Sequence record: MW879341.1
Length of the DNA: 64,000 nt
Strand: one strand, 5' to 3'
Shown: in pieces, positions 1-64,000 of the stretch
How positions within the stretch are numbered: the stretch's first letter is position 1
How the letters are laid out: the number at the start of each line of letters is the position of its first letter
The notes under the pieces: model-generated
Databases searched by the model: none
Told to the model about the DNA's origin: nothing
Seen by the model: the letters and a program-made list of their open reading frames with translations, nothing else
Program-made: the position numbers and the translations under genes

Positions 1-2
1 GT

Positions 3-575
3 GACTCGCTGAGTTTCCTCGCCATTACACTGAAAGCTGCTGCGGATATTACCAAGAAAGACCTGGGTGATTTAGCGGGAATCAACGTCGACAGTACTAT
101 TCTGGTTGGTAGTACTTCCAAAAACGGTAACGTGGTTTCTTCTGGCGCAGTTGCTGGTTACACCTTTAAAGAAACCATCTGCGGTAAAGAGATTGAAAAC
201 TACACCTTTGAGGTAGTTGAACCTACCCTGGGCGATGGTAAGACCGACGTCACTGTGACTGGTCAGGAACTTATCGTAGCTATCGATGCACTGTTGGGCT
301 TCGATAAGAAGGCATTGGCTGAAGCTAAGAACTTCGGTAGCTCTATCAGCGCTGCTGGTAAAGTGATGTCGTTTGCCGGTAAGATGACATCCGACGCGGA
401 CAGTAAAGACTTTGCTGAAAGTGTACGCGATTATGCGATGGAACGTTCTAACGGTATCCTGAAGGTGATCGGTGTGTATAATGAAATCATCCGTGTTTCG
501 ATGACCGTTATCGGTAAAGGTACATCAGCGGTAACCTCGTCTGCGTCTGCACCGCCAGCACCATCAGCATCGTAA
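3..575 (+). CDS. Internal head/ejection protein, C-terminal part (gene starts before the window)
   Basis: The frame of ORF 132..575 is open from base 3 with strong phage codon bias. It lies directly upstream of the head-protein paralogue cluster and is followed by a hairpin terminator. Confidence 0.55.
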   Translation, partial: DSLSFLAITLKAAADITKKDLGDLAGINVDSTILVGSTSKNGNVVSSGAVAGYTFKETICGKEIENYTFEVVEPTLGDGKTDVTVTGQELIVAIDALLGFDKKALAEAKNFGSSISAAGKVMSFAGKMTSDADSKDFAESVRDYAMERSNGILKVIGVYNEIIRVSMTVIGKGTSAVTSSASAPPAPSAS

Positions 576-584
576 TATGCTCAC

Positions 585-617
585 CCTCCTTACCTTCGGG
601 TAAGGAGGTTTTATGCC
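585..617 (+). terminator. Hairpin terminator CCTCCTTACC-TTCG-GGTAAGGAGG followed by TTTTATGCC
   Basis: Perfect 10-bp stem with UUCG loop and T-tract just after a stop codon. Identical 33-bp copy at 25081..25113. Confidence 0.85.
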
Positions 618-684
618 GTCTTTCTTTTGTCCGCTATTTTATGTGTTCTGGTCGGTCTATCGAATCCAACAATCGGAGTAATTT

Positions 685-1989
685 ATGCAGTACAAATCCC
701 TGTTAAACATTAGTGCGGAGAGTCTGGTTCAAGAGACTGTCCTGCCTGAAGGTCGTGTCCCACTGGCACCTACTGACGTTGCGTATAACGAAGACGGTAG
801 TGTGGTTCTTCGTACTGACGAAGATCTGGCTGTTTCTCAAGAAGCTATTGCGTCTCTGGCAACCATCTACCACAAACTGACAAACATCAAATTCTCCATG
901 CGTGCAAATGCTGCGTATGGACCGTTGTCTAAAGTTTCAGTAGAAGCGTACGACAGTGCAATCAACCATGTACTGCGTAACACAGGCTTACGTGATCTGA
1001 TGGTATCGGTCGAAGGATTTGAATACGACCACGATTCATCCCTCACGTATTCTGAAGAAGGTATTAAAGATGCCTTGCAGAAGATCATCGATAAGATCGT
1101 TGAGCTGATCAAAGGTTGGTTCACCAAAGCTGAGAACTATGCTGAGAAAATCCTCGCAGGTACGGCTGACCTGAAGCCGCGTGCTCAGGCGTTGCGTGAC
1201 GCCATTCGTGGTTGGGGTCCTAAAGAACCTAAAGTAGCCGAGATCGACATCAGCGGTGGTGAAGCGGCGTGGATTACCTACAAAGGTACACCTAACTTGC
1301 TCTATGCTTCTGGCATTGCGGCGGGTACTTGTCAGAAAACTATCGCCGGCCTGCCGAGTGACTGCGTGATGTACGTTAACAAACTGACTGACGTACTGCG
1401 TGGTTGGACTCGCGACCCTAACAGTTACAATCCAGACAACCCGTTTGAAGACAACAAATTCTTCCCACGTCTGCCGGAGACTAATCCGAAAACGATGGTT
1501 AGCGAGCAGTGGTCTATCGGACCGTATCAGTTGGGCTATACCGAACACAACCACCTGAAGACCGCAAGCTTTACTGAGCGTGAAGGTTTTGAGATGGGTG
1601 ACGGTACTACTCTGAAAGTACTGACGCCTGGCGAATTGTCTAACGTCGTAGCATCTTTTGTGACCATTTTCGGTATCACAGAAAACATCAACGACATCGG
1701 TAAGAAAGCAACTGATGCGCTGAAAAGCTTCGGCAAGTCCATCGAAGATCTGGCCAACATCGAGGCGGATGACGACTCTAAAGTAGATGACATGCGTGCC
1801 TCTGCTATGGAGGCGTGGGAATCCGTACGTAGCTTCTCACAACTCCCACTGGCTGTCGAAGGTAAGGTACTTCAGGTGGCTCGCGCGGCGATTGCTGTTG
1901 CTGAGCGTATGGTAGAAGCATACGGCGAGAAGCCGGCCGAATCAACTGAGGAGAACGCAAGTGGCGAGGATTCTAAGCCTTCAGTCTAA
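685..1989 (+). CDS. phiKZ-like internal head protein (phiKZ_IP-type paralogue)
   Basis: 434 aa. N-terminal region has SAE/SQE/SVE/SEE motifs followed by the amphipathic helix EGIKDALQKIIDKIVELIKGWF typical of this family. Confidence 0.75.
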   Translation: MQYKSLLNISAESLVQETVLPEGRVPLAPTDVAYNEDGSVVLRTDEDLAVSQEAIASLATIYHKLTNIKFSMRANAAYGPLSKVSVEAYDSAINHVLRNTGLRDLMVSVEGFEYDHDSSLTYSEEGIKDALQKIIDKIVELIKGWFTKAENYAEKILAGTADLKPRAQALRDAIRGWGPKEPKVAEIDISGGEAAWITYKGTPNLLYASGIAAGTCQKTIAGLPSDCVMYVNKLTDVLRGWTRDPNSYNPDNPFEDNKFFPRLPETNPKTMVSEQWSIGPYQLGYTEHNHLKTASFTEREGFEMGDGTTLKVLTPGELSNVVASFVTIFGITENINDIGKKATDALKSFGKSIEDLANIEADDDSKVDDMRASAMEAWESVRSFSQLPLAVEGKVLQVARAAIAVAERMVEAYGEKPAESTEENASGEDSKPSV

Positions 1990-3289
1990 CGGGACAATCT
2001 CCACCGAATCAGATATCGATTATGCGGCACGTATTGCACGTATGAAAGAAAGACGACGTGGGCCAGTAACCTCTGAATTAGAGTTAGAGCGTGAATACTC
2101 CCGTTTGGATGCTGACGTCAACGACATTGAACAACTCCAGAACATCGGTAGTAGTTTAGAGTCGTTGTCTGAGACTGTTGTTGCGTTGGCTAAGAACAAC
2201 CAACTCGACGTGGCAGAAATCAAACAGTTTGAGCAACTGGCTAGCGTGATTGCCTCACCAGCTGCGGCTGACCCAATCAAACTGACGACTACCGATGGCC
2301 AGGTCTCCATTGAGTCTCTGACCAATGTGGTTCGTGATATCTATCAGTCAATCACACAGTCTATCCGTCGCGTTACAAACAACACGACGGCTTTCGTCAA
2401 TCGTCTGAGACCTACTGGCGCTATCCTTCGTAAAGACATTAAAGAAGTCCGTGACGCACTCATGCTGTACCGTGATCGTGTCGAGATTGCTATTGTCCCT
2501 ACGGATGCGATGGCTACACTGGTGAGTGCTGATGGTGAGTATGAGTCAGTGCAGTTAGCTCGCTCAATGACATTGCTGTTGGACCACACCAGTTATGCGG
2601 TTAACGAGTTAGCTATCGATACGAGTGCGCAAGCTAAGGCTTTCTCAGATTGGTTGGCTAAACTCGACTTCAGTTCCGATGACGCATACGCCACGACATT
2701 CAGTGAAGTGGTTAAAGTACCAATGGTATCGCCGCCAGGTACGTGGACCACCATTGAGAATGCGGGTGAATCGCGCACTCAGATGGCTAAGATCTCACCG
2801 GTTGCCTTCACAGGACACCAGTTCTTAACCTACGAGCCAAAGACCAATCCGATCACTCCGGCTGAATGGTTGTCTAGTGCAGTATTTGAGACAGCGTTCA
2901 ACTACGGTACTTTGGGTGGTGGTGAGATTCTGCCATCAGAAGACGTATTCGTTGTTGCTGACGTGGCGAGCGTTATTCGCTTACTCGATCAGTCGTTGGA
3001 ACTGTTGGACTTACACGACGTATACAGTCGCACCTCAGCAGTTACTACGAAATACCTTCTGTGTACTATCGCTACTGTAGATGATATCTCCACAGCGAGA
3101 CTGGCAGAGGCATCTCTGTTAGGTGAAGGGAACCAAGCGAGTCTAGCATTAGCTATACAGGCGGTTAACGCCGTGTTGATGCGAACACAACGTCCTTACT
3201 CTGACGTATTATACGAAACCATTCGCGTTATCAACGGCGTGGTTAGTCTTGCCTCTTCTGTAAAAACAGCAGTCGAAAAGGCCGAATAA
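1961..3289 (+). CDS. Internal head protein paralogue
   Basis: 442 aa, GTG start after GAGGAG, overlapping the previous gene. STE/SLE/SIE motifs, then helix SLTNVVRDIYQSITQSIRRV. Confidence 0.7.
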   Translation: MARILSLQSNGTISTESDIDYAARIARMKERRRGPVTSELELEREYSRLDADVNDIEQLQNIGSSLESLSETVVALAKNNQLDVAEIKQFEQLASVIASPAAADPIKLTTTDGQVSIESLTNVVRDIYQSITQSIRRVTNNTTAFVNRLRPTGAILRKDIKEVRDALMLYRDRVEIAIVPTDAMATLVSADGEYESVQLARSMTLLLDHTSYAVNELAIDTSAQAKAFSDWLAKLDFSSDDAYATTFSEVVKVPMVSPPGTWTTIENAGESRTQMAKISPVAFTGHQFLTYEPKTNPITPAEWLSSAVFETAFNYGTLGGGEILPSEDVFVVADVASVIRLLDQSLELLDLHDVYSRTSAVTTKYLLCTIATVDDISTARLAEASLLGEGNQASLALAIQAVNAVLMRTQRPYSDVLYETIRVINGVVSLASSVKTAVEKAE

Positions 3290-3337
3290 TACGAACAGTG
3301 CGTAAAATCCTTTTTCTAAGCTATAGGAACAGTTAAT

Positions 3338-5791
3338 ATGAAACGTTTGCATTCTCTGATGCAACTCCGTCAGCCGACCGTGTCGCAGGAATCAGATAAC
3401 ACCGATGGTCAGGTTGTTGAGCAACCAATCGAAGGTGCGCCAGTGGTACAGTCACAAACTGACGTACTGGCTGAACAAGGTCAAGCTGCTGATGCGGCAC
3501 AGGCTGCTAACGCGCAAGTTCCTGCTGATGGCAGCGTGCTGGCCGATGGCACTGGTAACGTATCGCAGGAAGATGGTAGCGACCCACTCGTAACCGCACC
3601 AGTTGGTGCAGGTGCTGGTACCGTACCGAACAAAACCGTTGACGGTGGCGATGGTTCTCAGCCAGCTTCTCCAAGCGACCAGCCTGGTGACGCTAACAAG
3701 CGTGCTGATGTTGGTAGCTCTGTATCTCAGGAAGGTCAACCGCCTGCTCCAACCCAACCCGCTGGTCAGGCACAACCTGCACAGAAACCCGCCGGTCAGA
3801 ACGTATCTCAGGAATCCACTGAAGGTACCGTTGCTGAAGCTCCTGTGGGTAAAGGTGAACCAACCGTACCTAATGGTCAGTCTGACACGGGTGACGGTTC
3901 TCAGCCAGCTTCTCCTTCTGACGTACCCGGCGATTCCGATAAACGCGCTGACGTTGGTTCTTCCAACGCACAACCTGCGGACCTGGCACCAGAGATGGAC
4001 CAGAAAGATCCGAAAGCTGCCCAGCCTTCTTTCTCAGCGACTGCGCCGCAGAAAGATAATGTAGCTGCCGATGCTAACAACCCACAGGACGGCATGCCTG
4101 CTGAACCTGTTAAAGCGGGTGAAGTTCCTGCCGCAACTGCTGCCTCTACCGAAGCGCTGTCTCCAGAAGACGTAGCTCAGGTTGCACAGGTCGCTGCTGC
4201 TGCCGGTGCAGCTGCTGCTCAAGGCGGTGCTGCGGTTAACACTGAAATCGTTGACGGTGCCGCTGCCGCAGGCGATGCTGCTGTGGCTGAAGGTGCTGAC
4301 GCTGCAACTGCGGCGGCTGCTAACGCTGCTGATCCAGGTGGTGCTGCTGCACAGACCGCCGCTGACGAAGTGGCTTCTGCTGCTAACTCTGGCGACGCCC
4401 CGGGTCCTAACGCTGGTGAAGCTGCGGCTACTCCTGCTGAAGCTGCCCAGGTTGCTGCTGACCTCGTGAAAGATAACCCGGACAATGCTGCTGCTATTGC
4501 ACAGGCTATTGATCAGGTTGCTGATGCTGCTGTTGCGGCTTCTTCTGGTGGTGGCGCTGTTCAGGAAAACGCTGCTGATGCAGCTGCAACCGAACAACCA
4601 GCCCAACAGTCTGACGACGAGTTCAACAACAACGAAGAACAGCAGACCGATGACGAGTTCAACGAAGCTGAAGAGAAGAAGGGCGAAGCTGCTGACGGTC
4701 TGGATGATCTTGATGATCTGAACGACGACGTAGAAGTTGCTACTGAATCACTCGTCGGTGCTCGTGAACTGCTGTGTGGTCTGGAAAGTATCGTTGAAGC
4801 CGCGCTGCAAAACGGCGGTCTGTCTGACGACGCTGCGCAGATTCTGCAAAAGGTAGCTACTCACGTATCTGAGCAAACTGACCAGCCGGACGAAGCTGAC
4901 CTGGGTCTGGAGTCACTGGCGTATAGCGATCGCCTGATTGCTACTGAATACGCTCTGGGTAAACTGCGTTCAAGCATCGAATCTATCGACGCTGATCTGC
5001 AAGTGTCAACTGAAGGTCTGTTCGACATCTTCCGCTCCACTAACTCCAAGACTCGTTCTTGGGTGGCAGAGTCTCGCAAGGTTGTGAGCAAACTCAAAGG
5101 TTCAATTGACAAGACCAAGAAAGTGACTGTCAACGTTCCAGGCATCACCGACCGCGAAGGTTATCTGGAAGGTAGTGATCGCAGCCTGTTGGCTCTGGCA
5201 AACATCCTGAAGAAACACACCGACAACGTGGTTAACCAGGCTGGTTCTGTTGCTAAAGTTGCAGAGCGTCTGCGTAACGGTAATGCTGACTTTGACCGCG
5301 CAAGCGATGATATGGACCGCATCACCATCACCACACCTGACGGTAACGGTAGCTACGATTCCGGTGAACTGCTGGGTGGTGTTGAACTGAGTCTGACCAT
5401 CGGCGGTACTGAGTCTGAAGCTAAGTACTCTAAAGTGGGTGGCTCAGCTAGCGTTGAGATCACTGGTGAGAATGCTGTAGTGGCACTCGATGCAGCAGAA
5501 CGTCTGTTGGGTATCATGGAAGGCGCACTGCGTCGCTTCGATGAGATCGAACGTGGCGCTGATAGTGCTGATGGTAAAGGTAGTGGCAAAGCGCTGATTT
5601 ACCTGTTCCTCTTCAGCTACCTGGCAGTGCTGTCTCCAGACTTCCGTCGCCGTATTGGCCGTGTGTTCTCTGGCGATCGTCAGAACGACCGTGTTGCTGA
5701 ACTCAAGGCTGCGTTCGATCTGTCTAAACTGGCTATGAAAGCATCACGCGTAGCAGTGGATGAAGTTATCTCTGTGGCTAAGAAGTTCTAA
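3338..5791 (+). CDS. Internal head protein with a very long acidic, Ala/Pro/Gln-rich propeptide
   Basis: 817 aa. About 560 aa of low-complexity N-terminus with repeated VSQE plus ATE/GLE/SIE/STE motifs before a folded C-terminal domain. Confidence 0.75.
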   Translation: MKRLHSLMQLRQPTVSQESDNTDGQVVEQPIEGAPVVQSQTDVLAEQGQAADAAQAANAQVPADGSVLADGTGNVSQEDGSDPLVTAPVGAGAGTVPNKTVDGGDGSQPASPSDQPGDANKRADVGSSVSQEGQPPAPTQPAGQAQPAQKPAGQNVSQESTEGTVAEAPVGKGEPTVPNGQSDTGDGSQPASPSDVPGDSDKRADVGSSNAQPADLAPEMDQKDPKAAQPSFSATAPQKDNVAADANNPQDGMPAEPVKAGEVPAATAASTEALSPEDVAQVAQVAAAAGAAAAQGGAAVNTEIVDGAAAAGDAAVAEGADAATAAAANAADPGGAAAQTAADEVASAANSGDAPGPNAGEAAATPAEAAQVAADLVKDNPDNAAAIAQAIDQVADAAVAASSGGGAVQENAADAAATEQPAQQSDDEFNNNEEQQTDDEFNEAEEKKGEAADGLDDLDDLNDDVEVATESLVGARELLCGLESIVEAALQNGGLSDDAAQILQKVATHVSEQTDQPDEADLGLESLAYSDRLIATEYALGKLRSSIESIDADLQVSTEGLFDIFRSTNSKTRSWVAESRKVVSKLKGSIDKTKKVTVNVPGITDREGYLEGSDRSLLALANILKKHTDNVVNQAGSVAKVAERLRNGNADFDRASDDMDRITITTPDGNGSYDSGELLGGVELSLTIGGTESEAKYSKVGGSASVEITGENAVVALDAAERLLGIMEGALRRFDEIERGADSADGKGSGKALIYLFLFSYLAVLSPDFRRRIGRVFSGDRQNDRVAELKAAFDLSKLAMKASRVAVDEVISVAKKF
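3620..3962 (+). repeat. Intragenic duplication of ~33 aa (VPN..GDGSQPASPSD.PGD..KRADVGSS), copies at ~3620-3720 and ~3863-3962
   Basis: Visible in both the protein and the DNA (GGTTCTCAGCCAGCTTCTCC occurs in both copies). Confidence 0.85.
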
Positions 5792-5802
5792 GCATAACAA
5801 TC

Positions 5803-5835
5803 AAGGCTCTACCCTGCGGTAGAGCCTTTTATGCC
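5803..5835 (+). terminator. Hairpin terminator AAGGCTCTACC-CTGC-GGTAGAGCCTT followed by TTATGCC
   Basis: 11-bp stem after the stop codon at 5791. Confidence 0.8.
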
Positions 5836-5896
5836 GCCCTACAACTTCAATTACTATGAGTTAATGAACAACAACTTAAACTTTAAGGGCACAGCC

Positions 5897-7213
5897 ATGT
5901 ACGAACCCGGTACTAACGAAGAGTTCTCCAACAACGAGTATCCTAACTATACTCAAACCGTTGGGAACAGCTTCGCCAGCAGTTTCCAGGACCAGACTGA
6001 GAAGTCTGAGAACGATCTGAATAAATTGCAGAACGTTGCTTCTGGTTTGTTCCAGATTTACAACCACGTTGTTGATACTGCTGCTAAGGGTGCGCCTATG
6101 ACCCCTTATGACTCAGCTGTAATCTCAACCACTATCGCTAACATGACTTCGTCAGTTGGCGTTGAGTCTATGGTTACCCCAGTTGCCAGTCTGGAATCTC
6201 GCCTCGACCAATCCATTGGGTTACAGATCACCCAGGAGTCTATTGGCGAAACCATCAAGAAGACAATCCTCCGTCTGTTTGATGTGTTGAAAAACCTGGC
6301 TGCTCGTTTTGTTAAGTGGGTAGTTAGTCAGGTTGAAAACATCGGTAGCAATACTCGTCGTCTGCAACGACTATTAAACACCATCGATCGTGTAACGGGT
6401 GTGGCCGGTGTTAAATACACTCCGGCGATGCGCGGTATTCTGGTGGATAATCAGGTTCCTGCGCGTTGGATGGATGTTGGCATTCGCACCTACGAAGCAG
6501 CTACTGAGATTTCAGTCAGTGTCGGTAAGATGGCTGACTATGCTGAGGCTATCCTCGAAGAGTGTCAGAAGCAGATCAACAAGCCAATCGAAGGTGAAGA
6601 GTTCAGCCAAGCACTTCTTAATAAGATGGTCACTTGCCCTAAACTCTCCCTACCGAAAGCCGTCTCTCGTGACGGTACACTGAATGACACCAATATGGCG
6701 CGCCGCGTTGAGTGGTCTCAACCACTGTGCGGCAACAGCATTGCCATCTCACTGTCGCCAGTTAACCCTACCGATCCAATCGATGCGGTGAACTACGGTG
6801 TGGCATTAATTCCAACCAGTATGGCTAGCGAGTACGGTATCAAAACTAACTACAAGTTAGAAGATAACGATGACACGCTCGTTACCGTCCAGGTTGAAGA
6901 TATGGTCGCCAACAATGCGAAACTCAATTCGCGCTTGGGTAGCTACCATCGTGAAATTAGCGCAATCAACAACCGCGTTGAGAAGATGCAGAAACGTCTG
7001 GACGCTGTGGCCAAAGATTATAACTCCGGCAAGTTCGGCGATCGCTTCGACACAGACTCAAGTCAGATTGTTCTGGAGTTCGCAGGCGTTGCTCGCTCCG
7101 TGATGTCAGGAGCACTGGCCTCACTGAACACAACCTTCGAATTACTCAACACCACCACAAGCGCTATGGGTGCAATTTGTGGTGCAATTAATGCTAAGAG
7201 CGCAAGGGGTTAA
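5897..7213 (+). CDS. Internal head protein paralogue
   Basis: The ORF track starts at 5831, but that ATG is the ATG of the terminator's TATGCC tail; ATG 5897 (MYEPG) is more plausible. GVE/SLE/TQE motifs, then SIGETIKKTILRLFDVLKNL. Confidence 0.7.
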   Translation: MYEPGTNEEFSNNEYPNYTQTVGNSFASSFQDQTEKSENDLNKLQNVASGLFQIYNHVVDTAAKGAPMTPYDSAVISTTIANMTSSVGVESMVTPVASLESRLDQSIGLQITQESIGETIKKTILRLFDVLKNLAARFVKWVVSQVENIGSNTRRLQRLLNTIDRVTGVAGVKYTPAMRGILVDNQVPARWMDVGIRTYEAATEISVSVGKMADYAEAILEECQKQINKPIEGEEFSQALLNKMVTCPKLSLPKAVSRDGTLNDTNMARRVEWSQPLCGNSIAISLSPVNPTDPIDAVNYGVALIPTSMASEYGIKTNYKLEDNDDTLVTVQVEDMVANNAKLNSRLGSYHREISAINNRVEKMQKRLDAVAKDYNSGKFGDRFDTDSSQIVLEFAGVARSVMSGALASLNTTFELLNTTTSAMGAICGAINAKSARG

Positions 7214-7219
7214 TAACCA

Positions 7220-8440
7220 ATGTCCAAAGCAAAACTTTTAAACCTGAGCGTTGAAAACTACGACTCAGCACAAGGCGAAACCGCTGGTGCCGCCGTTTAC
7301 CAGATGCTTCCTCCAAGTGAAGTGTTTCCTGTCCCGGCACCGGTATCTCAAGATGCTGACCTCGATCGTCTGCGCGTAATTGCGGATGCCCTGGATGGTG
7401 TTCAGGATGGACTGGGCAGTCGCATCGCCACTATCGGTGCTCAGGTACTGGGCGGTGGTGATGGTGTGGGCGTTGAAGCGTTCAATCCAGGTGCCGTAGG
7501 TAAGGCTATCTCTAACTTCGTTGATGTGGCCATTGCGTACATCAAGAAGTTCGTTGCTGCTGTGTTGGAGTTCGGTCGTCGCTTTGTTGAAACTCGTCGC
7601 TATGAGCGCCAGTCTGCACTCGACGTACAGAAGGTTGTCAGTAAGTTCGTTCAGCAGAACCGTGGTTTCACTACTGTGGTTTCTGGTCCGGGTGCGGACT
7701 TCCTGTCGTTTGGTAGTAGCAGTCTCACCTTCGGAACTATCGCTGGTCCTGGTGAACTGGCTAAAGCTGCTAAAGCATTCCAGACCGAAGTCCACACGCC
7801 GTACCTGGCATGGTTCAAAGACAATGCGGATATCCTGAAGAAGGTAAATGATCAACTGGAACGCATCTTTAAAGCTGGTTCGCTGGCTACTGCACCAGAA
7901 GAACCGTTTACTGCTCTGATCGACATCAAAGCGTCTGAACCGCCTCGTGGTTGGAAAGCGAACAGTGGTCGTAAGACTGGCTTCGTTGCACCAACAGGTG
8001 CGTGGGGTGGTGCTAGCTTCTACGTTACGCCTGACTCCAGCATTCTGATTTCTAACCTGAGCGCGCACGATGCCTGTGACCTGAACGTTGAATCTAACGA
8101 CGTCACTGCCACTGTAACCGGTGACCTGCTGAATGAGTACTCTAAGCTGGCTGTAGGTCTGGTCGACATGCAGATTGCTCTGGCTGGTCCGTACGACGTC
8201 ATTCAAGCTGTGTCGAAGAATATCTTCGATAACTACAGCCGTAAGTTCGTTGATAACGACTTCGATCTCGATGACGCCGCGCTGATGCAGAAGATCGGCA
8301 ATCGTAACTCACAGCTCAACAACATCATGGGCTATGTCAGCTACGTGATGACTTGTGTTGCTGGTTATATGTCTTACCTCAATGCAACGCGTCGTGCTAT
8401 CAGCGACATGTGCACTGAAGTGACTACGGTCAAGAAATAA
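7220..8440 (+). CDS. Internal head protein paralogue
   Basis: 406 aa. LSVEN and GVEA motifs, then helix VGKAISNFVDVAIAYIKKFV. Confidence 0.7.
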   Translation: MSKAKLLNLSVENYDSAQGETAGAAVYQMLPPSEVFPVPAPVSQDADLDRLRVIADALDGVQDGLGSRIATIGAQVLGGGDGVGVEAFNPGAVGKAISNFVDVAIAYIKKFVAAVLEFGRRFVETRRYERQSALDVQKVVSKFVQQNRGFTTVVSGPGADFLSFGSSSLTFGTIAGPGELAKAAKAFQTEVHTPYLAWFKDNADILKKVNDQLERIFKAGSLATAPEEPFTALIDIKASEPPRGWKANSGRKTGFVAPTGAWGGASFYVTPDSSILISNLSAHDACDLNVESNDVTATVTGDLLNEYSKLAVGLVDMQIALAGPYDVIQAVSKNIFDNYSRKFVDNDFDLDDAALMQKIGNRNSQLNNIMGYVSYVMTCVAGYMSYLNATRRAISDMCTEVTTVKK

Positions 8441-8450
8441 GTCTCGACGG

Positions 8451-8481
8451 CTAGGAGGGAAACCTCCTAGCTTTTATTTCG
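8451..8481 (+). terminator. Hairpin terminator CTAGGAGG-GAAA-CCTCCTAG followed by CTTTTATTTC
   Basis: 8-bp perfect stem with GNRA loop and T-tract after the stop at 8440. Confidence 0.8.
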
Positions 8482-8490
8482 GAGGTTCGA

Positions 8491-9843
8491 ATGAACACGG
8501 GTATTGAACAACAGGTTTCAGTGGGAGATGTCCCCGATGGACTAGCACCTACTGACCCCAATAATCAATTAACCACCGATAGTCAAGACGTCGAGTTTGC
8601 ACCCAACATTAAAGGTGTGGACGATTCCGTTGTTGACTATACGGGAATTGCCACTGAACTCTCTAACGGTCTAGTCGCTGCTCAAGAAGCATTTGCTAAC
8701 ATTCGTGCGCTAGTCGCATGGAGAACGACCTTAGAGGGATATGGTGACGAGCCACTAACTCCACAACTGCAAGTCGCTACAGAGGTTATCCTCGACCTGA
8801 CGACACGCAGTGCTGGTCTCAGTAGTGTAGACATCATTCCGTCACTGGAAGATCTGAGTAACCCAACTATTTCCGTAGAAGCGCTTTACAAGTACGCAGA
8901 ACGTCTCTATGAAGCGTTGGGTCGTCTGATTACCCGCATCGGTGAACTCCTTTCTAAACTGTACTCTGCATTAACCAGCCGCATGCGTTGGGTTCGTGCC
9001 GAGTTAGTGATTCTGAAAGGACGTCTCGCTATTGCCAAAGGCGGTCGGGCTAAGTCACTACGTTTCAAAGTTGGGCAACTGGGTAACCTGATGGTTATCC
9101 GTGGTATTCCGGTAACGACTTACTCTGAGTTCCAGTCCAGTGCGACGGATATCAGTGCGCTTGCTACCGCCTGTATCACAACCCACCTGTATGCTATTTC
9201 TGAACTGGGTAAAGAACTCAACAAGATCGTTGATTCTGAAAGTTTCCCTAATCCTCGCGCTACAGAGGCACGGTTAACTCGTGCGTTCGCTACACTGGGT
9301 GATACGTCACTTGGTCTGCTCTGTACTAAGAGTGTTGGGTCAGATCCTCGCTTTGAACGTGCCGGGTATGTCACTACAGCATCAGCTAACCTCTTAGGGA
9401 ATAAGACGGTTTATAAAACGAAGCCACGTCAAGGAAGTGAACTCAATGATACCTTTGGTACAACGACATTCAGCGTTGACCATACGACATTGAAGGTGGC
9501 TAATTATGAACCGAAGGCCGACCAGACCTTTGATACCCTCACACTTTCTGAAGTGGGAAAACTGTTGGATAGTTGCACTGCTATGGCTAACCTGGTTGAC
9601 CGCTTGGATAATAGTGATGTTCGAGGTCGTGTACTGGAGAGCCTGTCTCGTCTACGTAACGCTACAAGTAAACGTGGAAAGGATGGTACGCTCAAAGGGG
9701 AAACGGCAGAACTGATTCAGAGTGCAGCGGTAGCGTTCACGGATGCATGCAGTAACCCACTGAGTGACTTGATGGGTCATCTGATCACTGTTGCCACTGG
9801 CGGTATCAAACTCGCTGGTCGTTCGTTAGACCAGTACGATTAA
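8491..9843 (+). CDS. Internal head protein paralogue
   Basis: 450 aa. AQE/SLE/SVE motifs, then helix ALYKYAERLYEALGRLITRIGELL. Confidence 0.7.
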   Translation: MNTGIEQQVSVGDVPDGLAPTDPNNQLTTDSQDVEFAPNIKGVDDSVVDYTGIATELSNGLVAAQEAFANIRALVAWRTTLEGYGDEPLTPQLQVATEVILDLTTRSAGLSSVDIIPSLEDLSNPTISVEALYKYAERLYEALGRLITRIGELLSKLYSALTSRMRWVRAELVILKGRLAIAKGGRAKSLRFKVGQLGNLMVIRGIPVTTYSEFQSSATDISALATACITTHLYAISELGKELNKIVDSESFPNPRATEARLTRAFATLGDTSLGLLCTKSVGSDPRFERAGYVTTASANLLGNKTVYKTKPRQGSELNDTFGTTTFSVDHTTLKVANYEPKADQTFDTLTLSEVGKLLDSCTAMANLVDRLDNSDVRGRVLESLSRLRNATSKRGKDGTLKGETAELIQSAAVAFTDACSNPLSDLMGHLITVATGGIKLAGRSLDQYD

Positions 9844-9866
9844 ATAATACAGACCTGAGGTTATTT

Positions 9867-10262
9867 ATGAGTCAATATACTGACCTGTACTCACCGGACT
9901 ATAAGACTGCCACTGTTGATTCTGAGGACCCAAACCCGGAGTCAGATTTGGTGGTCTTGAACTCACCGGTCAACGTTGCACCTTCCCACTTTATCTTTGG
10001 TGGTTTAGGTCCGTCCGGTAATGACACTGCCGAACTGCGTTTGCAGATTGGTGAGTTCCAAAAAGGCGGCTTTAACGGTATCCCACCGGAATCGCTGTTG
10101 TTAGCACTGGCCAAGCATTACGAAGGATTACAGGAAAGCTCCATCGCCTCTCCTGAGTATCGCATGGTTGTGAATCTCCTGAACGACTGCATCGGTAGTC
10201 TGAAAGGACGTAACGACATTCGTCAGTACTACGGTAAGTACGGTACCATCGAATCCAACTAA
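9867..10262 (+). CDS. Tad1-like (Thoeris anti-defence sponge fold) protein, divergent
   Basis: 131 aa. LQIG..GFNGIPPESLL..HYEGLQ..SPEY..LKGRNDIR..YGT aligns without gaps beyond one residue to the recalled Tad1 core FQKG..QHGVIDSDLL..RLKSFQ..SREN..MNRRVEDR..LGT. Confidence 0.6.
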   Translation: MSQYTDLYSPDYKTATVDSEDPNPESDLVVLNSPVNVAPSHFIFGGLGPSGNDTAELRLQIGEFQKGGFNGIPPESLLLALAKHYEGLQESSIASPEYRMVVNLLNDCIGSLKGRNDIRQYYGKYGTIESN

Positions 10263-10275
10263 CCTGGAGTTTTAA

Positions 10276-11136
10276 ATGCGCTTAGTATCTCACGACATCA
10301 CTGAAAGCACCACCGAAGACCAGACCGCCACTGGCGTCCAGTCATTCGATCTTTCCAAAGACGGTGTTTTCCAACAGACGTTAAAAGTAACGTCTGACTT
10401 CAATCCGGTTCTTGCTGAAGATCCGACCGTGCTGTCAATCGGTACTCTGCTCACTCTGCTGGACAAAGCTACACAGAAAGGTCTGGCTGTACCAAACACC
10501 CATTCCGCTGTATGGCGTGCGATTATCAACAATACTCGCAACAGTATCGGTGCACACAACTTCTCACAATCTCTGGTAAACAGCGAAACTGCCCCGGTGG
10601 GTTCTCTGGATATCACCGTTCGTTTCCATCCGGCTCTGCGTGAGCTGAACCCGGAAGAACAGATCGTAGAAGTTAAACGCAGTCGTGAACTGTATACGCG
10701 TGAAAGCTACGTGGAGCTGTTCCAACTGCTGCAACACATTCAGTACAGCTTCACTTGCGAAGGTGATCAACTGGTCATCGACGTCTACAACCCGAACCCG
10801 TTCTTCACTGTGGCGGCTGAACAAGTTGTAGATAGTTGGATTACCAAAAACTCAACCACCGATGCAATCATCAGTCTGGGTGGCGGTAAGATGGCAGGGT
10901 ACTACGCTTATCCTAACTTCCTGTTGGGTGAGCCGGAAAGTCGCGCTGAGACTGTTGAAGCTGTCCTGCGTAAACAGCTGCCTGAAACTGTTGGTATCCG
11001 TATCGACACTCTGGGTATCCCTACTCTGTTCATCGAGCAGGATGCTGAGAAAGCTGTGTCTATCGATACTATCCAGAACGCACTGTATAAAGCAGCGCAG
11101 GCTCTGGAAAGCGATTTCATCGGTCCGCAGAACTAA
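10276..11136 (+). CDS. Hypothetical protein
   Basis: 286 aa ORF with a GGAG RBS and strong codon bias; no motif recognised. Confidence 0.75.
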   Translation: MRLVSHDITESTTEDQTATGVQSFDLSKDGVFQQTLKVTSDFNPVLAEDPTVLSIGTLLTLLDKATQKGLAVPNTHSAVWRAIINNTRNSIGAHNFSQSLVNSETAPVGSLDITVRFHPALRELNPEEQIVEVKRSRELYTRESYVELFQLLQHIQYSFTCEGDQLVIDVYNPNPFFTVAAEQVVDSWITKNSTTDAIISLGGGKMAGYYAYPNFLLGEPESRAETVEAVLRKQLPETVGIRIDTLGIPTLFIEQDAEKAVSIDTIQNALYKAAQALESDFIGPQN

Positions 11137-11142
11137 ACCCCA

Positions 11143-11183
11143 CAGTACCTGTCCTCTTCGGAGGCAGGTACTGCCTCTATGCC
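11143..11183 (+). terminator. Hairpin CAGTACCTG-TCCTC-TTCG-GAGG-CAGGTACTG followed by CCTCTATGCC
   Basis: Long stem with UUCG loop after the stop at 11136. Confidence 0.7.
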
Positions 11184-11237
11184 GCAAGTCGGATTATATG
11201 AAGAAATCCAAGCATTTTAAATGAGGAGGCGTTGATT

Positions 11238-12782
11238 ATGCCTGTCGTCGTTAATACCATCAAAGAGACCACACAGGCTATCACTCGTCCTGTCGTGCTC
11301 GATGCTCTGAAGATACTGAAGCAGTACACGGGCATCGGTAACAATGTAGAGATTCAGGTCTTTACAGGTTCTAATGCCTCTAGCCTGCCCGGTAGTTTAG
11401 CCAATGCCGGAAACGGTGACAACGTGCGCTTTGACTCACATGAGAAACTCTTAGCGGATTACACTGAGCGTTTCGATGAGAACGACTACGCCACTGCTGC
11501 GGTGAATTGGAAAGATAACGTTCCCTATTTCTTAGACGCACCGTTACAGATTCACATGCGTCCGGTTATCGTAAAGGCTAACATTGAGATTCAAATCCAA
11601 TATCGCTGTCCTAACGAAGCTGCTGCTCAACGTTGGTTAGCGGATATCCGTCAACGCATCAGTATGGAACGTACCGTACTCCCGATGGAACTGAACTACA
11701 CGTATCAGATTCCAATGTCGTACATGGTTATCTTGGCACATCTACACGATCTTCGTGAGAACGTGGCTGGTTACAATCAATCATATCTAGAATGGATTCA
11801 GGCGTGCTTCGATGATCGTGTGACCGTACAGAAAACCAACGGTGAGAAAGGACATCAGTTTACAGTCTGTGAGCGACAAGGTGGTGTGTTGGGTGAGTTT
11901 GATTTCACCAGCGTACCTACTGCTGACCGCAATGAGTCTAACTCGACGTGGACTGTGGGCTTCGGCTTTAAGTTTACCTACGAGAAAGTGATCTCTGCGG
12001 TACTGGAGTATCCAATCGTTGTACACAATCAGGTTGTTGATGCGAAGTTCCGTAAGGACCCTACGCCATATACCCTGACTGAGAAACGGTTGATGAATAT
12101 CTCACGCCGTGCGTACGAACGTATGCCTTACGTTGCGCCTAAAGAGTGGGAGCATCCGATTGGGGGTATCGTTATACCTACCTACGATGACTGGTTCCCT
12201 GATAATTTCTCTAAGGCAACCACGAGTGTGTTCACTACGCTCTGTACGGTAGATTCTGATGACCCGTATCAGATCTGTAATATCCGTGATCTGGGACCGT
12301 GGCAATTAAACCCACTGTTCCTCGACTGGATTCAGACTAACCCGAAACTGTGTTTCTCACAAACGCGTTCACCGTTGGTTATTGAGTTCTATACGGGTAA
12401 CACGCGTTTCACGCAAGAGGCACTGTACCTCGATGAGCAACTGAACCTCAGGTCGGTCACGCCGTTGAATGAACGGTTGATTCACCACCTGCGCTTTGCA
12501 TTAGTTACAGACCTCACTGTAATCTCTGAGCCTTACCAACGTAACCTAAGAAACCACGGCGCTATCTGCCAAGAATTCTTACGTGTTATTGACCCAACGT
12601 TAGAACAGGTTGGACTACTGCCTAGACTCAGAGGCGGTAAGATGGTCGCTCCACTGGATTACGATAAAGCTGTTCGTGCTATCGGTACGACAGACCCGAC
12701 ATACAAAACTCGCCCAGAGCGTCGTAGACTGAGGGTGGGTCAATTCGTCTTCTACGTTGGAGATAAAAATGCCTGTATTTGA
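11238..12782 (+). CDS. Conserved jumbo-phage virion structural protein (probably neck/baseplate)
   Basis: About 514 aa, GAGGAGG RBS. Same position as the structural genes that follow the head cluster in phiKZ/SPN3US (recalled synteny). Confidence 0.55.
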   Translation: MPVVVNTIKETTQAITRPVVLDALKILKQYTGIGNNVEIQVFTGSNASSLPGSLANAGNGDNVRFDSHEKLLADYTERFDENDYATAAVNWKDNVPYFLDAPLQIHMRPVIVKANIEIQIQYRCPNEAAAQRWLADIRQRISMERTVLPMELNYTYQIPMSYMVILAHLHDLRENVAGYNQSYLEWIQACFDDRVTVQKTNGEKGHQFTVCERQGGVLGEFDFTSVPTADRNESNSTWTVGFGFKFTYEKVISAVLEYPIVVHNQVVDAKFRKDPTPYTLTEKRLMNISRRAYERMPYVAPKEWEHPIGGIVIPTYDDWFPDNFSKATTSVFTTLCTVDSDDPYQICNIRDLGPWQLNPLFLDWIQTNPKLCFSQTRSPLVIEFYTGNTRFTQEALYLDEQLNLRSVTPLNERLIHHLRFALVTDLTVISEPYQRNLRNHGAICQEFLRVIDPTLEQVGLLPRLRGGKMVAPLDYDKAVRAIGTTDPTYKTRPERRRLRVGQFVFYVGDKNACI

Positions 12783-14163
12783 TCCTAACTCAAACACTAC
12801 AAGGCCAAACGCTGCACCGAAGCAACCACAGAAAGTAAACCCCAATCCGACAGCACCTCGCTTGCAGGATGTTAAGGTTGACTCTAAGTTGTTTCCGCGC
12901 ACTGCTATTCTGGCACACGTCAGTGGGTCTAAGTGGGTACCGAAGTTCTATTTGAGTCAGTTCTTGAATGTGGATAACAATCCACAGGCATACAGTGCTG
13001 ACTTACCCGCTGTGTCACAACAGTACAAGAAAATCATTGAACCTGAATTTCGTGTACAGACCCCACTCTCTAATAGTTTCACAGAGGGTGAGAACGAATG
13101 GGTAGTAACCGGCTCAGCAATTCTCTACTTCGGGATTATCCCGAACGTTGGCGATTTGTTCTTAGCGGATATCGGCGATGGTCGTCTGGGTCAGTTCAAC
13201 GTAACCGAAGCAGCACCTAAGTCTTACCTGCAAGCCACGGTATACGAGATCAGTTACAAGCTGATGGGTTATGCTACACCCGAGCTGATGGCAGCACTCG
13301 ATGCTAAGACCATCGAGACGGGTTATTACGTTCGTGACCAGTATCTCTCTGGCAATCAGTCTATCCTGGTTGAGCGTGACGTTAAGGACTACGAGGCATT
13401 GCTGCGTTTATTGCAGACTCTGCCAAACGAGTACCATCGTGACTTCTTCTCCAGCGAGTTCCAGACGTATCTGGTACCGGACCAAGAGTTCCCGCTGTAC
13501 GATCCATTCATTACACCGTTCTTCAAAAGACTGGTTGACCCTGAAACCCATTCGTGGATTAGTAAGGTAAACCTGCTGAACGTTGACACGGGTAACGACA
13601 AAGTTATCACCACTGTGTTGGATGCGGCCTTAGAGAATGACGAAAGTATTATCGATCGTTGTCAGGCTTATATCTATCCTACCAACGTTAAGTATTTCAC
13701 TACTCAAGCGCTGTTTGGTAATATCCGTTATAGCGGTATTGAGTTTGTGATGTTCCCGAAAGGGGTGGACGTCTGGCATTACGAGAAAGCCTACATTACT
13801 GTAGATGCATTCAAGTTACGTCTGGGTCCTAACCTAACGTTGAACCGTAAGACACACCTTACGGAAGCATTCAGTACCCACAACTTACCAGCTCCTGGTA
13901 ATGAGTTCGGTATTGAGCTGCCATGGATACACGCTAACGCTGTAACCGACACGTACATTTTCTCTCCGAGCTTCTACGAATCTAAACCAGACCAGTCTGC
14001 GTTAGAACTCCTGTTCCGTTCTGCGGTTAATGGGAAAATCGTAGACGCACAGAAACTCATTAAAGCCAGTGCGGACCGTGTGTTGTGGACGAGTGCTACT
14101 CGCTTCTACTATATCCCGATTCTGATGTACTGCATTCGAACTGCACTCGCCAATATAGGTTAA
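12769..14163 (+). CDS. Conserved jumbo-phage virion structural protein
   Basis: About 464 aa, overlapping the previous gene. The GIIPNVGDLFLADIGDGRLGQFNV beta-barrel-like segment resembles head-tail joining proteins. Confidence 0.55.
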   Translation: MPVFDPNSNTTRPNAAPKQPQKVNPNPTAPRLQDVKVDSKLFPRTAILAHVSGSKWVPKFYLSQFLNVDNNPQAYSADLPAVSQQYKKIIEPEFRVQTPLSNSFTEGENEWVVTGSAILYFGIIPNVGDLFLADIGDGRLGQFNVTEAAPKSYLQATVYEISYKLMGYATPELMAALDAKTIETGYYVRDQYLSGNQSILVERDVKDYEALLRLLQTLPNEYHRDFFSSEFQTYLVPDQEFPLYDPFITPFFKRLVDPETHSWISKVNLLNVDTGNDKVITTVLDAALENDESIIDRCQAYIYPTNVKYFTTQALFGNIRYSGIEFVMFPKGVDVWHYEKAYITVDAFKLRLGPNLTLNRKTHLTEAFSTHNLPAPGNEFGIELPWIHANAVTDTYIFSPSFYESKPDQSALELLFRSAVNGKIVDAQKLIKASADRVLWTSATRFYYIPILMYCIRTALANIG

Positions 14164-14165
14164 CC

Positions 14166-14765
14166 ATGAAAATCGATAGAGAGTCTACGGGCTATAAGCT
14201 CTTTAAAACCATCTTCCACTGTAGAGTCAAGGCCAAGCATCTCATCGATCTCGAACGCGCTGCAACTTACGGACAGCAAACTACTGGGGATGACGAGTAC
14301 GATGCTGAACTCGGTGAATCATTAACTGACGTTTATCTACCAACCTCTGATATCGCTGAGTTAAACCACGATGGTGTGGATGTGATGATTGTCAATCACT
14401 CAGACGTTATTCGTTTGTATGAGATTATCAATGATCACTTAGAGTGGTGGGAATCCAAATTCAGGACGATGTTCTTTATCGATCCAGATAGACTGAAGCG
14501 TGTTAAGCGCGACATCGAAATTCTGGGACGGTTATCTGATGCGGTTTACCCATCCATCAAAGCGTACGTACGTAAACGCGATTCACACCTGACGACTGTT
14601 GAAGATACCATCATGCCACACCGTCCAGACGAGCAGTTCTACGGATTGGATGAAGGTGACGTGTCGGGCTTCCAGGAGGCCGTGGTGGCTCCGCACCGTA
14701 CGATCGAGGATATCTTCGGCGTTAAGACGTTGAACCGCGTACGGGCCTGGGAGGTGCGTAAATGA
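14166..14765 (+). CDS. Hypothetical protein
   Basis: Probable start ATG 14166, just after the upstream stop. Its stop overlaps the next start (TAAATGA). Confidence 0.65.
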   Translation: MKIDRESTGYKLFKTIFHCRVKAKHLIDLERAATYGQQTTGDDEYDAELGESLTDVYLPTSDIAELNHDGVDVMIVNHSDVIRLYEIINDHLEWWESKFRTMFFIDPDRLKRVKRDIEILGRLSDAVYPSIKAYVRKRDSHLTTVEDTIMPHRPDEQFYGLDEGDVSGFQEAVVAPHRTIEDIFGVKTLNRVRAWEVRK

Positions 14766-16132
14766 GGATTAACAGCGGACCGCTTGCATTAGACATCCAA
14801 ATGATCACTGAAGACAAATCGAAGCCGACACATTGGGGCTATACGGTGAGTGTTCGTGGTGGGGGTGCTCAAGTCAATGCTCTGAAGTTAGAGTCAGAGA
14901 CTACCTATGCAGATTACGCGGGGAGCTTTGGTGAGGAAGTATTGCTGACAGCCTGGTTTGTTGAGGATGATGTCAATAAGGTTATCCTTCCTAATGCCAA
15001 AGACCTGGAGCTGATTGTCACACGTCGTAGCTTAGGCTCTGCACAATCTGGCGGGACACAATCCCGCCAAGGTTACACGGACCGTTATAAAGCAACGATC
15101 ACTGACGTAACGGTTCCAGAGGTCGGTGAGTCTAACAGCGTATCTCGTGACTCGAAGAATGCAATGAAGCGTCTAACGTTCCAGTTGTTTGACCGGGCGT
15201 TATACGAACTCAAAGCAATTAGTGTTGGTGGGATTCTCAGACACAGCAGTGCTGCGGATGCACTGAATGTCCTACTAACAGCGAAAAGCTCTGCCTTGAC
15301 TATTGATGATGCAGTGAAACCACTGGGTGTTACTATGGTACCAGCCGACACTGCCCTCAACGCTCAGGGTAAGCCTAACCTACGTGAACATATTGTAATC
15401 AAAGACGGTACGCAGTTAACCGCTTTGGCACGGTATCTCCAACAACACTGTGGGGGTATCTATAACAATGGCATTGGGTGTTTCTATGTCCGACGTCAAT
15501 GGTACGTATATCCGCTTTACGATAGTTCACGGTTTGCAAACTGCCAGCAATCACTGACACTCATCCGTGTCCCCTCCGAGACGATGCCTGATGTACCACA
15601 CAGTTACACCATGCGTGGGAATCACTTGTTTGCACTTGCAACAGACGAGGCCATCAGTATCGACAACACGGATCATAAACAGTTGAACCAAGGGAATGGT
15701 ACACTGTTTGCTACAGCCAGCGGCGTTATGGATAAATTCGTTCCTAGGGACGATTCTAAGGCCATGGCGAGTCAAAGTGACGTAATGGGTAGGATAGCAG
15801 TAGAACAACGCCCTGATGGGCTTAATAACGCGGTATTTGGCCAGCGTAGGATCTCGGATAATATCGCTGAACAGATCAGTGGGTTATCCGCACGCAATCA
15901 GCAATTCATGCAGGTTGCATGGGCCTATTCTGACCCCGCGCTGGTTTATCCGGGCATGCCGGTCCGTTTACTCTACGCGAATGGAAACAAAGTAGAGGCA
16001 ATGGTTGGTACTGTCCATGCAATAGAGACGTTCACGGAGTTGTCTACACCGGGAATGGCTACGCAGCACTACCAGTGTAAATCAGTCCTAACGTTATCTG
16101 TTACTAAACAACCAGAGAACAAAATAGGATAA
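14762..16132 (+). CDS. Putative baseplate hub-like virion protein
   Basis: 456 aa. LARYLQQHCGGIYNNGIG and C-terminal LVYPGMPVRL..GTVHAIET resemble hub/gpD-like OB segments. Confidence 0.45.
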   Translation: MRINSGPLALDIQMITEDKSKPTHWGYTVSVRGGGAQVNALKLESETTYADYAGSFGEEVLLTAWFVEDDVNKVILPNAKDLELIVTRRSLGSAQSGGTQSRQGYTDRYKATITDVTVPEVGESNSVSRDSKNAMKRLTFQLFDRALYELKAISVGGILRHSSAADALNVLLTAKSSALTIDDAVKPLGVTMVPADTALNAQGKPNLREHIVIKDGTQLTALARYLQQHCGGIYNNGIGCFYVRRQWYVYPLYDSSRFANCQQSLTLIRVPSETMPDVPHSYTMRGNHLFALATDEAISIDNTDHKQLNQGNGTLFATASGVMDKFVPRDDSKAMASQSDVMGRIAVEQRPDGLNNAVFGQRRISDNIAEQISGLSARNQQFMQVAWAYSDPALVYPGMPVRLLYANGNKVEAMVGTVHAIETFTELSTPGMATQHYQCKSVLTLSVTKQPENKIG

Positions 16133-16136
16133 CGAC

Positions 16137-16427
16137 ATGTCTAATCGGAAACATAAGCATTCTAGAGCGACTAGATTATCGGTCATCTTTTTGATTGTGT
16201 TGATGGTTATTACAGCTATCGGGGTGGTGGTCGCCCGAGGGCTTTTGAACGCATCGCACGAACCTAAATTACACCCAACCAATGCGTGGTGTAGTGACGG
16301 TAAGTGTTATCGCGATAACGGTTTGTACATTGGTCCTGACCCACTTGTGGATGGATTAGGTTCGGCTACGGCACCTACACCTGACCCGTATCGATTTCCG
16401 GACACTAAGGTACCTACAACGAAATAA
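16137..16427 (+). CDS. Small single-pass membrane protein
   Basis: 96 aa: basic N-terminus, hydrophobic LSVIFLIVLMVITAIGVVVA, then a CxxxxC motif. Confidence 0.6.
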   Translation: MSNRKHKHSRATRLSVIFLIVLMVITAIGVVVARGLLNASHEPKLHPTNAWCSDGKCYRDNGLYIGPDPLVDGLGSATAPTPDPYRFPDTKVPTTK

Positions 16428-16428
16428 C

Positions 16429-16477
16429 GGCATAGATCCCACACCCTACCGAAAGGCGGGGTGTGGTTTCTTTATGC
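16429..16477. terminator. Hairpin CCACACCCTACC-GAAA-GGCGGGGTGTGG flanked by GGCATA and TTTATGC
   Basis: Stem-loop with a TATGC(C) tail on both strands. Confidence 0.75.
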
Positions 16478-16496
16478 TTTCAGATATATATTATCT
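16478..16496 (+). promoter_or_regulatory. Putative early (virion RNAP) promoter TTTCAGATATATATTATCT
   Basis: 18/19 identical to 30575..30593 and contains TATATTA, as in the phiKZ early consensus TATATTAC. Precedes the accessory gene block. Confidence 0.55.
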
Positions 16497-16729
16497 TTAG
16501 GAGAGTCTCACGCTCTCCTAAGTAATTAATTACTCACCCACTCTATAATTTGAATCAAACAAAACCAAAGGCTAGGGGTTTATGCTGTTAGGACATTCAA
16601 GCTGTTTTAATTCCAGTAGCAATCAATGGATGTTTGGAGAGTGTAACTCGACAAGCCTTGCAGTAAATTAGTTCAAAGTATAATACCCCTCAATACTTTT
16701 TTACTTCCGTTAATAAAAGGATCACGAAC

Positions 16730-17422
16730 ATGTCAGCATCTTTAACACTCGGTTCTAAACTCGCTATCACTTTCCTGTTAGAATCGTGGATTAACCACTA
16801 CCATCAATTCTGCCCGGAGACCCTGGAAGCGAAGCAAGGTCGCCGTGAGCCACTTACGCTGGAAGAAGTAGTAGAGCGTATTAATGGTGGTGATTGTGGT
16901 ACGACAGCCATTGCTGTCGGTTACGTATTCAACCATCTTCTGTCTGAGTATTCAGCACAAACTGATGAGTTTATCTCACCGGCTGAGTTCTACGACAACT
17001 ACAACCACGCCTTCCTGAAAGTGAACGATCGTTTCTACGATACTTTCAATACCGCCGGTGTAGATTCAGCCGGTGAGATGTTTGAGGCAGATGCACCTAA
17101 CGCGTCTGTTGAGAATGTTGGTTTAGCTGAACTGTTCAAACGCTATATCTGGAAAGACCGCACTGGCGCACGCATGATTGAAAGCTTCTGTCAGCGCTGG
17201 CATGTTCCGATCGAACCGTTGTCTAAAGCACTGCTGGATGATCCGGCTGGCGTAAGTTACGGTACTCAGCAGTGGTATGACTTCGTGCAGCAAACGCTGT
17301 CTGGCGTTCCAGCGTTCCGTCCTGAGCCAGTAACACACACTGACCCAGCTGAACCAATCGACCCAGAGTCTTCAAACGAAGACCTGAACGAAGCACTGAC
17401 CTCATTGGGGATTAAACCTTAA
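16730..17422 (+). CDS. Hypothetical protein with a transglutaminase/papain-like Cys-His-Asp arrangement
   Basis: GGDCGTTAIAV ... NHAFLKVNDRFYD; AGGA RBS. Confidence 0.5.
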   Translation: MSASLTLGSKLAITFLLESWINHYHQFCPETLEAKQGRREPLTLEEVVERINGGDCGTTAIAVGYVFNHLLSEYSAQTDEFISPAEFYDNYNHAFLKVNDRFYDTFNTAGVDSAGEMFEADAPNASVENVGLAELFKRYIWKDRTGARMIESFCQRWHVPIEPLSKALLDDPAGVSYGTQQWYDFVQQTLSGVPAFRPEPVTHTDPAEPIDPESSNEDLNEALTSLGIKP

Positions 17423-18051
17423 TGGTCGACCAAACTCAGGGGCGCGCTAAGCGCCCTCTTCCAGGTACCACTTCTATCTATCTATACGGCGAACCTAAGA
17501 TGGACCATAACAAATTACACGGTGTGGGTTTCATGTCTACATACCTTCGTGGTGACATCAGTTACCGCAAGGCGTTCTTTGTATCGCCGGACACTGTTCT
17601 GGGTGAGTCTTTCACGGACATCTGCCTACACCAGACGTTCAGCGCTTACGATGTCTTTATCCGTGCTTTCAAAAATGCATCGTACAAGTTCTTCCGTCAG
17701 GAGAATATCCTGTTGAACTACTGGACACGCGATGATGCTAAGGTTCGCTACCACGCTGACTTAGCCATGCGTAACTGGGGACGGAAAGGGACTAAACAAC
17801 GTGAGCGTATTGCTTGCGAAGGTATTACCATTCCACTGAAGCCTTCACTGGATCAGGGTGCACCTTACGCGGTTGAGCTGTACGTGGTAGCCGGTAACTC
17901 ACATGCTGAGTTGGTAGACCCTATGGTTGGCCTTCGTCTGCGTCTGCATGAAAACAGCGCCTGGTTCAACTTACCACCTGTCCGTGACCGTCAGGAATTA
18001 AAAGCCCTGATGTGTCGCTTCTGTAACGCTACCCCAGTGGGAGTAAAATAA
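17422..18051 (+). CDS. Hypothetical protein
   Basis: 209 aa ORF. The true start may be ATG 17500, because a GC hairpin lies at ~17440-17460. Confidence 0.65.
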   Translation: MVDQTQGRAKRPLPGTTSIYLYGEPKMDHNKLHGVGFMSTYLRGDISYRKAFFVSPDTVLGESFTDICLHQTFSAYDVFIRAFKNASYKFFRQENILLNYWTRDDAKVRYHADLAMRNWGRKGTKQRERIACEGITIPLKPSLDQGAPYAVELYVVAGNSHAELVDPMVGLRLRLHENSAWFNLPPVRDRQELKALMCRFCNATPVGVK

Positions 18052-18054
18052 GGT

Positions 18055-18876
18055 ATGTCAATTACTGTCATGCGTCGCGGCTTAGACGCACTGTTAGCTT
18101 CACCACCTGAGTCTGTGGTTTCTATCATTTACCCTGACCAGGCAGCGGTACACGTCAGGGCCAAACCCATCTACAAAAATAACTACACGGTAGAGAACGG
18201 TTTGATTGATCGTTTCCTCCGTGTGTTAGATTTCGTCAAAGTTGAAGACGTGGCAGTACAGGATATACGCGGGGAAGGTCGCCCTGGCCAACACATTCAG
18301 TTTATGGTAACTGATTATTCAAAGGTTGAACCGCTTCAGCTCGCACTGGATCAATTTGGCGTGTTGTCCAAATACGTTCCAGACAACCTGCACGGTAATC
18401 AGTTGTTAGCGGCACTGCTTAGCAAGGGTGACGATGACGCTGCTATCAAACTGCGTTGGCTGCGTAAGACGGGCTATTCCGTATTCCAGGAACACCCACT
18501 TACCTTAGCACAGGGTGAGCGTTTGAATTCTGTTGTGTGGAACGACACGGAGACGATGGTTTACGATAGCGACCTCTACGGTGAGATTCGTTATCCGAGT
18601 TCAATCCGTATTCCACTCAAACGCGGTGACGGTTGTCCTTTCTACGACATCGCACTGATGGGCATTCTGTTTACTGAAGGTCCGAGTGAGGCGGCAGTGG
18701 ATTGGCGCTTTGCCTTCCGCATGACGCAAGAGTCGCCGTGGTCGCTGTTGTCTTCAACCAAAACAGGTGAAAGTTCCGTACGCAATCAAGTATTGAAATA
18801 CAGTCGGCGTAAATGGGTATGTGAAAATAGCAAGCGTCCATTTACAGACAAAGGTGAATGGCCGTACTTGCCCTAA
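18055..18876 (+). CDS. Hypothetical protein
   Basis: 273 aa ORF tightly packed behind the previous gene. Confidence 0.7.
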   Translation: MSITVMRRGLDALLASPPESVVSIIYPDQAAVHVRAKPIYKNNYTVENGLIDRFLRVLDFVKVEDVAVQDIRGEGRPGQHIQFMVTDYSKVEPLQLALDQFGVLSKYVPDNLHGNQLLAALLSKGDDDAAIKLRWLRKTGYSVFQEHPLTLAQGERLNSVVWNDTETMVYDSDLYGEIRYPSSIRIPLKRGDGCPFYDIALMGILFTEGPSEAAVDWRFAFRMTQESPWSLLSSTKTGESSVRNQVLKYSRRKWVCENSKRPFTDKGEWPYLP

Positions 18877-18897
18877 CCGACTAGCGTAGGAGTTTGT

Positions 18898-19407
18898 GTG
18901 ATGCAGAGAGTGTTCATTGTTGGAGACGGACATGTCTCACACAAAAACATCTGTAAACAACGACCACAGTTCAGCTCCGTAGCTGAGCACGACGAATTTT
19001 TCTGGGACTTACTCTCTCCTTTAACTAAGAGAGACCAGTTGATCATGGCGGGCGATATGTTCTTCACCCGTGAGTCCCTGTATAAACTCCGTAAGTTCCC
19101 GTTCCGCAAGATTTTAGTAATGGGTAATCATTGTACCGACCACGAACCGGATTTCCGTGACTTGGTTGAGGTGTACGATGATATCCATGAATCCATCAAG
19201 AAGAACTGGTTTACAATAACCCACCGACCAATGCACCCAGCAGCGTTGCGTAAACGTATTAACGTACACGCACACCAACACGGCGATACATTACCAGACT
19301 CACGGTATATCAACGTGTCGTTAGAAGCTACTGGATTCCGACTGGTTGACTTTGAGGAAATTCGTAGCGGTGACTACCGAACACATGCTTCTGCATCTAA
19401 GTTTTAA
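18898..19407 (+). CDS. Calcineurin-like metallophosphoesterase (phage type)
   Basis: Motifs GDGHVSH, AGDM, MGNH, THRP and HAHQH, and C-terminal YINVSLE. Confidence 0.85.
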   Translation: MMQRVFIVGDGHVSHKNICKQRPQFSSVAEHDEFFWDLLSPLTKRDQLIMAGDMFFTRESLYKLRKFPFRKILVMGNHCTDHEPDFRDLVEVYDDIHESIKKNWFTITHRPMHPAALRKRINVHAHQHGDTLPDSRYINVSLEATGFRLVDFEEIRSGDYRTHASASKF

Positions 19408-19888
19408 ACCTGACCTGACTGGGGTACTTCTACCCCAGCAGCCAGCGGGTATGGAACTGAAGAAGAAAGGTAAGTATCCAGAACCCAACACTCCTCGTGT
19501 TTGTTTTGCACCTACAGTACTTCAATGCTTCCAAGCTATTTATCCTAATGTCTGCGATTTCTTTGAGAAACGTAATTATCCGCATATGGACTTTTACGTT
19601 TACTCTGTAGTGCCGGGTCAAGACATCGGTTTAATAACCAATCGAGAGATAGTGGAAAAGCGTTGGGTTCATGATGCGCATATAACCGGAGAGTGTTGGG
19701 CTACCAAACCGGTCACCGTGGGTCTTGTAGAAAAGGTACGCATTGCCAATACCAACAAGATAGAATCACTCATTTACCATCCCTTCGACGATCCTAAAGA
19801 ACCAGCCCGTACGCTAGCGCCGATCGCTGCTGAGTTTACGGTAACGCCAGTTCCAGGGAGTCGTCGCTGGATGCACGTTAGAGGGTAA
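19385..19888 (+). CDS. Putative ADP-ribosyltransferase-fold protein (Arr-like motif order)
   Basis: LHLS..G.L.P ... PRVCFAPT ... FYVYSV ... DAHITGECW..P. ATG 19385 overlaps the upstream gene; the ORF track starts at 19346. Confidence 0.4.
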   Translation: MLLHLSFKPDLTGVLLPQQPAGMELKKKGKYPEPNTPRVCFAPTVLQCFQAIYPNVCDFFEKRNYPHMDFYVYSVVPGQDIGLITNREIVEKRWVHDAHITGECWATKPVTVGLVEKVRIANTNKIESLIYHPFDDPKEPARTLAPIAAEFTVTPVPGSRRWMHVRG

Positions 19889-19889
19889 T

Positions 19890-20981
19890 ATGACCACCGA
19901 TGAAATTATCGCTCAGATGTCCGCTGAGACTGAGAAGTGTCGTACTGAGCCGTTAGATAAGTTTCTAGTGGACGTGGCTAATAATGCACGCTACTGGTCT
20001 AAGGTAGGTAAGACTCCAGAGGACATCGCCACCGGTACAACCTTTAGCCTGTTGGTTATGATGGACGGTGGGAACTTAGGTTCCCCAGCCATCGACATGG
20101 CTTACGCACCAGACCCTGATGATGTTAAACCAGGGTTTACGTTAGAAGACTACTCCAAAGTCTTCAATGACTCATCCCAGATGCATGAGTTATTCTACCC
20201 AGTGTATCGTGAAGTTGTTAAAGACGATACCGCATCTGAGTTCCACCCTAACAACGAAGGTAAGGTAACTATGTTACATAAGCTCTACAGTGCAGTAGAG
20301 TCGGAGTTGAAGAACCTCGACCCGGCTGAGTTCGATGGAGCTGATTCCGGCCATCGCGCAGCGTTCATTGCAAAACACATCGTAGACCATATCGAAGCTG
20401 TCCGTGTTGAAGAATCGAAGGTCGCACCGATGATGCCAGTAATGCCAGCTGACGTTAAAGACCCGTACGGTTGGTTAGTGGAGAATATCCCTAACTACGT
20501 TGGGTTGAGTGACGCCCGTAAAATCGAACTGAAGCAGCTCTACACACAGGACGTGAGTAAACTGCGTGATAGTGTCAACGACTTCATGGAGCGTATGCGC
20601 GAGGAGTTCACACACCTCGACGCCATTACGTTAATCTCACAACCCACCTTCAATACCGTGGTACCTCGTGAAGAACGCATCCAACAGTTTATCGCTAACT
20701 GTGCGAACGTCGCTGAGTTCTATGGTCAGAATGCCGATACACCGGCAGAAGCAGCAGAAGGTGCTGTGGGTAGTATCCTGGCGATGTTTGATGGCGGTGG
20801 TGATCTGCCTCCACTCGATATCGTCCCAACGGTTATTCCTGAACTTATCCAGGAGTACAATGCTGAAGGTGAAGCAGGTTGGCCTGCCGAGAGCATCAAT
20901 TCCGATACTGGTCTGTTAGAGCGGTTTAAGGATGAGATGGCTGTTCGCATGGCTTCGTCTGCGGCATCTGCACTGGAGTAA
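19890..20981 (+). CDS. Hypothetical protein with a duplicated domain
   Basis: GTTFSLLVMMDGG..PAID near the N-terminus and GAVGSILAMFDGG..PPLD near the C-terminus. Confidence 0.75.
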   Translation: MTTDEIIAQMSAETEKCRTEPLDKFLVDVANNARYWSKVGKTPEDIATGTTFSLLVMMDGGNLGSPAIDMAYAPDPDDVKPGFTLEDYSKVFNDSSQMHELFYPVYREVVKDDTASEFHPNNEGKVTMLHKLYSAVESELKNLDPAEFDGADSGHRAAFIAKHIVDHIEAVRVEESKVAPMMPVMPADVKDPYGWLVENIPNYVGLSDARKIELKQLYTQDVSKLRDSVNDFMERMREEFTHLDAITLISQPTFNTVVPREERIQQFIANCANVAEFYGQNADTPAEAAEGAVGSILAMFDGGGDLPPLDIVPTVIPELIQEYNAEGEAGWPAESINSDTGLLERFKDEMAVRMASSAASALE

Positions 20982-20984
20982 ACT

Positions 20985-21662
20985 ATGGCTATCGATATCA
21001 CGTTTCGAGATTGGCTTGCAAACCATGTAGGTACTAAGACCGAGCCGAAGGAACCACCCTTCGAGTTGATCGCGATAGCTGGGCCAGACGGTGCAACTGC
21101 TTACTATAGCGTCGAGGCGTTAAGTCTCGACGCAGTTCGCATGTCGATGGAGCACACAAATGCGGTCGGTTACTACGTGCCTAACGCACTACCTAATCTC
21201 CCTGCGTCTGTTGTTCTATTTGTTCCTAAGGTCGAGTCGTATCTGGAGATCAAATCTTTCCTAGCTGGTAACGTTAGAACGATTTTAACGACTGGTGTGG
21301 TTGAATTTGATAAACAGATACACCGTCTAACGGTCAACGGCGACTTCCCGTATCTAAACACCTTCCTAAACCGTCTCAGAGCGATTCTAACGAGTTTATC
21401 TGCAACGGAGCTGGCTAAGGTTAACAAATACGTAGACGCCAATAGCGTGGCTCTGATAGACCTTGGCAACTTACACGATGCTGAGCTTTATTTACCACTG
21501 AAAACACGTTCGGGCGTACCTGCGTGGTTAGTCGTTCCAGTCGATGGTCGTTGGTACTTAGCCGTACGATACACGATCACTGGGCAACGCGTAGTATTCA
21601 CTGAACAAAACTTACCGGGTGTGCGTTTAGCCGATGCCATCCAACTGATTATAGGAGACTAG
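20985..21662 (+). CDS. Hypothetical protein, possibly a processed virion protein
   Basis: 225 aa, GGAG RBS, SVE and SME motifs near residues 45-57. Confidence 0.65.
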   Translation: MAIDITFRDWLANHVGTKTEPKEPPFELIAIAGPDGATAYYSVEALSLDAVRMSMEHTNAVGYYVPNALPNLPASVVLFVPKVESYLEIKSFLAGNVRTILTTGVVEFDKQIHRLTVNGDFPYLNTFLNRLRAILTSLSATELAKVNKYVDANSVALIDLGNLHDAELYLPLKTRSGVPAWLVVPVDGRWYLAVRYTITGQRVVFTEQNLPGVRLADAIQLIIGD

Positions 21663-21669
21663 AAACACA

Positions 21670-21861
21670 ATGCGTTGTGTATTATGCCATAAAGCGAAAG
21701 AGATGAATAAATTTGATCCGGTGGAGTGGGGTGAGTGCGCTCCTGTCTGCCATACGTGCAACGATAGTCCTCCAACGGCAAAGTTATCAACTGTGACTTT
21801 GTGTTGGGTGATTATTCTAGTACTTGTATCCATTGCGTTTACGATTAAGGACTACCAGTGA
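21670..21861 (+). CDS. Small membrane protein with a Zn-finger-like CxxC..CxxC motif
   Basis: CVLCH ... CAPVCHTC followed by a C-terminal hydrophobic helix; GGAGA RBS; overlaps DHFR (GTGA). Confidence 0.6.
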   Translation: MRCVLCHKAKEMNKFDPVEWGECAPVCHTCNDSPPTAKLSTVTLCWVIILVLVSIAFTIKDYQ

Positions 21862-22367
21862 TTAAAGCTATTATCGCCGTCGAATTACACAGCCGTGGTA
21901 TCGGTATCAATAACCAGTTACCGTGGCGTATTCCGTCTGACCTGAAACACTTCAAAGAAACAACGATGGGTGATTCGGTGTTGATGGGTTATAACACCAT
22001 GCTTTCGTTGGGCAAACCGTTACCGGGTCGTACCAACTACGTCTTGACACGTTTCAAAGAACCTAACTTACCGGAAGGGTTCGTAGGTGTTCAGATGGTT
22101 CAGGGTCTTCGTGATTTCTTTGCCCTCGTTGGCAAGCGTGAAGACCTCTGGGTTATCGGCGGTGCTAAGACTTACGAGATCTGCGCGCCGTATATTAAAG
22201 AGTGGGTAATTACCTGGGTAGATGCTCCGGGCGTTGCGGTGGATTGCGTGTGGGATGATTCTGTCCTGCAAGAGTTCGTACCTATGGGGAACCTCCCAAT
22301 TGCACCGAGTGAGAAAGATGAACACTCGTACCAGATCACCCAATACCAACGCCGTACCGACAAATAA
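21858..22367 (+). CDS. folA: Dihydrofolate reductase
   Basis: Canonical motifs GIGINNQLPW, DLKHFKETT, MGYNT, PLPGRTNYVLT and IGGAKTY. Confidence 0.97.
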   Translation: MIKAIIAVELHSRGIGINNQLPWRIPSDLKHFKETTMGDSVLMGYNTMLSLGKPLPGRTNYVLTRFKEPNLPEGFVGVQMVQGLRDFFALVGKREDLWVIGGAKTYEICAPYIKEWVITWVDAPGVAVDCVWDDSVLQEFVPMGNLPIAPSEKDEHSYQITQYQRRTDK

Positions 22368-22372
22368 ATAGG

Positions 22373-22401
22373 TCACCTCCGTAAGGGGGTGATTTTATGC
22401 C
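22373..22401 (+). terminator. Hairpin TCACCTCC-GTAA-GGGGGTGA followed by TTTTATGCC
   Basis: Stem-loop and T-tract after the DHFR stop. Confidence 0.75.
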
Positions 22402-22424
22402 CCTTTACAAAAACGAGGTTTACA

Positions 22425-22892
22425 ATGAAAAGCTTTCTGAGAACGATCTTACCTAACGACCCAGCTCCACAGCAACACGTAGAACTCCCATTCGATTTCA
22501 AGACGCTGCTGAACTTCAACCGTACGTTGAGTGTCCGTAACGGGGAGACCCACACTCAGCCTGAAGGTGAGAGAGCCATAGGTCGTTCTTTGTATATTGA
22601 GTCGGTAGAGTTTAATGTTGGCGGTGAACATGTACAGTTACGCACTGAGGGTTCTCCTTACTTTAGATTCATGCTTCCAGTAACAGGTGAAAGTAAAACG
22701 GTAGTCATACAAACGCCAGAATGCGTACGTATGTTGATTGGTCCTGAAAATGCACACCCTGTTCGATTCACAGTGAGTGGTGCTTACGATGAAACAAGCG
22801 GTCACCTGAATGTGGTGGGTACATTACTACCACACAACAACCTGGTACCTATTTTAATCAACCGTTTCCATTTAGTTTATTCAGAGGTTTAA
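22425..22892 (+). CDS. Hypothetical protein
   Basis: ATG 22425 with GAGGT RBS; about 155 aa. Confidence 0.7.
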   Translation: MKSFLRTILPNDPAPQQHVELPFDFKTLLNFNRTLSVRNGETHTQPEGERAIGRSLYIESVEFNVGGEHVQLRTEGSPYFRFMLPVTGESKTVVIQTPECVRMLIGPENAHPVRFTVSGAYDETSGHLNVVGTLLPHNNLVPILINRFHLVYSEV

Positions 22893-22893
22893 A

Positions 22894-24654
22894 ATGAACG
22901 TACAAGATATCCAAATCGCAGGCGTTATCGCCACCACCGCTGATGGTAAGATCGTTGACCGTGAGTTATTCAAGGGTCTGACCTGGGAAGGTAAGTTCTA
23001 CGAGTCAGTTGAGCCGGTTCAGATCATCAGCGCACAGAACATCATTCGTGTGGTACTCAACGACGAATGCAATGAAATCGTCAGCGCCGATTTGATCATT
23101 GGCATGACGCCAATCCCCAACCCAAATCATGAAGAACCCAAAGACATCACCGTCGAGTTCACGACTCTCCAGGAGTGGTCGCCTGACGTAGAAGCCGTTC
23201 GTACGCAAATCGAGCGTATGACTCGTCGTGGTGACCCTCGTGTGTCCAGTGGGATGGACCCTAAGGTATTGTTGGATGCTGAGATTGAACGCTTGGGTCG
23301 ACTCAACGCACACAAGTCGGATGTTGGGATTACATTCAACCTCCCACACGGCGGTCAACAATTGACGATGACTCAACCTAAGTCACGTTACCCGCATCGA
23401 TTGTCTGGACTGATGACCGACGAGGAAGGTCCGCTGAATCTGGACCTGGAAGCACACTTCGCTAGTTGGAAGTTTGACCCAACTGCCGGTAGTGACCAAC
23501 TGGATGCTCCAAAGGGTCGTGTACTGGAAGACGCAGAAATCGACTTCGTTGTTCCGTTAAGTAATAGTCGGTTGATGATTGCTCCAAACTCTGCGATGGT
23601 TTGCGACAAAGTCATTCCGGTTCTACAGTCGATCGAAAGCTCACCTAAAGAACCAAAGAACTATCTGATTGTCAACATCGCTAAAGACGACACTAAGTAC
23701 TGCGGGTATATCCTGAGGTCGGTAGTGTTGGGTGACATTATTCACAACGTGAACATTATCCCAGAGTTGCCCGCTAACACCCAATGGTTGTCTGGTGACG
23801 AGCATAAGAAAATTGTGTTCCGTCCAATGCCTTACTTGTCTACGATTTATGATGACAAGTCAATCAACAGCATCCTGCGTAATGTCAACTCAGTGTTTTT
23901 AGCTACCAACGTTGATTTGGTGTTGTGCACGTATCAGGGTCGGGTGTTGTACGGCGACTCAGCGATGGAGTTGTGCGGTGTACCGGTTCGTGTACTCGAT
24001 CCCGATGACTTCATTCCGTCGCACCGTTCAAACGTACTGTTCCTGGACTACGATAGTTATCCAGGCGTACCGACTCGTGCAACGCTCTGCCCGAATGCTG
24101 AGCTTACACCAGAGGGTGTGAATCGTAGTGAGTTCGGTGGAGACATCGCCGTCCCAATCGACCAGTTAAACCTGACGTCAAACTTCGCTAAGTATCCTGC
24201 TGCACACAAAGGCGGCGATGATCTTGATGAAGTCTTGGCTAACGTTACCTCGACGGAACCACTCGTTGTCGCACCTACCGTTACCGGCAGTAAGTCAGTT
24301 TACTATGTTGCAGTACACGGCGGTGAAATCGTGATGGCTGACCCTAATACTGCCGACGTGGTGGCTATGGGTAAGTTGCTTGTTGTTAACTCTCACAAGG
24401 ACGCACCTGAAGGGCTGGTTGATGTCGTGCTGGGTGAGTACGACACTATCCCAGGTAGACCTTCAGCGGTTTACCGTGCTAACGATGTAGACCTGAAAGA
24501 ACTACTGGCTACTGGACAGATTACTATTCCGATGATTGCACGGAGTAGTAGCGGGTTCGATATTCCAGGTATCCGTTTCAAGACTTACCTGCCTTACGCC
24601 ATTGCTATTGACCACAACGAGTTCCAGTATCCTCGTTTCAACTTAACTAAATAA
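22894..24654 (+). CDS. Hypothetical protein, probably multi-domain
   Basis: 586 aa, GAGGT RBS; no motif recognised. Confidence 0.75.
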   Translation: MNVQDIQIAGVIATTADGKIVDRELFKGLTWEGKFYESVEPVQIISAQNIIRVVLNDECNEIVSADLIIGMTPIPNPNHEEPKDITVEFTTLQEWSPDVEAVRTQIERMTRRGDPRVSSGMDPKVLLDAEIERLGRLNAHKSDVGITFNLPHGGQQLTMTQPKSRYPHRLSGLMTDEEGPLNLDLEAHFASWKFDPTAGSDQLDAPKGRVLEDAEIDFVVPLSNSRLMIAPNSAMVCDKVIPVLQSIESSPKEPKNYLIVNIAKDDTKYCGYILRSVVLGDIIHNVNIIPELPANTQWLSGDEHKKIVFRPMPYLSTIYDDKSINSILRNVNSVFLATNVDLVLCTYQGRVLYGDSAMELCGVPVRVLDPDDFIPSHRSNVLFLDYDSYPGVPTRATLCPNAELTPEGVNRSEFGGDIAVPIDQLNLTSNFAKYPAAHKGGDDLDEVLANVTSTEPLVVAPTVTGSKSVYYVAVHGGEIVMADPNTADVVAMGKLLVVNSHKDAPEGLVDVVLGEYDTIPGRPSAVYRANDVDLKELLATGQITIPMIARSSSGFDIPGIRFKTYLPYAIAIDHNEFQYPRFNLTK

Positions 24655-24663
24655 GGTTTGAAG

Positions 24664-25074
24664 ATGATTGATGTATTAGTTCGTGTATTGATGGATAAGA
24701 ACGTAGCTTATCTGTCAGAACAAAATGCCTGCGACACCGCGTTGTTGGAAAAGCTCCATGATGACATTCTGGGTCTGGTAAACAACACTGCCATTCCAGT
24801 TAGTTGCTACGAGACTGGACACACCGATGGTGTTGTTGAGTTTAACTTCGGCACCCACACCGTTCAACTGCAACCAGCACAAGGCGAACATAAACGCCGC
24901 CTGATTATTCAGTATGGCGAAGGTACTGTTGCTCGTGATGGTACACGCACTGGCAGTTTAGTGACGCGTAAGATCATTGAGTGGTTAGATCTGAAGACGA
25001 CGTACGGTGGTGAGCATCGTCTGAACGTGGATATCACTGGTACCAAGCTCCGCATCGAAATTACATTCAACTAA
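24664..25074 (+). CDS. Hypothetical protein
   Basis: About 136 aa, AAGG RBS, followed by a terminator. Confidence 0.7.
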   Translation: MIDVLVRVLMDKNVAYLSEQNACDTALLEKLHDDILGLVNNTAIPVSCYETGHTDGVVEFNFGTHTVQLQPAQGEHKRRLIIQYGEGTVARDGTRTGSLVTRKIIEWLDLKTTYGGEHRLNVDITGTKLRIEITFN

Positions 25075-25080
25075 GCATCG

Positions 25081-25113
25081 CCTCCTTACCTTCGGGTAAG
25101 GAGGTTTTATGCC
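25081..25113 (+). terminator. Hairpin terminator identical to 585..617
   Basis: 33/33 nt identity: CCTCCTTACCTTCGGGTAAGGAGGTTTTATGCC. Confidence 0.85.
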
Positions 25114-25155
25114 TTTTTTCTTTTTTGTTCGATTTTATGACAGAGGAGAATAAAG

Positions 25156-25704
25156 ATGCCAGCATCAATACCGTTGGTGACCACCCACATAAACCGTGAG
25201 TTGGTTGCCTACTACGCCAAACAAACACAGTTACTAAATGCCATTGACGAATGGGTATTGGTGCCTGATTACAAACTACTACCTGAGCTAGTCAGACTCA
25301 GACATCTCGTAAATAAGCATCAACCACACCGTGACGCTAAGACGGTTCTGTATCGTGGGTTCACCGTAGGGGCTAACTATCAGAACGATTTGAAGGTAGA
25401 CCTGAAAGGGAAATACAACGACCTGAAAAGACCTATCGGCGTAACGTTTGATCATCCGACTAGCTTTACGACAGAGAAAAGTATTGCCGAGACGTTTGGC
25501 GATACAGTGATCAGTATCCGACCTGGAGCACACCTCAATAAGTTCTTACGACTTACTGATGAACTCTGTCTGGCTATCTGTGAACATCGAAAGATTGATC
25601 CAGAGACACAATGTGAATGGATCTTCTTACCCTACGAACCAACTGAGTTCATGACGACATTTATACGTCATGAGAAACCGAAGTGGTATGAATTCTGGAA
25701 GTAA
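25156..25704 (+). CDS. Putative ADP-ribosyltransferase (R-S-E clade)
   Basis: VLYRGF, TSFTT..IAETFG and QCEWIFLP occur in the canonical order; GAGGAG RBS; stand-alone transcription unit. Confidence 0.65.
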   Translation: MPASIPLVTTHINRELVAYYAKQTQLLNAIDEWVLVPDYKLLPELVRLRHLVNKHQPHRDAKTVLYRGFTVGANYQNDLKVDLKGKYNDLKRPIGVTFDHPTSFTTEKSIAETFGDTVISIRPGAHLNKFLRLTDELCLAICEHRKIDPETQCEWIFLPYEPTEFMTTFIRHEKPKWYEFWK

Positions 25705-25748
25705 GGCATAAAAGGCTACTCACCCGACCCTCCGGTCTGGGTGAGTAG
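25705..25748 (-). terminator. Hairpin between convergent genes; TTTTATGCC tail on the minus strand
   Basis: GGCATAAAA followed by CTACTCACCCGACC-loop-GGTCTGGGTGAGTAG. Confidence 0.75.
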
Positions 25749-25845
25749 TGGGTATAATACCCTATGCATCAATGTGATACTACAATGGATTTGGTTGTGC
25801 TAGTGAACGGTAGTCTTTACTGCTTATATCGGTTGACTGATTCGG

Positions 25846-27408
25846 TTAGGCTGCGAAGTCCATCCAGCCATTGCCCCCACCTTGCGAGTTAGCGTTGCCG
25901 CCCACTTTCCTACGAGACATGTCTGGACCACCGACATCTTCTGGAATACCCAATGCAGGGTGGAACTTGTACACACAATACAGATCTTCTTCCTTCGTAA
26001 TACCCACCTTACGGTGTTTACCACGCTGGATAGTAAGGAACGATTCGCCGTCGACTTTCTCAATGTGGATTAACAGTTCCAGGTCGACTTCTTGGTCGAT
26101 GACACGACAGCCATCCCAATAACCTTTGTTAGCAATTTCTTTAACAAAGGACTCAGTACCATTACGCAGTAGGTTCTTAGCTTCAGAGCTGATCTGGTGC
26201 GGTGTGATAACTGTGATGCCACGCGGGTTACAGTAGTTACGTACACGACGGAACAAGTCACGCACGTCCGTACCCGTAGCACCGGTGACGCAGCCTTCTT
26301 TCGACATCATGTTCAGGTAGTCGATAGTCAGCAAGTGAATCTCATAACCCTGAGATTCATATTTGTTCAGCAGGTTAAAGAGTTTCTGGTAGTTGAACAT
26401 ACTTGGGTTCACACGGAGCATAGTCACGGTGTAGCCAGTACGTTCCAGATGCACTTTAACATACGATGCAATTTCAGCATAGAACTCTGGATTGTTCTTG
26501 GCGTCTTCTGCCAGCTGGGTAATCTCCAGCTTCTGTCCAGTCTCCTGCGCTTTCAATGTCACGTACAGTTGAATCACGTTATCTTTAACGGAGTTCTCTG
26601 TACTGATGTGTAAGATCATCGGCTTCTTAGTTGGATCACGCATGTATGGCGTTGCGTTCATCGCAATCTGACGAGTCAGGTCTAAGGTAAAGCCCGTTTT
26701 AAAGTTGTGCTGTAGTGCGCCAACAACAATAAAGTCACCACGACGGAAACCACCGTACTCACCCATCATTCGGTTGAGTCCTTGCCAACGAGTTTGCATA
26801 ATCCCGTCAGCACCAGACTCTTCTAAACCACGACGGATTGCGTCTGTCAGTGTCGAAACGTCAGAAGTATTAATCTCATCAACGATAGCGGCGTCAGCAG
26901 CTTCAAAACGTTGGCCAGTAAATGGTTCAAGCTCACCTTTAAATTCCGACATAAAGGAAGCCCAATCAATTGACTCTTCTTCGAAAGCCAATCGACTACT
27001 ATACTTCTTCACAACGCCCTTGATATCCTCACGCTCTTTATAAGCATAGAGGTCATTGCGGTGTTCTGAACACTGCGCTTTGATCGTCTCAGGAGTCTCT
27101 TCTAAACCTAGACCTTCTTCAATGGCAGTGAATAAACCTTCCTCAGCAGAGACGTTCACACGCAATCTTTGCAGTAAAGATGTTTTATCGTATGTATGTG
27201 TGTGGGATTGTTCCGTCATCCACGCCGCTGTTGACTTCATTCCGTTCAATGCATCTGTACTCGACTCGGTACCAAAACCGTTGTCGATGTTTTTCATACG
27301 ACCCAGGATTTCCTTAACCAGGCTCGCTGAGTTATCTACGGGGTTTTGCACGCGCGATTCCCAATAGAGTAACATGATGCATTTGAACAATACGAGTTTA
27401 GTATCCAT
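25846..27408 (-). CDS. dnaB: Replicative DnaB-like helicase (phiKZ gp118 type)
   Basis: GGFRRGDFIVVGALQHNFKT (variant Walker A), LHISTEN, LLTIDYL (Walker B), TPHQIS and QRGKHR; divergent from the capsid gene as in phiKZ-like phages. Confidence 0.9.
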   Translation of the reverse strand: MDTKLVLFKCIMLLYWESRVQNPVDNSASLVKEILGRMKNIDNGFGTESSTDALNGMKSTAAWMTEQSHTHTYDKTSLLQRLRVNVSAEEGLFTAIEEGLGLEETPETIKAQCSEHRNDLYAYKEREDIKGVVKKYSSRLAFEEESIDWASFMSEFKGELEPFTGQRFEAADAAIVDEINTSDVSTLTDAIRRGLEESGADGIMQTRWQGLNRMMGEYGGFRRGDFIVVGALQHNFKTGFTLDLTRQIAMNATPYMRDPTKKPMILHISTENSVKDNVIQLYVTLKAQETGQKLEITQLAEDAKNNPEFYAEIASYVKVHLERTGYTVTMLRVNPSMFNYQKLFNLLNKYESQGYEIHLLTIDYLNMMSKEGCVTGATGTDVRDLFRRVRNYCNPRGITVITPHQISSEAKNLLRNGTESFVKEIANKGYWDGCRVIDQEVDLELLIHIEKVDGESFLTIQRGKHRKVGITKEEDLYCVYKFHPALGIPEDVGGPDMSRRKVGGNANSQGGGNGWMDFAA

Positions 27409-27458
27409 TGTAAGTCATACCTTAGTTTTAATTTTGCTTCTATAAAGAAGGAATATTT

Positions 27459-28004
27459 ATGAACGTAAGTCTGGTTGACACACTGTATGTCAGTGCCGTC
27501 CCACCCTGGCTCACTCAGCAAGTCGACTCCGGTCGCCTCGCTCTGAAAGATCTGGAAAGTTTCTCACGTTTAGCTAGCATATTATCTGAGCGCGATGTTT
27601 CTTTTTATTATATTTACAGTAAACGTCTGCAAGCTTTAACCGACGGTGTGTATGATGGTATGAAGAACATCATCAATCACCCCGACAATGTCCAGTGGGC
27701 TAACGAGCACGCTGAGTTGTTGAAAGAGTGTGAAGACTCTGTAGATCTCTCTAATTTTATGTCTACTGTTAATGCAGGCGACTTAGAACCTAGTGACATC
27801 CGCAAAGCATTCTATGAGCCACGCGCACTCGGCAGTGCCACCCTCTTTTTACTGGGTCGGTCTAAATCAATATATGTGACGTATGTTGATTATTTTTCCG
27901 CCGCAATGAGCGAGCTCTCCCGGATGGTCGGATACGACCAAGCTGTGAACTCAGGCGTTCTGGACGCATTCATTGTAGCAAACCAAAAACTGAGCTCCGT
28001 CTAA
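27459..28004 (+). CDS. Conserved protein between helicase and MCP (phiKZ gp119-like position)
   Basis: 181 aa, AAGGA RBS, recalled synteny. Confidence 0.65.
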   Translation: MNVSLVDTLYVSAVPPWLTQQVDSGRLALKDLESFSRLASILSERDVSFYYIYSKRLQALTDGVYDGMKNIINHPDNVQWANEHAELLKECEDSVDLSNFMSTVNAGDLEPSDIRKAFYEPRALGSATLFLLGRSKSIYVTYVDYFSAAMSELSRMVGYDQAVNSGVLDAFIVANQKLSSV

Positions 28005-28091
28005 GAAACCACCGCTAAATACGGTAATACTATGCATTATCGTTTTTGAACGGTCGTAGCTTTAAATTCAACGTTGAAGGAAATAAAAGAA

Positions 28092-30371
28092 ATGGGTAAG
28101 CTTCTTGATACCAAAACCCGCAGCTCCCTGAGTGACGCGGTAAGCGAAGTTAATAGCCACCTGAAAGCTCAGGGTGTTGGCGTATTCTCTGCTGGCCTGG
28201 CTGGCAAAGTTGCATCTATGGAATCCCTGGGTGACGCAGATCTGAACGAACTGCGCGACATTGCCAAAGGTGCGACCGTATCTGTAGAAAGCATGCTGGG
28301 TCACATGGGTCTGACCGCTAAAGGTACCGGCCACGAATATCTTGCTGAGCGCCGCGACCAGGCTTCTCGTGAAGCTGCATCCATCGTGATGATGGCTCAG
28401 GGTGACCCGGTTGGTTATCAGCAGAAAGCTCTGTCTGTCGGCGTTGAAGATTTCAAAGACGCTTCTCAGGGCCGTAAAGTTGCAGTACTGGGCGAAGGCG
28501 CATACGGCAACATGCAGTATGGCGAATCTGCTAAGTTCGGTCTGGAGTCTTACGACGAAAACGAACTGCGTAAGCACATCGCATTCTCTACCGTATTTGC
28601 TGCGGCAACTGCGCGTCAGGCTGACTTCGCTGAAGCCTTCCTGCCAACCTACGTGGTTTCACCAGAGCAGATCGGTACCGACGTTCGCGTCCGCCGTAAC
28701 ATGGTTCTGAACCGTAAACTGCACCCGATCACCGGCAAGCCGATGGATCTGGAAAAGATCAACCTGCTGGAAGCCTTCCGTAACCACGAGATTCTGTCAA
28801 ACGAATCTACTCTGCTGGTTCCGGTATACCGCGATGAGTCTAAAGACAACTTCGTCGATACCGCGAAAGTGAAAGTGACCACCAAACAGGTTGACGGCGT
28901 TGACGTTGAAACCGCACCACTGGTCTTCGGTAAAACCATCGACCTGCTGGGCGTGTCTCAGAACGACCAGCTTCTGAAAGCCGGTATCGTTGACAACACC
29001 GATGCAATCGACGCCTACACTCGTCTGGATAACATCTTCCTGGCAGTTGGCGATTCAATCGTTTCCTTCAACGTGCGTCGCTCTCCGCGTGCCGGTGCTG
29101 TGAAATCGGTAGAAGGCGATAGCCGTGAGATGAACTTCCAGTTCACCACTCAGGACCTGCTGCTGACTGCTGAAACTAAAGACGTTGACGGTGCCGCTGT
29201 TGCTGGCCTGGCAGCTCTGGGTAAACTGCGTCTGCGCGTGCAGCTGGACATCACCGGCCGCATGAACGTCGAATACGGTAATATCAACCTGAATCCTTCC
29301 AGCCTGGAAGTGGTTGCCGTGTTCAACGAACAGAACGAAGCTATCTCTCTGAACGATGCTTCAGCTAAAGCCATCATCGATGCGCTGAAACTGTCTGCAT
29401 TCGGTTACGAGCTGTTCGCTCGTCGTAACAACGCCAACCGTCGTAACCAAGGTCTGCTGGTTGACGTTACTGAGTTCGCAGAGCGTTACACTGTTCCGAT
29501 CAGTTCTCCACTGAGCACCGTTGCTCCGCTGGCTACTGACAAGTCTGCTAAAGATCTGCAAGCGCTGATCAACGCAGCCAACATCCGTACCAACAACAAC
29601 GCAGTGACCCTGATCCTGAACTATGCAGATGACCTGCAACGCGCTACCCAGACCAGCTTCTTCAAGTCTTCACTGACTTCAGTTCCTGGTATCGGTCGCC
29701 TGCTGGTAGAACCGACCTTCAAATACCTGAAGATCGATCTGGCGAAAGAAGTGAACTCCGTACAGTCTGCACAACGTGCTGCTGACATCCAGGGTGCACT
29801 GGTAACTCCAATCCGCAACATGGCTTACGAGCTGGTGCGTGATTCAAACTACCAGGCTGCGCTGGACGCGGATTCCGAAGGTCGCTCTGAGCGTCCACAC
29901 CTGGTTGTAGGTACCGACATCGTAACCCAGCAGTTCCTGATGGTTACCGGTGACGACCGCACCCTGTCCATCGGCATGGATCACACCATCGTTGCGTCTC
30001 CGGACAAACGTATGGTTGGCAAGATCGTGCTGGCGTTCGTGCGTAAAGGTACCACTGAGCCAGATGCTCTGAGCTTCGGTGCTCACATCTACATCCCAGA
30101 GCTGAGCTCTGTTGTTCCAGTAAACCGTTTCGGCGAGACTTCTCGTGAAACCATGATCCAGATGCGTAACCTGCAAATCACCAACCTGCCGGTAATGGGT
30201 CTGATCGAAGTGGTTAACCTGGATGTTGCAACTGCGACCCGCACTGAGCTGGACGTTAACTCTAAGCCTGTTAAATCCGACGCCGGCAACGGTGGCGATA
30301 ACGGTGGTGACAACGGCGGCGATAATGGCGGCGACAACGGTGGCAGCAACGGCGGTACCGACGGTAAGTGA
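28092..30371 (+). CDS. Major capsid protein (phiKZ gp120/SPN3US gp75 type)
   Basis: About 759 aa with the strongest codon bias in the window. N-terminal propeptide with SME/SVE/GVE/GLESY sites, FAEAFLPT, FGAHIYIPEL. ATG 28092 follows AAGGA. Confidence 0.9.
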   Translation: MGKLLDTKTRSSLSDAVSEVNSHLKAQGVGVFSAGLAGKVASMESLGDADLNELRDIAKGATVSVESMLGHMGLTAKGTGHEYLAERRDQASREAASIVMMAQGDPVGYQQKALSVGVEDFKDASQGRKVAVLGEGAYGNMQYGESAKFGLESYDENELRKHIAFSTVFAAATARQADFAEAFLPTYVVSPEQIGTDVRVRRNMVLNRKLHPITGKPMDLEKINLLEAFRNHEILSNESTLLVPVYRDESKDNFVDTAKVKVTTKQVDGVDVETAPLVFGKTIDLLGVSQNDQLLKAGIVDNTDAIDAYTRLDNIFLAVGDSIVSFNVRRSPRAGAVKSVEGDSREMNFQFTTQDLLLTAETKDVDGAAVAGLAALGKLRLRVQLDITGRMNVEYGNINLNPSSLEVVAVFNEQNEAISLNDASAKAIIDALKLSAFGYELFARRNNANRRNQGLLVDVTEFAERYTVPISSPLSTVAPLATDKSAKDLQALINAANIRTNNNAVTLILNYADDLQRATQTSFFKSSLTSVPGIGRLLVEPTFKYLKIDLAKEVNSVQSAQRAADIQGALVTPIRNMAYELVRDSNYQAALDADSEGRSERPHLVVGTDIVTQQFLMVTGDDRTLSIGMDHTIVASPDKRMVGKIVLAFVRKGTTEPDALSFGAHIYIPELSSVVPVNRFGETSRETMIQMRNLQITNLPVMGLIEVVNLDVATATRTELDVNSKPVKSDAGNGGDNGGDNGGDNGGDNGGSNGGTDGK
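30288..30359 (+). repeat. Six 12-bp units encoding (NGGD/S/T) at the MCP C-terminus
   Basis: AACGGTGGCGAT AACGGTGGTGAC AACGGCGGCGAT AATGGCGGCGAC AACGGTGGCAGC AACGGCGGTACC. Confidence 0.9.
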
Positions 30372-30380
30372 CTGAAGGAT

Positions 30381-30487
30381 GAACTCCTGGTTACGACGCT
30401 CATTGGCTTCACACCAGAGCAAGTTCGCTAGGTAGTTGAGTTCGCTCAACCGCTTGGCGTGACTTAGTAACCTAGGGACACCAAGCG
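30381..30487 (+). ncRNA. Candidate structured RNA element in the MCP 3' region
   Basis: Three predicted stem-loops (GAAC..CTGGT/ACCAG..GTTC; GTTGAG-TTCG-CTCAAC; CGCTTGG..CTTAG-TAAC-CTAGG..CCAAGCG) upstream of the terminator; pairing was found by eye. Confidence 0.4.
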
Positions 30488-30516
30488 ATCCTTGGTCAAG
30501 ACTGTACCGTGAAGTA

Positions 30517-30559
30517 GGCCACACTCCTTCGGGGGTGTGGCCAACCTTCTTTTTATGCC
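30517..30559 (+). terminator. MCP terminator GGCCACACTCC-TTCG-GGGGTGTGGCC ... TTTTTATGCC
   Basis: 11-bp stem with UUCG loop and T-tract. Confidence 0.85.
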
Positions 30560-30574
30560 CTCTTTTCAAATACG

Positions 30575-30593
30575 TTTCAAATATATATTATCT
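30575..30593 (+). promoter_or_regulatory. Putative early promoter TTTCAAATATATATTATCT
   Basis: Second copy of the 16478 motif; upstream of the gene pair that includes the nvRNAP subunit. Confidence 0.55.
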
Positions 30594-30661
30594 AAATGTA
30601 TACGGGTCAAATTAATCTAGGAGTGGACACCGAGATTATAATAAACCATTCATCCTAAGTA

Positions 30662-31759
30662 GTGAAAAGGTTAGCTATGGATCGTCAGCCATTCGTTAGG
30701 CCAGTGAGGCATCGTCCGATTGCCGATAGGCGTTGGAATGGATTGCGCGGACGTTATAACAATTCATCTCTTCGGACAGAGATCTACATGTTCAATCATA
30801 CCAACAGTACACTTACGTATCACGATAGGTCCTGTGGGTTGTTGACTGTAAAACCTCTGGGTAGTACCGAGGATGGATTCTCAGGTTTGATTATTCAGAT
30901 CTGTGTAGACGTCCCAATAGGTGAAAGGCCGACTCCTGACAACAAGTGGGATAATCAGCTTCTGGATTTTATTATTGAGAATGGCAGCTACGAGTCAAGA
31001 CCTAGTTTTACTCGTTATCGTTACGGCGCTGAAATTGATAGCAGTGACATTGTTCCAAATAAGATTCTAGAAGATCGTCGGTTGGGGATTAAGTTTTCTT
31101 TGGGTGAGGCAGATTGGCATCTGTTGGGTAACGTTAAACCGGAGGGACATTCGAAGAACTTTAGGGGGCACACGCTATCCATTGAGTTGGTAGATGACCA
31201 TAGGGAGAATATCTATCTTTGTGGGTTCAGTCGAGTGAAACCGATTAGGGCTGTGACTACAGCTGTATCAGGTAAGCAGGCTGGGGTGTATGTATCTACT
31301 ATTAATGAACATGGACAGCATGAAGTAATTTATTACACGAGTTGTGAATCATGTAGGAGTGAGCTTGACGTTCCACTATTTGATAAATTCCACGAAGCCG
31401 AGGCATTTATCGAAAGAGGCTCTATGCCGTCAGCCAAAAGAGCACCTGGCGGTACGTCTGGACCATCCCTAAGTGAGAGATTGCGTGAGCGTATGGATAC
31501 ACCGGCTAGATCGGCTACCGATGCTCGCCCCTCCGCAAAAACCAATCCTGGTGACCCTAATAGACCAAGACAATCAGGTACGAAGAGTAACAATGAGGAA
31601 GAAGGATTCTTCTCTGTTCTAAAGGCAACCATTGCGCCGATAGCGGAGAAATATCCAATACTTGTTACTGTGACGTTGGCTACGATATTCCTAGCATGGA
31701 AAGTCGCACCACCGTTCTTCGAATGGTTGTCAAAGCGTGAAAGATCACCGGCTAGCTAA
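30662..31759 (+). CDS. Hypothetical protein with a C-terminal membrane anchor
   Basis: 365 aa maximum (start uncertain: 30677 or 30788). Disordered linker, then ILVTVTLATIFLAW. Confidence 0.65.
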   Translation: MKRLAMDRQPFVRPVRHRPIADRRWNGLRGRYNNSSLRTEIYMFNHTNSTLTYHDRSCGLLTVKPLGSTEDGFSGLIIQICVDVPIGERPTPDNKWDNQLLDFIIENGSYESRPSFTRYRYGAEIDSSDIVPNKILEDRRLGIKFSLGEADWHLLGNVKPEGHSKNFRGHTLSIELVDDHRENIYLCGFSRVKPIRAVTTAVSGKQAGVYVSTINEHGQHEVIYYTSCESCRSELDVPLFDKFHEAEAFIERGSMPSAKRAPGGTSGPSLSERLRERMDTPARSATDARPSAKTNPGDPNRPRQSGTKSNNEEEGFFSVLKATIAPIAEKYPILVTVTLATIFLAWKVAPPFFEWLSKRERSPAS

Positions 31760-31772
31760 GAGTGAGGGAGTA

Positions 31773-33380
31773 GTGGATAATTTCCTATTTGGTAAGATTT
31801 ACGAGAACGTACCTAAGTTCAATCAGACTGTTGCTGAGGGCATCGCAGTCCGTGAGGTCGAAGGTGTAGAGCGTTACGTAGACCACCTATTTAAGTGCGC
31901 TGAGGAGAGTTTCCCACCTGGCTTAACATACGAAGGCAGTCGCCGCTGTACGCCGCGTACTGAATATATGGCAGTCACAAAGAAACGCAATAACGTGCAA
32001 GCCTTTGAGCTTGCACGGAGTGATGTGTATATGATGGAGTGTGCATTCTCACTCCACGGCCGACCGTTAGATTCGCAGAAACTGTTCCTACCGTTCGTAG
32101 GGGAAGCGGGTGAGATCTTTATCCGTGGTTCTAGTTTCTTCGTTTATCCGGTGCTGGCAGACCGCACTATCTCCGTAGGTGTGAATGATCTGTTCTTGCC
32201 GTTCAACCGTGACAAGCTCACATTCGAACGCCTCTCAGCTCACTTCAAAATCGATGGTCGTACTGAATCAGCATACGTCTATTGGTCTGACATTCACCAC
32301 GCTTTAAAGAAGAGTGCTCCGGCAGAAGGGTCAGTAGTCCCTAATGACATGCGCACCCCACTGTTTGTATACCTGTTCTGTAAGTACGGTGTACGCGGTA
32401 CCTTTGAACGCATTGGTGTAACGAATGTCAGTATCGGTACAATCGACGACCTGAAAGATCACCGTAAAGGTTATCGTCTCTGCCATAGTACGGGTTATAA
32501 ACCGTCCGCACTGAAGACGAACTATTACGTCCCTACCGATATCGCCTTCTTGTTAAATGAAGCCGACATGACTCCAATCACAGCTTCACTGATTGCGTCA
32601 TTCTTCTACTTCGCCGACTATTTCCCACAGCGCATTACGCTGGAAGAGATTGACGATCCGAGACTTTGGAAGATTCTAATGGGTCAGGTTATCTTTAAGA
32701 ACAAAAATAACCTGGGTAATCTGTTAGTAGGTATTGAAGCTCACTTGAAATCGTTCGAAGGTTATATGGACACGATGATTCGTGAACAGTTAGCTGAAGA
32801 CGGTATCGTGGTGACTGACATTTATGACCTGCTGATTTATATCATCCGTAACTTCTCATTCCTCATCGTCAGCTCTGATATCAGCTCGATGTATGGGAAA
32901 CGTTTAACCGTGTTGCGCTACCTGTTGTTTGATATCACCAAAGAGATCTCCAAACTGATCTTTAAGCTTCAGTCATTACCGCCGAACAAGATTACCCCGA
33001 ATGACATCAACTCCATCTTCACGCGCTGGTTGAAACCAGATCGTATCCTGGAAATCTCCAGTGCCAAGCATGGCGAAGTGGGTGGTGTGTCGTATCCTGG
33101 AGACAGTAAGATCTTCAAGATTACCGGGAACATTGTCTTGCAAGGCGATGCTACCGTAGGTTCGGGTAGTATGAAGTCGGCTAACCTGTCAGACCCAGCG
33201 AAGTTCTTACACTCGTCTCTTGTAGTTGCTGGTAGCCTGACTAACCAACCGAAGTCAGAACCTACTGGTCGTACGCGTGGTAACTCATTCATGCGTATTA
33301 CAGCAGACGGTACAATCGAACAAGATCCTGACCGCGCCGAGTTCTTGGAACCGATGCAGGCTATGATCTCACGTAAATAA
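31773..33380 (+). CDS. rpoB: Non-virion RNA polymerase beta subunit, N-terminal part (phiKZ gp123 type)
   Basis: About 535 aa, GTG start after GAGGGAG. LFLPFVGEAGEIFIRGS..PVL and GKRLTVLRYLL are RpoB N-terminal-like segments; located just after the MCP as in phiKZ/SPN3US. Confidence 0.75.
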   Translation: MDNFLFGKIYENVPKFNQTVAEGIAVREVEGVERYVDHLFKCAEESFPPGLTYEGSRRCTPRTEYMAVTKKRNNVQAFELARSDVYMMECAFSLHGRPLDSQKLFLPFVGEAGEIFIRGSSFFVYPVLADRTISVGVNDLFLPFNRDKLTFERLSAHFKIDGRTESAYVYWSDIHHALKKSAPAEGSVVPNDMRTPLFVYLFCKYGVRGTFERIGVTNVSIGTIDDLKDHRKGYRLCHSTGYKPSALKTNYYVPTDIAFLLNEADMTPITASLIASFFYFADYFPQRITLEEIDDPRLWKILMGQVIFKNKNNLGNLLVGIEAHLKSFEGYMDTMIREQLAEDGIVVTDIYDLLIYIIRNFSFLIVSSDISSMYGKRLTVLRYLLFDITKEISKLIFKLQSLPPNKITPNDINSIFTRWLKPDRILEISSAKHGEVGGVSYPGDSKIFKITGNIVLQGDATVGSGSMKSANLSDPAKFLHSSLVVAGSLTNQPKSEPTGRTRGNSFMRITADGTIEQDPDRAEFLEPMQAMISRK

Positions 33381-33391
33381 GGTAAAGTACC

Positions 33392-35842
33392 ATGTATCAG
33401 CATTATAACGCAAGTAACCAACCTAAGACACCGGTTCATCACAATACACCACCAAGTGATCAATCTGGTTCTGTAGGCTATGCACCATATCAGCGCCCAG
33501 CGCAACCAAGCGGCTATTCCACACCACCACAACAGGGAGGTTACGATCCACGCAGTGCGTATTCCGCACCTGCTGATGATGTGAATAGCGTACGTCAGAC
33601 GGTTATCCCGGCGTATAAGGATGTCATCCGTTTCGTTGTAGAGAACTTCAACGATCCTGGACAGAACGCTCGTGCAGGTGACGATATCGCCATGCACATG
33701 GAATCTGTAATGGAACCGTCCATTGAACACATGCTTCCACGTTGGGCAGAGTTCAAAGCGTTGGGTGGTGCAATCGGTGAGAACTTCAAGCAGTCTATGG
33801 GGTTCTCAATTGGGGCTAACGTAGCCTTGGCCTATATTGACGGGAATCTCGATTTCGGTAACTATATCCGCAATCGCTTCGCTGATGGTTATGGTCGTTT
33901 AGATCTGTTTGTACGTCCACTGGAAGATGTCCTGCGTCGTGCAGGTCGTCAACATGGCAATCTCAACGGCCCACAACAATCGAGTCCGTACGCTAGTCAG
34001 ACACATGGGTATAAAACCCCACAGTCTAGCCGTATGAATGTTGGTCAAGGTAAAGCTGATACGCCATTCATTGTCAGTGGTGACCAGAAGCCTACTGGGG
34101 GCAATTCAGCGCCAGCAGGTGGAGGTCACCGTAGTGGTATCTGTGCAGCGATGTTCAGTGCACCAGTGCAGAGTCAACCAACTCAGCCTACAGCACCTGA
34201 GCAGAATCACGCAGCTAAGACACCACACTATGCAGTCCCACCGAAAGAGCCTAAGGCGGCATACTTTGGTGGTGCTTCATCGCGGACCCTGAAACCACAG
34301 GAACCTACAGCTGAACCGGTACAGCCAACTATCGCTAGACCGCGTGCAGACTTTCACCATCAACCCGCTGTGTCTCACCAACCGGTGAAGCATGGCAACG
34401 ATCCTGCGTTCAATCTCGCGTTGGACATGATGCAGCGTACCGCTGGCGTAGTTAGTGCCGACGATGCAATGCAACATCAACCAATGTTAGATATCCCACC
34501 TTTGAGCGAAGAAGAGTTTATCGAGCATCACAATCAGGCCGCTGACACTGGTGCTCAACTCGGACTCTATAACGAACCAGACGATGGTATCGTAGAAGAC
34601 TTCAATGATTATACATTTGACCCACTGGATGCGAACAACACAGCAACTCAGATCTCCGAGTTCGTGTATCGTTTAGCACACGGTGGTAGTGTTGCCGGCT
34701 GGTCATTCTATGACCCTAAGACAAACACTAAAGCACGCTATCCAATCGAACGTCCGTTCCCGGTTGTGTATAACGCGCTTACCCATGTCAAGTTCGTTCT
34801 GGTTAATAAAGAAAACCGGATCATTGAAATCATCAAAGAGAAAGATACCGATATGGAAATGCAAGATCACATCGACGACGATCTGTCCGTAGCTACCAAA
34901 GGACATCGTGTGAACATTCTTGAGGTTCTCAACCAGACTGCTCAACGCATGAATGTGTCTGAGAATCGCAAGGAAGTTAAGGAGAACAAGGCTAAGGGAA
35001 TTGACGCCGTTGTTGCAACTGCCGATCGCAAGGCGTTCGATAACAAAGTCATTAGCACGACCAGCGATACAGTAAGGGAGATGTTAGTACGTCGTCTTGG
35101 CGATGTCCGCGAAGTCACCATCGAGGGCTATCACGAGCGTCGTCTGACTCCTCTGTATTTGGGCGAAGAGGGTGTTAAGAATCTGGAGAGCTTCCAGCAT
35201 ACCGTAGGCGCAGCCGCTACCTTCAAATCCTTTGCCGAGCTACTGCCTCGCGCAATGTCTGATTTGCCGGAGTCATTTGTCAGTGAATACACTGCACGCC
35301 TGACCGCACACTTCAATGATTTCCTCACCACGCGACTGGGTGTGGATTTCTGGATTGAGAACTTCTTTGAAGATTTCAATGACGCGTATACTGAAGCGTG
35401 TGACATGTTGGGCGAACGCATTGCTGCCGATAAGTTCCAGGCGGAGTATAAGCGCTTCTCGCGCTTTGCTAAAGTAATGCCACGTTCAGCAGACGGCTAT
35501 ACTGATGTTCTGGGTTCCTCACTGACCCAACCTGGATTCGTGGTATTTACCACTTCCATTAACACCTTAACTTTACCGTTCACTAGCGAGGAAGGTAAGG
35601 ATATCCTTCCAGAGGACGGTGCCAACTACCAAGGTGTGGAGTCCACCCATACCCCAGAGTTGTATAAGTTATTGGCCAACCTGCTGCGTTCTGGTCAGGA
35701 AACCTTCAATGGTGAAGCTAACGTGACTCGCGTTATCACCAAAGACGGTAAAGTGTATTATGTTCAGACTGGTGCTTTCTCGGTCGAACAGGATGCGTTT
35801 GTATTGGCACACAAGAGTTATCTGATTAACCACCTGTCTTAA
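33392..35842 (+). CDS. Conserved hypothetical protein with Pro/Gln-rich disordered regions
   Basis: 816 aa, AAGGT RBS, cotranscribed with the RNAP subunit. Confidence 0.75.
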   Translation: MYQHYNASNQPKTPVHHNTPPSDQSGSVGYAPYQRPAQPSGYSTPPQQGGYDPRSAYSAPADDVNSVRQTVIPAYKDVIRFVVENFNDPGQNARAGDDIAMHMESVMEPSIEHMLPRWAEFKALGGAIGENFKQSMGFSIGANVALAYIDGNLDFGNYIRNRFADGYGRLDLFVRPLEDVLRRAGRQHGNLNGPQQSSPYASQTHGYKTPQSSRMNVGQGKADTPFIVSGDQKPTGGNSAPAGGGHRSGICAAMFSAPVQSQPTQPTAPEQNHAAKTPHYAVPPKEPKAAYFGGASSRTLKPQEPTAEPVQPTIARPRADFHHQPAVSHQPVKHGNDPAFNLALDMMQRTAGVVSADDAMQHQPMLDIPPLSEEEFIEHHNQAADTGAQLGLYNEPDDGIVEDFNDYTFDPLDANNTATQISEFVYRLAHGGSVAGWSFYDPKTNTKARYPIERPFPVVYNALTHVKFVLVNKENRIIEIIKEKDTDMEMQDHIDDDLSVATKGHRVNILEVLNQTAQRMNVSENRKEVKENKAKGIDAVVATADRKAFDNKVISTTSDTVREMLVRRLGDVREVTIEGYHERRLTPLYLGEEGVKNLESFQHTVGAAATFKSFAELLPRAMSDLPESFVSEYTARLTAHFNDFLTTRLGVDFWIENFFEDFNDAYTEACDMLGERIAADKFQAEYKRFSRFAKVMPRSADGYTDVLGSSLTQPGFVVFTTSINTLTLPFTSEEGKDILPEDGANYQGVESTHTPELYKLLANLLRSGQETFNGEANVTRVITKDGKVYYVQTGAFSVEQDAFVLAHKSYLINHLS

Positions 35843-35914
35843 CAAGAAGGTGACTCGTAGGTCCTTAACACGGCTACGGGTATCGTTAGTGTTTACTGCA
35901 ACGTAAACAATCAG

Positions 35915-35973
35915 GCGGCATAGAAGCAAGACACTCCTCTCACCTTAACACGGTGGAGGAGTGTCTATGCCGC
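35915..35973. terminator. Bidirectional terminator between convergent genes
   Basis: GCGGCATAG..AGACACTCCTC-TCACC-TTAACAC-GGTG-GAGGAGTGTCT-ATGCCGC; TATGCCGC on both strands. Confidence 0.75.
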
Positions 35974-35992
35974 AACTCTTTTTTTTTGCCTG

Positions 35993-38488
35993 TTACATGT
36001 TACCCCAACCGCCTTCACCACCCTCTTGGTTATTTTCACCTTCAGGGTTTTTCTTAGCGGCTTCTTCAGTACGGCGTGCTTTAGTACGCGCCATCAGGTC
36101 ACGCAACGTATTACCCAACGCTTCGATGAACGCGGTCTGACCCTGCATGAAGTTATACGCAGGTTCTTCTTCGTCACCAGGCCAGGTCAGTGTATCGGTC
36201 ACGTTAGGCAGGATACCTTCAGAGATGATAAACTCACGCAGGAAGTGTTGTTTGATCAGAGTAACGATTGCTTCACAGTCATCACGGTTAGCCTCTGGGT
36301 CCATCTGAGTAAGAATCTCAGGTGTAGCAAAGGAAGCCAACACTGCGTCCAGCACCTGACTGTAGGTGCTGATTTTCTGCAACTGGGTTTCAAGCTTAGT
36401 GTTGTTGGAGTCAGGAAGATCCAGGTAATAGTTTTCCAGGAACTCAATGACCAACTCAGCTTTCCAATCACCCACACGTTGTTCTTCAGGGATGTGTTCG
36501 ATGTTGTCTTCGATTGCTTCGAACAATTCAGACATAATCGTACCACTGTTCACTGCAAGCATACGCATGTGGTCACTGGCCTGCTCACACAGCTTGTTCT
36601 TATACTGCGTTAACTGTTTGTCCAGGAACACGTTGGACGTACGGATAGTCGCAGCAAAGTCAACACCGGTGGATGCATCAACAACTTCAGGTGGTAAGCC
36701 ATAACGTGAGATATGACGGTTACGCAGTTCACGGTCAATCTCTGGATCGACAGTTGAGATAGCCGTAGACGTTGCTTCAACTGAAGCTTTGACCTCTGGG
36801 TATCCTGGATGGTTCTCTACGTTAACAGAGATACCTGCCTGTTCCATATAAGACATAATGTCGTTAGGGTCAGACGTACCCAGTGGATAGTTACCGTTGT
36901 TTACACGGATATACTCATGCACCATCTGTTGCACCCATTTAGACGGGTCAGAGATGCTTGGGTCCAGAGTCAGGTTCAGAGTTTTGTGGCCAACGGCTGC
37001 ACGTACCGCAGAACGGGTAGTTGCAAACAACAGCAGAGCACGCAGAGATGCCAGGATTTTAGTACCGTCGGTCAGTGACTTACCGATACCACGCTTGTTG
37101 TAATCGAAAGCAAAGTAAGACAACAGTTCACGAGGAACGTAAACCACTTTGGTTTCTTTGTTAGACAACGCACGAGCCCACATCATCTGGTAGACAGCAT
37201 TAGGACGAGCAATCTGAATCGCACGACCACGCATCTTACCGTTATCGAAACGTTCCATCAAGTCACGGTCGATATAGTCGATGAAGTCACCGTACATCTG
37301 ACGAGCGTAATCAGAATCGGAATCGTCACACGCGCCGTACATACTTTTCTTAATGTCATCCAATACAGCAGAGGACTCAGATTTGTTTGCACTGAGACGT
37401 TGTTCCAACTGAGACGCGTACAGACTATCTTGCGAGTTATTCAGCGGATTACCGAAACCGTCTAACAGAATGAAGTAGCCGAAGTGCTCAGCCATGTTAG
37501 ACGGGTTACCAACTGGAATAACCGCATCACTGGACAGATCAACAATCATCGGGTGACCGACACTGTTACGATTTGTCTGGTCTTGAGTACGTACGCGTAC
37601 GACGTCCTCAGTGCGTCCACGGCGGCGCACGTATAAACGACGTGCAATGTCATTCAGACGACGACCATCGCCGTAGGATTCCATTCCGTACGTTCCAGTG
37701 GCATGGTATGCATCATGCACACGCTGCGCTGTAATGCTTTCCTGAATAACTGGCAGTTTGATCAAGTTAGGGTTATCGGACACAGAGATAGAACCGATGA
37801 TCTTCGGATCAGTCATCCCTGTTTCACGACCATTACCCAACATGTCTTCCAGTGAGATATTCTGGCGCGTTTTACCCAGCGCTTCTGTTACGCGGTTGTT
37901 ATCACCCAGGATACCTTTCGGTGCGATTTCTGCATTGAGGTCAGACAACGATTCCAGGGAGATACGGTTGTCGTGGTTGATCATTGCATCCAGAGAACTC
38001 TCTGGAACGCAGAGGATTGGATAGCTACCAGTTTTGAACAAAGCCTTGCTCAGTATTTTTGGAAGCTTATCTTTAATTTTATAGGTCTTAGTCCCGAAAT
38101 CCTCCATTACGGAAAGCATGCTTGCCTGTAAAGCCGCTGGTAATGAAGTCTGTTTCAACAGATGGCGGAGGTCGACAGTTTTCATGTCGTCAGGAGACAG
38201 GATACAACTGGTGATAATCATCTCACAGCGTTCTGTCTCTGGCAGGACTTCAAAGATATTCTCAATGTCGTTCATGTTCGCAGAAATGCGTTCAGACGCT
38301 TCAAAGAGAGTATCCGTACGAGCTTGCAGGCGATCAGAGAAACCTCGTGCCTGTCCAGTACGTGTGTCACGTACAAGCTTTGTAGCTACGGCAGCAGTAA
38401 CGGGGTTCTCTCTACGATGACGTGCGCGACCGGCATTAACTTCACTCGCGCGAATCATTACAGAGGGCTTGTTAATTGTATCTGACAT
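35993..38488 (-). CDS. Portal protein (phiKZ gp129/SPN3US gp81 type)
   Basis: About 831 aa from ATG 38488 (ORF track extends to 38503). Processing-type SLE and YGMESY motifs; divergent from the baseplate-type gene, matching recalled synteny. Confidence 0.7.
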   Translation of the reverse strand: MSDTINKPSVMIRASEVNAGRARHRRENPVTAAVATKLVRDTRTGQARGFSDRLQARTDTLFEASERISANMNDIENIFEVLPETERCEMIITSCILSPDDMKTVDLRHLLKQTSLPAALQASMLSVMEDFGTKTYKIKDKLPKILSKALFKTGSYPILCVPESSLDAMINHDNRISLESLSDLNAEIAPKGILGDNNRVTEALGKTRQNISLEDMLGNGRETGMTDPKIIGSISVSDNPNLIKLPVIQESITAQRVHDAYHATGTYGMESYGDGRRLNDIARRLYVRRRGRTEDVVRVRTQDQTNRNSVGHPMIVDLSSDAVIPVGNPSNMAEHFGYFILLDGFGNPLNNSQDSLYASQLEQRLSANKSESSAVLDDIKKSMYGACDDSDSDYARQMYGDFIDYIDRDLMERFDNGKMRGRAIQIARPNAVYQMMWARALSNKETKVVYVPRELLSYFAFDYNKRGIGKSLTDGTKILASLRALLLFATTRSAVRAAVGHKTLNLTLDPSISDPSKWVQQMVHEYIRVNNGNYPLGTSDPNDIMSYMEQAGISVNVENHPGYPEVKASVEATSTAISTVDPEIDRELRNRHISRYGLPPEVVDASTGVDFAATIRTSNVFLDKQLTQYKNKLCEQASDHMRMLAVNSGTIMSELFEAIEDNIEHIPEEQRVGDWKAELVIEFLENYYLDLPDSNNTKLETQLQKISTYSQVLDAVLASFATPEILTQMDPEANRDDCEAIVTLIKQHFLREFIISEGILPNVTDTLTWPGDEEEPAYNFMQGQTAFIEALGNTLRDLMARTKARRTEEAAKKNPEGENNQEGGEGGWGNM

Positions 38489-38531
38489 TTTCGACAACCT
38501 CAACAGGTTTGTGATACTCGGAGGACGTATA

Positions 38532-40742
38532 GTGTCCAGTAATTTGTACGAAATTTATCGGGCGAACACGATGCAGCTAGCTTCAACGCTAGTCATCAAG
38601 TCCACGGGCTCAGCCACAGCCTTAAATAATGGCTTGCTTGAGTACCGTCGTGAGGTTGACACAACACGTCCTGAAACCTGGATGTATTATCTTAACCTGG
38701 CCGGCGAATACCACCCGGAGAACACCATGATGCGTGTTCTGTCCCTCGATACCTTAGAGGAAATCGATTTCACAAAAGCGAACCTTTTAGAGCACCGTAC
38801 TACTGCGCGTGAATACACGTATGGCAGCACGTACTATAAAGAACTCGCTCGTAAGTACCCTGACCAACTTGCGTTGATTCGTGGTATCATTAACCCGGTG
38901 GATTTACAGACAGCAATTAATGCTCCTGACCATGCCATCCTTTATTACGATAACAGTCTGGTCGAGTCCTGGGAGGAAAACTTAATCCCAGAACTACAGA
39001 ACTGGATTGACGGGTACGTCCGTAAGTACGTCCATCACGATTTCTCATTGGTCGAGGATTTATACCTCGCCAGTGCATTGGTTCAAATGCATTTGCGCAT
39101 TGCACCAGTGATCATGATGATTCGTCAGTTGAACTGTCGTACCAACTACGTACACAGTTTCCACTTGTGGAGTTACTTGGCGTCTCATAACTATTTAGAT
39201 GATTACCGTGAGTTCTTAATTCGTGAGCAAGCGATGTGGTTATACCGCGACATCGGTTGGATTGATCACAATAACGGTAAACAATCGACCATGGGTAATC
39301 TTATCGATAATGCGCTAACCATTCGTGGTTTCCCAATCGGTGAGTATGGGATGATTGCTAACGGCGAAGATATCGTAGAGGACTTTTATCCGAAAGCGGA
39401 ATTGAACTTCACGCCACTGAACTTCCATCGCGAACAGGAAGTCGTGCATGATAACAAAACCGTTAAAGAGATCCTGACGAAAGAACTCCCGCTGGCCAGA
39501 GATAACCCTGACAACTTCAGCTACGCCGAATCGAAGATCAACTTCAAATTCACCCGTGGTCTGATGGGTCAGATTCCTTCTAAGGTATTGGAGTCTGAAG
39601 TAACTGACGTCTCACTGATGACGCCTGTGCGAATGATAGACACTCTGTATAACCATTGGGTGTACTACGCATGCAACGGTACGTATCAGACGATGATCAA
39701 CGTGCAGAACCCGCGTACAGGTAATCGGATGGTTATGTCCGTTAAAGATGCCTGGGTTGCTTTCAGTTACTGTTTAAACCGCGCTTTCGGTGTGACGCTT
39801 ACTCAGGTTATCCCGGCAGGTGTGTGGGATACTTTACAAGTTAAAGTGCCTACCTTTAAAACACTGCGTGCGTTGGCTGAACCGTATTACGTCAGTGATG
39901 ACTTGATTCGCACAGCAATGGACATCGCACCATTGCAGCGTAAACTGGTTTCTACTGAGAGCTTCTATTTGAAGTGTGTTGAGATTCATGACGCGCAATT
40001 GGCGCACCGTGAACTCTACAGTCTGCGTGAGTCATTCCATTCGCGCGCTCAGATGGAAGGTGTGTGTCGTAGACTGTATGGTGATCAGCTTTGTGAGTTT
40101 GCTCCGGCTGGCACAAGCGTCGAACAGTTCTTTAAAGTCCGTAACTGGGACTTGTCTGGTTACGATGACAGCACATACATGGCTATCGCCGTAGATATCC
40201 TGAACACCGCAACAGGTCAGGATCTTTTCTACAGTAAGTCACTCACTGAAATCCATGCTGCTATGTTGAGACTGTTCTTGCAGTTGAGTAGCTACACGAT
40301 TCACGCTATCCAGAGTATCAATAGCATTCCAGCTATGGTCTCCGACTGGCGAGTTATCCGTGTGGGTGATCTTGACGTGTATGGTTACTCTCGACATAAA
40401 CACCCGTGGATGCCAACGAACGTCAAGAAGTGGTCTGCCGAATCTGGACACCAAACCGACTACCAACTGACAGGACAAGGTAGTCAGTACACTGCAAGCG
40501 TTAAGTCTGACGCCGCCATTAGCATCCCGTCAGATGTCGATATCAATGTTCGTAGCGGTATGGTTACACGCATCCGAATCCATGGGCCTAGCGTCTACAT
40601 TCGTGCAGCGCGACCACGCGCCATTGAGGACGTTCTGAAGAAACCAGCACTGGATGGTCTGTTGGATTGGGAATTTAACAACGCCAGCGGTAAGACACTG
40701 ACTAAGCCTAACCTGGATGGGTTGGACGACTTTACTAATTAA
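38532..40742 (+). CDS. Baseplate-type virion structural protein (phiKZ gp128-like)
   Basis: GTG 38532 after GGAGGA. WMYYLNLAGEYH and HSFHLWSYLASH blocks; heads the tail paralogue array. Confidence 0.6.
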   Translation: MSSNLYEIYRANTMQLASTLVIKSTGSATALNNGLLEYRREVDTTRPETWMYYLNLAGEYHPENTMMRVLSLDTLEEIDFTKANLLEHRTTAREYTYGSTYYKELARKYPDQLALIRGIINPVDLQTAINAPDHAILYYDNSLVESWEENLIPELQNWIDGYVRKYVHHDFSLVEDLYLASALVQMHLRIAPVIMMIRQLNCRTNYVHSFHLWSYLASHNYLDDYREFLIREQAMWLYRDIGWIDHNNGKQSTMGNLIDNALTIRGFPIGEYGMIANGEDIVEDFYPKAELNFTPLNFHREQEVVHDNKTVKEILTKELPLARDNPDNFSYAESKINFKFTRGLMGQIPSKVLESEVTDVSLMTPVRMIDTLYNHWVYYACNGTYQTMINVQNPRTGNRMVMSVKDAWVAFSYCLNRAFGVTLTQVIPAGVWDTLQVKVPTFKTLRALAEPYYVSDDLIRTAMDIAPLQRKLVSTESFYLKCVEIHDAQLAHRELYSLRESFHSRAQMEGVCRRLYGDQLCEFAPAGTSVEQFFKVRNWDLSGYDDSTYMAIAVDILNTATGQDLFYSKSLTEIHAAMLRLFLQLSSYTIHAIQSINSIPAMVSDWRVIRVGDLDVYGYSRHKHPWMPTNVKKWSAESGHQTDYQLTGQGSQYTASVKSDAAISIPSDVDINVRSGMVTRIRIHGPSVYIRAARPRAIEDVLKKPALDGLLDWEFNNASGKTLTKPNLDGLDDFTN

Positions 40743-40753
40743 GAGGTTTTAAT

Positions 40754-41599
40754 ATGGCCACGCCAATCCCACGGAACTTACCCAGCGAGCAGATGGTAAT
40801 TGCGCTGATTAACCGTGATAACAATTTGAATCTTTCCAGTAGTGATGTCGTGGTGTCGGAACCTCGTAAGAATCCAACGCCTACTACCATTACAGGAACG
40901 ACTGCGGTACGTGACACCTTGGCTGATCTGTTAGCCGTGTACGGTGGCAACTTTAAAGAGTCTGCCCCAATTACGTATCGTCGACTGAATGCGGACACGA
41001 TCTTCGCCAAAGTCACCACAGTAATCCGCCCTAAGAATCAGGTTAACACCACCGACCTGATTGCCGACATTAACACTCTGTACGGTTTAGCACTGACTGT
41101 CGATGACGTGGTCAATGAACTGTTGGATCTGAACACTTTACCTTATTCATTAAAGGTGAAGTTCAAAGACGATAACCCGGCCTGGATTGGTAGCATTCCT
41201 GTTATTATCAAAAGGATGCCAACCGATATCGCAACAGTTGTGACAAATAACGTCCTGCCTGTACTGCGTTATCCAACCGGGCAGTCTACGTTGATACAGG
41301 GCGACCTGTACGCGTACTCACGCGACTTTACAGCTAATGTCAGTACATTGGTAGACATTTCCTTTACGTCGGTTCTGGACCCATTGGTGGCTATTCTGGC
41401 CGCTGAGTTCAAACCGGATGCTTGGGTTATGAAAGCCAGTGCATCGCCCTTTAACCTGTACGGTGCAACCGTGGTGTATAACGGGCCGGTCGTAGATACG
41501 TACTCGACTCGTCGTGACCGCGCTCGTTGTCTGGTGCTCCAGTTATCTAAGAGCTGCAACAATATGGCTGGTCGCTTAATCCTGCACTACGACGCATAG
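40754..41599 (+). CDS. Tail/baseplate protein with the shared paralogue N-domain (phiKZ gp130/131-like)
   Basis: ALINRDNNLNL..V.VSEP ... ITYRRLN; GAGGT RBS. Confidence 0.65.
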   Translation: MATPIPRNLPSEQMVIALINRDNNLNLSSSDVVVSEPRKNPTPTTITGTTAVRDTLADLLAVYGGNFKESAPITYRRLNADTIFAKVTTVIRPKNQVNTTDLIADINTLYGLALTVDDVVNELLDLNTLPYSLKVKFKDDNPAWIGSIPVIIKRMPTDIATVVTNNVLPVLRYPTGQSTLIQGDLYAYSRDFTANVSTLVDISFTSVLDPLVAILAAEFKPDAWVMKASASPFNLYGATVVYNGPVVDTYSTRRDRARCLVLQLSKSCNNMAGRLILHYDA

Positions 41600-41606
41600 G
41601 TGAATT

Positions 41607-42440
41607 ATGTCTATAGTAGAAACCTTCACTAAAGATACGCTACTCAAGCGCATAGAGGGGTTGAACACCCCGGTGCCTGTGGCGCTTAACAGTGATACGG
41701 TGACCGTGGGTAATCCAACTGTCGTAACGGGTGCTCACAACACCCAACTTAAACTCACTGGGTCTAGTCTTTATACTGAAGGGTACGAAGACATACTCGT
41801 GGGGACGGTTAATGTTGCTTACGATCGTTTGGATTTGGCTAAGCTGTTTAAGGGCGTCAGACTTTACTTCAAACTGTCTGACGACAAGCCGGTCGCTAGC
41901 TTGTACGCCTTCCTACCTACGTTATCTAATTTAGTGGGTGTGGCTTTGTATGAGGAGGACGTCAATGATGTTGTCATCACTCCAGCCACTGAGAAAGTTA
42001 CGGTGGTCGCTAAGAGTACGTCGTTAAACGTCACCGGAAAGGTTGACATTACTTTCTTCGTACCGCCAATCGATCTGGATAAACTCAAAGGCAACCTCGA
42101 TATCTTTAAAGACGACGTCAGTGTTTCTGATATGGTCTATAACACCATAGGCGGTAGTACGTTATTCCCCGTTAACGCCTATCGCTTAACAAAAGATGTC
42201 GACTTCAGTCGATACCGCAACGAATTAGCCAACATTGCCAGAACCGGCATGAATGATTCTACTAACCGCGTAAGTGTGGGTAGAATTCTTCGTAGGGAAT
42301 TCGGTCTCACAGTAGGCGACGCTATCAACCCCGACTATCGGGTCACGAGCGTTGTCAATGGGAACACTACCGTTGTAACGTTAAAGACATTAACTTCTAC
42401 GGATAAGTTCGAATTCAAATACACTGATGGGAGTGCATGA
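41607..42440 (+). CDS. Tail paralogue; short partner preceding LRR protein 1
   Basis: 277 aa. NTQLKLTG ... VNVAYDRLDLAKLF; overlaps the next gene (ATGA). Confidence 0.65.
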   Translation: MSIVETFTKDTLLKRIEGLNTPVPVALNSDTVTVGNPTVVTGAHNTQLKLTGSSLYTEGYEDILVGTVNVAYDRLDLAKLFKGVRLYFKLSDDKPVASLYAFLPTLSNLVGVALYEEDVNDVVITPATEKVTVVAKSTSLNVTGKVDITFFVPPIDLDKLKGNLDIFKDDVSVSDMVYNTIGGSTLFPVNAYRLTKDVDFSRYRNELANIARTGMNDSTNRVSVGRILRREFGLTVGDAINPDYRVTSVVNGNTTVVTLKTLTSTDKFEFKYTDGSA

Positions 42441-45109
42441 TGAGTGTGACTAACGTTAAGGTTAAGCAGGAGTTCATTGACTCCATTAACCGGGTTAACG
42501 GTACAGCATTGACTGCATCTGACCTAGTGCTTGACGGTGTAGCCAACGCCAGCGGTTCTGGTATAAACGCTAGTGTTGTAGGTACGGCAGTAGAAGGAAC
42601 GGACAGCAATGTCAAAGGGAGTAAAACGTTCCTCTATAACCGCATCAACCTGAACAGCATGGTTGGTAAGTTATGTCAAACGTTGACTGCACGACCGGTC
42701 ACCTATGTGGCTGAGTTGTTAGAAGACATCAATAAGGCTACCAAGCTCAACCTAACGTTGGATGACATTATCAACGATAAGCTTGACTTGCTCGGTGAGG
42801 AAGGTGAGACATTTACATTACGATGCCAACCGTCATCACCAAAATATACGGGTAGTCTACCGATCACCATGCATTTGAGTGGCACGGTGCTGTTGCGTGG
42901 TAGGATGTCGTTAGTTAAGGGTAAGAATTACAGTATCTATCCTAACTCACAAACAGCTATGGTGTCGAACGCGCCATTCACCACGTTTACTATAAACGGC
43001 GTCGACCACACGTTTAACCCTGATGGAACTTTCACCGCAAACGTAGAAACTGGCGAGTGGGATTTCTATTACAGCACTTCGTACCTTAGCGTCTTTGGTA
43101 GAAATGCACCAATTACACACATTGATCGCCTCATGTGCGTTGACGGGTCACTATCGTCTGGTGGTCCGGTATTCACTTATAACAACTCGTTATTAAGTAT
43201 CGGCGATGATATATTCCGGGGTAACGTAGGGTCGGTTTCTCTCTATCAGATGTTCCTCCAGTGCCGTAGTCTGAAAACTATCGGCACTGATTTCATGGCG
43301 GCTCCAGATGGCTACAATAGTCTGGACAGTACGTTCAGTGGGTGTAACGTACTAGAAAGTATGGGCGACACTATCGTTAGGGCCAGTACCCAGCCTTACA
43401 CTACTGCGACATCTCTGTTCAACGGTTGTGTTCTTTTGGAGCGCATTCCTGCGGGTCTCTTCTCTGGTGCTAGTAACCTTACCACCCTTAACAATGCGTT
43501 TTCTCAGATGGGTGCTAGGACTACTGACGGGTGTTGGGTTGGTGAGTCGCTGTTCGACGATGTAGTTGGGTTAAAGGCTATGGCGAGCTGCTTCGCTTCT
43601 GCCAAGATCTCCAACTGGCCTACTAAACTCTTCAAGAATCACCCTAACCTGGAAAACCTAACGATGGCTTTCCGGTCTAGCAACATCAGAACTATTCCTG
43701 ACGGCATGCTAGATAAGTGCTCTAAAGGTACCCTCATCATTGGAAGCGCCTTCAGTAACTGTACCCTTACATCTGTAGGTAGTAGAATCTTACCGCAGGG
43801 AAGTAAATGTCCAGCGTCGAGTTCCTTCTCTAATTCGAGGCTGTCGAATGTATCTAAGGACGTCTTTGCTGGAGCGTTGGTCACCGATGCGTATAGCATG
43901 TTCGCAGGTTCGACATTTACCGATAAGGTGCCAAACGTCTTTGCAAACCAATCTGCTATAACTTCTATTGCTAGGTTGTTTGCTAGCGCAAATGTAGCAT
44001 TGACTGACGATAATGCTAACATGTTCGCGGACCTCATTGGCGCTACGACTATGGCCAATCTGTTTAACGGCGCAACGTTAACTAACAGTATCATTCCGAA
44101 AGGTATGTTCGATCCACTGGTTAACGTTACTGACTGTACCCAAGCTTTCTATTTACTTAAAAGTTCTATCGATACCCCTATCGTTATTCACGATGGGTTA
44201 TTGGCTAAGATGGCCAACGCTGCTGATTTCACTTTACTGTTCTCTGGGGCAGTGAATCTCGATTTTAAAGGCTATGTGTTACCAGACAGTAAGTCCGCTA
44301 AAATTCTCACTGGCGCATTCCAAGTCATTGCAGATAACTATCCAGATTCTCTACTGAAGAACGCAGAGAATGTGGTTGCGGCTAATAACCTGTTTGTCGG
44401 TGCTAAGATAAATGCGATAGATGGTGCGCTCATCGGCACACTCAAATCCGTGACAGACCTTACGGGTGCTTTCAGGGTTGCTGGTAATCTCACCATTAAG
44501 AAGGGGGCGTTTGATAACTTACCGAACGTAGCTAACATCTCCAACTTAGCAAACGTCGGTGTAACCAGTAGTAACAGCGTGGTTATTGAAGAGGGTGCGT
44601 TTGATGGTGCGGTGGGTCTAACCAACGCATATCGCGCATTTGGTTTTATGGCTGGCGTTGACCTACCGAAAGGCTTGTTCAAGAATTGTAAATTGTTAAC
44701 CAATTTGGGTTCTATTTTCGAAAGGTCTACATTGACGGGAACGTTAGACGGATTCCTGAGCAAAGAGACTATGTCTAATCCACTTACCTCTACTGCTAAT
44801 GCGTTTAATGTGGCCGTCATCACCAACCTCAGTAAGTCCGGTGTGTTAAATCTGCCATTGGTAGGTACTGCGCTAATGACCTTTGCCAACAGTAAGAATG
44901 GGTTCCCTATCACTGTCGCTCAATTTTTAGCGTGGGTTGGCGTTAGTGCAACTAACCATTTCACGACTGATAAAGTGCAGACAGGTTTCATCCTGAATGC
45001 TACCTGGATTGAAGGGGAAACAGACGACCTCGTGCGTGGACTATGGCAGATCAGTGATGCCTCGCTCATTGACGACACTACCCGGAGAGCTGTTCTCGGT
45101 AGACTATAA
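42437..45109 (+). CDS. Tail paralogue N-domain fused to a BspA-type LRR solenoid (LRR protein 1)
   Basis: 890 aa. FLYNRINL N-domain, then about 20 repeats of xIPxxLFxx..xxFxx. Confidence 0.75.
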   Translation: MMSVTNVKVKQEFIDSINRVNGTALTASDLVLDGVANASGSGINASVVGTAVEGTDSNVKGSKTFLYNRINLNSMVGKLCQTLTARPVTYVAELLEDINKATKLNLTLDDIINDKLDLLGEEGETFTLRCQPSSPKYTGSLPITMHLSGTVLLRGRMSLVKGKNYSIYPNSQTAMVSNAPFTTFTINGVDHTFNPDGTFTANVETGEWDFYYSTSYLSVFGRNAPITHIDRLMCVDGSLSSGGPVFTYNNSLLSIGDDIFRGNVGSVSLYQMFLQCRSLKTIGTDFMAAPDGYNSLDSTFSGCNVLESMGDTIVRASTQPYTTATSLFNGCVLLERIPAGLFSGASNLTTLNNAFSQMGARTTDGCWVGESLFDDVVGLKAMASCFASAKISNWPTKLFKNHPNLENLTMAFRSSNIRTIPDGMLDKCSKGTLIIGSAFSNCTLTSVGSRILPQGSKCPASSSFSNSRLSNVSKDVFAGALVTDAYSMFAGSTFTDKVPNVFANQSAITSIARLFASANVALTDDNANMFADLIGATTMANLFNGATLTNSIIPKGMFDPLVNVTDCTQAFYLLKSSIDTPIVIHDGLLAKMANAADFTLLFSGAVNLDFKGYVLPDSKSAKILTGAFQVIADNYPDSLLKNAENVVAANNLFVGAKINAIDGALIGTLKSVTDLTGAFRVAGNLTIKKGAFDNLPNVANISNLANVGVTSSNSVVIEEGAFDGAVGLTNAYRAFGFMAGVDLPKGLFKNCKLLTNLGSIFERSTLTGTLDGFLSKETMSNPLTSTANAFNVAVITNLSKSGVLNLPLVGTALMTFANSKNGFPITVAQFLAWVGVSATNHFTTDKVQTGFILNATWIEGETDDLVRGLWQISDASLIDDTTRRAVLGRL

Positions 45110-45125
45110 ACCTAAGGTGGATTAA

Positions 45126-45920
45126 ATGGCCATTTACAATGGTGAATTTAAAGACGTAATCGCTGGCGCATTCAACGGGGTAAATAAACTCCCCTTTCCG
45201 ATTGCAGCCAACGAGTTTAACCTTGGGGTACCGGGGGTGGTAACACCCCCTTCCAAGGGCTTCAAGTACAACACTAAAACCAAGCTGACTCCCACCCAAG
45301 CAATTAATGCTAACGGCGACTCGTATGGCGGTAGTGTGGATATTCTATACCAACGGTTAGACTTAGGTCTGCTGTTCAAGGGTATCGATATTCAATGGCA
45401 GACCTCTGCCAACACTACCGGTGCTTTTCCAGTCTGGGTGCGCGACTTCATGGGTATACCCATGGAGGACGGAGACATCTTGACGGAGAATATCCCGTTA
45501 ACGGCCAATAACAGCTATATCGTTATTAAGGCCGCACCGACATCACCGTGGTTCATTGGTCAGTGTAAGGTTTACTTCACCAGAGGTAAACCGGTAATCA
45601 ACGACCTTATACCAGACGGGTGGGACACTGGTCTTTACGCAACACTCACCCAGGTCGACGCGGTGTATGCAATGAGTTACTACGCGGATTACTCGCTGGA
45701 CAAGGCACTGTTCCCTACCGCGACTAAAGTCGTAGCAAAAGCGGACTCTGTAATGCTCTGGCGTGCCCTGTGTGGTAGCCGCATTAACGACTGGCCTCTC
45801 TCTGGGACTAACTGCGTTATCTATAGCGGTACGGCTGCGGTGGTTAAAGCTGGAGGCAGGTCGGGTTTTAGTGGTTTAATGGTAATTCCCGAATTGAATA
45901 TTTGGGCACACTACAACTAA
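45126..45920 (+). CDS. Tail paralogue; short partner preceding LRR protein 2
   Basis: 264 aa. YNTKTKLT ... VDILYQRLDLGLLF, similar to the 41607 gene. Confidence 0.65.
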   Translation: MAIYNGEFKDVIAGAFNGVNKLPFPIAANEFNLGVPGVVTPPSKGFKYNTKTKLTPTQAINANGDSYGGSVDILYQRLDLGLLFKGIDIQWQTSANTTGAFPVWVRDFMGIPMEDGDILTENIPLTANNSYIVIKAAPTSPWFIGQCKVYFTRGKPVINDLIPDGWDTGLYATLTQVDAVYAMSYYADYSLDKALFPTATKVVAKADSVMLWRALCGSRINDWPLSGTNCVIYSGTAAVVKAGGRSGFSGLMVIPELNIWAHYN

Positions 45921-45929
45921 AGGTGAAGT

Positions 45930-48740
45930 ATGAACAGGTATGATTACAAAACTGCTCTTTTAAATAAGATCAATGAAAAGACTGGCATGGGTGCCGGTTG
46001 GGGCGATATGGTGGTGAGTAAGCCTGTTCATACAGACGGTGCTGTTGCCACACTAAACATCGCCCCTACGGCAACAGCCTACTTCAAAGGTAACGTTAAT
46101 GTCAACGTTACCCGCATGTCACTTAACAACAACCCACTTTTGTTTAAGAAGGTGGGTACTATCGTCAATAACGGGTCAGACTTCTTAGTCTTTAAAAGTT
46201 TCCCTAAGAGTCAAAGTGAGTTTCTCACCTTGTTATCCGAACGCTTGGGTGTGGAGATAACCAGCGATGACTTGCAAGTGCCACCGATGCCTGCCGAGTC
46301 GCAGAGTGATGTAAGTTTTACCGTCACCGCTTTGGACACAAGTCGTTGGTTCTACGGTAGTACTAAGGTAACATTTGTTGCTGACCGCACGCCTGTCATC
46401 AAGTTCGAATATTCACGCACGGATGACTTGACGGTTTCCTCCTCATCGCTGAGTAATGTCGTTTTGGTGGATGGGGTTCAACTGCCCGCTGGGTCTAACT
46501 ACACTATACCCAAAGGCAACCACACATTAGAGATTCGTTATTTCACACTGACTCAGTCTATGCCTATGGCTAAGTTCAACCCAACGCGGTTGATTGCACT
46601 ACGGCACTACGAGACTGGCAATGTGACAGGCATGTTCCAAAACGCCACCACGCTGACGTCTATTGATGAAGAAGCGCTCTACCTCGAATACGGTAGCTGC
46701 GCTAACCTCTTCTCTGGATGTACCGCGCTGGTGACGCTACCGAATAGTCTCTTTGCACCCGGAACTATCCAGTATAGTGCCACCGCATTACTGGCTGGTA
46801 CGGGGATCACTAAAACGCCGGCTACCTTATTTAAAAATCTAAGGATTAATGGTCCCGCTCTCTCGGAGATCTTCAAAGACTGCGTTAGCCTCAAAGAGGC
46901 CACGGGCAGTCTATTCAAGAACGTACAGGTCGACAACAGTATCGTCACCGTAACAAGTCTTTGGTACAATAGTGGTGTAGCAACTGCCTCGCCGTTGGTT
47001 TTAGATGGGCTAACGTCGATCAACTATCTATCCACACTGTTCGGAAACTGTGTGAACCTTGTTTCTGCACCCAATGGCTTATTTGACGGTTTATCGAAAC
47101 TCACGTCCGAGTATAATACCTTTGGCGGGTGTAGTAATTTGGTTACAGCACCGGTGAAACTATTCGATAAATGTCCCATACTAAAAACCATCTCCAGTAC
47201 GTTCTCATGGTGCCCTAAGTTAACTGCTGTAGATCCAAACGTATTCGGCGATTGTCCGGCACTCACTTCAATCTCCGGTGTGTTTTCTTCTAGCGGTATA
47301 ACGCAAGTCCCCGAGAAAATATTCTCTAAAATGCCTTTGCTCAACAGGGCAACTACCCTGTTCGATCGTTGTGCTGCGTTGAAGGCGGTTCCTGGTACGT
47401 TATTCAGCTACTCGCCGAAGTTAACCGTGATGACCGGTTTATTCCAGTATTCCGGTTTGGGCGATATTCCAGTAAACCTCTTCGCTAAAAACGTAGAGTT
47501 GCTGGATGTATCGAATACGTTCCAACTTATTAAGTGTGGCGATATTCCAGCGGATCTGTTCTTAAACAACACCAAGTTGAAAAACACGTCTAGTCTATTC
47601 TCCTCGGTGACCACGACGTCAATGCCACCTAATCTTTTCAGGGCGTGTCCGGCGTTGGAGGTTATCAAATCCACGTTCTACGGGTTACGGGGTGGCGACT
47701 TCAAGATAGCTGCTGCGTGCTTCCCATCTAACGCGTTGAAGGATATCTCCTATTGCTTCAAGAACTCATCGCTTACAGAGATTGAAGAGGGTACGTTCTA
47801 CAACCACACCGGTATAACGAATCTGGCTGAATGTTTTTACAGGTCTAGCCTAAGGTCTATCCCTAGCAATCTGATTCGGGTTATAGGTGACATCGTTAGC
47901 ATCAGTTCGTTGTTCTCACAGACCCAAGCCACCGATATTTATCAAAACGCACTATACGTTAACCATACTGGCACCGGACCCATGAAGGCTGACAATGTGT
48001 TCGCCAACAGCAGCCATACAGCGTCGGTACATGGTTCGGTTTCGTATATAGCAGGCATCGTGTCGACTACGGCGGGATTCCTTATGTGGTTCCCGGTGGT
48101 GATGTCTGACGATGAAGTGATTCGTGCGTTTGAGTTCAATATCCAGAGACCTAGCTCTGGGGGTATCGACGCCACCAATATGTTCGCTGGGTTCTATTAC
48201 CTTACGGGCAGTGGGTTGAAGTTATGTCAGAAAATCTTCTCTGTTTCTGCCGGTAGTGCGAACTTCAACAATACCAACTTTATCGATAGGTCATTCTTCC
48301 TGGACGACTACGACTCACTTGGATCGCCGTGGCAATCTACACCTAGGGCGGTGAACGTCTATAATTGGTTAACTATTGACGCGTACGCTCTCGGTGATGC
48401 AACTGCCGGTAAAAACGACTTTGTACCGCTGTATGCCACCTACTACTTGGACGTCCCCAGTTCACTCACTATTCCGCCAAGTGGTGACGTTTCCAACGTA
48501 GCTATCTCAGCAACCATCAATTCTTGGTTAACTGGGGTATTCTTTATGTTGGGGATGAACGTACCGGCCGCCTCGAAAGTATCTATCCGGCGTATTAATA
48601 AAACTGACTACGCTAGTTTCGCAGATCTCGGTCTTCGCGATGAGGTGAGTAGTGTAACGCTACTTACTTTCGATGGTGTTCTGAGTAGTGACTTAGTTGC
48701 TGCTTGTAACAACCCCAACAACTATCTTCTTTGTTCTTAA
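45930..48740 (+). CDS. Tail paralogue N-domain fused to a BspA-type LRR solenoid (LRR protein 2)
   Basis: 936 aa. VNVTRMSL N-domain, about 16-17 LRRs and an extra C-terminal domain. Confidence 0.75.
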   Translation: MNRYDYKTALLNKINEKTGMGAGWGDMVVSKPVHTDGAVATLNIAPTATAYFKGNVNVNVTRMSLNNNPLLFKKVGTIVNNGSDFLVFKSFPKSQSEFLTLLSERLGVEITSDDLQVPPMPAESQSDVSFTVTALDTSRWFYGSTKVTFVADRTPVIKFEYSRTDDLTVSSSSLSNVVLVDGVQLPAGSNYTIPKGNHTLEIRYFTLTQSMPMAKFNPTRLIALRHYETGNVTGMFQNATTLTSIDEEALYLEYGSCANLFSGCTALVTLPNSLFAPGTIQYSATALLAGTGITKTPATLFKNLRINGPALSEIFKDCVSLKEATGSLFKNVQVDNSIVTVTSLWYNSGVATASPLVLDGLTSINYLSTLFGNCVNLVSAPNGLFDGLSKLTSEYNTFGGCSNLVTAPVKLFDKCPILKTISSTFSWCPKLTAVDPNVFGDCPALTSISGVFSSSGITQVPEKIFSKMPLLNRATTLFDRCAALKAVPGTLFSYSPKLTVMTGLFQYSGLGDIPVNLFAKNVELLDVSNTFQLIKCGDIPADLFLNNTKLKNTSSLFSSVTTTSMPPNLFRACPALEVIKSTFYGLRGGDFKIAAACFPSNALKDISYCFKNSSLTEIEEGTFYNHTGITNLAECFYRSSLRSIPSNLIRVIGDIVSISSLFSQTQATDIYQNALYVNHTGTGPMKADNVFANSSHTASVHGSVSYIAGIVSTTAGFLMWFPVVMSDDEVIRAFEFNIQRPSSGGIDATNMFAGFYYLTGSGLKLCQKIFSVSAGSANFNNTNFIDRSFFLDDYDSLGSPWQSTPRAVNVYNWLTIDAYALGDATAGKNDFVPLYATYYLDVPSSLTIPPSGDVSNVAISATINSWLTGVFFMLGMNVPAASKVSIRRINKTDYASFADLGLRDEVSSVTLLTFDGVLSSDLVAACNNPNNYLLCS

Positions 48741-48749
48741 AGGTGAGGA

Positions 48750-51700
48750 ATGAAAAACGACCTCGACGAAGACCTGATACCATACTTGTCCAGACTTGCA
48801 AGTAAATCGGCCAAAGTTCCACTTAACGCATCCAACGTATCCTATTCGACAGATGGCAGGCATATAACGGTTACACCTATAGCTGGAGGCTTACCAAAGC
48901 TGGTTCAGGGTGCGTCAGGCGTGTTCACATATACGCGCTTGTCGCTTAATGAATTGGAGGCACAGTGGGGGCGGTTACGTATACCGGCAAAGACATACCC
49001 TAACTTTAACGCCTTTAAGGCTGCCGTACTACAGTACAACTCGGTTAGTCTCGATCCATCGGACGTTACTCTAACGTTCCCGCTTGATCTTTCCGGCCAG
49101 ACTACGTTTATCCTGACTGCTAACGCAAACTCTATTCGTCTCACCGGTAAAACGACAATGACGCTATTCACTCCAGCCATCGCACGGTTATCGTTCGATA
49201 TGCAGGCGAGCTTAGCAGGCGCGGGAAGACAAATCGTTTTAGGTTGTGTGTATAGTGCCTCACAACCCACCCCTGATAAGGTTAGTGTGACTTTAGACGG
49301 TGTGACATTAACACCAACCTTCAGTCAGATCTGGAACGTTGCTAACTGTTGGTATGTCAAAGTTACCACAACTAAAGATCTACCAAATGGGAATGTGCGC
49401 GTTACAATGGAGTCGTCACTTCCTGTCGGCACTGGTCACCGTGAGGAGTCTGGCGGGCAGTATTGGCCAACCAACGATATTGACTACCCGGTGGTGAAGC
49501 TCTACGAATATACGCAAAACACCATTTCACATCCGTCAGTGGGCTTATACAACAGAACACGGAATTCTGTAGACCTCACGATCAATGCTGATGCGTTGAG
49601 TAAAAACAAGGCGGCTGTGGATATTAGTGGGATGTTCTCTAACGCCAACATTACCAGTATACCTGCCGGACTGTTCGACGGGTTAGGTATTAGTGGTGCT
49701 TATTGCGCATTCATGTATTCTGGAATCACCTCATTACCCAACGCTTTGTTCGCTAAGGCTACGGTGAGTGGTAATTGGACTTCTGCTTTTGAGAATACAA
49801 ACCTCACCGCATTCCAAGACGGATTGTTCCCAGCCAAAACAACCATCACGAGTATGGCAAGGATGTTCTACTCGTGTACGAAGCTTGCTACAATCAACGC
49901 TAACGTGTTTAAACACGCTGCTGCGACATTGACCAACATTTCCTACGCCTTTAGTAATACGGCCTTTACAGCCGTTCCTACGGGGCTTCTGGATGGGTTG
50001 ACGACTGTAGACAACGCAACGTATCTGTTCGAGTACACGCAGTTCAGTTCTATCCCTAATAACCTCTTTGCTAGCCTGAAACAAATAACCAGCTTGGATG
50101 GTATTTTCTCAGGCTCGCAGTTGGGTGGGGCTGTACCTGCTGGTTTGTTCTCTGGCTTTGTTAATGCTGTCTCTGCACAGAACACATTCACTCGAGCTAA
50201 GATCACCACTATCCCGACCGACCTCTTTAAAGGCTGTACGAACATTCGTTCATTCAACTCGTGCTTCATTAACTGCGCTATGTTAACGAGTGTTCCAGAT
50301 ACGTTGTTTGCTGACTGTAAGCTGATTACGGATTTGAGTTCTGCCTTTAGTGGTTGTGAGGGTGCTTCACCATTCCCGGTGGGTATACTGAAAGGACTTC
50401 AGTATCTACAGCAAGCCGATAACGCCTTCTCCTACTTTGGAGATCGCGGTGACCAAGTTACGGTTAAGTTCACCAAAGAACTACTCGCTGACTGTAAGGC
50501 TTTGTCGAGTGCTAGCAGGATGTTTATGGCGTGTATGTTTGACTCCATCGAAGAAGGTGCTTTCGATAGTCAGACCTCACTCCAGAATGCTGCGAACTTC
50601 TTTGGTGGCGCGAGTTGGTCATCCAGTGGTGCGCCAATTACTTCAGTACCTGAGACGTTATTCCGTAACTGTCAGTCGCTGAGTAATATCACTGGTTTCT
50701 TTGCATTCGCTAAGTTCAAGACAGTGCCGGCTAAACTCTTCCAGAACCTTCCGAGTCGTGGTGGATTAAGATCGCTTAATGGTATATTCCATGGGTGTTC
50801 TGACCTCACCACTGTACCGGCAGATCTGTTCTTAGGGATGTCGAACGTCACTAACATCGACGAACTGTTTAGTGGATACCCTAGTCGCTATACGTCAGGA
50901 TTCACTACAATCCCGGTAGGTCTCTTTACACCGTTTGCAGATCGCATTGATAGCGCAATCAATACTTTCTCCTGTAGTAAGGTCACCACGTTAAAAGGGA
51001 CAGAGCTTGCGGGTATGTCTAACGTTACAACCATTGAGGGTATGTTTAGCCACACTCCAATCGTTAGCGTTCCGGCCGGGTTGTTTGACTCGATGGTAAG
51101 TATGTATCGTGCGGTGAGTTTGTTCGAAGGGTGTTCTAAACTCACTACGCTCCCTGCGAGTATCTTCAGTAAGTGCGTGAGGCTCAGTCGCTTCAACAGG
51201 ATGTTTGCTCAGTGTACCAGTCTGGAGACTTTGGTTCCTGGTTGGTTCGATAAGTTGGAAGGGATCTATGAGGGTATTGAAGTGTTTGCGGGTTGTACTG
51301 CACTCACCACAGTCCCCTCTAAACTATTCCCACCACTGACGAACATCATGGATCTTACGTCGATGTTCAACCAGTGTGTTAATCTGAAGTTGGTTAAGAC
51401 TGGTTGGATTGACTTCAGTCTCAACACGCAGCGTTGTATTCTGAATAGTGCGTTTGCCGGGTGCAATCCTGCTTTAGATTTTGAAACAGGTGCTTTGCCC
51501 TATAAAGCAAACTACGATATGACATACATGCTTTCTCAGATGAACATTACACAACCGAACGGTGGTGTTCTGACGATTGGGTTTGAGGGTGATGTCACTC
51601 GACTGGCTAAAGCATTCAAGTCGGTAGATAACTCCGGCCCACCTTCAGCTAGAAGTATGTTAACGATCTACAACAACACGACGACCAACTATAACCTCAC

Positions 51701-51791
51701 CGGTGCTGCACGTACAGTTCTTACCGCGATGGGGTTAGATCAGTCCGATATCAGTACGGTATTCGGTCCCTGGACGACTATTGTTTGGTAA
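48750..51791 (+). CDS. Tail paralogue N-domain fused to a BspA-type LRR solenoid (LRR protein 3)
   Basis: 1013 aa. FTYTRLSL N-domain and about 22 LRRs (IPAGLFDG, VPTGLLDG, IPTDLFKG, VPAGLFDS and others). Confidence 0.8.
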   Translation: MKNDLDEDLIPYLSRLASKSAKVPLNASNVSYSTDGRHITVTPIAGGLPKLVQGASGVFTYTRLSLNELEAQWGRLRIPAKTYPNFNAFKAAVLQYNSVSLDPSDVTLTFPLDLSGQTTFILTANANSIRLTGKTTMTLFTPAIARLSFDMQASLAGAGRQIVLGCVYSASQPTPDKVSVTLDGVTLTPTFSQIWNVANCWYVKVTTTKDLPNGNVRVTMESSLPVGTGHREESGGQYWPTNDIDYPVVKLYEYTQNTISHPSVGLYNRTRNSVDLTINADALSKNKAAVDISGMFSNANITSIPAGLFDGLGISGAYCAFMYSGITSLPNALFAKATVSGNWTSAFENTNLTAFQDGLFPAKTTITSMARMFYSCTKLATINANVFKHAAATLTNISYAFSNTAFTAVPTGLLDGLTTVDNATYLFEYTQFSSIPNNLFASLKQITSLDGIFSGSQLGGAVPAGLFSGFVNAVSAQNTFTRAKITTIPTDLFKGCTNIRSFNSCFINCAMLTSVPDTLFADCKLITDLSSAFSGCEGASPFPVGILKGLQYLQQADNAFSYFGDRGDQVTVKFTKELLADCKALSSASRMFMACMFDSIEEGAFDSQTSLQNAANFFGGASWSSSGAPITSVPETLFRNCQSLSNITGFFAFAKFKTVPAKLFQNLPSRGGLRSLNGIFHGCSDLTTVPADLFLGMSNVTNIDELFSGYPSRYTSGFTTIPVGLFTPFADRIDSAINTFSCSKVTTLKGTELAGMSNVTTIEGMFSHTPIVSVPAGLFDSMVSMYRAVSLFEGCSKLTTLPASIFSKCVRLSRFNRMFAQCTSLETLVPGWFDKLEGIYEGIEVFAGCTALTTVPSKLFPPLTNIMDLTSMFNQCVNLKLVKTGWIDFSLNTQRCILNSAFAGCNPALDFETGALPYKANYDMTYMLSQMNITQPNGGVLTIGFEGDVTRLAKAFKSVDNSGPPSARSMLTIYNNTTTNYNLTGAARTVLTAMGLDQSDISTVFGPWTTIVW

Positions 51792-51864
51792 TAGTGTAAT
51801 AGTATGACCTGATGCGTTATTAATGGTGGTAACGCATCCAATCCACAACTGGAGTAAGTCAAAA

Positions 51865-52410
51865 ATGGCAATTACTGCACAAACTTCTAAGTTGGCTTTG
51901 CTGGCGCTTCTGAACGCTGACAACAAGACCAATCTGACCCTGGACCAAGTAGCACTGGCTGCGCCTGCTGCAATCGCTGACGCGGCTGCTGGCGACCGTA
52001 ACACCACTGTTACCGTAACTGGCGTTGACGCAGACAAGCTGTCTGGCTCTGTTGACGTTAAATATACCCGTCAGGACATCTCTAAATCTCTGAGCGTGTC
52101 CAAGTACGAGTTCAGCAACCCTGCTGCAACTGCTGAAGAAGTTGTTGCCGAAATCGTTTCTGGCGTCCTGGCTAAACAGCCGGTCCCTTACGAAGAAGGT
52201 AGCTACACTGCTGTAGCAACTGCAATCGCCGCTGAAGACGAAAAGTCTCAGGGTGGCCTGTACAACTGGGAAGTAGCCATCACTGTGAACGGTCACTACG
52301 TTCTGACTGGTGCTGCCACTGTTCTGGTTAACAGCAGCAAGCAAGAACTGAGCGCCGTAGTTGGCACAACTGATCTGAACGGCTTCTCTGAAGACGACGT
52401 GAAAGCGTAA
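51865..52410 (+). CDS. Tail paralogue, probably abundant
   Basis: ATG 51865 after GGAG. RNTTVTVTG..SVDVKYTRQDI; MCP-like codon bias; has its own terminator. Confidence 0.7.
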   Translation: MAITAQTSKLALLALLNADNKTNLTLDQVALAAPAAIADAAAGDRNTTVTVTGVDADKLSGSVDVKYTRQDISKSLSVSKYEFSNPAATAEEVVAEIVSGVLAKQPVPYEEGSYTAVATAIAAEDEKSQGGLYNWEVAITVNGHYVLTGAATVLVNSSKQELSAVVGTTDLNGFSEDDVKA

Positions 52411-52444
52411 TCAGTAAGTCCGGCTGGTCAGCTGTGATAACGGG

Positions 52445-52490
52445 CACACAGCCACACTTCGGTGTGGTTGTGTTTCCCTCTTTTATTTCG
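52445..52490 (+). terminator. Hairpin ACACAGCCACAC-TTCG-GTGTGGTTGTGT followed by a T-tract
   Basis: Long stem with UUCG loop. Its TTTTATTTCG tail matches the 8451 terminator. Confidence 0.8.
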
Positions 52491-52504
52491 TATGGGGTTT
52501 AACT

Positions 52505-53458
52505 ATGCGGCAATTTGCAAATTCCTCGGAACAGAGTCTGCTTGACCTTGTCAACGAAACCAATGATTCTTCGCTGGATTTGTCCGAGGTAAGTTTAGAT
52601 TCTCCGATCTCTAATGCGACGGCAGAAAAGAATACGCAAGTGACATTGAACGGTAAGGGTGTATTTGGTGGTCAGACATTGGCTGTCAATTATGCGCGTC
52701 AGGATGCTAAAGTGGTATTTGGTGAAACGCCATCTGTCGCTGTAGTAACTGATGGTAAAACTACCACTGAGATTGTCCAGAGTGTATTGCATAAACTGGC
52801 CATGTCTTCAGGTGTACCAGTTAACGAAACCACGGTAGTGGGTAATTACGCAGACAACAAAGCGGTATTGGATTTCACCAAACACTTCGTACTGTCTGGC
52901 ACTCTATCGTTCAATGTGTCTTCAATTGTTCTTACTGATCTCAGCACTCTGGTTGCGACTAAGTCTACGTTGGATCACTTTAAAGCTGGTGAGACCTTTA
53001 CTCAGGACACGAGCTTAGATTGTATCCTTGACTTGATCGATAGCACTAACTCTATCAAGTTGGATCGTACCGCAATCACTGTAGGCAAACCGTCTGCGTT
53101 TGGTGGTGCAAGTAACCAGCCACGCGATCTGGTTACGATTACTGCCAAGGGTGACAGCGAGGTCTATAAGAATAACTTCTCGTTCCAGTATAACCGACTG
53201 AACATTGAAGAACTCATTACAGCGCCGGTGGAGCTTAATGCGGTGAGTAACCTGAATGCATTCTATGCACAGGCTACAGCCGGTGTTATTGCACCAACCC
53301 TGCAAGAACAACTGGGTATCCCAATTTCACCAGATCAACTCCGTGTGCGTAATATCGCAACGGTAGACGACGGGTTCACTGCGACGGTGAGCATTTTGGA
53401 TAACTATGTCTTGCGTTCAGCCGGCGGTATCACGGTACATTCCGCAAAAGCTAACTAA
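52505..53458 (+). CDS. Tail paralogue with two copies of the shared domain
   Basis: LLDLVNETN..VNYARQD and ILDLIDSTN..FQYNRLN. Confidence 0.7.
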   Translation: MRQFANSSEQSLLDLVNETNDSSLDLSEVSLDSPISNATAEKNTQVTLNGKGVFGGQTLAVNYARQDAKVVFGETPSVAVVTDGKTTTEIVQSVLHKLAMSSGVPVNETTVVGNYADNKAVLDFTKHFVLSGTLSFNVSSIVLTDLSTLVATKSTLDHFKAGETFTQDTSLDCILDLIDSTNSIKLDRTAITVGKPSAFGGASNQPRDLVTITAKGDSEVYKNNFSFQYNRLNIEELITAPVELNAVSNLNAFYAQATAGVIAPTLQEQLGIPISPDQLRVRNIATVDDGFTATVSILDNYVLRSAGGITVHSAKAN

Positions 53459-53467
53459 GGACCCTGA

Positions 53468-54019
53468 ATGGCTCTCCATGTAGACTCAACCAAACAGGCG
53501 TTAGTAGATCTCGCTAACGCCATGAATAAGAAATCGTTTAGCCTGAGTACGATCACTGTGGGGCCACCAAGTCCTGACGATAGTGTACCAGGTATGAACT
53601 CCGTTGCTAAGTTCTCAGCCATTAAAGGGAAAGGGTATCGTGGCGATGTCGATGTGCACTACATCCGTTTGACTACGGAAGAAGCCTTCGGTATCGACAA
53701 ATACAAATACCATCTGGAAAGCCTGGACAATATCGACCCAGAAGCAATCCTCAAAGAGGTATTAACCAAACTTTCCACAGACTGGTCACTTCCGTTAACC
53801 GGTAAAGGTGAAATCGGTGAACACACCTACGAGAAAGTGGGTGACATCGACGATATCGTTATCGGAACTATCCTGGTTGATCTGTCTCCTAACTACGTCC
53901 TGCACGAGTATCTGGAGATCTCACTGATTAACCCGAAGATCCCACTGCCTGACGTAATTGTGATTACTCGTCTTGACGGATTCCGTGAAGAAGATGTCGA
54001 GCTGGAAGATAACGGTTAA
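53468..54019 (+). CDS. Tail paralogue
   Basis: LVDLANAMN..GYRGDVDVHYIRLT; ends VIVITRLDGF. Confidence 0.7.
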   Translation: MALHVDSTKQALVDLANAMNKKSFSLSTITVGPPSPDDSVPGMNSVAKFSAIKGKGYRGDVDVHYIRLTTEEAFGIDKYKYHLESLDNIDPEAILKEVLTKLSTDWSLPLTGKGEIGEHTYEKVGDIDDIVIGTILVDLSPNYVLHEYLEISLINPKIPLPDVIVITRLDGFREEDVELEDNG

Positions 54020-54032
54020 CGCGCTATTGTAG

Positions 54033-54062
54033 AGAGGTGGTCTAGTACCACCTCTTTATGCC
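54033..54062 (+). terminator. Hairpin AGAGGTGG-loop-CCACCTCT followed by TTATGCC
   Basis: 8-bp stem after the stop at 54019. Confidence 0.75.
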
Positions 54063-54108
54063 ATCGGTTAAATTATATGCTTAAACCTTATTCTTTGAGA
54101 GGTAGTCT

Positions 54109-54507
54109 ATGTCATTTCAGTTGACCTCCCGCTCCCGACTGATTGCACAATTAAATCAAGATCGTGGCCGCAACTTCGGACCTGGCGATTTCACTTATGG
54201 TAAACCTCGTGTTGATGACGACGGTCTTACGCATGTAACCATCACGCCGGTCACTGAGGAAACCAACCAAGGTCAACCGATTGAGTTGGTCTACGAGCGT
54301 CGGGTAATTCGCAATACGAGCCAGGTTGACCCTACTGATAAAGAAGCAGTAGGTGAGCTTGTAAAATCATTAGCCATTGCCGTACGCGCTGAATTTGAAC
54401 CAGGGTGTTTCTGGACAGTCGAGCGTGACGGTAAGACCATCCTCATTATTGACGACTACGTTGTTGATGGTGAGATCATTCTGGAGGTTACAGATGAAAG
54501 CCTCTGA
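54109..54507 (+). CDS. Tail paralogue (minimal version)
   Basis: 132 aa. LIAQLNQDRG..YGKP..ELVYERR; GAGAGGT RBS. Confidence 0.65.
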   Translation: MSFQLTSRSRLIAQLNQDRGRNFGPGDFTYGKPRVDDDGLTHVTITPVTEETNQGQPIELVYERRVIRNTSQVDPTDKEAVGELVKSLAIAVRAEFEPGCFWTVERDGKTILIIDDYVVDGEIILEVTDESL

Positions 54508-55057
54508 ACGTAGGCTGTTGGACATTATCAATAATAGTAACCGCATGAATCTGAATGCGGAGACTGTTTCGTTCGGGAGTCCCCGAACCTCACCTGAGCG
54601 TGAGAACAATACATGGATTGAGGTCTCTGCTTATCCAGGTGCAACAATCTATGACGGTTTAACCACGGTGCGTTATAATCGACAGGACTCGCGTTCTATC
54701 GGAAAACGTAGTGTGATTGAACTGGGTATTCTGGAGTTGGCACAAGCGCAGGATAACATCGCTGCTGCACTGACTCAACTCTACGACATCCCCTGCGATG
54801 CTAGTGAACTCCGCGTAAGGACAATGATGCGTCTTAATGACGTACAAGGCATTGTCGTTGTGGACTTCATTAACCATCCTCTGGTTTACGGTAGCTTAAC
54901 AGCCAGATTAACCTTTGGTCGTGCGGTACTCCCTATCGTTCTACTCAAGACGAACCTTACCAGTTTCTCTGAGTCGGACGTACAGGTAGTCGACCTTAAC
55001 ACTGCTTTGTCCACTCCAACACTGTCGGGCTTCGGAACGACAGACATTCAGAAATAG
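54494..55057 (+). CDS. Tail paralogue
   Basis: ATG 54494 after GGAGGT. LLDIINNSN..FGSP..NNT..VRYNRQD; two C-terminal L..V....L.(G/S)F motifs. Confidence 0.7.
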   Translation: MKASERRLLDIINNSNRMNLNAETVSFGSPRTSPERENNTWIEVSAYPGATIYDGLTTVRYNRQDSRSIGKRSVIELGILELAQAQDNIAAALTQLYDIPCDASELRVRTMMRLNDVQGIVVVDFINHPLVYGSLTARLTFGRAVLPIVLLKTNLTSFSESDVQVVDLNTALSTPTLSGFGTTDIQK

Positions 55058-55068
55058 AGGCTTAGAGA

Positions 55069-55989
55069 ATGGCTGATACAAGCAACGTATCCGATTTTAT
55101 GCAGATCGTGCGTACCGTATACGGTAGCGCATTACAAACTGCATTACTGCGTGGGATTGCTTACACTATCCCAGCACACAGTACACTGAATGAGAAGTTC
55201 GGTGTTCAGTCTGGCGTACAACCAAAGACTACCCCAACGCTGCGTTACTATGTAATCGGTGATGGTGGCCATACCCTGCAATCTGGCGCTGACGGTATTC
55301 CGTATTCTGCACCAGTTCGCCACCGTGCCTCCGATGCCGCGTTGTACTCACACCAACCGTTTGTGTTGTGTCAAGAAGGTAATGACCTGGCTACCGACAT
55401 TCGCGCTGCGTTTGCCATCCGTACCAAAGAAACCTTCAACAACAAAAACTACATCGGCTACTACGCTAAGCGTACTGTTGAAGACGATACTTCTAAGAAG
55501 ATCGTTATGGAACACACCACCGTTAAGAATGGTGTATCCAACACAGTGCCGTTTATTCCGACCAGTGATAACCTGAAGCCGAAAGCACCAGAGTTGTCCA
55601 GCCGTGAAGCCACCACCACTAACGGCGATTACCTGTCTGTGTCTAACGACATCGGCATCACGTTTGACGCGGTTGATGTAGAGAACTATATCAACGTACA
55701 CCGCATCAAGAACAACAACCCACTTCGCGCGATTATCTCTGAGATCGGTCTCTGTACTGGTGTCGATCAGACGGTGTCTGGTCCTGGCGTTGGTACTGCA
55801 CAGATCAACTACCTCGAAGCTATCGGTTTGCAGATTGCAACCCACGTTACTGTATACCACGCTGTGGGTTACACTAACAAAGGCTTTGAGATCCGCGTAG
55901 AGCTGGGTGCAAGTGAGCCTATGATGGGCGAAGGAGCGTTAGGTGTCACTTCAGCGATTACTACGAGTACTGACAACGTTCGCGAGTAA
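55069..55989 (+). CDS. Conserved jumbo-phage virion structural protein (probably baseplate)
   Basis: 306 aa. LRYYVIGDGGH, YIGYYAKR and AIISEIGLCTG blocks. Confidence 0.6.
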   Translation: MADTSNVSDFMQIVRTVYGSALQTALLRGIAYTIPAHSTLNEKFGVQSGVQPKTTPTLRYYVIGDGGHTLQSGADGIPYSAPVRHRASDAALYSHQPFVLCQEGNDLATDIRAAFAIRTKETFNNKNYIGYYAKRTVEDDTSKKIVMEHTTVKNGVSNTVPFIPTSDNLKPKAPELSSREATTTNGDYLSVSNDIGITFDAVDVENYINVHRIKNNNPLRAIISEIGLCTGVDQTVSGPGVGTAQINYLEAIGLQIATHVTVYHAVGYTNKGFEIRVELGASEPMMGEGALGVTSAITTSTDNVRE

Positions 55990-56539
55990 CGATCGTTACC
56001 GGTATATCGCCATTGACCCAGGGACTGACACTCTGGGCATTGCAGTGTGTGAAATAAACCTACGTACGCGTGAACTCACCATTCTGGATGTGACGACGCT
56101 TAAAGCGTCTAAACAGATTACTCACTATCCGGGTATGGTAGAGACACACGGCGAGAAACAAACACGTTTACACGCACACCGTGAAACATTGAAACACTTG
56201 TTCCTACACTGGCGTCCAGACGCTATCGTTTCAGAGTCACCATTCATGGGTCGCTTCGCAGCGGCCTTTGGTGCTTTGGTCGAGTGTATGCAAATACTGC
56301 GTGAAGCTGTGATGGAGTATCGTATTTACCAGCCTCTTGAAACTGTTGATCCACCGTCCGCTAAAAAGGCTGTGGGTGTGAAAGCGAAAGGGTCTAATAA
56401 AGACGACATCATGAAAGCAGTTATCGCTGACACCACCATTCACTTTGCTGAAGGGTTGTCACGCACTGGTCACTCTGAACACGTCTACGATGCAATTGCA
56501 GTGGGCAAGTGGAAGTATCTTAACTTTTTGGGAATTTAA
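55943..56539 (+). CDS. ruvC: RuvC-like Holliday junction resolvase
   Basis: IAIDPGTDTLG, VSESPF, VDPPSAKKAVG..KDD and EHVYDAIAVG, giving the D-E-D catalytic set. Confidence 0.9.
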   Translation: MSLQRLLRVLTTFASNDRYRYIAIDPGTDTLGIAVCEINLRTRELTILDVTTLKASKQITHYPGMVETHGEKQTRLHAHRETLKHLFLHWRPDAIVSESPFMGRFAAAFGALVECMQILREAVMEYRIYQPLETVDPPSAKKAVGVKAKGSNKDDIMKAVIADTTIHFAEGLSRTGHSEHVYDAIAVGKWKYLNFLGI

Positions 56540-56541
56540 CA

Positions 56542-57168
56542 ATGCGCGCTTATTTTGGGTTTGAAGGTATTGAAGCTTGCGGTAAGACCACCTTACTCAC
56601 TCGCTTACGCAAAGGGTATCCAGACTTTGTTTACGTGAGAGAGCCGGGTGGTACACCGATGGCTGAGAAACTACGCACCATTGCTATCTCTACACCGGAA
56701 GACGGTGAAGTGATGCATCGTGATACAGAGGCACTCCTGTTTATGGCTTCCCGTATCCAGTTGTTGTCTAACGTAGTTGTACCTGCACTGAATCGCGGAT
56801 GTACGGTTGTTAGTGACCGTACCTACTATTCATCCCTGGCTTATCAGGGCGCTGCTACGCGTGGTGAACATAATAGCGACATCATCGAACTGGTTAATCG
56901 CTTTATCAAACCAATCGCACAGCCAGACTTCATCATCCACTTGGATGTTGATGTAGATACAAGCATTCGACGTAAACATGGTCGTGGTCAACTGGATGCC
57001 ATTGAGTCTCGTGAACGTGAGTTCTTCGAGGCGGCCCGTAATCACTTCCTGAAGCATTGTCGTACGCTACCAAACAAACATATCCGTGTGGACGCTACGC
57101 AGTCTCCAGATGCCGTATACGACGCTGTCGTGGGTATACTGAAAGATAAAGGAGTGATCCCCGCGTAA
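56542..57168 (+). CDS. tmk: Thymidylate kinase
   Basis: FEGIEACGKTT P-loop, VREPGGT, LLFMASR, SDRTYYSSLAYQG and PDFIIHLDV. Confidence 0.97.
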   Translation: MRAYFGFEGIEACGKTTLLTRLRKGYPDFVYVREPGGTPMAEKLRTIAISTPEDGEVMHRDTEALLFMASRIQLLSNVVVPALNRGCTVVSDRTYYSSLAYQGAATRGEHNSDIIELVNRFIKPIAQPDFIIHLDVDVDTSIRRKHGRGQLDAIESREREFFEAARNHFLKHCRTLPNKHIRVDATQSPDAVYDAVVGILKDKGVIPA

Positions 57169-57179
57169 TGGGGGAATAA

Positions 57180-57854
57180 ATGACGTTGGGAGAATTGCTG
57201 CGTAAGGTTGGCAACGGGGTTTTGTATGAGCAACACCCTGCTGGCGATAAAATCGTGGCGGAAGTAAACAAGATCGCAGAAGCTGTCTTGTCTGAAACAA
57301 AAGCAACCGCGCAGGAATGTCTCCGCGTGTTGGCTGACTTGGAACCTGAAGTCCGCAAACGTTTCTTAGATGCTGAAGTGGAAGACTCCGGTAAGGTAGG
57401 TTCAGACATTGCTGAACTGGTGTCCGCTATTCGTCATCGTCAGAACGGTTGGAAAACAACGATAGCTGTTGTGATGGCGTTGAACATTACGGTGATGGTC
57501 TTTACTTACGCACTGTTGATGTACAATGCAACCATGCACGGTTTACCACTACCGCGCTGGACAGACATCACTGCAATTATCATTGTACCCGGTGGAATCC
57601 TTTGGGTTTGGTATGGTGTGTTGTCTAAGGAGAACCGTGACATTCTAGCGGCCGCTGCTGGACAACTTCCCGCTGGAGGATTAGCGGGCATCGTTGCTAC
57701 CGTACTGCAACGTAAAGCACCTGAACAGCCACCACAACAACCGCAGACACAAAGTCAACCAAATCCACAACCACAACCTCAGCGTTCGACACAGAGCCCT
57801 ACAGGAGCTGTGGATGGCGTAGATGATAACCCGCCTCCGGGTGCTGCACAATAA
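57180..57854 (+). CDS. Two-TM membrane protein, possible holin
   Basis: Two hydrophobic helices (TIAVVMALNITVMVFTYALLM; AIIIVPGGILWVWYGVL) and a Q/P-rich tail; adjacent to the lysis cassette but convergent with it. Confidence 0.45.
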   Translation: MTLGELLRKVGNGVLYEQHPAGDKIVAEVNKIAEAVLSETKATAQECLRVLADLEPEVRKRFLDAEVEDSGKVGSDIAELVSAIRHRQNGWKTTIAVVMALNITVMVFTYALLMYNATMHGLPLPRWTDITAIIIVPGGILWVWYGVLSKENRDILAAAAGQLPAGGLAGIVATVLQRKAPEQPPQQPQTQSQPNPQPQPQRSTQSPTGAVDGVDDNPPPGAAQ

Positions 57855-57856
57855 CA

Positions 57857-57906
57857 GCATAAAACTCCTACCTCCCACCCAAAAGGTGAGGGGTAGGGTT
57901 TATGTC
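57857..57906. terminator. Bidirectional terminator
   Basis: GCATAAAA..CCTACC..CACC-loop-GGTG..GGTAGG..TTTATG between convergent genes. Confidence 0.7.
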
Positions 57907-57907
57907 G

Positions 57908-58471
57908 TCACTGTTGTTTCAGACGCATTTCATTATAAAGCTTGTACAGTTTCTCTGTGTAGTCATAAAGCGCTTTATATTCAGCTTGCGCTAAAGTTAA
58001 TTGCTTGATGGCTTCGTCGCCGTCGGCTGCGATTCTGATGAGAGACTCAGAAGCCTCTGCTGTAAGTTGGGCTGCCTGGGCTGCATCACGTTTTGATTGA
58101 ACGGCGGCATTTTCAGCTCCGGTTGCGCGCGATTCGGCGCTACGTACTTGGAGCCACAACCCGCTATTGTTACGACGGAGCTCAGCAATAGTATCTTCAG
58201 TTTGCTTGCGACCATCAGTAATACCCCTTAAATAGTCAGCGGTTCTGGCGGCCTGTTCATGCCTTGCTGCTTCTTCAAGATCAGCAATCTTAGCATCGAG
58301 GTCCGCCACCTTTTTATTGTGCTTATCAGCATCAGCATTCAGCTTTAGAACCCAACTAGAATCAGTTGACTTCACTGCCGCGTGCCACACTGTCGCTGTC
58401 AGACCACCTAGGGCTAATAACACTGCCCCGACGATTAACAGGATACGCATGGGAGTCAGTGTGAATTGCAT
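57908..58471 (-). CDS. rz: Inner-membrane spanin (Rz-like)
   Basis: N-terminal TM helix (ILLIVGAVLLALGGLTATVW), Ala-rich coiled coil and the AADGDEAIKQL motif; immediately downstream of the endolysin. Confidence 0.85.
   Translation of the reverse strand: MQFTLTPMRILLIVGAVLLALGGLTATVWHAAVKSTDSSWVLKLNADADKHNKKVADLDAKIADLEEAARHEQAARTADYLRGITDGRKQTEDTIAELRRNNSGLWLQVRSAESRATGAENAAVQSKRDAAQAAQLTAEASESLIRIAADGDEAIKQLTLAQAEYKALYDYTEKLYKLYNEMRLKQQ
57997..58215 (-). CDS. rz1: Outer-membrane spanin lipoprotein (Rz1-like), fully embedded in Rz
   Basis: Signal peptide with lipobox IAGC and a Pro-rich mature part, in an alternative frame inside Rz. Confidence 0.8.
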   Translation of the reverse strand: MVASKLKILLLSSVVTIAGCGSKYVAPNRAQPELKMPPFNQNVMQPRQPNLQQRLLSLSSESQPTATKPSSN

Positions 58472-58479
58472 AGGTGTCC

Positions 58480-59070
58480 TTAGCTAAGCCAAGCTTTAGC
58501 GTATTCCTGGATTTCCACGAACACACGACGGAACCAACCATAAGTAAAGGTTTCGTTCTTCGGTCGTTTCTCTGAAATATCCAGATAGTGGTAGGTCTGA
58601 CAGTGCGTCAACGCCATCGCTAAGATAGCCATCCCTTCATCACCGCGCTTAGCCTTCAGAGAAGTCATAGCACGCAGTGTGGTTGGACCCATAGCGCCGT
58701 CAACAGTCATATCTGGCCAGAAGGCTGCCTGATTGTTCAGGCTGTTCAGAATGCGTTGTAGAGACGTTACAGCGTTAGCACGACCGGCATTGATTGAGTA
58801 GTCATACAGACGATCTGCGAGGAACGGGTTAAAGGCTAACACCTCATCAAGACGAAGACGCTGCCACCACATTTTGTCGTAGATATCAAATGCAACAGAC
58901 TGAGGCATGTCGCGCATGTTGCCTTTATAGCCATACTCTGTTGCAGTAGCTTTCGTGACACCCCAAATCGTTTCACCACCGAGGTCATTCGCGTTATTGA
59001 CATAACCCGCCTCGATAGCCGTCTTACGACGGATGATCTGCTCTTTAGTAAATAATGAAAGATCCATCAT
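58480..59070 (-). CDS. Endolysin: GH108 muramidase with C-terminal PG-binding domain
   Basis: EAGYVNNANDLGGETIWGVT, DGAMGPTT and NETFTYGWFRR. Confidence 0.92.
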   Translation of the reverse strand: MMDLSLFTKEQIIRRKTAIEAGYVNNANDLGGETIWGVTKATATEYGYKGNMRDMPQSVAFDIYDKMWWQRLRLDEVLAFNPFLADRLYDYSINAGRANAVTSLQRILNSLNNQAAFWPDMTVDGAMGPTTLRAMTSLKAKRGDEGMAILAMALTHCQTYHYLDISEKRPKNETFTYGWFRRVFVEIQEYAKAWLS

Positions 59071-59105
59071 AACTCCTCAGTTAAGGTAGGGGCGAACCCC
59101 TACCG

Positions 59106-59651
59106 TCATTTTGCAATTAAGTTAACATCGATCGCGTACCAACCACTACTGTTCTGTGGGTCATTAATCCACCAGATAACAGTCCAGTCGTTACCCGCTG
59201 ACGGTTGCTGCGTGATTCGTGGACCATTACGACCAGAGACACGCGTTACCGTACAGTGGGACAACTGTTGAAGTTCCCACGGTTTCAACTGGAGGGTTGG
59301 TTCAACAGTGGAACCTGAAGCGTAGGCGTGATAGCCTTCCCAACCACTACCCCCGATGTTACCTTGCCACTCACGACGATTCTTACCGATATAACAGACG
59401 TCGGATTTAGAACGTCTATCCACGTTGAGGAACAGTTCAACCAATCCCGTTCTGAAATTGATCTTACTGTACCCCGAGTCATCGATTGAGAAGCGCATGG
59501 TTGCTGCTAAGAAACTCGCAAGCCGCCAGACTGGTCTGAACGTACCGCCAGCATTTACCCATACCTGCGAACATTCGCGGGGCTGACCATTCACGATGAC
59601 CTTAGGGACGACTTCCTGCCAGTTTCCGCCGTTGTTAGCATAGATAGGCAT
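59106..59651 (-). CDS. Tail-fibre-associated protein
   Basis: N-terminal IYANNGGNWQEV..VWVNAGGTFRPVW motif typical of small fibre-tip proteins; follows a fibre gene. Confidence 0.55.
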   Translation of the reverse strand: MPIYANNGGNWQEVVPKVIVNGQPRECSQVWVNAGGTFRPVWRLASFLAATMRFSIDDSGYSKINFRTGLVELFLNVDRRSKSDVCYIGKNRREWQGNIGGSGWEGYHAYASGSTVEPTLQLKPWELQQLSHCTVTRVSGRNGPRITQQPSAGNDWTVIWWINDPQNSSGWYAIDVNLIAK

Positions 59652-59660
59652 TGCTGCTCC

Positions 59661-60962
59661 TTAGACGTACTGGTACCAGATATACCCGTTACGATAACCT
59701 GAGGCATTACCCGGAGGTGCTGAACCGTACACACCAGAGCGTGCTTCGATTTCACCACGAGTATACGCATCCACTTCACCGGCCGTCAGGTTGAAGTCGC
59801 TGTTCAGGTCGTGTCCGTTAATACGACGACCCACCGGAACCGCACCAATCTGACCAGTAGTTACGCCGTGAGGGTTACTACGGTTGTTGATGTGGTTATT
59901 CAGCGTAGGCATAACTTTGGAGTTGATCAACTGCATTGAACGCAATGGGGACATCATACGTTCGTTGATTGCTCCTGCTTCTGCTTCTTGCTGAGTGGCC
60001 ATCGGGTTGTTAGGGACATCGCCCAAACCGACCTGACCTTTCGTGACACCGTGCGGGTTGTTCTTATCAGCAATGTGGTTATTGATGATAGGCAACACTT
60101 TCTGCTTCAGTGCGTACCACAGCGCAGACGGCGAGAGATAAGACGTGTTGTTATTCTCATCTACAGCCTGACCGTTAGTAGACATTGCATAGTTCTGCAC
60201 GTTGGACAGACCCACTTGAGCTTTAGTCACTCCATGTGGGTTGTTCTTGTCTGCTAAGTGATCTGTGATCTGCTTCTGCATGTTAGCAATCTGACCATTG
60301 ATCAAATCAGTCAGGTCTTTACGCAGCTTAGCGATGTCCGCATTAGACGCATCGATACGCGCATTGGCTTTGTCAATGTCCACGTAGATCATGGACTTAA
60401 CGCGGTCAATGTAGCTGTAGATCTGTTCGTGGGACGCAACGTCACCCTGGAGAATCGCAGTACGCAAGTTCTCTAAGGCATCGTATACGTATTCCATACC
60501 GTACAGGTCGTCAGCATCGTGTAAGTGCGGTGCAGGCGGGAAGCGCACAGGTTTACCCAGGATATCCGCCCATGCAACTTTACGAGTATCGAGTTCCAGG
60601 TTTTCGATGGTATCGCCAATCGCATCCGAGGACAGACTGAACGGACCACCTACAACCTGATAGTCAATCTCGAAGTCGCTACCCAACGCTGTGTTGATGA
60701 TAATGACTGCCGTGGAGACAGAGATACCCAACGTTAGTGTGGCTTCCTGATACAACTGAATGACTTTATAGTCAACGTTAACGGTAAGAGGTTTACTCCC
60801 ACCACGTTGACGCACTACCATACTGGCTGTAAAGAATGGCCCGTAGTTAGTAGCGAACACGCGTGACTTGTCGCGGGGTACGAGGTGCGGTTCTGCAAGC
60901 ACCAAGTTATCCTTAGACGTACCCGTGCGGTCTAACGGGTATTTAACAATTTTTGTAGCCAT
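59661..60962 (-). CDS. Tail fibre protein
   Basis: YPLDRTG N-terminus; three H..(D/N)..NPHGVT.(A/G)Q.G repeats; RRINGHDLNSDFNLTA; ends GYIWYQY. Confidence 0.8.
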   Translation of the reverse strand: MATKIVKYPLDRTGTSKDNLVLAEPHLVPRDKSRVFATNYGPFFTASMVVRQRGGSKPLTVNVDYKVIQLYQEATLTLGISVSTAVIIINTALGSDFEIDYQVVGGPFSLSSDAIGDTIENLELDTRKVAWADILGKPVRFPPAPHLHDADDLYGMEYVYDALENLRTAILQGDVASHEQIYSYIDRVKSMIYVDIDKANARIDASNADIAKLRKDLTDLINGQIANMQKQITDHLADKNNPHGVTKAQVGLSNVQNYAMSTNGQAVDENNNTSYLSPSALWYALKQKVLPIINNHIADKNNPHGVTKGQVGLGDVPNNPMATQQEAEAGAINERMMSPLRSMQLINSKVMPTLNNHINNRSNPHGVTTGQIGAVPVGRRINGHDLNSDFNLTAGEVDAYTRGEIEARSGVYGSAPPGNASGYRNGYIWYQYV

Positions 60963-61003
60963 CTAATCTAACCTCAATAGTGACCGGTTCATAAAGTTGG
61001 GCA

Positions 61004-63688
61004 TCAGGACATCGTCCAGTCTAACGTCGCTGTCGTTGCTGCATTCCCAGGTACTGTTGGTATTGCTGAGCCGATCTGTGTAGCGGATAACCGGTATACA
61101 CCCAATCGGGTTACTTTCTCAACGGTGAGTTTAGTGATCTGCGTTGCGTTGGTTATAACCGTACCGATGAAGCAAAGAGAGATTGTCTCCGCCACAGGTG
61201 CTGTTTTAGCAACGTAGGTAAACGTACCGTTCGACTCCTGTACGTAAATGTAGAACGTGGAGTTTTCTGGGTTAGCTTTAACCTTTGATAAGTCAATGCT
61301 CGCCGTAGGAATAACTCTATAGCTCCCATTCATCAGACAAGGTACCGCTTCAGCAGCGTAGACATACCATCCGATTGGTGCTTGCTGTGTCAATACCATC
61401 CAGCGGTCTGCGTCTAACGACCACGCGTCAATCAGTGCTTTAGTGTTACCCAACTTACGGAACACCGTACCAGTTCCTGAAAGCAACCGGTTAGCTGACA
61501 TGTCGTAAGAACCAAAACCTAAACCGGGAACAAACCCACGATGGACGAATCCGAAGTACCACGGGTTACTCGTTTCGATTTTGATAAAGTCGCTACGAAT
61601 GTCATCTGCACCATCGAGCTGCATTGTCGTTACAACCACACCGGGTTGAGATCCACCTGAGTTCTTAGCGTAGATCGTGTTCCAACTGATTACCGTAAAG
61701 TCCTCGCCAGCGTTTCGCATGATGCAAGCCGGAGGTAATGTTTCACGGTTTCTCACACTGATCGCATTGATTGAACCGTTTGCACGATTCCACCACAACT
61801 TCTTCAGACTGATATTGGCGATAGCTCCGGTGAATCCACTGACGTTGAGTGTGAAGAAATACTCGTACGCAATGTTCACAGCGGGATCGTGGGTGACCAA
61901 CACACCCTGGGACGATTTACCCGACTCAGCAACGATCAATATGTCTAACCGAACGGTGGCCGCGTTAGCTCTCGGGTAGTTATCGGGTCCTGCTGCGATA
62001 ACTGCATTAACGATAGCATCGTGCTGCGCCTGAGTGATACTTACCGAACCAGTGTAGTCAAGATCGGAACTGACATCTGTTGCGCTGGACAGCCTTCCCG
62101 TATAGAGTCTACTCATACCCACACGCAGAACACCTTCAGACGTCCAATACTCGGTATGTCCCAATTGGTACTTATTACCCACGTCGTCACGAGGAGATGG
62201 TCTGAAGCCTTTGACGACTCCCAACCTCGCCGTGTTGAACGTAAAGGTAGGACCACCGGACAAGTCAGAAACCGGGACAGTTGTTTTACGAGAGAAAATA
62301 TCATTCCCATTCCCATAAGAAACTAACCCTACCTTCGTTGGTGATAACCAGAACGTATTTCGCGCTGAGTCTCCAAGTGGGGAAGGGTACTGACGAATGA
62401 GTGTTTTACTCGACGCTTGTTTCACTGTGCGCTTACTGTAATTCCAGAAAGCAGCAGGTAACACTGGGTTCTGTGTGTCAGTGTTACGATACGTCCTTAC
62501 CCCACCGGCGTTCTCATTCGAGTACTGGACAACGAGGACGAAGTTATCGTTACTAACCGCAAGTGACTTATGTGGTTGTTGATCAACACCGATCATAATC
62601 TGACCCATGTCTGCCACATTAGGACCGACGAACTCATATCCAGGGGCGACCGTTGAGGGACGTAGTGTGGTAGTACCTCTCAGGTTGGTTGGAACTGTTG
62701 CGGTTCTTGCCGTAGGGTTAAAGGTGAAATAGATAGCTGCACCGTAGCCGTAGTTATTGAAGTTAAATCCAAAACTGCCAGCACGGATAGCACAGATACC
62801 AATCTCACCAGTAGTAGGGTCAACGTCGCCGTAGATCTGGAGAATGCCAGATGGGGTAGCAACGTTGTCTTGTCTAACAAATATAGGGTCGTCAGACTCG
62901 TTGGCACTGTACGTAGTACCACCCAACTTGATATAGTCCGCAGTGTACAAATTACGCACACCTTGCGTCTTTATACCAGTAACCTTCTCCCACGTCACAG
63001 CCGCCTTGGTACGTATATCAACCGCCGCAATTCGCCATACATTAATATCTAATGTCGGTGAAGGCGCATGGAACAGATAGACGTATTCGCCAGACGCACA
63101 CACCCAACCACACTGGTCAGTGATTTCACTTGGGACATTACATACCGCACCCTGATGACTTGCCCAGTTAAGTGTGTTGTTTGTTAAACACACCCAGGCG
63201 TTGTAGTCTGGGTTACCTGACAGATAACCCCATGCCGCACCGCGCGCTGCACTCTGCATCACAGCAGAACACCACCAGTCTGCCTGTAGGAAGGCTGGGC
63301 GGTACTCAGTAGCAGCCGGAATGTGGTCTACTATAGCACCATTGTTATCCAACTTGAAACTACTATAGTACACCGACTCACGAACGCCATTGGTCGCATT
63401 GATTAACGCAACTGGCGTACCGTCGTTCTCGAAATGACAAACGGCAAAGTAGTTGATCTCATTACGGGTAGCTCCTTCGAAACTCCCTGAGAAGTTTAAA
63501 GGTAACCAAAGTAATGAACCAAAGCGCGTAAGTGGTATATCTGACGTTGGCATGATAACACCAGATACGAGATTATCAATCTCGGTACTACTGTAAGCAC
63601 CTACTTGTGACGCGGTTACTGCGTGGGGGTTATTTGATCTACCAATAAAGGAAAGTAGGTCCTTTGCTGTTTGAATAAGCGAGATCAT
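61004..63688 (-). CDS. Tail fibre/baseplate-associated protein
   Basis: 894 aa. NNPHAVTASQVGAYS N-terminus, beta-rich body, and a C-terminal motif shared with the upstream gene. Confidence 0.65.
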   Translation of the reverse strand: MISLIQTAKDLLSFIGRSNNPHAVTASQVGAYSSTEIDNLVSGVIMPTSDIPLTRFGSLLWLPLNFSGSFEGATRNEINYFAVCHFENDGTPVALINATNGVRESVYYSSFKLDNNGAIVDHIPAATEYRPAFLQADWWCSAVMQSAARGAAWGYLSGNPDYNAWVCLTNNTLNWASHQGAVCNVPSEITDQCGWVCASGEYVYLFHAPSPTLDINVWRIAAVDIRTKAAVTWEKVTGIKTQGVRNLYTADYIKLGGTTYSANESDDPIFVRQDNVATPSGILQIYGDVDPTTGEIGICAIRAGSFGFNFNNYGYGAAIYFTFNPTARTATVPTNLRGTTTLRPSTVAPGYEFVGPNVADMGQIMIGVDQQPHKSLAVSNDNFVLVVQYSNENAGGVRTYRNTDTQNPVLPAAFWNYSKRTVKQASSKTLIRQYPSPLGDSARNTFWLSPTKVGLVSYGNGNDIFSRKTTVPVSDLSGGPTFTFNTARLGVVKGFRPSPRDDVGNKYQLGHTEYWTSEGVLRVGMSRLYTGRLSSATDVSSDLDYTGSVSITQAQHDAIVNAVIAAGPDNYPRANAATVRLDILIVAESGKSSQGVLVTHDPAVNIAYEYFFTLNVSGFTGAIANISLKKLWWNRANGSINAISVRNRETLPPACIMRNAGEDFTVISWNTIYAKNSGGSQPGVVVTTMQLDGADDIRSDFIKIETSNPWYFGFVHRGFVPGLGFGSYDMSANRLLSGTGTVFRKLGNTKALIDAWSLDADRWMVLTQQAPIGWYVYAAEAVPCLMNGSYRVIPTASIDLSKVKANPENSTFYIYVQESNGTFTYVAKTAPVAETISLCFIGTVITNATQITKLTVEKVTRLGVYRLSATQIGSAIPTVPGNAATTATLDWTMS

Positions 63689-63690
63689 AA

Positions 63691-63999
63691 CTAACTCCAG
63701 TTAAAGGTACCCTTATCCGTAGGCAGTCCGGTTGAAACGGGAATACTACCTCCACGACGAATAGGAGAAAGGCGGAAACCGTCGAGCATTGCCACAGACT
63801 GCATCACCTCTTTCGAAACCAGACTGCTCTGGGTGAGAGTAACACTCCCGACATAGAAACTGTCGTAGGTGTCAGCTCTTGCGGTGGTGGTCATCTCAAT
63901 AACCATACCCACTTCAGCAGAAGGGTTAGTACACGTCATGTACAGATAAACAGTTTGACCCTTAGCAACGGTGAAGTTATACGTTGCGGCAGTGAACAG
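63691..63999 (-). CDS. C-terminal part of a tail-fibre-associated paralogue (gene starts beyond the window)
   Basis: Frame open to the window end; ends GFRLS..GGSIPVSTG..GTFNW, like GVYRLS..GSAIPTVPG..ATLDW in the 61004 gene. Confidence 0.6.
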   Translation of the reverse strand: MFTAATYNFTVAKGQTVYLYMTCTNPSAEVGMVIEMTTTARADTYDSFYVGSVTLTQSSLVSKEVMQSVAMLDGFRLSPIRRGGSIPVSTGLPTDKGTFNWS

Positions 64000-64000
64000 A

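Follow-up and report, generated by a model that had tools for sequence, protein, structure and literature searches.

A divergent Tad1-like protein with replaced pocket residues in the head-gene block of Erwinia amylovora jumbo phage pEa_SNUABM_54

The Erwinia amylovora jumbo phage pEa_SNUABM_54 (MW879341.1; 272,635 bp) carries, within the window analysed here (the first 64 kb of its genome), a gene for a 131-residue protein that is almost certainly a true, very divergent homologue of the immune-signal sponge Tad1. Tad1 sequesters gcADPR, and many homologues also sequester the di- and trinucleotides of CBASS. On balance we favour the reading that the window protein captures a phosphate-bearing, nucleotide-derived immune signal as well, with an altered specificity and without the trinucleotide site. 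The literature in which pEa_SNUABM_54 is named contains passing mentions, such as a table listing, and our literature search on the signalling defences of Erwinia amylovora returned nothing informative.

Results

Identification of a Tad1 homologue

The gene at 9867-10262 (plus strand) is an ATG-to-TAA frame of 131 codons that holds one complete Tad1 domain and is labelled hypothetical protein pEaSNUABM54_00008 in GenBank. The frame on which an earlier sequence-only reading had built is present at exactly these positions in the sequence and in the ORF list, together with a ribosome-binding site (Table 1). Compared with the orthologue in L002, a related metagenomic phage (76% amino-acid identity), the dN/dS is about 0.13, which indicates a selected coding gene under purifying selection.

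Table 1. Positions of the Tad1-like gene, its predicted structural elements and neighbouring features in the 64-kb window
Feature	Position	Strand	Basis or remark
Terminator-like hairpin, 10-bp stem with 6 G-C pairs, T-run	8449..8472	+	Consensus match only
phiKZ-type internal head protein, PF12699, 62 bits	8491..9843	+	Orthologue directly upstream in four loci
GAGG ribosome-binding site	9857..9860	+	6 nt before ATG, inside 23-nt spacer
Tad1-like ORF, 131 aa plus TAA stop	9867..10262	+	ORF list, sequence, Tad1 matches, dN/dS
Predicted N-terminal antiparallel beta-sheet, aa 6-59	9882..10043	+	AlphaFold2; low-confidence loop aa 19-29
Predicted helix alpha1, aa 74-89	10086..10133	+	AlphaFold2; bears H84 (CbTad1 R78) and L88 (F82)
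Predicted helix alpha2, aa 96-121	10152..10229	+	AlphaFold2; bears P96, Y98, N103, S111, R115, R119
Codon TAT for Y98, replacing the adenine-reading Asn	10158..10160	+	Sequence, column counts
Retained Arg pair, R115 (cgt, 10209-10211) and R119 (cgt, 10221-10223)	10209..10223	+	Equivalent to CbTad1 R109 and R113
Co-oriented downstream gene, 286 aa, no family match	10276..11136	+	13 nt after Tad1-like stop; syntenic in L002 and L005

When the window protein alone is compared with the PDB sequences using phmmer, it matches the Tad1 of Clostridioides mangenotii (CmTad1, solved structure 8kbb) over residues 38-129 with an E-value of 0.002. The alignment has two short gaps only, both in the N-terminal part, and runs gapless through the last ~75 residues, where the sequence-only reading had recognised the Tad1 core. 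APSHF, which it had assigned to a Tad1 motif position, stands opposite APHHF of CmTad1. A profile built from the four closest homologues reaches CmTad1 with an E-value of 1.5e-5 and also matches the C-terminus of phiKZ gp184 (8y6v chain I, E 1.9e-4). When hhalign sets the clade of six against 62 canonical Tad1-type proteins, the probability is 97.9% and the E-value 3.6e-13 over 94 columns. In the reverse direction, a profile made from other Tad1 relatives alone picks 9867-10262 as its sole match (64 bits) among the 423 six-frame ORFs of the window.

The family databases give little. Scans of the window protein and its clade with Pfam, NCBIfam and PADLOC returned no match, and for PF24729 (Acb2/Tad1 hairpin) none of the six proteins was hit even at E-values up to 10. 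The latter model is insensitive, however: its gathering threshold is 27 bits and a canonical relative reaches just 26.1 bits. NCBIfam likewise gives nothing for a canonical Tad1 relative. PHROGs places the window protein weakly in an unnamed family (phrog_2428, E 1e-5).

Fold and relatives

In Tad1, an antiparallel beta-sheet at the N-terminus precedes two long C-terminal helices. The AlphaFold2 model of the window protein, for which an alignment of 66 sequences with mostly canonical Tad1 was used, has a mean pLDDT of 74.8 and a pTM of 0.66 and predicts strands at aa 6-9, 12-17, 41-47 and 53-59 and two helices (Table 1). With this model Foldseek finds CbTad1 and CmTad1 chains at all top 20 positions in the PDB (E down to 7e-6, TM ~0.7, near full length), after which the matches drop to E-values above 1. 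Among the predicted viral structures of BFVD, the best matches are two proteins of 193 and 230 aa, which equal in length the gp184-type proteins of PA1C and phiKZ; proteins labelled Acb2/Tad1 hairpin come next.

Because the first alignment was dominated by canonical Tad1, a control model was made from the six clade members, excluding canonical Tad1. Its confidence is low (pLDDT 57), but the secondary structure is the same, with strands recurring at ~14-17, 41-47 and 53-58, and the top 20 PDB matches are still all Tad1, though weakly so (E 6e-3 to 0.2, TM 0.37). Judging from both models, the window protein would adopt the Tad1 fold, and all 131 residues, beyond the C-terminal 75, would form one Tad1 domain.

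The sequence-only proposal of a Tad1-fold homologue is borne out by the phmmer, profile, hhalign and Foldseek results, the matches to Tad1 proteins and structures being significant in the profile comparison as well as in the fold comparison. A chance resemblance, or descent from another hairpin family such as Acb2, would fit the silence of Pfam, NCBIfam and PADLOC, the modest single-sequence E-value and the identity of just 12-22% to Tad1 structures, but is hardly credible against the profile-profile score, a reverse profile match that is unique within the window, 20 best PDB fold matches that are all Tad1 (with no Acb2 among the 50 matches listed) and an alignment that spans the beta-sheet as well as the hairpin.

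Close relatives are few. A word-indexed protein search found only three, and P0005 and P0007 were reached through a full scan of 1.84 billion representative proteins, which gave 30 matches at E < 1e-3. Among short proteins, three clusters scored below 1e-10, namely P0003, P0005 (43-44% identity) and P0007 (37%), all belonging to this clade; no canonical Tad1 did better than about 1e-8. The remaining matches are ordinary Tad1-like proteins or giant Ig-repeat proteins. The giants (P0006, P0008, P0009 and P0032; up to 5,271 aa) contain bacterial Ig-like/cadherin repeats and align up to 23 times each with residues 9-66 of the clade profile. We rejected them as homologues, the signal being a repeat-amplified weak local similarity to the beta-strand region.

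A maximum-likelihood tree groups the window protein with its five clade relatives on a single long branch (length 2.68, support 100/99), separate from all other sequences, and places the Phabio and PA1C proteins of the gp184 type among canonical Tad1. A sister relationship between the window clade and the gp184 clade is unsupported by this tree, in which long branches make the placement unsure.

Ligand pocket

In CbTad1, F82 and R109 stack the adenine and N92 reads its Hoogsteen edge. The diphosphate is bound by R57, R109 and R113, F87 supports the ribose, and H29, G55, R78 and N122 read the ribose-ribose linkage. Mutation of R109 and R113 abolishes the binding of gcADPR and cGAMP. Cyclic trinucleotides are bound through R90 and T97, which also build the hexamer together with a patch that includes a Trp; the trinucleotide and hexamer residues of CmTad1 are K96, Q98, E99, M102, W103 and K106. 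Table 2 compares the main positions over the aligned relatives.

Table 2. Tad1 pocket and interface positions over 150 aligned relatives (142 outside the window clade, six clade members)
CbTad1 position	Window protein	Outside the clade	Clade members
R109	R115	Arg 142/142	Val in one member (P0005)
R113	R119	Arg 141/142	Arg 6/6
N92	Y98	Asn 141/142	Y/Y/Y/Y/Y/F
F82	L88	Phe 138/142	L/L/L/L/M/Y
R78	H84	Arg 139/142	H/H/H/H/Y/H
F87	I93	Phe or Tyr 137/142	I/I/V/I/M/L
R90	P96	Arg 121/142	P/P/A/P/R/D
T97	N103	Thr 121/142	N/N/N/N/G/D
Hexamer Trp	S111	Trp 128/142	S/S/S/S/S/I

The core of Tad1 is kept in the window protein (G62, N70-G71, E75, Q89, R115/R119, G123 and G126-T127), G126 being the equivalent of CbTad1 G120. 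Of the four pocket residues that have been validated by mutation, two differ here (the F82 and N92 equivalents). Changes are also seen at R78, in the lid motif and probably at H29, where the window protein has a Ser with a His one residue on and the alignment is ambiguous. The C-terminal lid reads YGKYGT, against RGVEGT in canonical Tad1. The canonical forms of the adenine-recognising Phe and Asn, of the R78 contact and of the lid motif are absent from the window protein, and so are the cyclic-trinucleotide-site and hexamer-interface residues of canonical Tad1, the equivalents here being P96, N103, L104, N106, D107, G110, S111 and G114.

These results agree with the pocket as it had been read from the sequence: LQ replaces FQ (L88), PEY replaces REN (P96, E97, Y98), the arginine pair is kept in the form RxxxR (R115 and R119), and a Tyr takes the place of an Arg near the C-terminus (Y122). 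Although clade members share as little as 37% and at most 87% identity, they conserve these clade-specific residues. Since the replacements are conserved in this way, they suggest a function that is maintained but different, rather than decay.

One clade member departs from the pattern. P0005 (L005 8001-8390) has a Val at the position of CbTad1 R109 and an additional Arg directly ahead of the second one of the pocket; from its sequence, either a shifted phosphate contact or a loss of binding could result.

Gene context

The position right after internal head genes, noted in the sequence-only reading, holds up, with PF12699 matches above the gathering score. Besides the gene directly upstream (Table 1), gene 5831-7213 encodes a phiKZ-type internal head protein (PF12699, 34 bits; gathering score 27), and gene 12757-14163 encodes a head-tail joining protein. 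The Tad1-like gene starts 23 nt after the stop of 8491-9843, and together with the downstream gene 10276-11136 the two lie in a long co-oriented run.

The same slot is occupied by a Tad1-like gene in L002 (an 82-kb contig; 76% identical) and L005 (a 267,632-bp contig; 43% identical). On L006, a 1.1-kb fragment whose Tad1-like gene is 37% identical, the partial upstream gene matches the C-terminus of the 8491-9843 product (E 3e-29). The spacer is exactly 23 nt in all four loci (9843-9867 here, 7977-8001 in both L002 and L005, and 521-545 in L006), a constant length despite proteins that are just 37-76% identical. At its start stands a conserved GATTAA, of which the stop codon is a part, and it holds a purine-rich ribosome-binding site. 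In the loci with measurable flanks, identity is 76% and 42% for the Tad1-like protein against 74% and 41% for the upstream internal head protein. Because its divergence tracks that of the adjacent head genes, the Tad1-like gene is an old, vertically inherited resident of the head block and not a recent accessory gain.

A terminator-like hairpin (Table 1) sits between genes 7220-8440 and 8491-9843. It may split the head-gene run and form the upstream boundary of a transcription unit made up of 8491-9843 and the Tad1-like gene. The promoter and terminator scan gave site counts no higher than in shuffled sequences and is silent on timing; phiKZ-type phages use their own polymerases.

Several further observations concern the surroundings. 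Six large co-oriented genes fill 685-9843 (plus strand), at least two of which (5831-7213 and 8491-9843) pass the PF12699 threshold. Genes 685-1989 and 1961-3289 overlap by 29 nt, and their L002 and L005 orthologues show PF12699 matches, too. Genes 11232-12782 and 12757-14163 (plus strand) have TTG starts in the ORF list and start at 11238 and 12769 in GenBank; in either version they are consecutive and overlap by a few codons. A 313-aa antisense ORF at 7265-8206 (minus strand) lies wholly within gene 7220-8440 and most likely does not code, being a shadow of that gene. Further downstream, a DnaB-like replicative helicase (25846-27408, minus strand; phrog_3213, E 3e-168) is encoded just upstream of the gene for the major head protein (28074-30371, plus strand; phrog_3231, E 1e-159). 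Replication and structural genes are therefore interleaved, as is usual in phiKZ-like genomes.

Discussion

From its resemblance to Tad1 we infer that the window protein would form a Tad1-like homo-oligomer, at least a dimer, with pockets at the subunit interfaces that could enclose a phosphate-bearing, nucleotide-derived immune signal. R115 and R119 would grip the ligand phosphates, and a signal captured in this manner would be unable to activate the defence effector of the host. The residues that give canonical Tad1 its gcADPR specificity have been exchanged (Asn to Tyr, Phe to Leu, Arg78 to His, lid YGKYGT). Because their replacements form a conserved clade set, the preferred ligand or binding mode is probably different. 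Binding of cA3-type molecules is unlikely, since neither the trinucleotide site nor the hexamer interface is conserved. The gene is probably expressed late, together with the head proteins, given that it is tightly packed behind an internal-head-protein gene.

A more specific version of sequestration, and a sub-case of it rather than a competitor, is that the late-made protein is loaded into the virion with the PF12699 proteins, is injected and neutralises signals from the first minute of infection, as has been proposed for phiKZ gp184. We regard this as possible, if somewhat on the unlikely side. It would fit a gene that is embedded among internal-head-protein genes, that follows a PF12699 gene at 23 nt in all the relatives recovered, and that diverges at the same rate as the head genes. 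Against it, gp184-type proteins have an acidic N-terminal extension of 70-100 aa ending in S-V-E that the window protein lacks, and its sole S/A/G-x-E motif (S95-P96-E97) lies within helix alpha2 of the model. We take S/A/G-x-E to be the cleavage rule of the phiKZ head protease, following the literature on that enzyme. As the extension is absent, the argument for packaging is that of conserved gene position.

Such extensions are found in two Pseudomonas jumbo phages, in Phabio gp271 (L003 5794-6405) and the PA1C protein (L004 5731-6312), where they are acidic, probably disordered and contain I-S-V-E, which fits the same cleavage rule. Both proteins are annotated merely as hypothetical. A match of the PA1C extension to nitrosocyanin is sub-threshold and was discarded as meaningless.

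Packaging also has a precedent in phiKZ gp184, an inner-body interactor whose injection was validated in a proteomics study. In a 2025 transposon-mutagenesis preprint and a 2026 review, which cite Li et al. 2024, gp184 is called Tad1; phiKZ is not mentioned in the 2023 preprint of Li et al. According to the same sources, this capsid-associated Tad1-domain protein has its N-terminus wedged in the capsid vertex complex, and the head protease releases its C-terminal part, which is injected. The concept of a virion-delivered Tad1 sponge is already published with gp184, which lowers the novelty of the packaging concept here.

A different explanation is exaptation: the protein would have kept the Tad1 fold, lost signal binding and taken up a structural or chaperone role for the internal head proteins. 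We consider this unlikely, even though several observations agree with it. The position in the structural block is strictly conserved and the divergence is like that of the neighbours; anti-defence genes are not usually tied to a structural module in this way, and a structural role would explain the arrangement just as well. The near-invariant Asn, Phe and Arg78, the lid and the hexamer residues are lost, and the P0005 sequence, without its R109 equivalent, likewise speaks against a sponge role. In BFVD there is also a weak match to a protein of a Klebsiella jumbo phage (Eowyn) with the database label 'structural protein'; a literature search on this match gave genome announcements and phage-characterisation papers only. 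On the other side, the Arg pair, the glycine of the GT lid and the core NG/E motif are conserved, as expected with a phosphate ligand still bound. Moreover, the capsid-bound part of gp184 is its N-terminus whereas the C-terminal part is injected (phiKZ transposon preprint), and the window protein has no such extension.

Most speculative, and rather improbable as a whole, is the idea that a jumbo-phage lineage has fixed among its head genes a retooled Tad1 which, with a Tyr in place of the adenine-reading Asn, a Tyr-rich lid and a retained Arg pair, captures a signal that no known Tad1 binds and is packaged without the gp184 anchor. The candidate signals would then be His-ADPR, N7-cADPR or a messenger still unknown. 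The protein might perhaps be carried into the capsid by the product of the internal-head gene that ends 23 nt before its own, and would then enter the host with the DNA.

Sponge proteins are productive tools for discovering immune messengers, and a clade in which the phosphate clamp is kept and the base-reading and lid residues have given way to a conserved set of their own is a reasonable bait for a different or unknown signal. The window protein widens what counts as Tad1. Surveys of anti-defence genes in jumbo phages would miss the clade, because Pfam, NCBIfam and PADLOC all miss it and no canonical Tad1 came closer than about 1e-8 in the large scan. Should the protein be packaged, phiKZ gp184 would be joined by a second pre-loaded immune-signal sponge of different architecture; should it bind nothing, it would illustrate how a sponge fold has been drawn into head biology. 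The protein is worth a binding screen, but establishes no new principle.

Comparison with known systems

A distant parallel is T4 IPI*, which is reportedly a packaged and injected anti-restriction protein encoded among head genes; T4 IPI is said to have a capsid-targeting sequence at its N-terminus, at which the prohead protease cleaves. Fold and target are unrelated to those of the window protein, in which no targeting signal is recognisable. Acb2 is closer in that it shares the helical hairpin grouped as PF24729 and is, like Tad1, an oligomeric sponge of nucleotide signals, but it has no counterpart of the N-terminal beta-sheet. No Acb2 entry occurs among the PDB sequence or fold matches listed.

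Canonical Tad1, for which we considered SBSphiJ7 Tad1, CbTad1 (7UAV/7UAW/8SMD/8KBE) and CmTad1 (8KBB-8KBD), shares with the window protein the length class (~120-140 aa), the predicted fold and the core residues. The differences lie in the pocket (Asn92 to Tyr, Phe82 to Leu, Arg78 to His, Phe87 to Ile), in the trinucleotide site and hexamer interface (Arg90/Thr97 to Pro/Asn, the hexamer Trp to Ser) and in the changed lid. In addition, the window protein stands on its own long branch and is encoded in a head-gene block.

The gp184 type is, like the window protein, a jumbo-phage Tad1-domain protein linked to PF12699 inner-body/head proteins. Its Phabio and PA1C representatives have also lost the Arg90/Thr97/Trp set, which is thus not universal in the Tad1 family, and have LQ for FQ in strand beta4. 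However, this type (Phabio gp271 and the 193-aa PA1C protein) keeps Asn92 and an aromatic residue at position 82, whereas the window protein does not. The genes differ in setting as well: in Phabio and PA1C they lie by a large tail gene (tail sheath or tail fiber) and genes of nucleotide metabolism (thymidylate kinase), whereas the gene of pEa_SNUABM_54 lies among internal head genes.

Follow-up and report, generated by a model that had tools for sequence, protein, structure and literature searches.

Introduction

Phage T4 encodes the small mono-ADP-ribosyltransferases (ARTs) ModB, ModA and Alt, which belong to the R-S-E type (Alt-VIP2, R-S-E-2 clade; PF26816). [quoted passage not shown] DraT (DRAT, PF07357) is paired with a DraG-type hydrolase, while the compact R-S-E enzymes Tre1, a T6SS toxin, and the Listeria ART-ARH toxin come with an immunity protein of the ARH type. 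In C3, ExoS/ExoT, Vis and iota/VIP2 (PF03496) the active-site motifs follow each other in the order R, S-x-T and Q-or-E-x-E, and the last Glu is followed by a hydrophobic-L-P stretch.

The loop that carries the last motif, the ARTT loop, obeys the rule X-X-aromatic-X-X-E/Q-X-E, in which the aromatic residue binds the substrate; in ScARP this Trp stacks on guanine (PMC7827354). The sixth residue of the loop is Gln in C3, which modifies Asn, and in ScARP, which modifies guanine, and it is Glu in the Arg-modifying iota toxin (PMC7827354). More than 40% of jumbo phages are reported to carry an ART (PMC9503650), and the groups without an RNAP of their own are said to do so most often (PMC7824862). 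The ARTs of polyvalent proteins were described as H-Y-D enzymes, and R-S-E enzymes of the Alt/VIP2 type were said to be absent from these proteins (Iyer et al. 2017).

A preliminary description of one gene of a jumbo phage, made from the sequence alone, had assigned its product to the R-S-E ARTs with a QxE motif. In this study we compared the protein with its relatives, with predicted and solved structures and with the described systems, and we considered how and on what it may act.

Results

The gene and its phage

The window, that is the whole stretch of DNA analysed, comprises the first 64 kb of the genome of Erwinia phage pEa_SNUABM_54 (MW879341.1, 272,635 bp; host Erwinia amylovora). The phage is a phiKZ-type (phiKZ-like) jumbo phage. 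It encodes a PhiKZ-type major capsid protein of 759 aa (28092-30371; PF25620, E 9e-182) and a fragment of a multisubunit RNA polymerase beta subunit (PF00562). The product of the open reading frame studied here was identical to QXO10853.1, which is annotated as 'hypothetical protein'. The gene and its nearest features were as follows.

25156..25704, plus strand: coding sequence of the predicted R-S-E ADP-ribosyltransferase, 182 aa, ATG start, equal to QXO10853.1
25143..25148, plus strand: Shine-Dalgarno-like GAGGAG, 8 nt 5' of the start, read from the sequence
25846..27408, minus strand: divergent DnaB-like replicative helicase (divDNAB), convergent neighbour (PF20307, E 3.5e-127)

The gene was surrounded by a DHFR gene, genes without known function and the convergent helicase gene, followed by the major capsid gene at a distance of 2.4 kb. 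The helicase is not part of the enzyme; it is a neighbour conserved in the close relatives. When the profile of the family was run against the phage record, a single copy was found. The same record contained no Macro or ARH eraser, and no DraG-type hydrolase partner as known for DRAT was found in it. The calculated pI of QXO10853.1 was about 7.8 and thus near neutral, close to the family median of 7.9.

Relatives and conserved motifs

A word-index search returned only four relatives with approx. 50% identity, and all three motifs were invariant in these four. The profile, run against 1.84 billion representative proteins, gave 138 relatives, 86 of them with E<=1e-10, and most of the members were 170-230 aa long. 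Conservation was counted in an alignment of 117 relatives, whose identity to QXO10853.1 ranged from 19 to 50%. The following elements of the protein are referred to below.

25195..25320, plus strand: N-terminal three-helix lobe, residues 14-55, with W33 and D38 (DxWxLxPD), from the AF2 secondary structure
25348..25362, plus strand: LYRGF (L65-Y-R67-G-F), residues 65-69, strand beta-1, with R67 as the predicted NAD-binding Arg
25459..25473, plus strand: TSFTT (T102-S103-F-T-T), residues 102-106, beta strand with the S-x-T/S ('STS') motif, in which S103 is the predicted Ser
25561..25563, plus strand: E136 (in T-D-E) at the start of helix 135-145, a near-invariant, family-specific acidic residue
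25594..25617, plus strand: equivalent of the ARTT loop, I147-D-P-E-T-Q-C-E154, with Q152 at the specificity position and E154 as the predicted catalytic Glu
25609..25632, plus strand: QCEWIFLP (Q152-C-E154-W-I-F-L-P), residues 152-159, read from the sequence

R67 and G68 were invariant (117/117). S103 was found in 113 of the 117 relatives, Thr or Ser at position 105 in 116, E154 in 114 and P159 in 102. The words LYRG, TSFTT and QCEWIFLP, which had been picked out earlier for their ART-like order, are thus present, conserved in the 117 relatives and not a product of chance. Such a pattern is expected for a catalytic R-S-E triad, and it lies far above the chance co-occurrence of short words. That Arg, Ser and Glu are near-invariant over such divergent sequences argues for catalysis.

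Conservation also extended beyond the three motifs. W33 (111/117), A111, G115 and E136 (110/117) were each retained in 109-116 of the relatives, and D38 in 91. Among the motif residues Q152 was the most variable: Gln was present in only 81 of the 117 relatives (69%). Tyr took its place in 12 and Glu in 8 of them, and Leu, Arg and Phe occurred as well; the relative from phage RTH11 has ExE and that from RP12 FxE. At position 149, where the ARTT rule places the aromatic residue, QXO10853.1 has Pro, and Pro, Leu, Ile, Phe, Ala and Val were found across the family. The loop of QXO10853.1 therefore has the Q-x-E part of the X-X-aromatic-X-X-Q/E-X-E rule and lacks its aromatic part. The family is marked by DxWxLxPD in the helical lobe, the conserved T-D-E helix and the non-aromatic ARTT loop.

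Predicted fold

With five close homologues alone the AlphaFold (AF2) model was unusable (pLDDT 54). It was superseded by a model built with the 117-sequence alignment, which reached a pLDDT of 93.3 and a pTM of 0.88. In this model the N-terminal lobe of three helices (residues 14-55) is followed by a beta-rich core, where R67 and S103 belong to strands 65-69 and 102-105, respectively, and strand 154-157 begins with E154.

The model was compared with 48,161 PDB chains using VIA-align. The best approx. 36 matches were almost all ADP-ribosyltransferases and covered residues ~10-178. Among them were the Listeria ART toxin (8za7_B, Z 7.2, 132 residues), Vis (7.0), C3stau2 (6.9), C3bot2 (6.8), ExoS (6.7), the iota-like CPILE-a (6.7), VIP2 (6.6) and ART2.2 (6.4), and SpvB, HopU1 and Tre1 were matched as well. 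Foldseek against the PDB likewise returned nearly only ARTs at the top, with weak scores (best E 0.15). When its top chains were re-aligned, ExoT reached a Z of 7.8 and 100 chains had Z>=5, the best 50 listed all being ARTs. On the aligner's own calibration a Z of 7-8 is only middling and not decisive alone. Since the Z values are middling and the Foldseek E values above 0.1, the ART assignment rests on many agreeing weak matches together with motif order and conservation. It is convincing because the matches are uniform, the coverage is nearly complete and the order of the motifs matches the order of the strands.

The structure prediction against ART folds, which had been proposed as a check of the assignment, thus came out in its favour: the predicted model has the split beta-sheet ART fold, and we consider it highly probable that QXO10853.1 itself adopts it. 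The best solved-structure matches were C3, ExoS/ExoT, Vis and iota/VIP2, with Z 6.6-7.8 over 125-143 aligned residues and only 6-16% identity. QXO10853.1 shares with them the motif order and the hydrophobic-L-P after the Glu; it differs in having Pro149 in place of the ARTT aromatic residue and, as a family feature, in the additional conserved T-D-E helix (135-145). The alignments to C3, ExoS and iota begin at residues 4-16 and so take in the N-terminal lobe. Tre1 (6drh/6dre) and the Listeria ART-ARH toxin (8za7) are of similar size (Z 7.0-7.2, 16% identity), but the ARH-type immunity protein that accompanies them has no counterpart in pEa_SNUABM_54. Compared with the protein-targeting ARTs (6.6-7.8), the DNA/RNA-targeting enzymes Scabin (4.3), TreX (4.5) and TreTu (3.7) had lower Z values, a rank in fold similarity that does not fix the acceptor.

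The ESM Atlas supported the assignment independently: the DRAT cluster came first by structure (TM 0.62), and the language-model features pointed to the ADPrib_exo_Tox and Mod_ADP_RT clusters. Mod-type ADP-ribosylases were also among the weaker BFVD and Atlas matches of the family. The look-alike Atlas clusters bear 'Bacteria' labels.

Relation to curated families

By sequence the nearest curated family was DRAT. QXO10853.1 matched the Pfam model over residues 58-122 with E 0.013 and 15.2 bits, where the gathering cut-off is 25. Fifteen of the 117 relatives matched DRAT at E<=0.01, again below the threshold, and no other Pfam family recurred. DRAT has approx. 165 profile positions before its Arg motif compared with 57 residues in QXO10853.1, and its biological setting is different. 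The DraG-type hydrolase has no counterpart in pEa_SNUABM_54.

The hhalign comparison of the family profile with T4 ModB gave a probability of 89.9% (E 1.7e-6) over 82 columns that contain the Arg and Ser motifs and not the Glu; LYRG of the family was paired with LYRG of ModB, and SFTT with SFTT. The same comparison with T4 ModA was not significant (13.8% probability). The Pfam model of T4 Mod/Alt (PF26816) did not match QXO10853.1, and PF03496 (ADPrib_exo_Tox) gave no match at E<=1 in the scan of the protein or of the phage record. No match to QXO10853.1 was found among the NCBIfam and PADLOC models, and in PHROGs the protein belongs to phrog_29772, 'unknown function'. Sequence searches of the PDB with the single protein and with the profile returned nothing meaningful, the best being a 37-residue match of LYRG to 2kxi (E 0.044).

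Conservation, predicted fold and profile comparison together support the earlier assignment well: QXO10853.1 is very probably an NAD-using enzyme of the R-S-E ART superfamily, and it falls into no curated family. The family is unnamed and new within a known superfamily. No description of the family turned up in our literature search, which did not extend to the supplementary lists of the Aravind-lab surveys; it may have been noticed computationally before.

Transcription signals

The gene had been described as a monocistronic unit bounded by terminators, with a TATG upstream. The signals around it are listed here.

25080..25105, plus strand: GC-rich hairpin and T-rich tail (ending at about 25126) that form the intrinsic terminator of the gene block upstream, from folding
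25108..25111, plus strand: second TATG, inside the terminator tail, read from the sequence
25136..25139, plus strand: TATG word 17 nt 5' of the start codon, candidate promoter or start site of the phiKZ late type (non-virion RNAP), read from the sequence
25715..25749, no strand assigned: hairpin between the convergent ART and helicase genes, with a U-tail (TTTTATGCC) on the minus strand only

The upstream hairpin folded with -23.6 kcal/mol (z -6.36), and 0 of 200 shuffled sequences folded as well. The same hairpin followed by TTTTATGCC occurs again at 585-617, and a near-identical cassette of ~60 nt, composed of the hairpin, TTTTATGCC, a T-rich stretch and TTTTATG, is also found 5' of the gene at 685..1989. 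The downstream hairpin folded with -31.2 kcal/mol on the plus strand and -32.1 kcal/mol on the minus strand. Because its U-tail is on the minus strand only, it terminates the helicase gene; to the ART gene it could offer no more than a stop without a tail. A consensus terminator scan missed both hairpins owing to its tail rule, and they were established by folding. It remains reasonable to regard the ART gene as a stand-alone transcription unit of its own.

The TATG upstream of the gene is indeed present, in two copies. In phiKZ the late promoters of the non-virion RNA polymerase have TATG as their core, and transcription starts (+1) at its G (PMC4666361). In the window TTTTATGNC was enriched, with 9 copies found versus 1.9 expected, and 6 of the 9 were directly 3' of GC-rich hairpins; the word therefore serves primarily as a terminator tail in pEa_SNUABM_54. 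Late transcription of the ART gene from the candidate TATG is a possibility, for which a 4-mer is weak evidence.

Distribution, genomic contexts and fusions

Among isolated phages, tblastn found relatives only in jumbo phages. The relative in Shewanella phage SXP01 has 39% identity and is an unannotated ORF, and further relatives were found in Vibrio phage BONAISHI (ORF48), Klebsiella phage Eowyn, Xanthomonas phage RTH11 and Ralstonia phages RP12 and RP31. The family profile detected no copy in phiKZ, 201phi2-1 or SPN3US. This absence and the single copy in pEa_SNUABM_54 indicate a patchy accessory gene. The pattern search (alignment A1) of viral and genome contigs yielded pattern matches and no true relatives. 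As far as seen, the family is restricted to phiKZ-like jumbo phages.

The genomic contexts and domain fusions of metagenomic and other relatives were as follows.

L005, the closest metagenomic relative: gene order as in the window, namely small ORF, ART gene, convergent divDNAB helicase, 180-aa ORF and PhiKZ capsid protein
P0010: flanked by PhiKZ_gp91 and three genes for phiKZ inner-body proteins
Other relatives: adjoining RNR, DHFR, thymidylate synthase or endolysin genes
P0069, fusion of 1370 aa: DUF5662, GNAT, ART-family domain, then ResIII/SNF2
P0098, fusion: ART-family domain with a ParB-like nuclease domain
P0078, fusion: ART-family domain with a SUKH domain
P0132, fusion: ART-family domain with DUF5662

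The fused copies, which lie inside large multi-domain phage proteins, retained Arg, Ser and Glu. This deployment resembles that of ART-PolyVal and Tox-ART-HYD2, which are domains of phage polyvalent proteins, but their active site is H-Y-D, whereas it is R / S / E in this family including the fused copies.

N-terminal leaders and presence in virions

An N-terminal extension of at least 20 residues was present in 49 of the 117 relatives. In 29 of these 49 a [SAG]-x-E site was found, compared with 14.9 +/- 3.0 in shuffles. The narrower word [AG][LMFH]E at residues 8-22 occurred in 20 of the 49 versus 2.4 +/- 1.5 after shuffling (maximum 7), and it was often directly followed by Ser. The leader of RP12 ORF127 ends in G-L-G-L-E at residue 17, and the RTH11 relative has S-M-E at residues 7-9. 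The prohead protease of SPN3US recognises an A-x-E site (P1' Ser) and also cuts off short propeptides of 20-24 residues, while most SPN3US head proteins are uncleaved (PMC10052503). Judged by their sequences, the leaders in these clades match the A-x-E site of this protease. SPN3US gp225, a 22-kDa head protein with a 24-residue propeptide, was considered as a family member and rejected, as SPN3US had no match to the profile.

RP31 ORF124, the orthologue of the RP12 protein, matched the family profile with 99.85% probability (E 1e-30), and the alignment covered Arg, Ser and Glu. This protein was detected by LC-MS/MS in purified RP31 virions, where it is entered with 'Unknown' function, 24.5 kDa, 2 unique peptides and 8.5% coverage (Matsui et al. 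2017, Table S3). One clade of the family is thus virion cargo, and association with the virion is common to T4 Alt and at least one member of the family.

In a quick maximum-likelihood tree the leader-bearing proteins were mainly in two clades, one of which (SH-aLRT 100) contained RP12 and RTH11. QXO10853.1 was placed in a separate, leaderless clade together with P0002-P0008, and neither a leader nor an A/S/G-x-E site was found near its N-terminus. As the leaders and the virion evidence belong to other clades, packaging is unproven for QXO10853.1.

Discussion

We infer the enzymatic activity of QXO10853.1, its timing, its acceptor class and its biological role as follows. The reading that we prefer, with a probability of roughly 0.62, is that QXO10853.1 is an active, macromolecule-modifying R-S-E ART that is made in the infected cell. 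A cleft for NAD+ would be formed by the three helices of the N-terminal lobe together with the split beta-sheet core, and in it R67 and S103 would hold the phosphates and the ribose. E154 would stabilise the oxocarbenium intermediate, and the acceptor would be brought into place by the loop 147-154, which includes Q152. The target of mono-ADP-ribosylation would be a protein of the host or, with lower probability, one of the phage, and its modification would favour the infection by host takeover or counter-defence. Such a role in takeover or anti-defence, as proposed in the preliminary description, is plausible. [quoted passage not shown]

A use like that of T4 Alt, in which the protein would be made late, packaged into the capsid, injected with the DNA and active during the initial minutes of the infection that follows, is possible for QXO10853.1 but doubtful. 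The family offers several points in its favour: RP31 ORF124 in the published virion proteome, the excess of [AG][LMFH]E in the extended members, which fits the SPN3US site, and P0010 within a cluster of inner-body genes. For the window gene itself there are the late-type TATG word 5' of it and the nearby major capsid gene, and a leaderless protein is still compatible with packaging because most head proteins of SPN3US are uncleaved (PMC10052503). These points are countered by the clade to which QXO10853.1 belongs, in which the window protein, P0002-P0008 and the SXP01 protein have no leader or A-x-E near the N-terminus, the leader-bearing proteins being in other clades. The immediate neighbours of the window gene are DHFR, uncharacterised genes and the replicative helicase and no head genes, and TATG is only a 4-mer that is also part of the terminator tail of this phage. 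The lack of a leader and the terminator/TATG cassette of its own make it most likely that QXO10853.1 is produced inside the infected cell, and we rate synthesis and action in the cell as more likely than the injected route.

In the preferred reading of an ART made in the cell, the acceptor is taken to be a protein. The preliminary description had expected an acceptor other than Arg, possibly a nucleic acid, on account of the QxE motif, so that DNA or RNA would be modified as by pierisin, Scabin and ScARP. The rule behind this expectation exists: the Gln hydrogen-bonds Asn in C3 and guanine in ScARP (PMC7827354). Q152-x-E154 is present in QXO10853.1, and Gln is the majority residue of the family. 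The signature of pierisin, Scabin and ScARP, however, combines QxE with the ARTT Trp, and the guanine-stacking Trp159 of ScARP corresponds to Pro149 here and to a non-aromatic residue in most members. Q152 is replaced by Tyr, Glu, Leu, Arg or Phe in many members, the pI is near neutral, and the DNA/RNA-targeting ARTs ranked below the protein-targeting ones in the fold comparison, with the reservation on that rank made above. The expectation is therefore not supported, and we consider a DNA or RNA acceptor very unlikely.

[quoted passage not shown]

The T4 enzymes differ from QXO10853.1 not only in the ExE motif, where its family has QxE, but also in the need that they serve. The modification of host RNAP alpha is less obviously needed by a phage with its own RNA polymerases. 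As pEa_SNUABM_54 has RNA polymerases of its own, the classic purpose of T4 Alt/Mod is not needed, and a conserved ART family in jumbo phages that build a nucleus and carry such polymerases points to another target; our guess would be a host protein of defence, translation or division. A wider idea, which we hold to be unlikely, is that the family occurs in three formats in phiKZ-like, nucleus-forming phages, as leaderless cytoplasmic enzyme, as processed head cargo and as domain of multi-effector proteins, and that QXO10853.1 acts as a counter-defence ART on a non-Arg or non-protein acceptor. If this were true, the odd acceptor region (non-aromatic loop, Q/Y/E/L, T-D-E helix) would reflect new acceptor chemistry or a set of host immune targets that diversifies.

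ART genes are expected in jumbo phages and their kind is already known; the family itself, tied to phiKZ-like phages and with three formats of delivery, is new. It is hypothetical in GenBank and absent from Pfam, NCBIfam and PADLOC, and approx. 140 sequence clusters gain a testable function. RP31 ORF124 had been found in virions of Ralstonia phage RP31 without an explanation, and through it the family is linked to injected effectors. With the fused members, R-S-E ART domains are placed in polyvalent-type proteins, where H-Y-D ARTs alone had been described.

Genes surrounding the ART gene in the window

Family searches assigned functions to three genes in the vicinity of the ART gene that are annotated as hypothetical.

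21858-22367, +, dihydrofolate reductase (PF00186, E 3.8e-33)
24658-25074, +, 138-aa ORF just 5' of the ART gene
25846-27408, -, divergent DnaB-like replicative helicase (PF20307, E 3.5e-127; phrog_3213)
28092-30371, +, PhiKZ-type major capsid protein (PF25620, E 8.8e-182)

For the 138-aa ORF no family match was obtained; a terminator stands between it and the ART gene. At the locus of the closest metagenomic relative an ORF of comparable size (145 aa) occupies the equivalent position. In the Vibrio jumbo phage BONAISHI, ORF49c, annotated as 'RNA binding protein', has a similar size and the same convergent position as the helicase gene, and may be the same helicase. Additionally, a weak, sub-threshold match to the calcineurin-like phosphoesterase family (PF00149, E 0.0023) was detected in a 168-aa ORF (18901-19407, +).

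Relatives of the ART protein in other phages

The nearest relative from an isolated phage, with 39% identity, was an ORF of Shewanella phage SXP01; four genes annotated 'virion structural protein' and one for an endolysin directly precede it. In two phage contigs the ART domain was found within a large protein.

SXP01 locus 3947-4513 (PV593634.1, about 257097-257663), unannotated 188-aa ORF
L012 5001-7421, P0078, ART domain with a SUKH immunity-type domain
L011 5001-9113, P0069, ART domain with DUF5662, GNAT and SNF2/ResIII helicase domains

Clp protease genes were present on both of these contigs, and that of P0078 additionally encodes Peptidase_S80, the phiKZ-type prohead protease. P0078 and P0069 are predicted R-S-E ARTs within polyvalent-type proteins, a combination not described in the 2017 survey of phage polyvalent proteins (Iyer et al. 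2017).

Terminator tails and a repeated cassette

The pEa_SNUABM_54 terminators in the window share a fixed tail, TTTTATGCC, directly 3' of GC-rich hairpins.

609, 5827, 22393, 25105, 25713 (-) and 30551, sites of the tail TTTTATGCC

TTTTATGNC was found at 9 sites in the window, with 1.9 expected. Two of the tails lie in near-identical copies of a cassette of ~60 nt (585-645 and 25081-25141), one immediately 5' of the gene at 685..1989 and the other of the ART gene (25156..25704). In each copy a hairpin whose 10-bp stem carries a TTCG loop is followed by TTTTATGCC, then by T-rich sequence and finally by TTTTATG; the cassette resembles a duplicated terminator-plus-promoter module. Since the TATG within the tail is the same word as the core of the phiKZ late promoter, transcription stop and start signals may overlap at the TTTTATGCC tails.

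What the first reader, a model, noticed from the sequence alone, without database searches (positions are those of the whole stretch)
41607..51791. Three divergent BspA-type LRR solenoids fused to a tail-docking domain: a candidate LRR-based receptor-binding repertoire
Seen: three 890-1013 aa proteins, each with the jumbo-phage tail paralogue N-domain, a linker domain and about 16-22 copies of a ~24-26 aa repeat (xIPxxLFxx..L..xxxxFxxx). Framework residues are conserved, while the intervening Tyr/Ser/Asn-rich positions differ between repeats and proteins. Known: BspA/TpLRR repeats are ligand-binding solenoids best known from bacterial adhesins, whereas phage receptor-binding proteins are usually trimeric beta-fibres or spikes. 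Inference: the phage displays several monomeric LRR 'arms' on its baseplate, expanded by tandem duplication and repeat gain/loss, for host, glycan or surface attachment. This is the strongest candidate for an undescribed system in the window.
Basis: partly seen in the sequence, partly recalled or inferred. Interest (0 to 1): 0.8.

Follow-up and report, generated by a model that had tools for sequence, protein, structure and literature searches.

The report
Swappable LRR arms on jumbo-phage baseplate
Three large unannotated proteins of an Erwinia jumbo phage join a baseplate-fibre attachment module to long leucine-rich-repeat solenoids, and two of them lie in a gene cassette that is exchanged between otherwise near-identical phages, so they are probably host-recognition proteins of a kind first proposed in a 2026 preprint.

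Summary
The window is Erwinia phage pEa_SNUABM_54, a phiKZ-like jumbo phage in which every gene is annotated 'hypothetical'. gp38, gp40 and gp41 (889, 936 and 1013 aa) each have three parts. The first is an N-terminal module of the DUF7941 family; its phiKZ counterpart, the N-terminal domain of gp127, is modelled in the outer peripheral baseplate. The second is a small beta-sandwich. The third is about 17-23 repeats of 26-27 residues, which AlphaFold2 folds with high confidence as an LRR solenoid.

The idea is not new. A 2026 preprint on phage Goslar describes DUF7941 proteins as baseplate-anchored filaments that carry host-recognition domains, LRR among them. I found that Goslar gp161 is itself a DUF7941 plus DUF285 fusion.

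What is added here: the stretch from inside gp39 to the end of gp41 is an exchangeable cassette. In three phages whose flanking genes are mostly 85-100% identical, gp40 falls to 62% or 32% and gp41 to 34%, or gp41 is replaced by its N-module alone. gp38 stays 95-99.9% identical.

Virion location, ligand and monomeric state remain unshown. Verdict: new member of a recently proposed kind, moderate interest.

The parts
40754..41599 (+). gp36: full-length DUF7941 protein, orthologue of phiKZ gp127 (peripheral baseplate). It heads the paralogue array.
   Evidence: Pfam DUF7941 E 6e-59 over profile positions 5-275 of 276. PDB 9xqd chain 0 'PHIKZ127' E 4e-11. Homologues in 175 phiKZ-like phage records.
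41607..42440 (+). gp37: small DUF7941 paralogue (N-module, linker and a divergent C-part).
   Evidence: Pfam DUF7941 E 8.5e-21, profile positions 1-216. 97-99% identical in the close relatives.
42440..45109 (+). gp38: LRR arm 1. N-module aa 1-150, middle domain, about 19 repeats at aa 256-790 (nt 43205-44809), short C-tail. This is the conserved arm.
   Evidence: Pfam DUF7941 E 1.8e-16 and phrog_9915 E 9e-36. Repeat hits. 99.9% and 95% aa identity in L011 and L015.
45126..45920 (+). gp39: small DUF7941 paralogue. The left edge of the variable cassette lies inside it, and its C-terminal two thirds vary together with gp40 and gp41. Candidate adaptor.
   Evidence: Pfam DUF7941 E 4.6e-20. 74% and 69% aa identity in relatives whose neighbours are 95-100%. 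The drop in nucleotide identity starts at about 45,350 in both comparisons.
45930..48740 (+). gp40: LRR arm 2. N-module aa 1-152, beta domain about aa 147-226, about 17 repeats at aa 230-668 (nt 46617-47933), and a C-terminal region of about 270 aa (aa 669-936) with unresolved fold.
   Evidence: Pfam DUF7941 26.6 bits and phrog_9915 E 1.4e-53. AlphaFold2 pLDDT 82-98 over aa 230-660. Foldseek matches to Toll5A, a designed LRR and LGR5, E 1e-8. 62% (L011), 32% (L015) and 29% (L004) aa identity.
48750..51791 (+). gp41: LRR arm 3. Divergent N-module aa 1-142, beta-sandwich aa 145-256, about 23 repeats at aa 283-905 (nt 49596-51464), and a low-confidence C-tail.
   Evidence: hhalign to the DUF7941 N-module profile 91%, E 1e-6. 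phrog_9915 E 6.5e-78. AlphaFold2 pLDDT above 90 over most of aa 340-880. Foldseek matches to SHOC2, LGR5, LRRTM2 and TLRs. phmmer hit to PDB 5a5c (LRRTM) E 1.6e-12. 34% aa identity in L015 and L004; L011 has only a 140-aa N-module gene in its place.
45350..51780 (+). Exchangeable cassette: the C-terminal part of gp39, gp40 and gp41.
   Evidence: Nucleotide identity to L011 falls from about 100% to 53-75% at about 45,350 and returns to about 99% at 51,783. The same bounds are seen against L015. The gp41 orthologue of L015 is closer to that of distant L004 (51%) than to the window's (34%).
51865..55057 (+). Downstream small DUF7941 paralogues gp42, gp43 (two N-modules in tandem), gp44 and gp46, with gp45 between them. 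They complete a ten-gene DUF7941 array.
   Evidence: Pfam and PHROG hits. The same arrangement is found in L004, L007, L011 and L015.

Best explanation
gp38, gp40 and gp41 are late virion proteins of a phiKZ-like (chimallivirus) phage. Each uses a DUF7941 N-terminal module to join the DUF7941 assembly at the outer periphery of the baseplate. Each holds out a long single-chain LRR solenoid that binds a structure on the bacterial surface.

gp38 is the conserved arm. gp40 and gp41 are specificity arms that are replaced as a block, together with the C-terminal part of the small paralogue gp39, by recombination between related phages.

Shown here: the domain architecture, the LRR fold (as a prediction), homology of the N-module to the phiKZ gp127 domain solved in the baseplate, and the cassette-like hypervariability.

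Inferred: presence in the virion, attachment by the N-module, outward display, binding to the host surface, and the nature of the ligand.
For: - Architecture.
- LRR fold: AlphaFold2 pLDDT above 90 over the repeats of gp41 and gp40. Foldseek top hits are all LRR ectodomains at E about 1e-8. phmmer hits to LRRTM, VLR and repebody chains.
- Attachment module: gp36 matches PHIKZ127 in PDB 9xqd, and the N-module profile matches its residues 15-148. The phiKZ atlas docks gp127 in the outer peripheral baseplate (PMC13250141).
- Precedent: the Goslar preprint finds all ten of its DUF7941 proteins by virion mass spectrometry, shows gp22 filaments, and proposes host recognition through appended carbohydrate-binding, hydrolase or LRR domains. 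Goslar gp161 is DUF7941 (E 1e-24) plus DUF285 (E 4.5e-22). Eowyn gp154 is DUF7941 plus about 12 repeats.
- Independent fusions of the same repeat type to tail proteins: Klebsiella P2-like Tail_P2_I + Big_2 + LRR, and a Phapecoctavirus tail protein at the end of a fibre cluster.
- Evolution typical of specificity determinants. Against L011, flanks are 98-100%, gp40 is 62% and the gp41 solenoid is absent. Against L015, flanks are 85-97.5%, gp40 is 32% and gp41 is 34%. Between L004 and L007, flanks are 82-98% and the gp40 and gp41 orthologues are 65% and 68%. The gp41 orthologues are incongruent with the backbone.
- Fold kept while the surface changes: framework positions differ at 24%, other positions at 50% (odds ratio 3.1, p 5e-14).
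- Context: tight co-directional array next to the phiKZ-type capsid gene and virion structural genes.
Against: - There is no direct evidence that these three proteins are in the virion. The record annotates them only as hypothetical.
- The Goslar fibre-cloud model is itself a proposal in a preprint.
- Substitutions are not concentrated on the positions I assigned to the concave face (0.496 against 0.498), so no focused binding patch is visible.
- Synonymous sites are saturated, so positive selection cannot be told from import of old alleles.
- The N-modules and C-terminal regions model poorly.
- gp41's N-module is recognised only by profile-profile comparison.
- The hosts of the metagenomic relatives are unknown, so cassette alleles cannot be linked to host differences.
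Confidence: 0.6

Rival explanations
1. The LRR proteins are structural parts of the peripheral baseplate or fibre network. The solenoids would act as rigid spacers or protein-protein connectors between virion components, not as binders of the host surface.
For: - gp38 is highly conserved (95-99.9%) among close relatives.
- LRRs are general protein-protein interaction scaffolds.
- The phiKZ and Goslar peripheral baseplates contain much unassigned density.
- Variable positions are not concentrated on one face.
Against: - Internal structural connectors should co-evolve slowly with their partners. Yet gp40 and gp41 drop to 32-62% identity in backbones of 85-100%.
- One relative lacks the gp41 solenoid altogether.
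- The same repeat type ends tail proteins of unrelated phages.
Confidence: 0.15
2. The arms bind something other than the infection receptor, such as exopolysaccharide, biofilm matrix or plant surface. This would keep particles where hosts are found, as proposed for Ig-like decoration proteins, and the true receptor-binding proteins would lie elsewhere in the genome.
For: - The closest cellular relatives of the repeats are surface proteins that also carry BACON, Big_2 and fimbrillin-type domains.
- The Goslar model is a long-range 'cloud' for first contact.
- Goslar also encodes conventional tail fibres.
Against: - Cassette exchange of this intensity is best known for host-specificity determinants.
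- The distinction from the main explanation is one of ligand, not of architecture.
- Nothing in the sequence points to a non-bacterial ligand.
Confidence: 0.12
3. The proteins are packaged and ejected into the cell, or act inside the infected cell. The LRRs would bind host proteins, for example defence sensors.
For: - Chimalliviruses package and inject many proteins.
- LRRs are common in protein sensing.
- Rapid turnover also typifies counter-defence genes.
Against: - The N-module is homologous to a domain solved on the outside of the baseplate, not to the PF12699 inner-body family.
- The genes lie within the structural DUF7941 array.
- The independent fusion is to the baseplate wedge protein gpI.
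Confidence: 0.06

Closest known systems
Chimallivirus DUF7941 fibre proteins with appended recognition domains (Goslar gp161, gp86, gp92; Basu et al., bioRxiv 10.64898/2026.04.21.720040)
   Same: - The N-terminal DUF7941 module is the same.
- Goslar gp161 also carries DUF285-type repeats.
- The genes sit among small DUF7941 paralogues.
- The proposed role in host recognition at the peripheral baseplate is the same.
   Different: - Goslar gp161 is 483 aa, with a short repeat region (72 residues matched to DUF285). The window has three proteins with about 17-23 repeats each.
- BLAST finds no similarity between gp41 and Goslar gp86 or gp92. gp86 carries a TIM-barrel domain instead.
- The exchangeable cassette and the conserved-versus-variable split among arms are not described there.
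phiKZ gp127 / gp126 (outer peripheral baseplate; PDB 9xqd; PMC13250141)
   Same: gp36 is the gp127 orthologue. The N-modules of the array, those of gp38 and gp40 included (gp41's was left out of the profile), match gp127 residues 15-148, which is the part modelled in the baseplate.
   Different: According to the preprint, phiKZ has only three DUF7941 proteins. No LRR is described in the cited passages (not tested here). The phiKZ fibres are built from the separate gp131-135 family, to which no match was found.
Klebsiella P2-like prophage 'tail protein I' (ST16-OXA48phi5.4 gp35; P0047)
   Same: It has the same repeat type (17 or more units, 24-29% identity to gp40 and gp41) at the C-end of a baseplate protein, with an Ig-like or beta domain between anchor and solenoid.
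   Different: The anchor is Tail_P2_I, not DUF7941. It is a single copy next to a conventional tail-fibre gene, in a 38-kb temperate phage. It is an independent fusion.
BspA-type LRR_5 / DUF285 / 26-residue PARCEL repeat surface proteins of bacteria and large phages
   Same: - Repeat length of about 26 residues, and a shared conserved Phe and Cys/Asn-type core.
- The cellular homologues found with gp40 and gp41 carry PF13306 and PF03382.
- Many large phages encode proteins annotated this way.
   Different: All three window proteins score below the curated cut-offs of these models. The Pro-x-x-Leu-Phe element resembles typical VLR/LRRTM-type repeats instead.
Variable lymphocyte receptors and other LRR ectodomains (LRRTM2, LGR5, Toll/TLR, SHOC2)
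   Same: Predicted fold, and sequence-level repeat similarity. The idea of a conserved scaffold with varied surface residues is also shared.
   Different: There is no evolutionary membership and no somatic assembly. Variation here arises by exchange of whole alleles between phages. TM-scores are modest (0.2-0.6) because curvature and length differ.
Classical phage receptor-binding proteins (trimeric fibres, beta-helix tailspikes)
   Same: Position in a tail or baseplate gene cluster; a conserved N-terminal anchor with a variable distal part; horizontal exchange.
   Different: No trimerisation element or beta-helix is predicted. Foldseek matches to tailspikes and depolymerases are insignificant (probability below 0.15).

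Membership tests
DUF7941 (PF25613) chimallivirus baseplate-fibre family | Sequence match to the DUF7941 N-terminal globular module | tested here: met
   gp38 60.9 bits (cut-off 27). gp40 26.6 bits, plus phrog_1037 E 1.4e-7. gp41 only by hhalign, 91%, E 1e-6. The N-module profile matches phiKZ gp127 residues 15-148, E 2.5e-8.
DUF7941 (PF25613) chimallivirus baseplate-fibre family | Encoded by a phiKZ-like (chimallivirus) genome, among other DUF7941 paralogues | tested here: met
   PhiKZ_MCP E 9e-182 at 28092-30371. Ten DUF7941 genes lie between 40754 and 55057. gp36 homologues occur only in phiKZ-like jumbo phages.
DUF7941 (PF25613) chimallivirus baseplate-fibre family | Linker and C-terminal domain that dock on the next protomer (head-to-tail filament) | tested here: not met
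   In gp38 and gp40 only profile positions 1-153 of 276 are matched; the beta domain and the LRR follow. They could accept a partner's linker but have no canonical donor part. This fits the fusion proteins described for Goslar.
DUF7941 (PF25613) chimallivirus baseplate-fibre family | Presence in purified virions at the peripheral baseplate | not testable with these tools
   Shown only for Goslar proteins (mass spectrometry) and phiKZ gp127 (cryo-EM) in the papers read.
Leucine-rich repeat superfamily (fold) | Tandem units of 20-30 residues with a conserved hydrophobic framework | tested here: met
   21, 14 and 13 units at E < 0.05, against fewer than 0.1 in shuffles. Period 26-27. Near-invariant Pro3, Leu6, Phe7 and Phe20.
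Leucine-rich repeat superfamily (fold) | Solenoid structure matching solved LRR proteins | tested here: met
   AlphaFold2 pLDDT above 90 over the repeats of gp41 and gp40. Foldseek probability 1.00 to SHOC2, LGR4/5, LRRTM2, Toll and TLRs. This is a prediction only. gp38 was not modelled.
BspA-type LRR_5 (PF13306) / DUF285 (PF03382) / TIGR02167 26-residue repeat | Score at or above the curated cut-off of the family model | tested here: not met
   LRR_5 18.3 and 18.0 bits (cut-off 27.7). DUF285 22 bits (cut-off 25). TIGR02167 26.8 bits (cut-off 30). gp40 has no hit. Related, but a divergent branch (phrog_9915).
BspA-type LRR_5 (PF13306) / DUF285 (PF03382) / TIGR02167 26-residue repeat | Homologues recovered by sequence search belong to the family | tested here: met
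   Most hits at E 1e-20 to 1e-72 carry PF03382 and/or PF13306, often with BACON, Big_2 or fimbrillin-type domains.
phiKZ gp131-135 tail-fibre paralogue family | gp131-like N-terminal segment | tested here: inconclusive
   No PDB chain other than PHIKZ127 matched gp36, the N-module profile or the three proteins. I could not confirm that the gp131-135 N-segments are in the searched set.
Trimeric fibre / tailspike receptor-binding proteins | Trimeric beta-helix, triple-helix or coiled-coil shaft | tested here: not met
   No such element is in the models. Viral Foldseek matches to tailspikes and depolymerases have probability below 0.15. The oligomeric state itself was not testable.

The most novel reading that the evidence does not exclude
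The LRR proteins are chain-terminating 'plug-in' heads of hetero-oligomeric DUF7941 filaments. They have the acceptor N-module but no donor linker or C-domain, so each would cap a chain of small paralogues.

The C-terminal part of gp39 would be the cassette-specific adaptor that threads onto the N-modules of gp40 and gp41. That would explain why it is exchanged with them as one block, with the same two junctions each time.

This would be a modular, non-trimeric receptor-binding system with a built-in exchange unit. It would be distinct from the fibre and tailspike adaptors known in other phages.
Probability: 0.25. Interest if true: 0.65.

Novelty: new member of a known kind. Interest (0 to 1): 0.45.

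Why it matters
How phiKZ-like jumbo phages recognise their hosts is still largely open. The outer baseplate and fibres are the least resolved parts of the phiKZ and Goslar structures.

This locus gives comparative support for the recently proposed DUF7941 recognition fibres:
- long LRR solenoids are attached to the baseplate-associated module;
- one arm is conserved and two are swapped as a defined cassette between near-identical genomes;
- the same solenoid type has been independently recruited by a P2-like baseplate protein.

In the papers I could search, no LRR domain has been shown by experiment to be a phage receptor-binding domain. These proteins are therefore well-defined candidates for structural and proteomic description. 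They also give names to five 'hypothetical' genes in phages of a plant-pathogen host.

Tried and rejected
- Recent tandem duplication or repeat-number instability: rejected. TRF finds no DNA-level repeat. Close orthologues align without indels. Only one 54-residue (two-repeat) difference separates gp40 from a distant orthologue.
- A focused hypervariable binding face: not supported. The putative concave positions vary no more than the other non-framework positions.
- dN/dS: uninformative, because dS is saturated in the variable genes.
- Homology of gp41 to Goslar gp86 and gp92: none.
- IMG/VR scan with gp39: no relatives found.
- Cultured-phage database: no close relative other than the record itself.
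- Promoter and terminator scans: fewer sites than in shuffles, so uninformative.
- C-terminal region of gp40 (about 270 aa) and all the N-modules: AlphaFold2 confidence is too low to interpret.
- Possible slip, declared: my script printed the 23-letter consensus line of the repeat profile, and one search used it as column labels. I do not repeat it here and give column counts instead.

Full report
**Identity and context**

The 10.2-kb interval is 100% identical to Erwinia phage pEa_SNUABM_54 (MW879341.1, 272.6 kb, host Erwinia amylovora), positions 41607-51791. Every gene there is annotated 'hypothetical protein'.

The phage is phiKZ-like. gp30 (28092-30371) matches the PhiKZ major capsid protein model at E 9e-182, and its neighbours match phiKZ-type virion and polymerase PHROGs.

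From 40754 to 55057 there is a tight, co-directional array of ten genes with the Pfam DUF7941 module: gp36-44 and gp46. gp43 carries the module twice. gp36 is the full-length member and matches chain 0 of PDB 9xqd, 'PHIKZ127', at E 4e-11. Its homologues occur in 175 phage records, all phiKZ-like jumbo phages.

**Checking the observation**

The three long ORFs are as described: gp38 (42440-45109, 889 aa), gp40 (45930-48740, 936 aa) and gp41 (48750-51791, 1013 aa). The interval also contains the small paralogues gp37 and gp39.

A repeat profile built iteratively from the proteins finds many units:

| Protein | Units at domain E < 0.05 | Mean in 50 shuffles | Units with laxer hits and models |
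|---|---|---|---|
| gp41 | 21 | 0.02 | about 23 |
| gp38 | 14 | 0.08 | about 19 |
| gp40 | 13 | 0.08 | about 17 |

Five other large proteins of the window give no hits. Units are spaced 26-27 residues apart.

Framework columns are almost fixed:
- Pro at position 3: 30 of 30 repeats.
- Leu/Ile/Met at position 6: 37 of 37.
- Phe/Leu at position 7: 41 of 42.
- Phe at position 20: 41 of 42.
- Cys/Ser/Thr at position 23: 26 of 26.

The other columns have entropies of 2.5-3.3 bits and are rich in Ser, Thr, Asn, Asp, Ala and Gly. Tyr is minor.

A note on procedure: one search printed the consensus line of my repeat profile and one search used it as labels. I report column counts only and have deleted nothing.

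**Fold**

AlphaFold2 on a 27-sequence alignment gives gp41 a mean pLDDT of 78. Most 10-residue blocks of the repeat region between residues 340 and 880 average above 90. There is a beta-sandwich at 145-256 (pLDDT 76-89) and a poorly defined N-module and C-tail. gp40 gives pLDDT 82-98 over residues 230-660; its N-module and its last 270 residues are unresolved.

Foldseek against the PDB returns only LRR proteins at the top, at E about 1e-8 and probability 1.00: SHOC2, LGR4/5, LRRTM2, Toll/Toll5A, TLR3/7/8/9 and a designed LRR. Plain sequence search already links gp41 to the LRRTM design 5a5c (E 1.6e-12) and to lamprey VLRs and repebodies.

The repeats are therefore an LRR solenoid, as a prediction. 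gp38 was not modelled.

Family models are another matter. LRR_5, DUF285 and TIGR02167 all score below their curated cut-offs. 'BspA-type' is thus a relationship rather than a membership, although most cellular homologues recovered at E 1e-20 to 1e-72 do carry DUF285 or LRR_5 together with BACON, Big_2 or fimbrillin-type domains.

**The N-module**

| Protein | Evidence for a DUF7941 N-module |
|---|---|
| gp38 | 60.9 bits, profile positions 1-151 of 276 |
| gp40 | 26.6 bits, just under the 27-bit cut-off |
| gp41 | hhalign against a 13-sequence N-module alignment: 91%, E 1e-6 |

The N-module profile matches residues 15-148 of phiKZ gp127 in 9xqd at E 2.5e-8. This profile was built from gp36-40, 42, 44, 46 and their L004 orthologues, and does not include gp41's N-module. 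The phiKZ atlas docks gp127 into the outer peripheral baseplate (PMC13250141).

The Goslar preprint (10.64898/2026.04.21.720040) names the family. It reports the following:
- All ten Goslar members are found in virions by mass spectrometry.
- Purified gp22 forms filaments.
- Prediction suggests that the linker and C-domain of one protomer dock on the N-domain of the next.
- These proteins are proposed to form a flexible fibre 'cloud' at the baseplate.
- Three members carry carbohydrate-binding, hydrolase and/or LRR domains for host recognition.

I checked those three members. Goslar gp161 is DUF7941 (E 1e-24) plus DUF285 (E 4.5e-22). gp86 is DUF7941 plus a tail-sheath-type TIM barrel. gp92 has no Pfam hit. 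Klebsiella phage Eowyn gp154 is DUF7941 plus about 12 repeats.

**Independent fusions**

The same repeat type occurs elsewhere on tail proteins.
- It forms the C-terminal 600 residues of 'tail protein I' of a P2-like Klebsiella prophage. The architecture is Tail_P2_I + Big_2 + at least 17 repeats. The gene lies between the baseplate genes and the tail-fibre gene, and its cluster has 1551 member sequences.
- It also ends an 890-aa 'tail protein' at the end of the fibre cluster of Phapecoctavirus phages.
- DUF285/BspA-type proteins are annotated in many large phages.

**Comparative evidence (the main new result)**

Four relatives were recovered from public assemblies. All keep the three-arm arrangement except L011, which lacks the third solenoid. 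Amino-acid identities:

| Comparison | Flanking genes | gp38 | gp39 | gp40 | gp41 |
|---|---|---|---|---|---|
| Window vs L004 (distant) | 62-75% | 38% | 45% | 29% | 34% |
| L004 vs L007 | 82-98% | 93% | 90.5% | 65% | 68% |
| Window vs L011 | 98-100% | 99.9% | 74% | 62%, no indel | replaced by a 140-aa gene, 54% identical to gp41's N-module |
| Window vs L015 | 85-97.5% | 95% | 69% | 32% | 34% |

- Each arm pairs with its positional orthologue in L004, so the triplication is old.
- In the L004-L007 pair, the drop in the gp40 orthologue lies in the solenoid (37-58%), not in the N-terminal 300 residues (77-90%).
- L011 is a 246-kb contig and L015 an 82-kb contig.
- The gp41 orthologue of L015 is closer to that of distant L004 (51%) than to the window's (34%). 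That is evidence of horizontal exchange.
- In both close comparisons, nucleotide identity collapses at about 45,350, inside gp39, and recovers at about 51,770-51,783, at the end of gp41.

The unit of exchange is therefore the C-terminal two thirds of gp39 plus gp40 plus gp41. gp38 stays outside it.

Within the repeats of close pairs, framework positions differ at 24% and all other positions at 50% (odds ratio 3.1, p 5e-14). The positions I assigned to the concave strand are no more variable than the rest.

dS is saturated. There are no DNA-level tandem repeats. Apart from one two-repeat length difference, repeat number is stable.

**Interpretation**

The best reading (confidence 0.6) is that these are virion proteins attached through their DUF7941 N-module to the DUF7941 assembly at the baseplate periphery. 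They would expose single-chain LRR solenoids that bind the bacterial surface, with one conserved arm and two exchangeable specificity arms.

Shown: the architecture, the predicted fold, homology of the anchor to a solved baseplate domain, and cassette behaviour.

Inferred: virion presence, orientation, ligand and oligomeric state.

The arms have only the acceptor part of the DUF7941 module. A further, more speculative reading is that they cap chains of small paralogues and that gp39's C-part is their co-transferred adaptor.

Rivals are a purely structural role (0.15), adhesion to non-receptor material such as matrix or plant surfaces (0.12), and an ejected or intracellular host-protein binder (0.06).

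**Novelty**

These are new members of a recently proposed kind. They are notable for the size and number of the solenoids and for the clearly delimited exchange cassette. The literature searches returned no experimental demonstration of an LRR receptor-binding domain in a phage. That leaves the class interesting but unproven.

Noticed in passing
window 52505-53458 (gp43): gp43 carries two DUF7941 N-modules in tandem. It is a second variable spot: 99% identical in L011 but only 38% in L015, whose neighbours are 85-97% identical.
   Followed up: partly
L011:12821-13243: In a relative that is otherwise 98-100% identical, a 140-residue gene stands in place of gp41. It matches only gp41's N-module (54% identity), so that phage has two LRR arms, not three.
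   Followed up: yes
L002:4822-7848 (Klebsiella phage ST16-OXA48phi5.4 gp35): The P2-type baseplate protein gpI is fused to a Big_2 domain and at least 17 repeats of the same LRR type. The protein cluster has 1551 member sequences in Klebsiella pneumoniae.
   Followed up: partly
L014:2829-5501 (Phapecoctavirus Mt1B1_P17 gp118): An 890-aa 'tail protein', last gene of a tail-fibre cluster that includes a colanic-acid-degrading protein, ends in a stretch of the same repeat type (32% identity to gp41 over 146 residues).
   Followed up: no
window 33392-35842 (gp33): This 816-aa protein of unknown function is only 69% identical in L015, while the adjacent gp34 and gp35 are 88-92% identical. It may be another fast-evolving gene.
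   Followed up: no
window 47400-47560 (gp40 aa 491-544): gp40 is longer than its L004 orthologue by a single 54-residue block, which equals two repeats. This is the only repeat-number change seen among all the orthologue pairs.
   Followed up: partly
window 38000-56000: Sigma-70-like promoter matches are fewer than in shuffles (13 against 23.3 +/- 5.1). Terminator-like sites are not enriched. Genes gp35 to gp41 are separated by 7-16 bases or overlap, as expected for a single late transcription unit read by the phage's own polymerase.
   Followed up: no
window 38469-38532 and 42437-42440: The longest ORFs start upstream of the annotated starts of gp35 (TTG at 38469 against 38532) and gp38 (ATG at 42437 against 42440). 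The start choice does not affect the conclusions.
   Followed up: no
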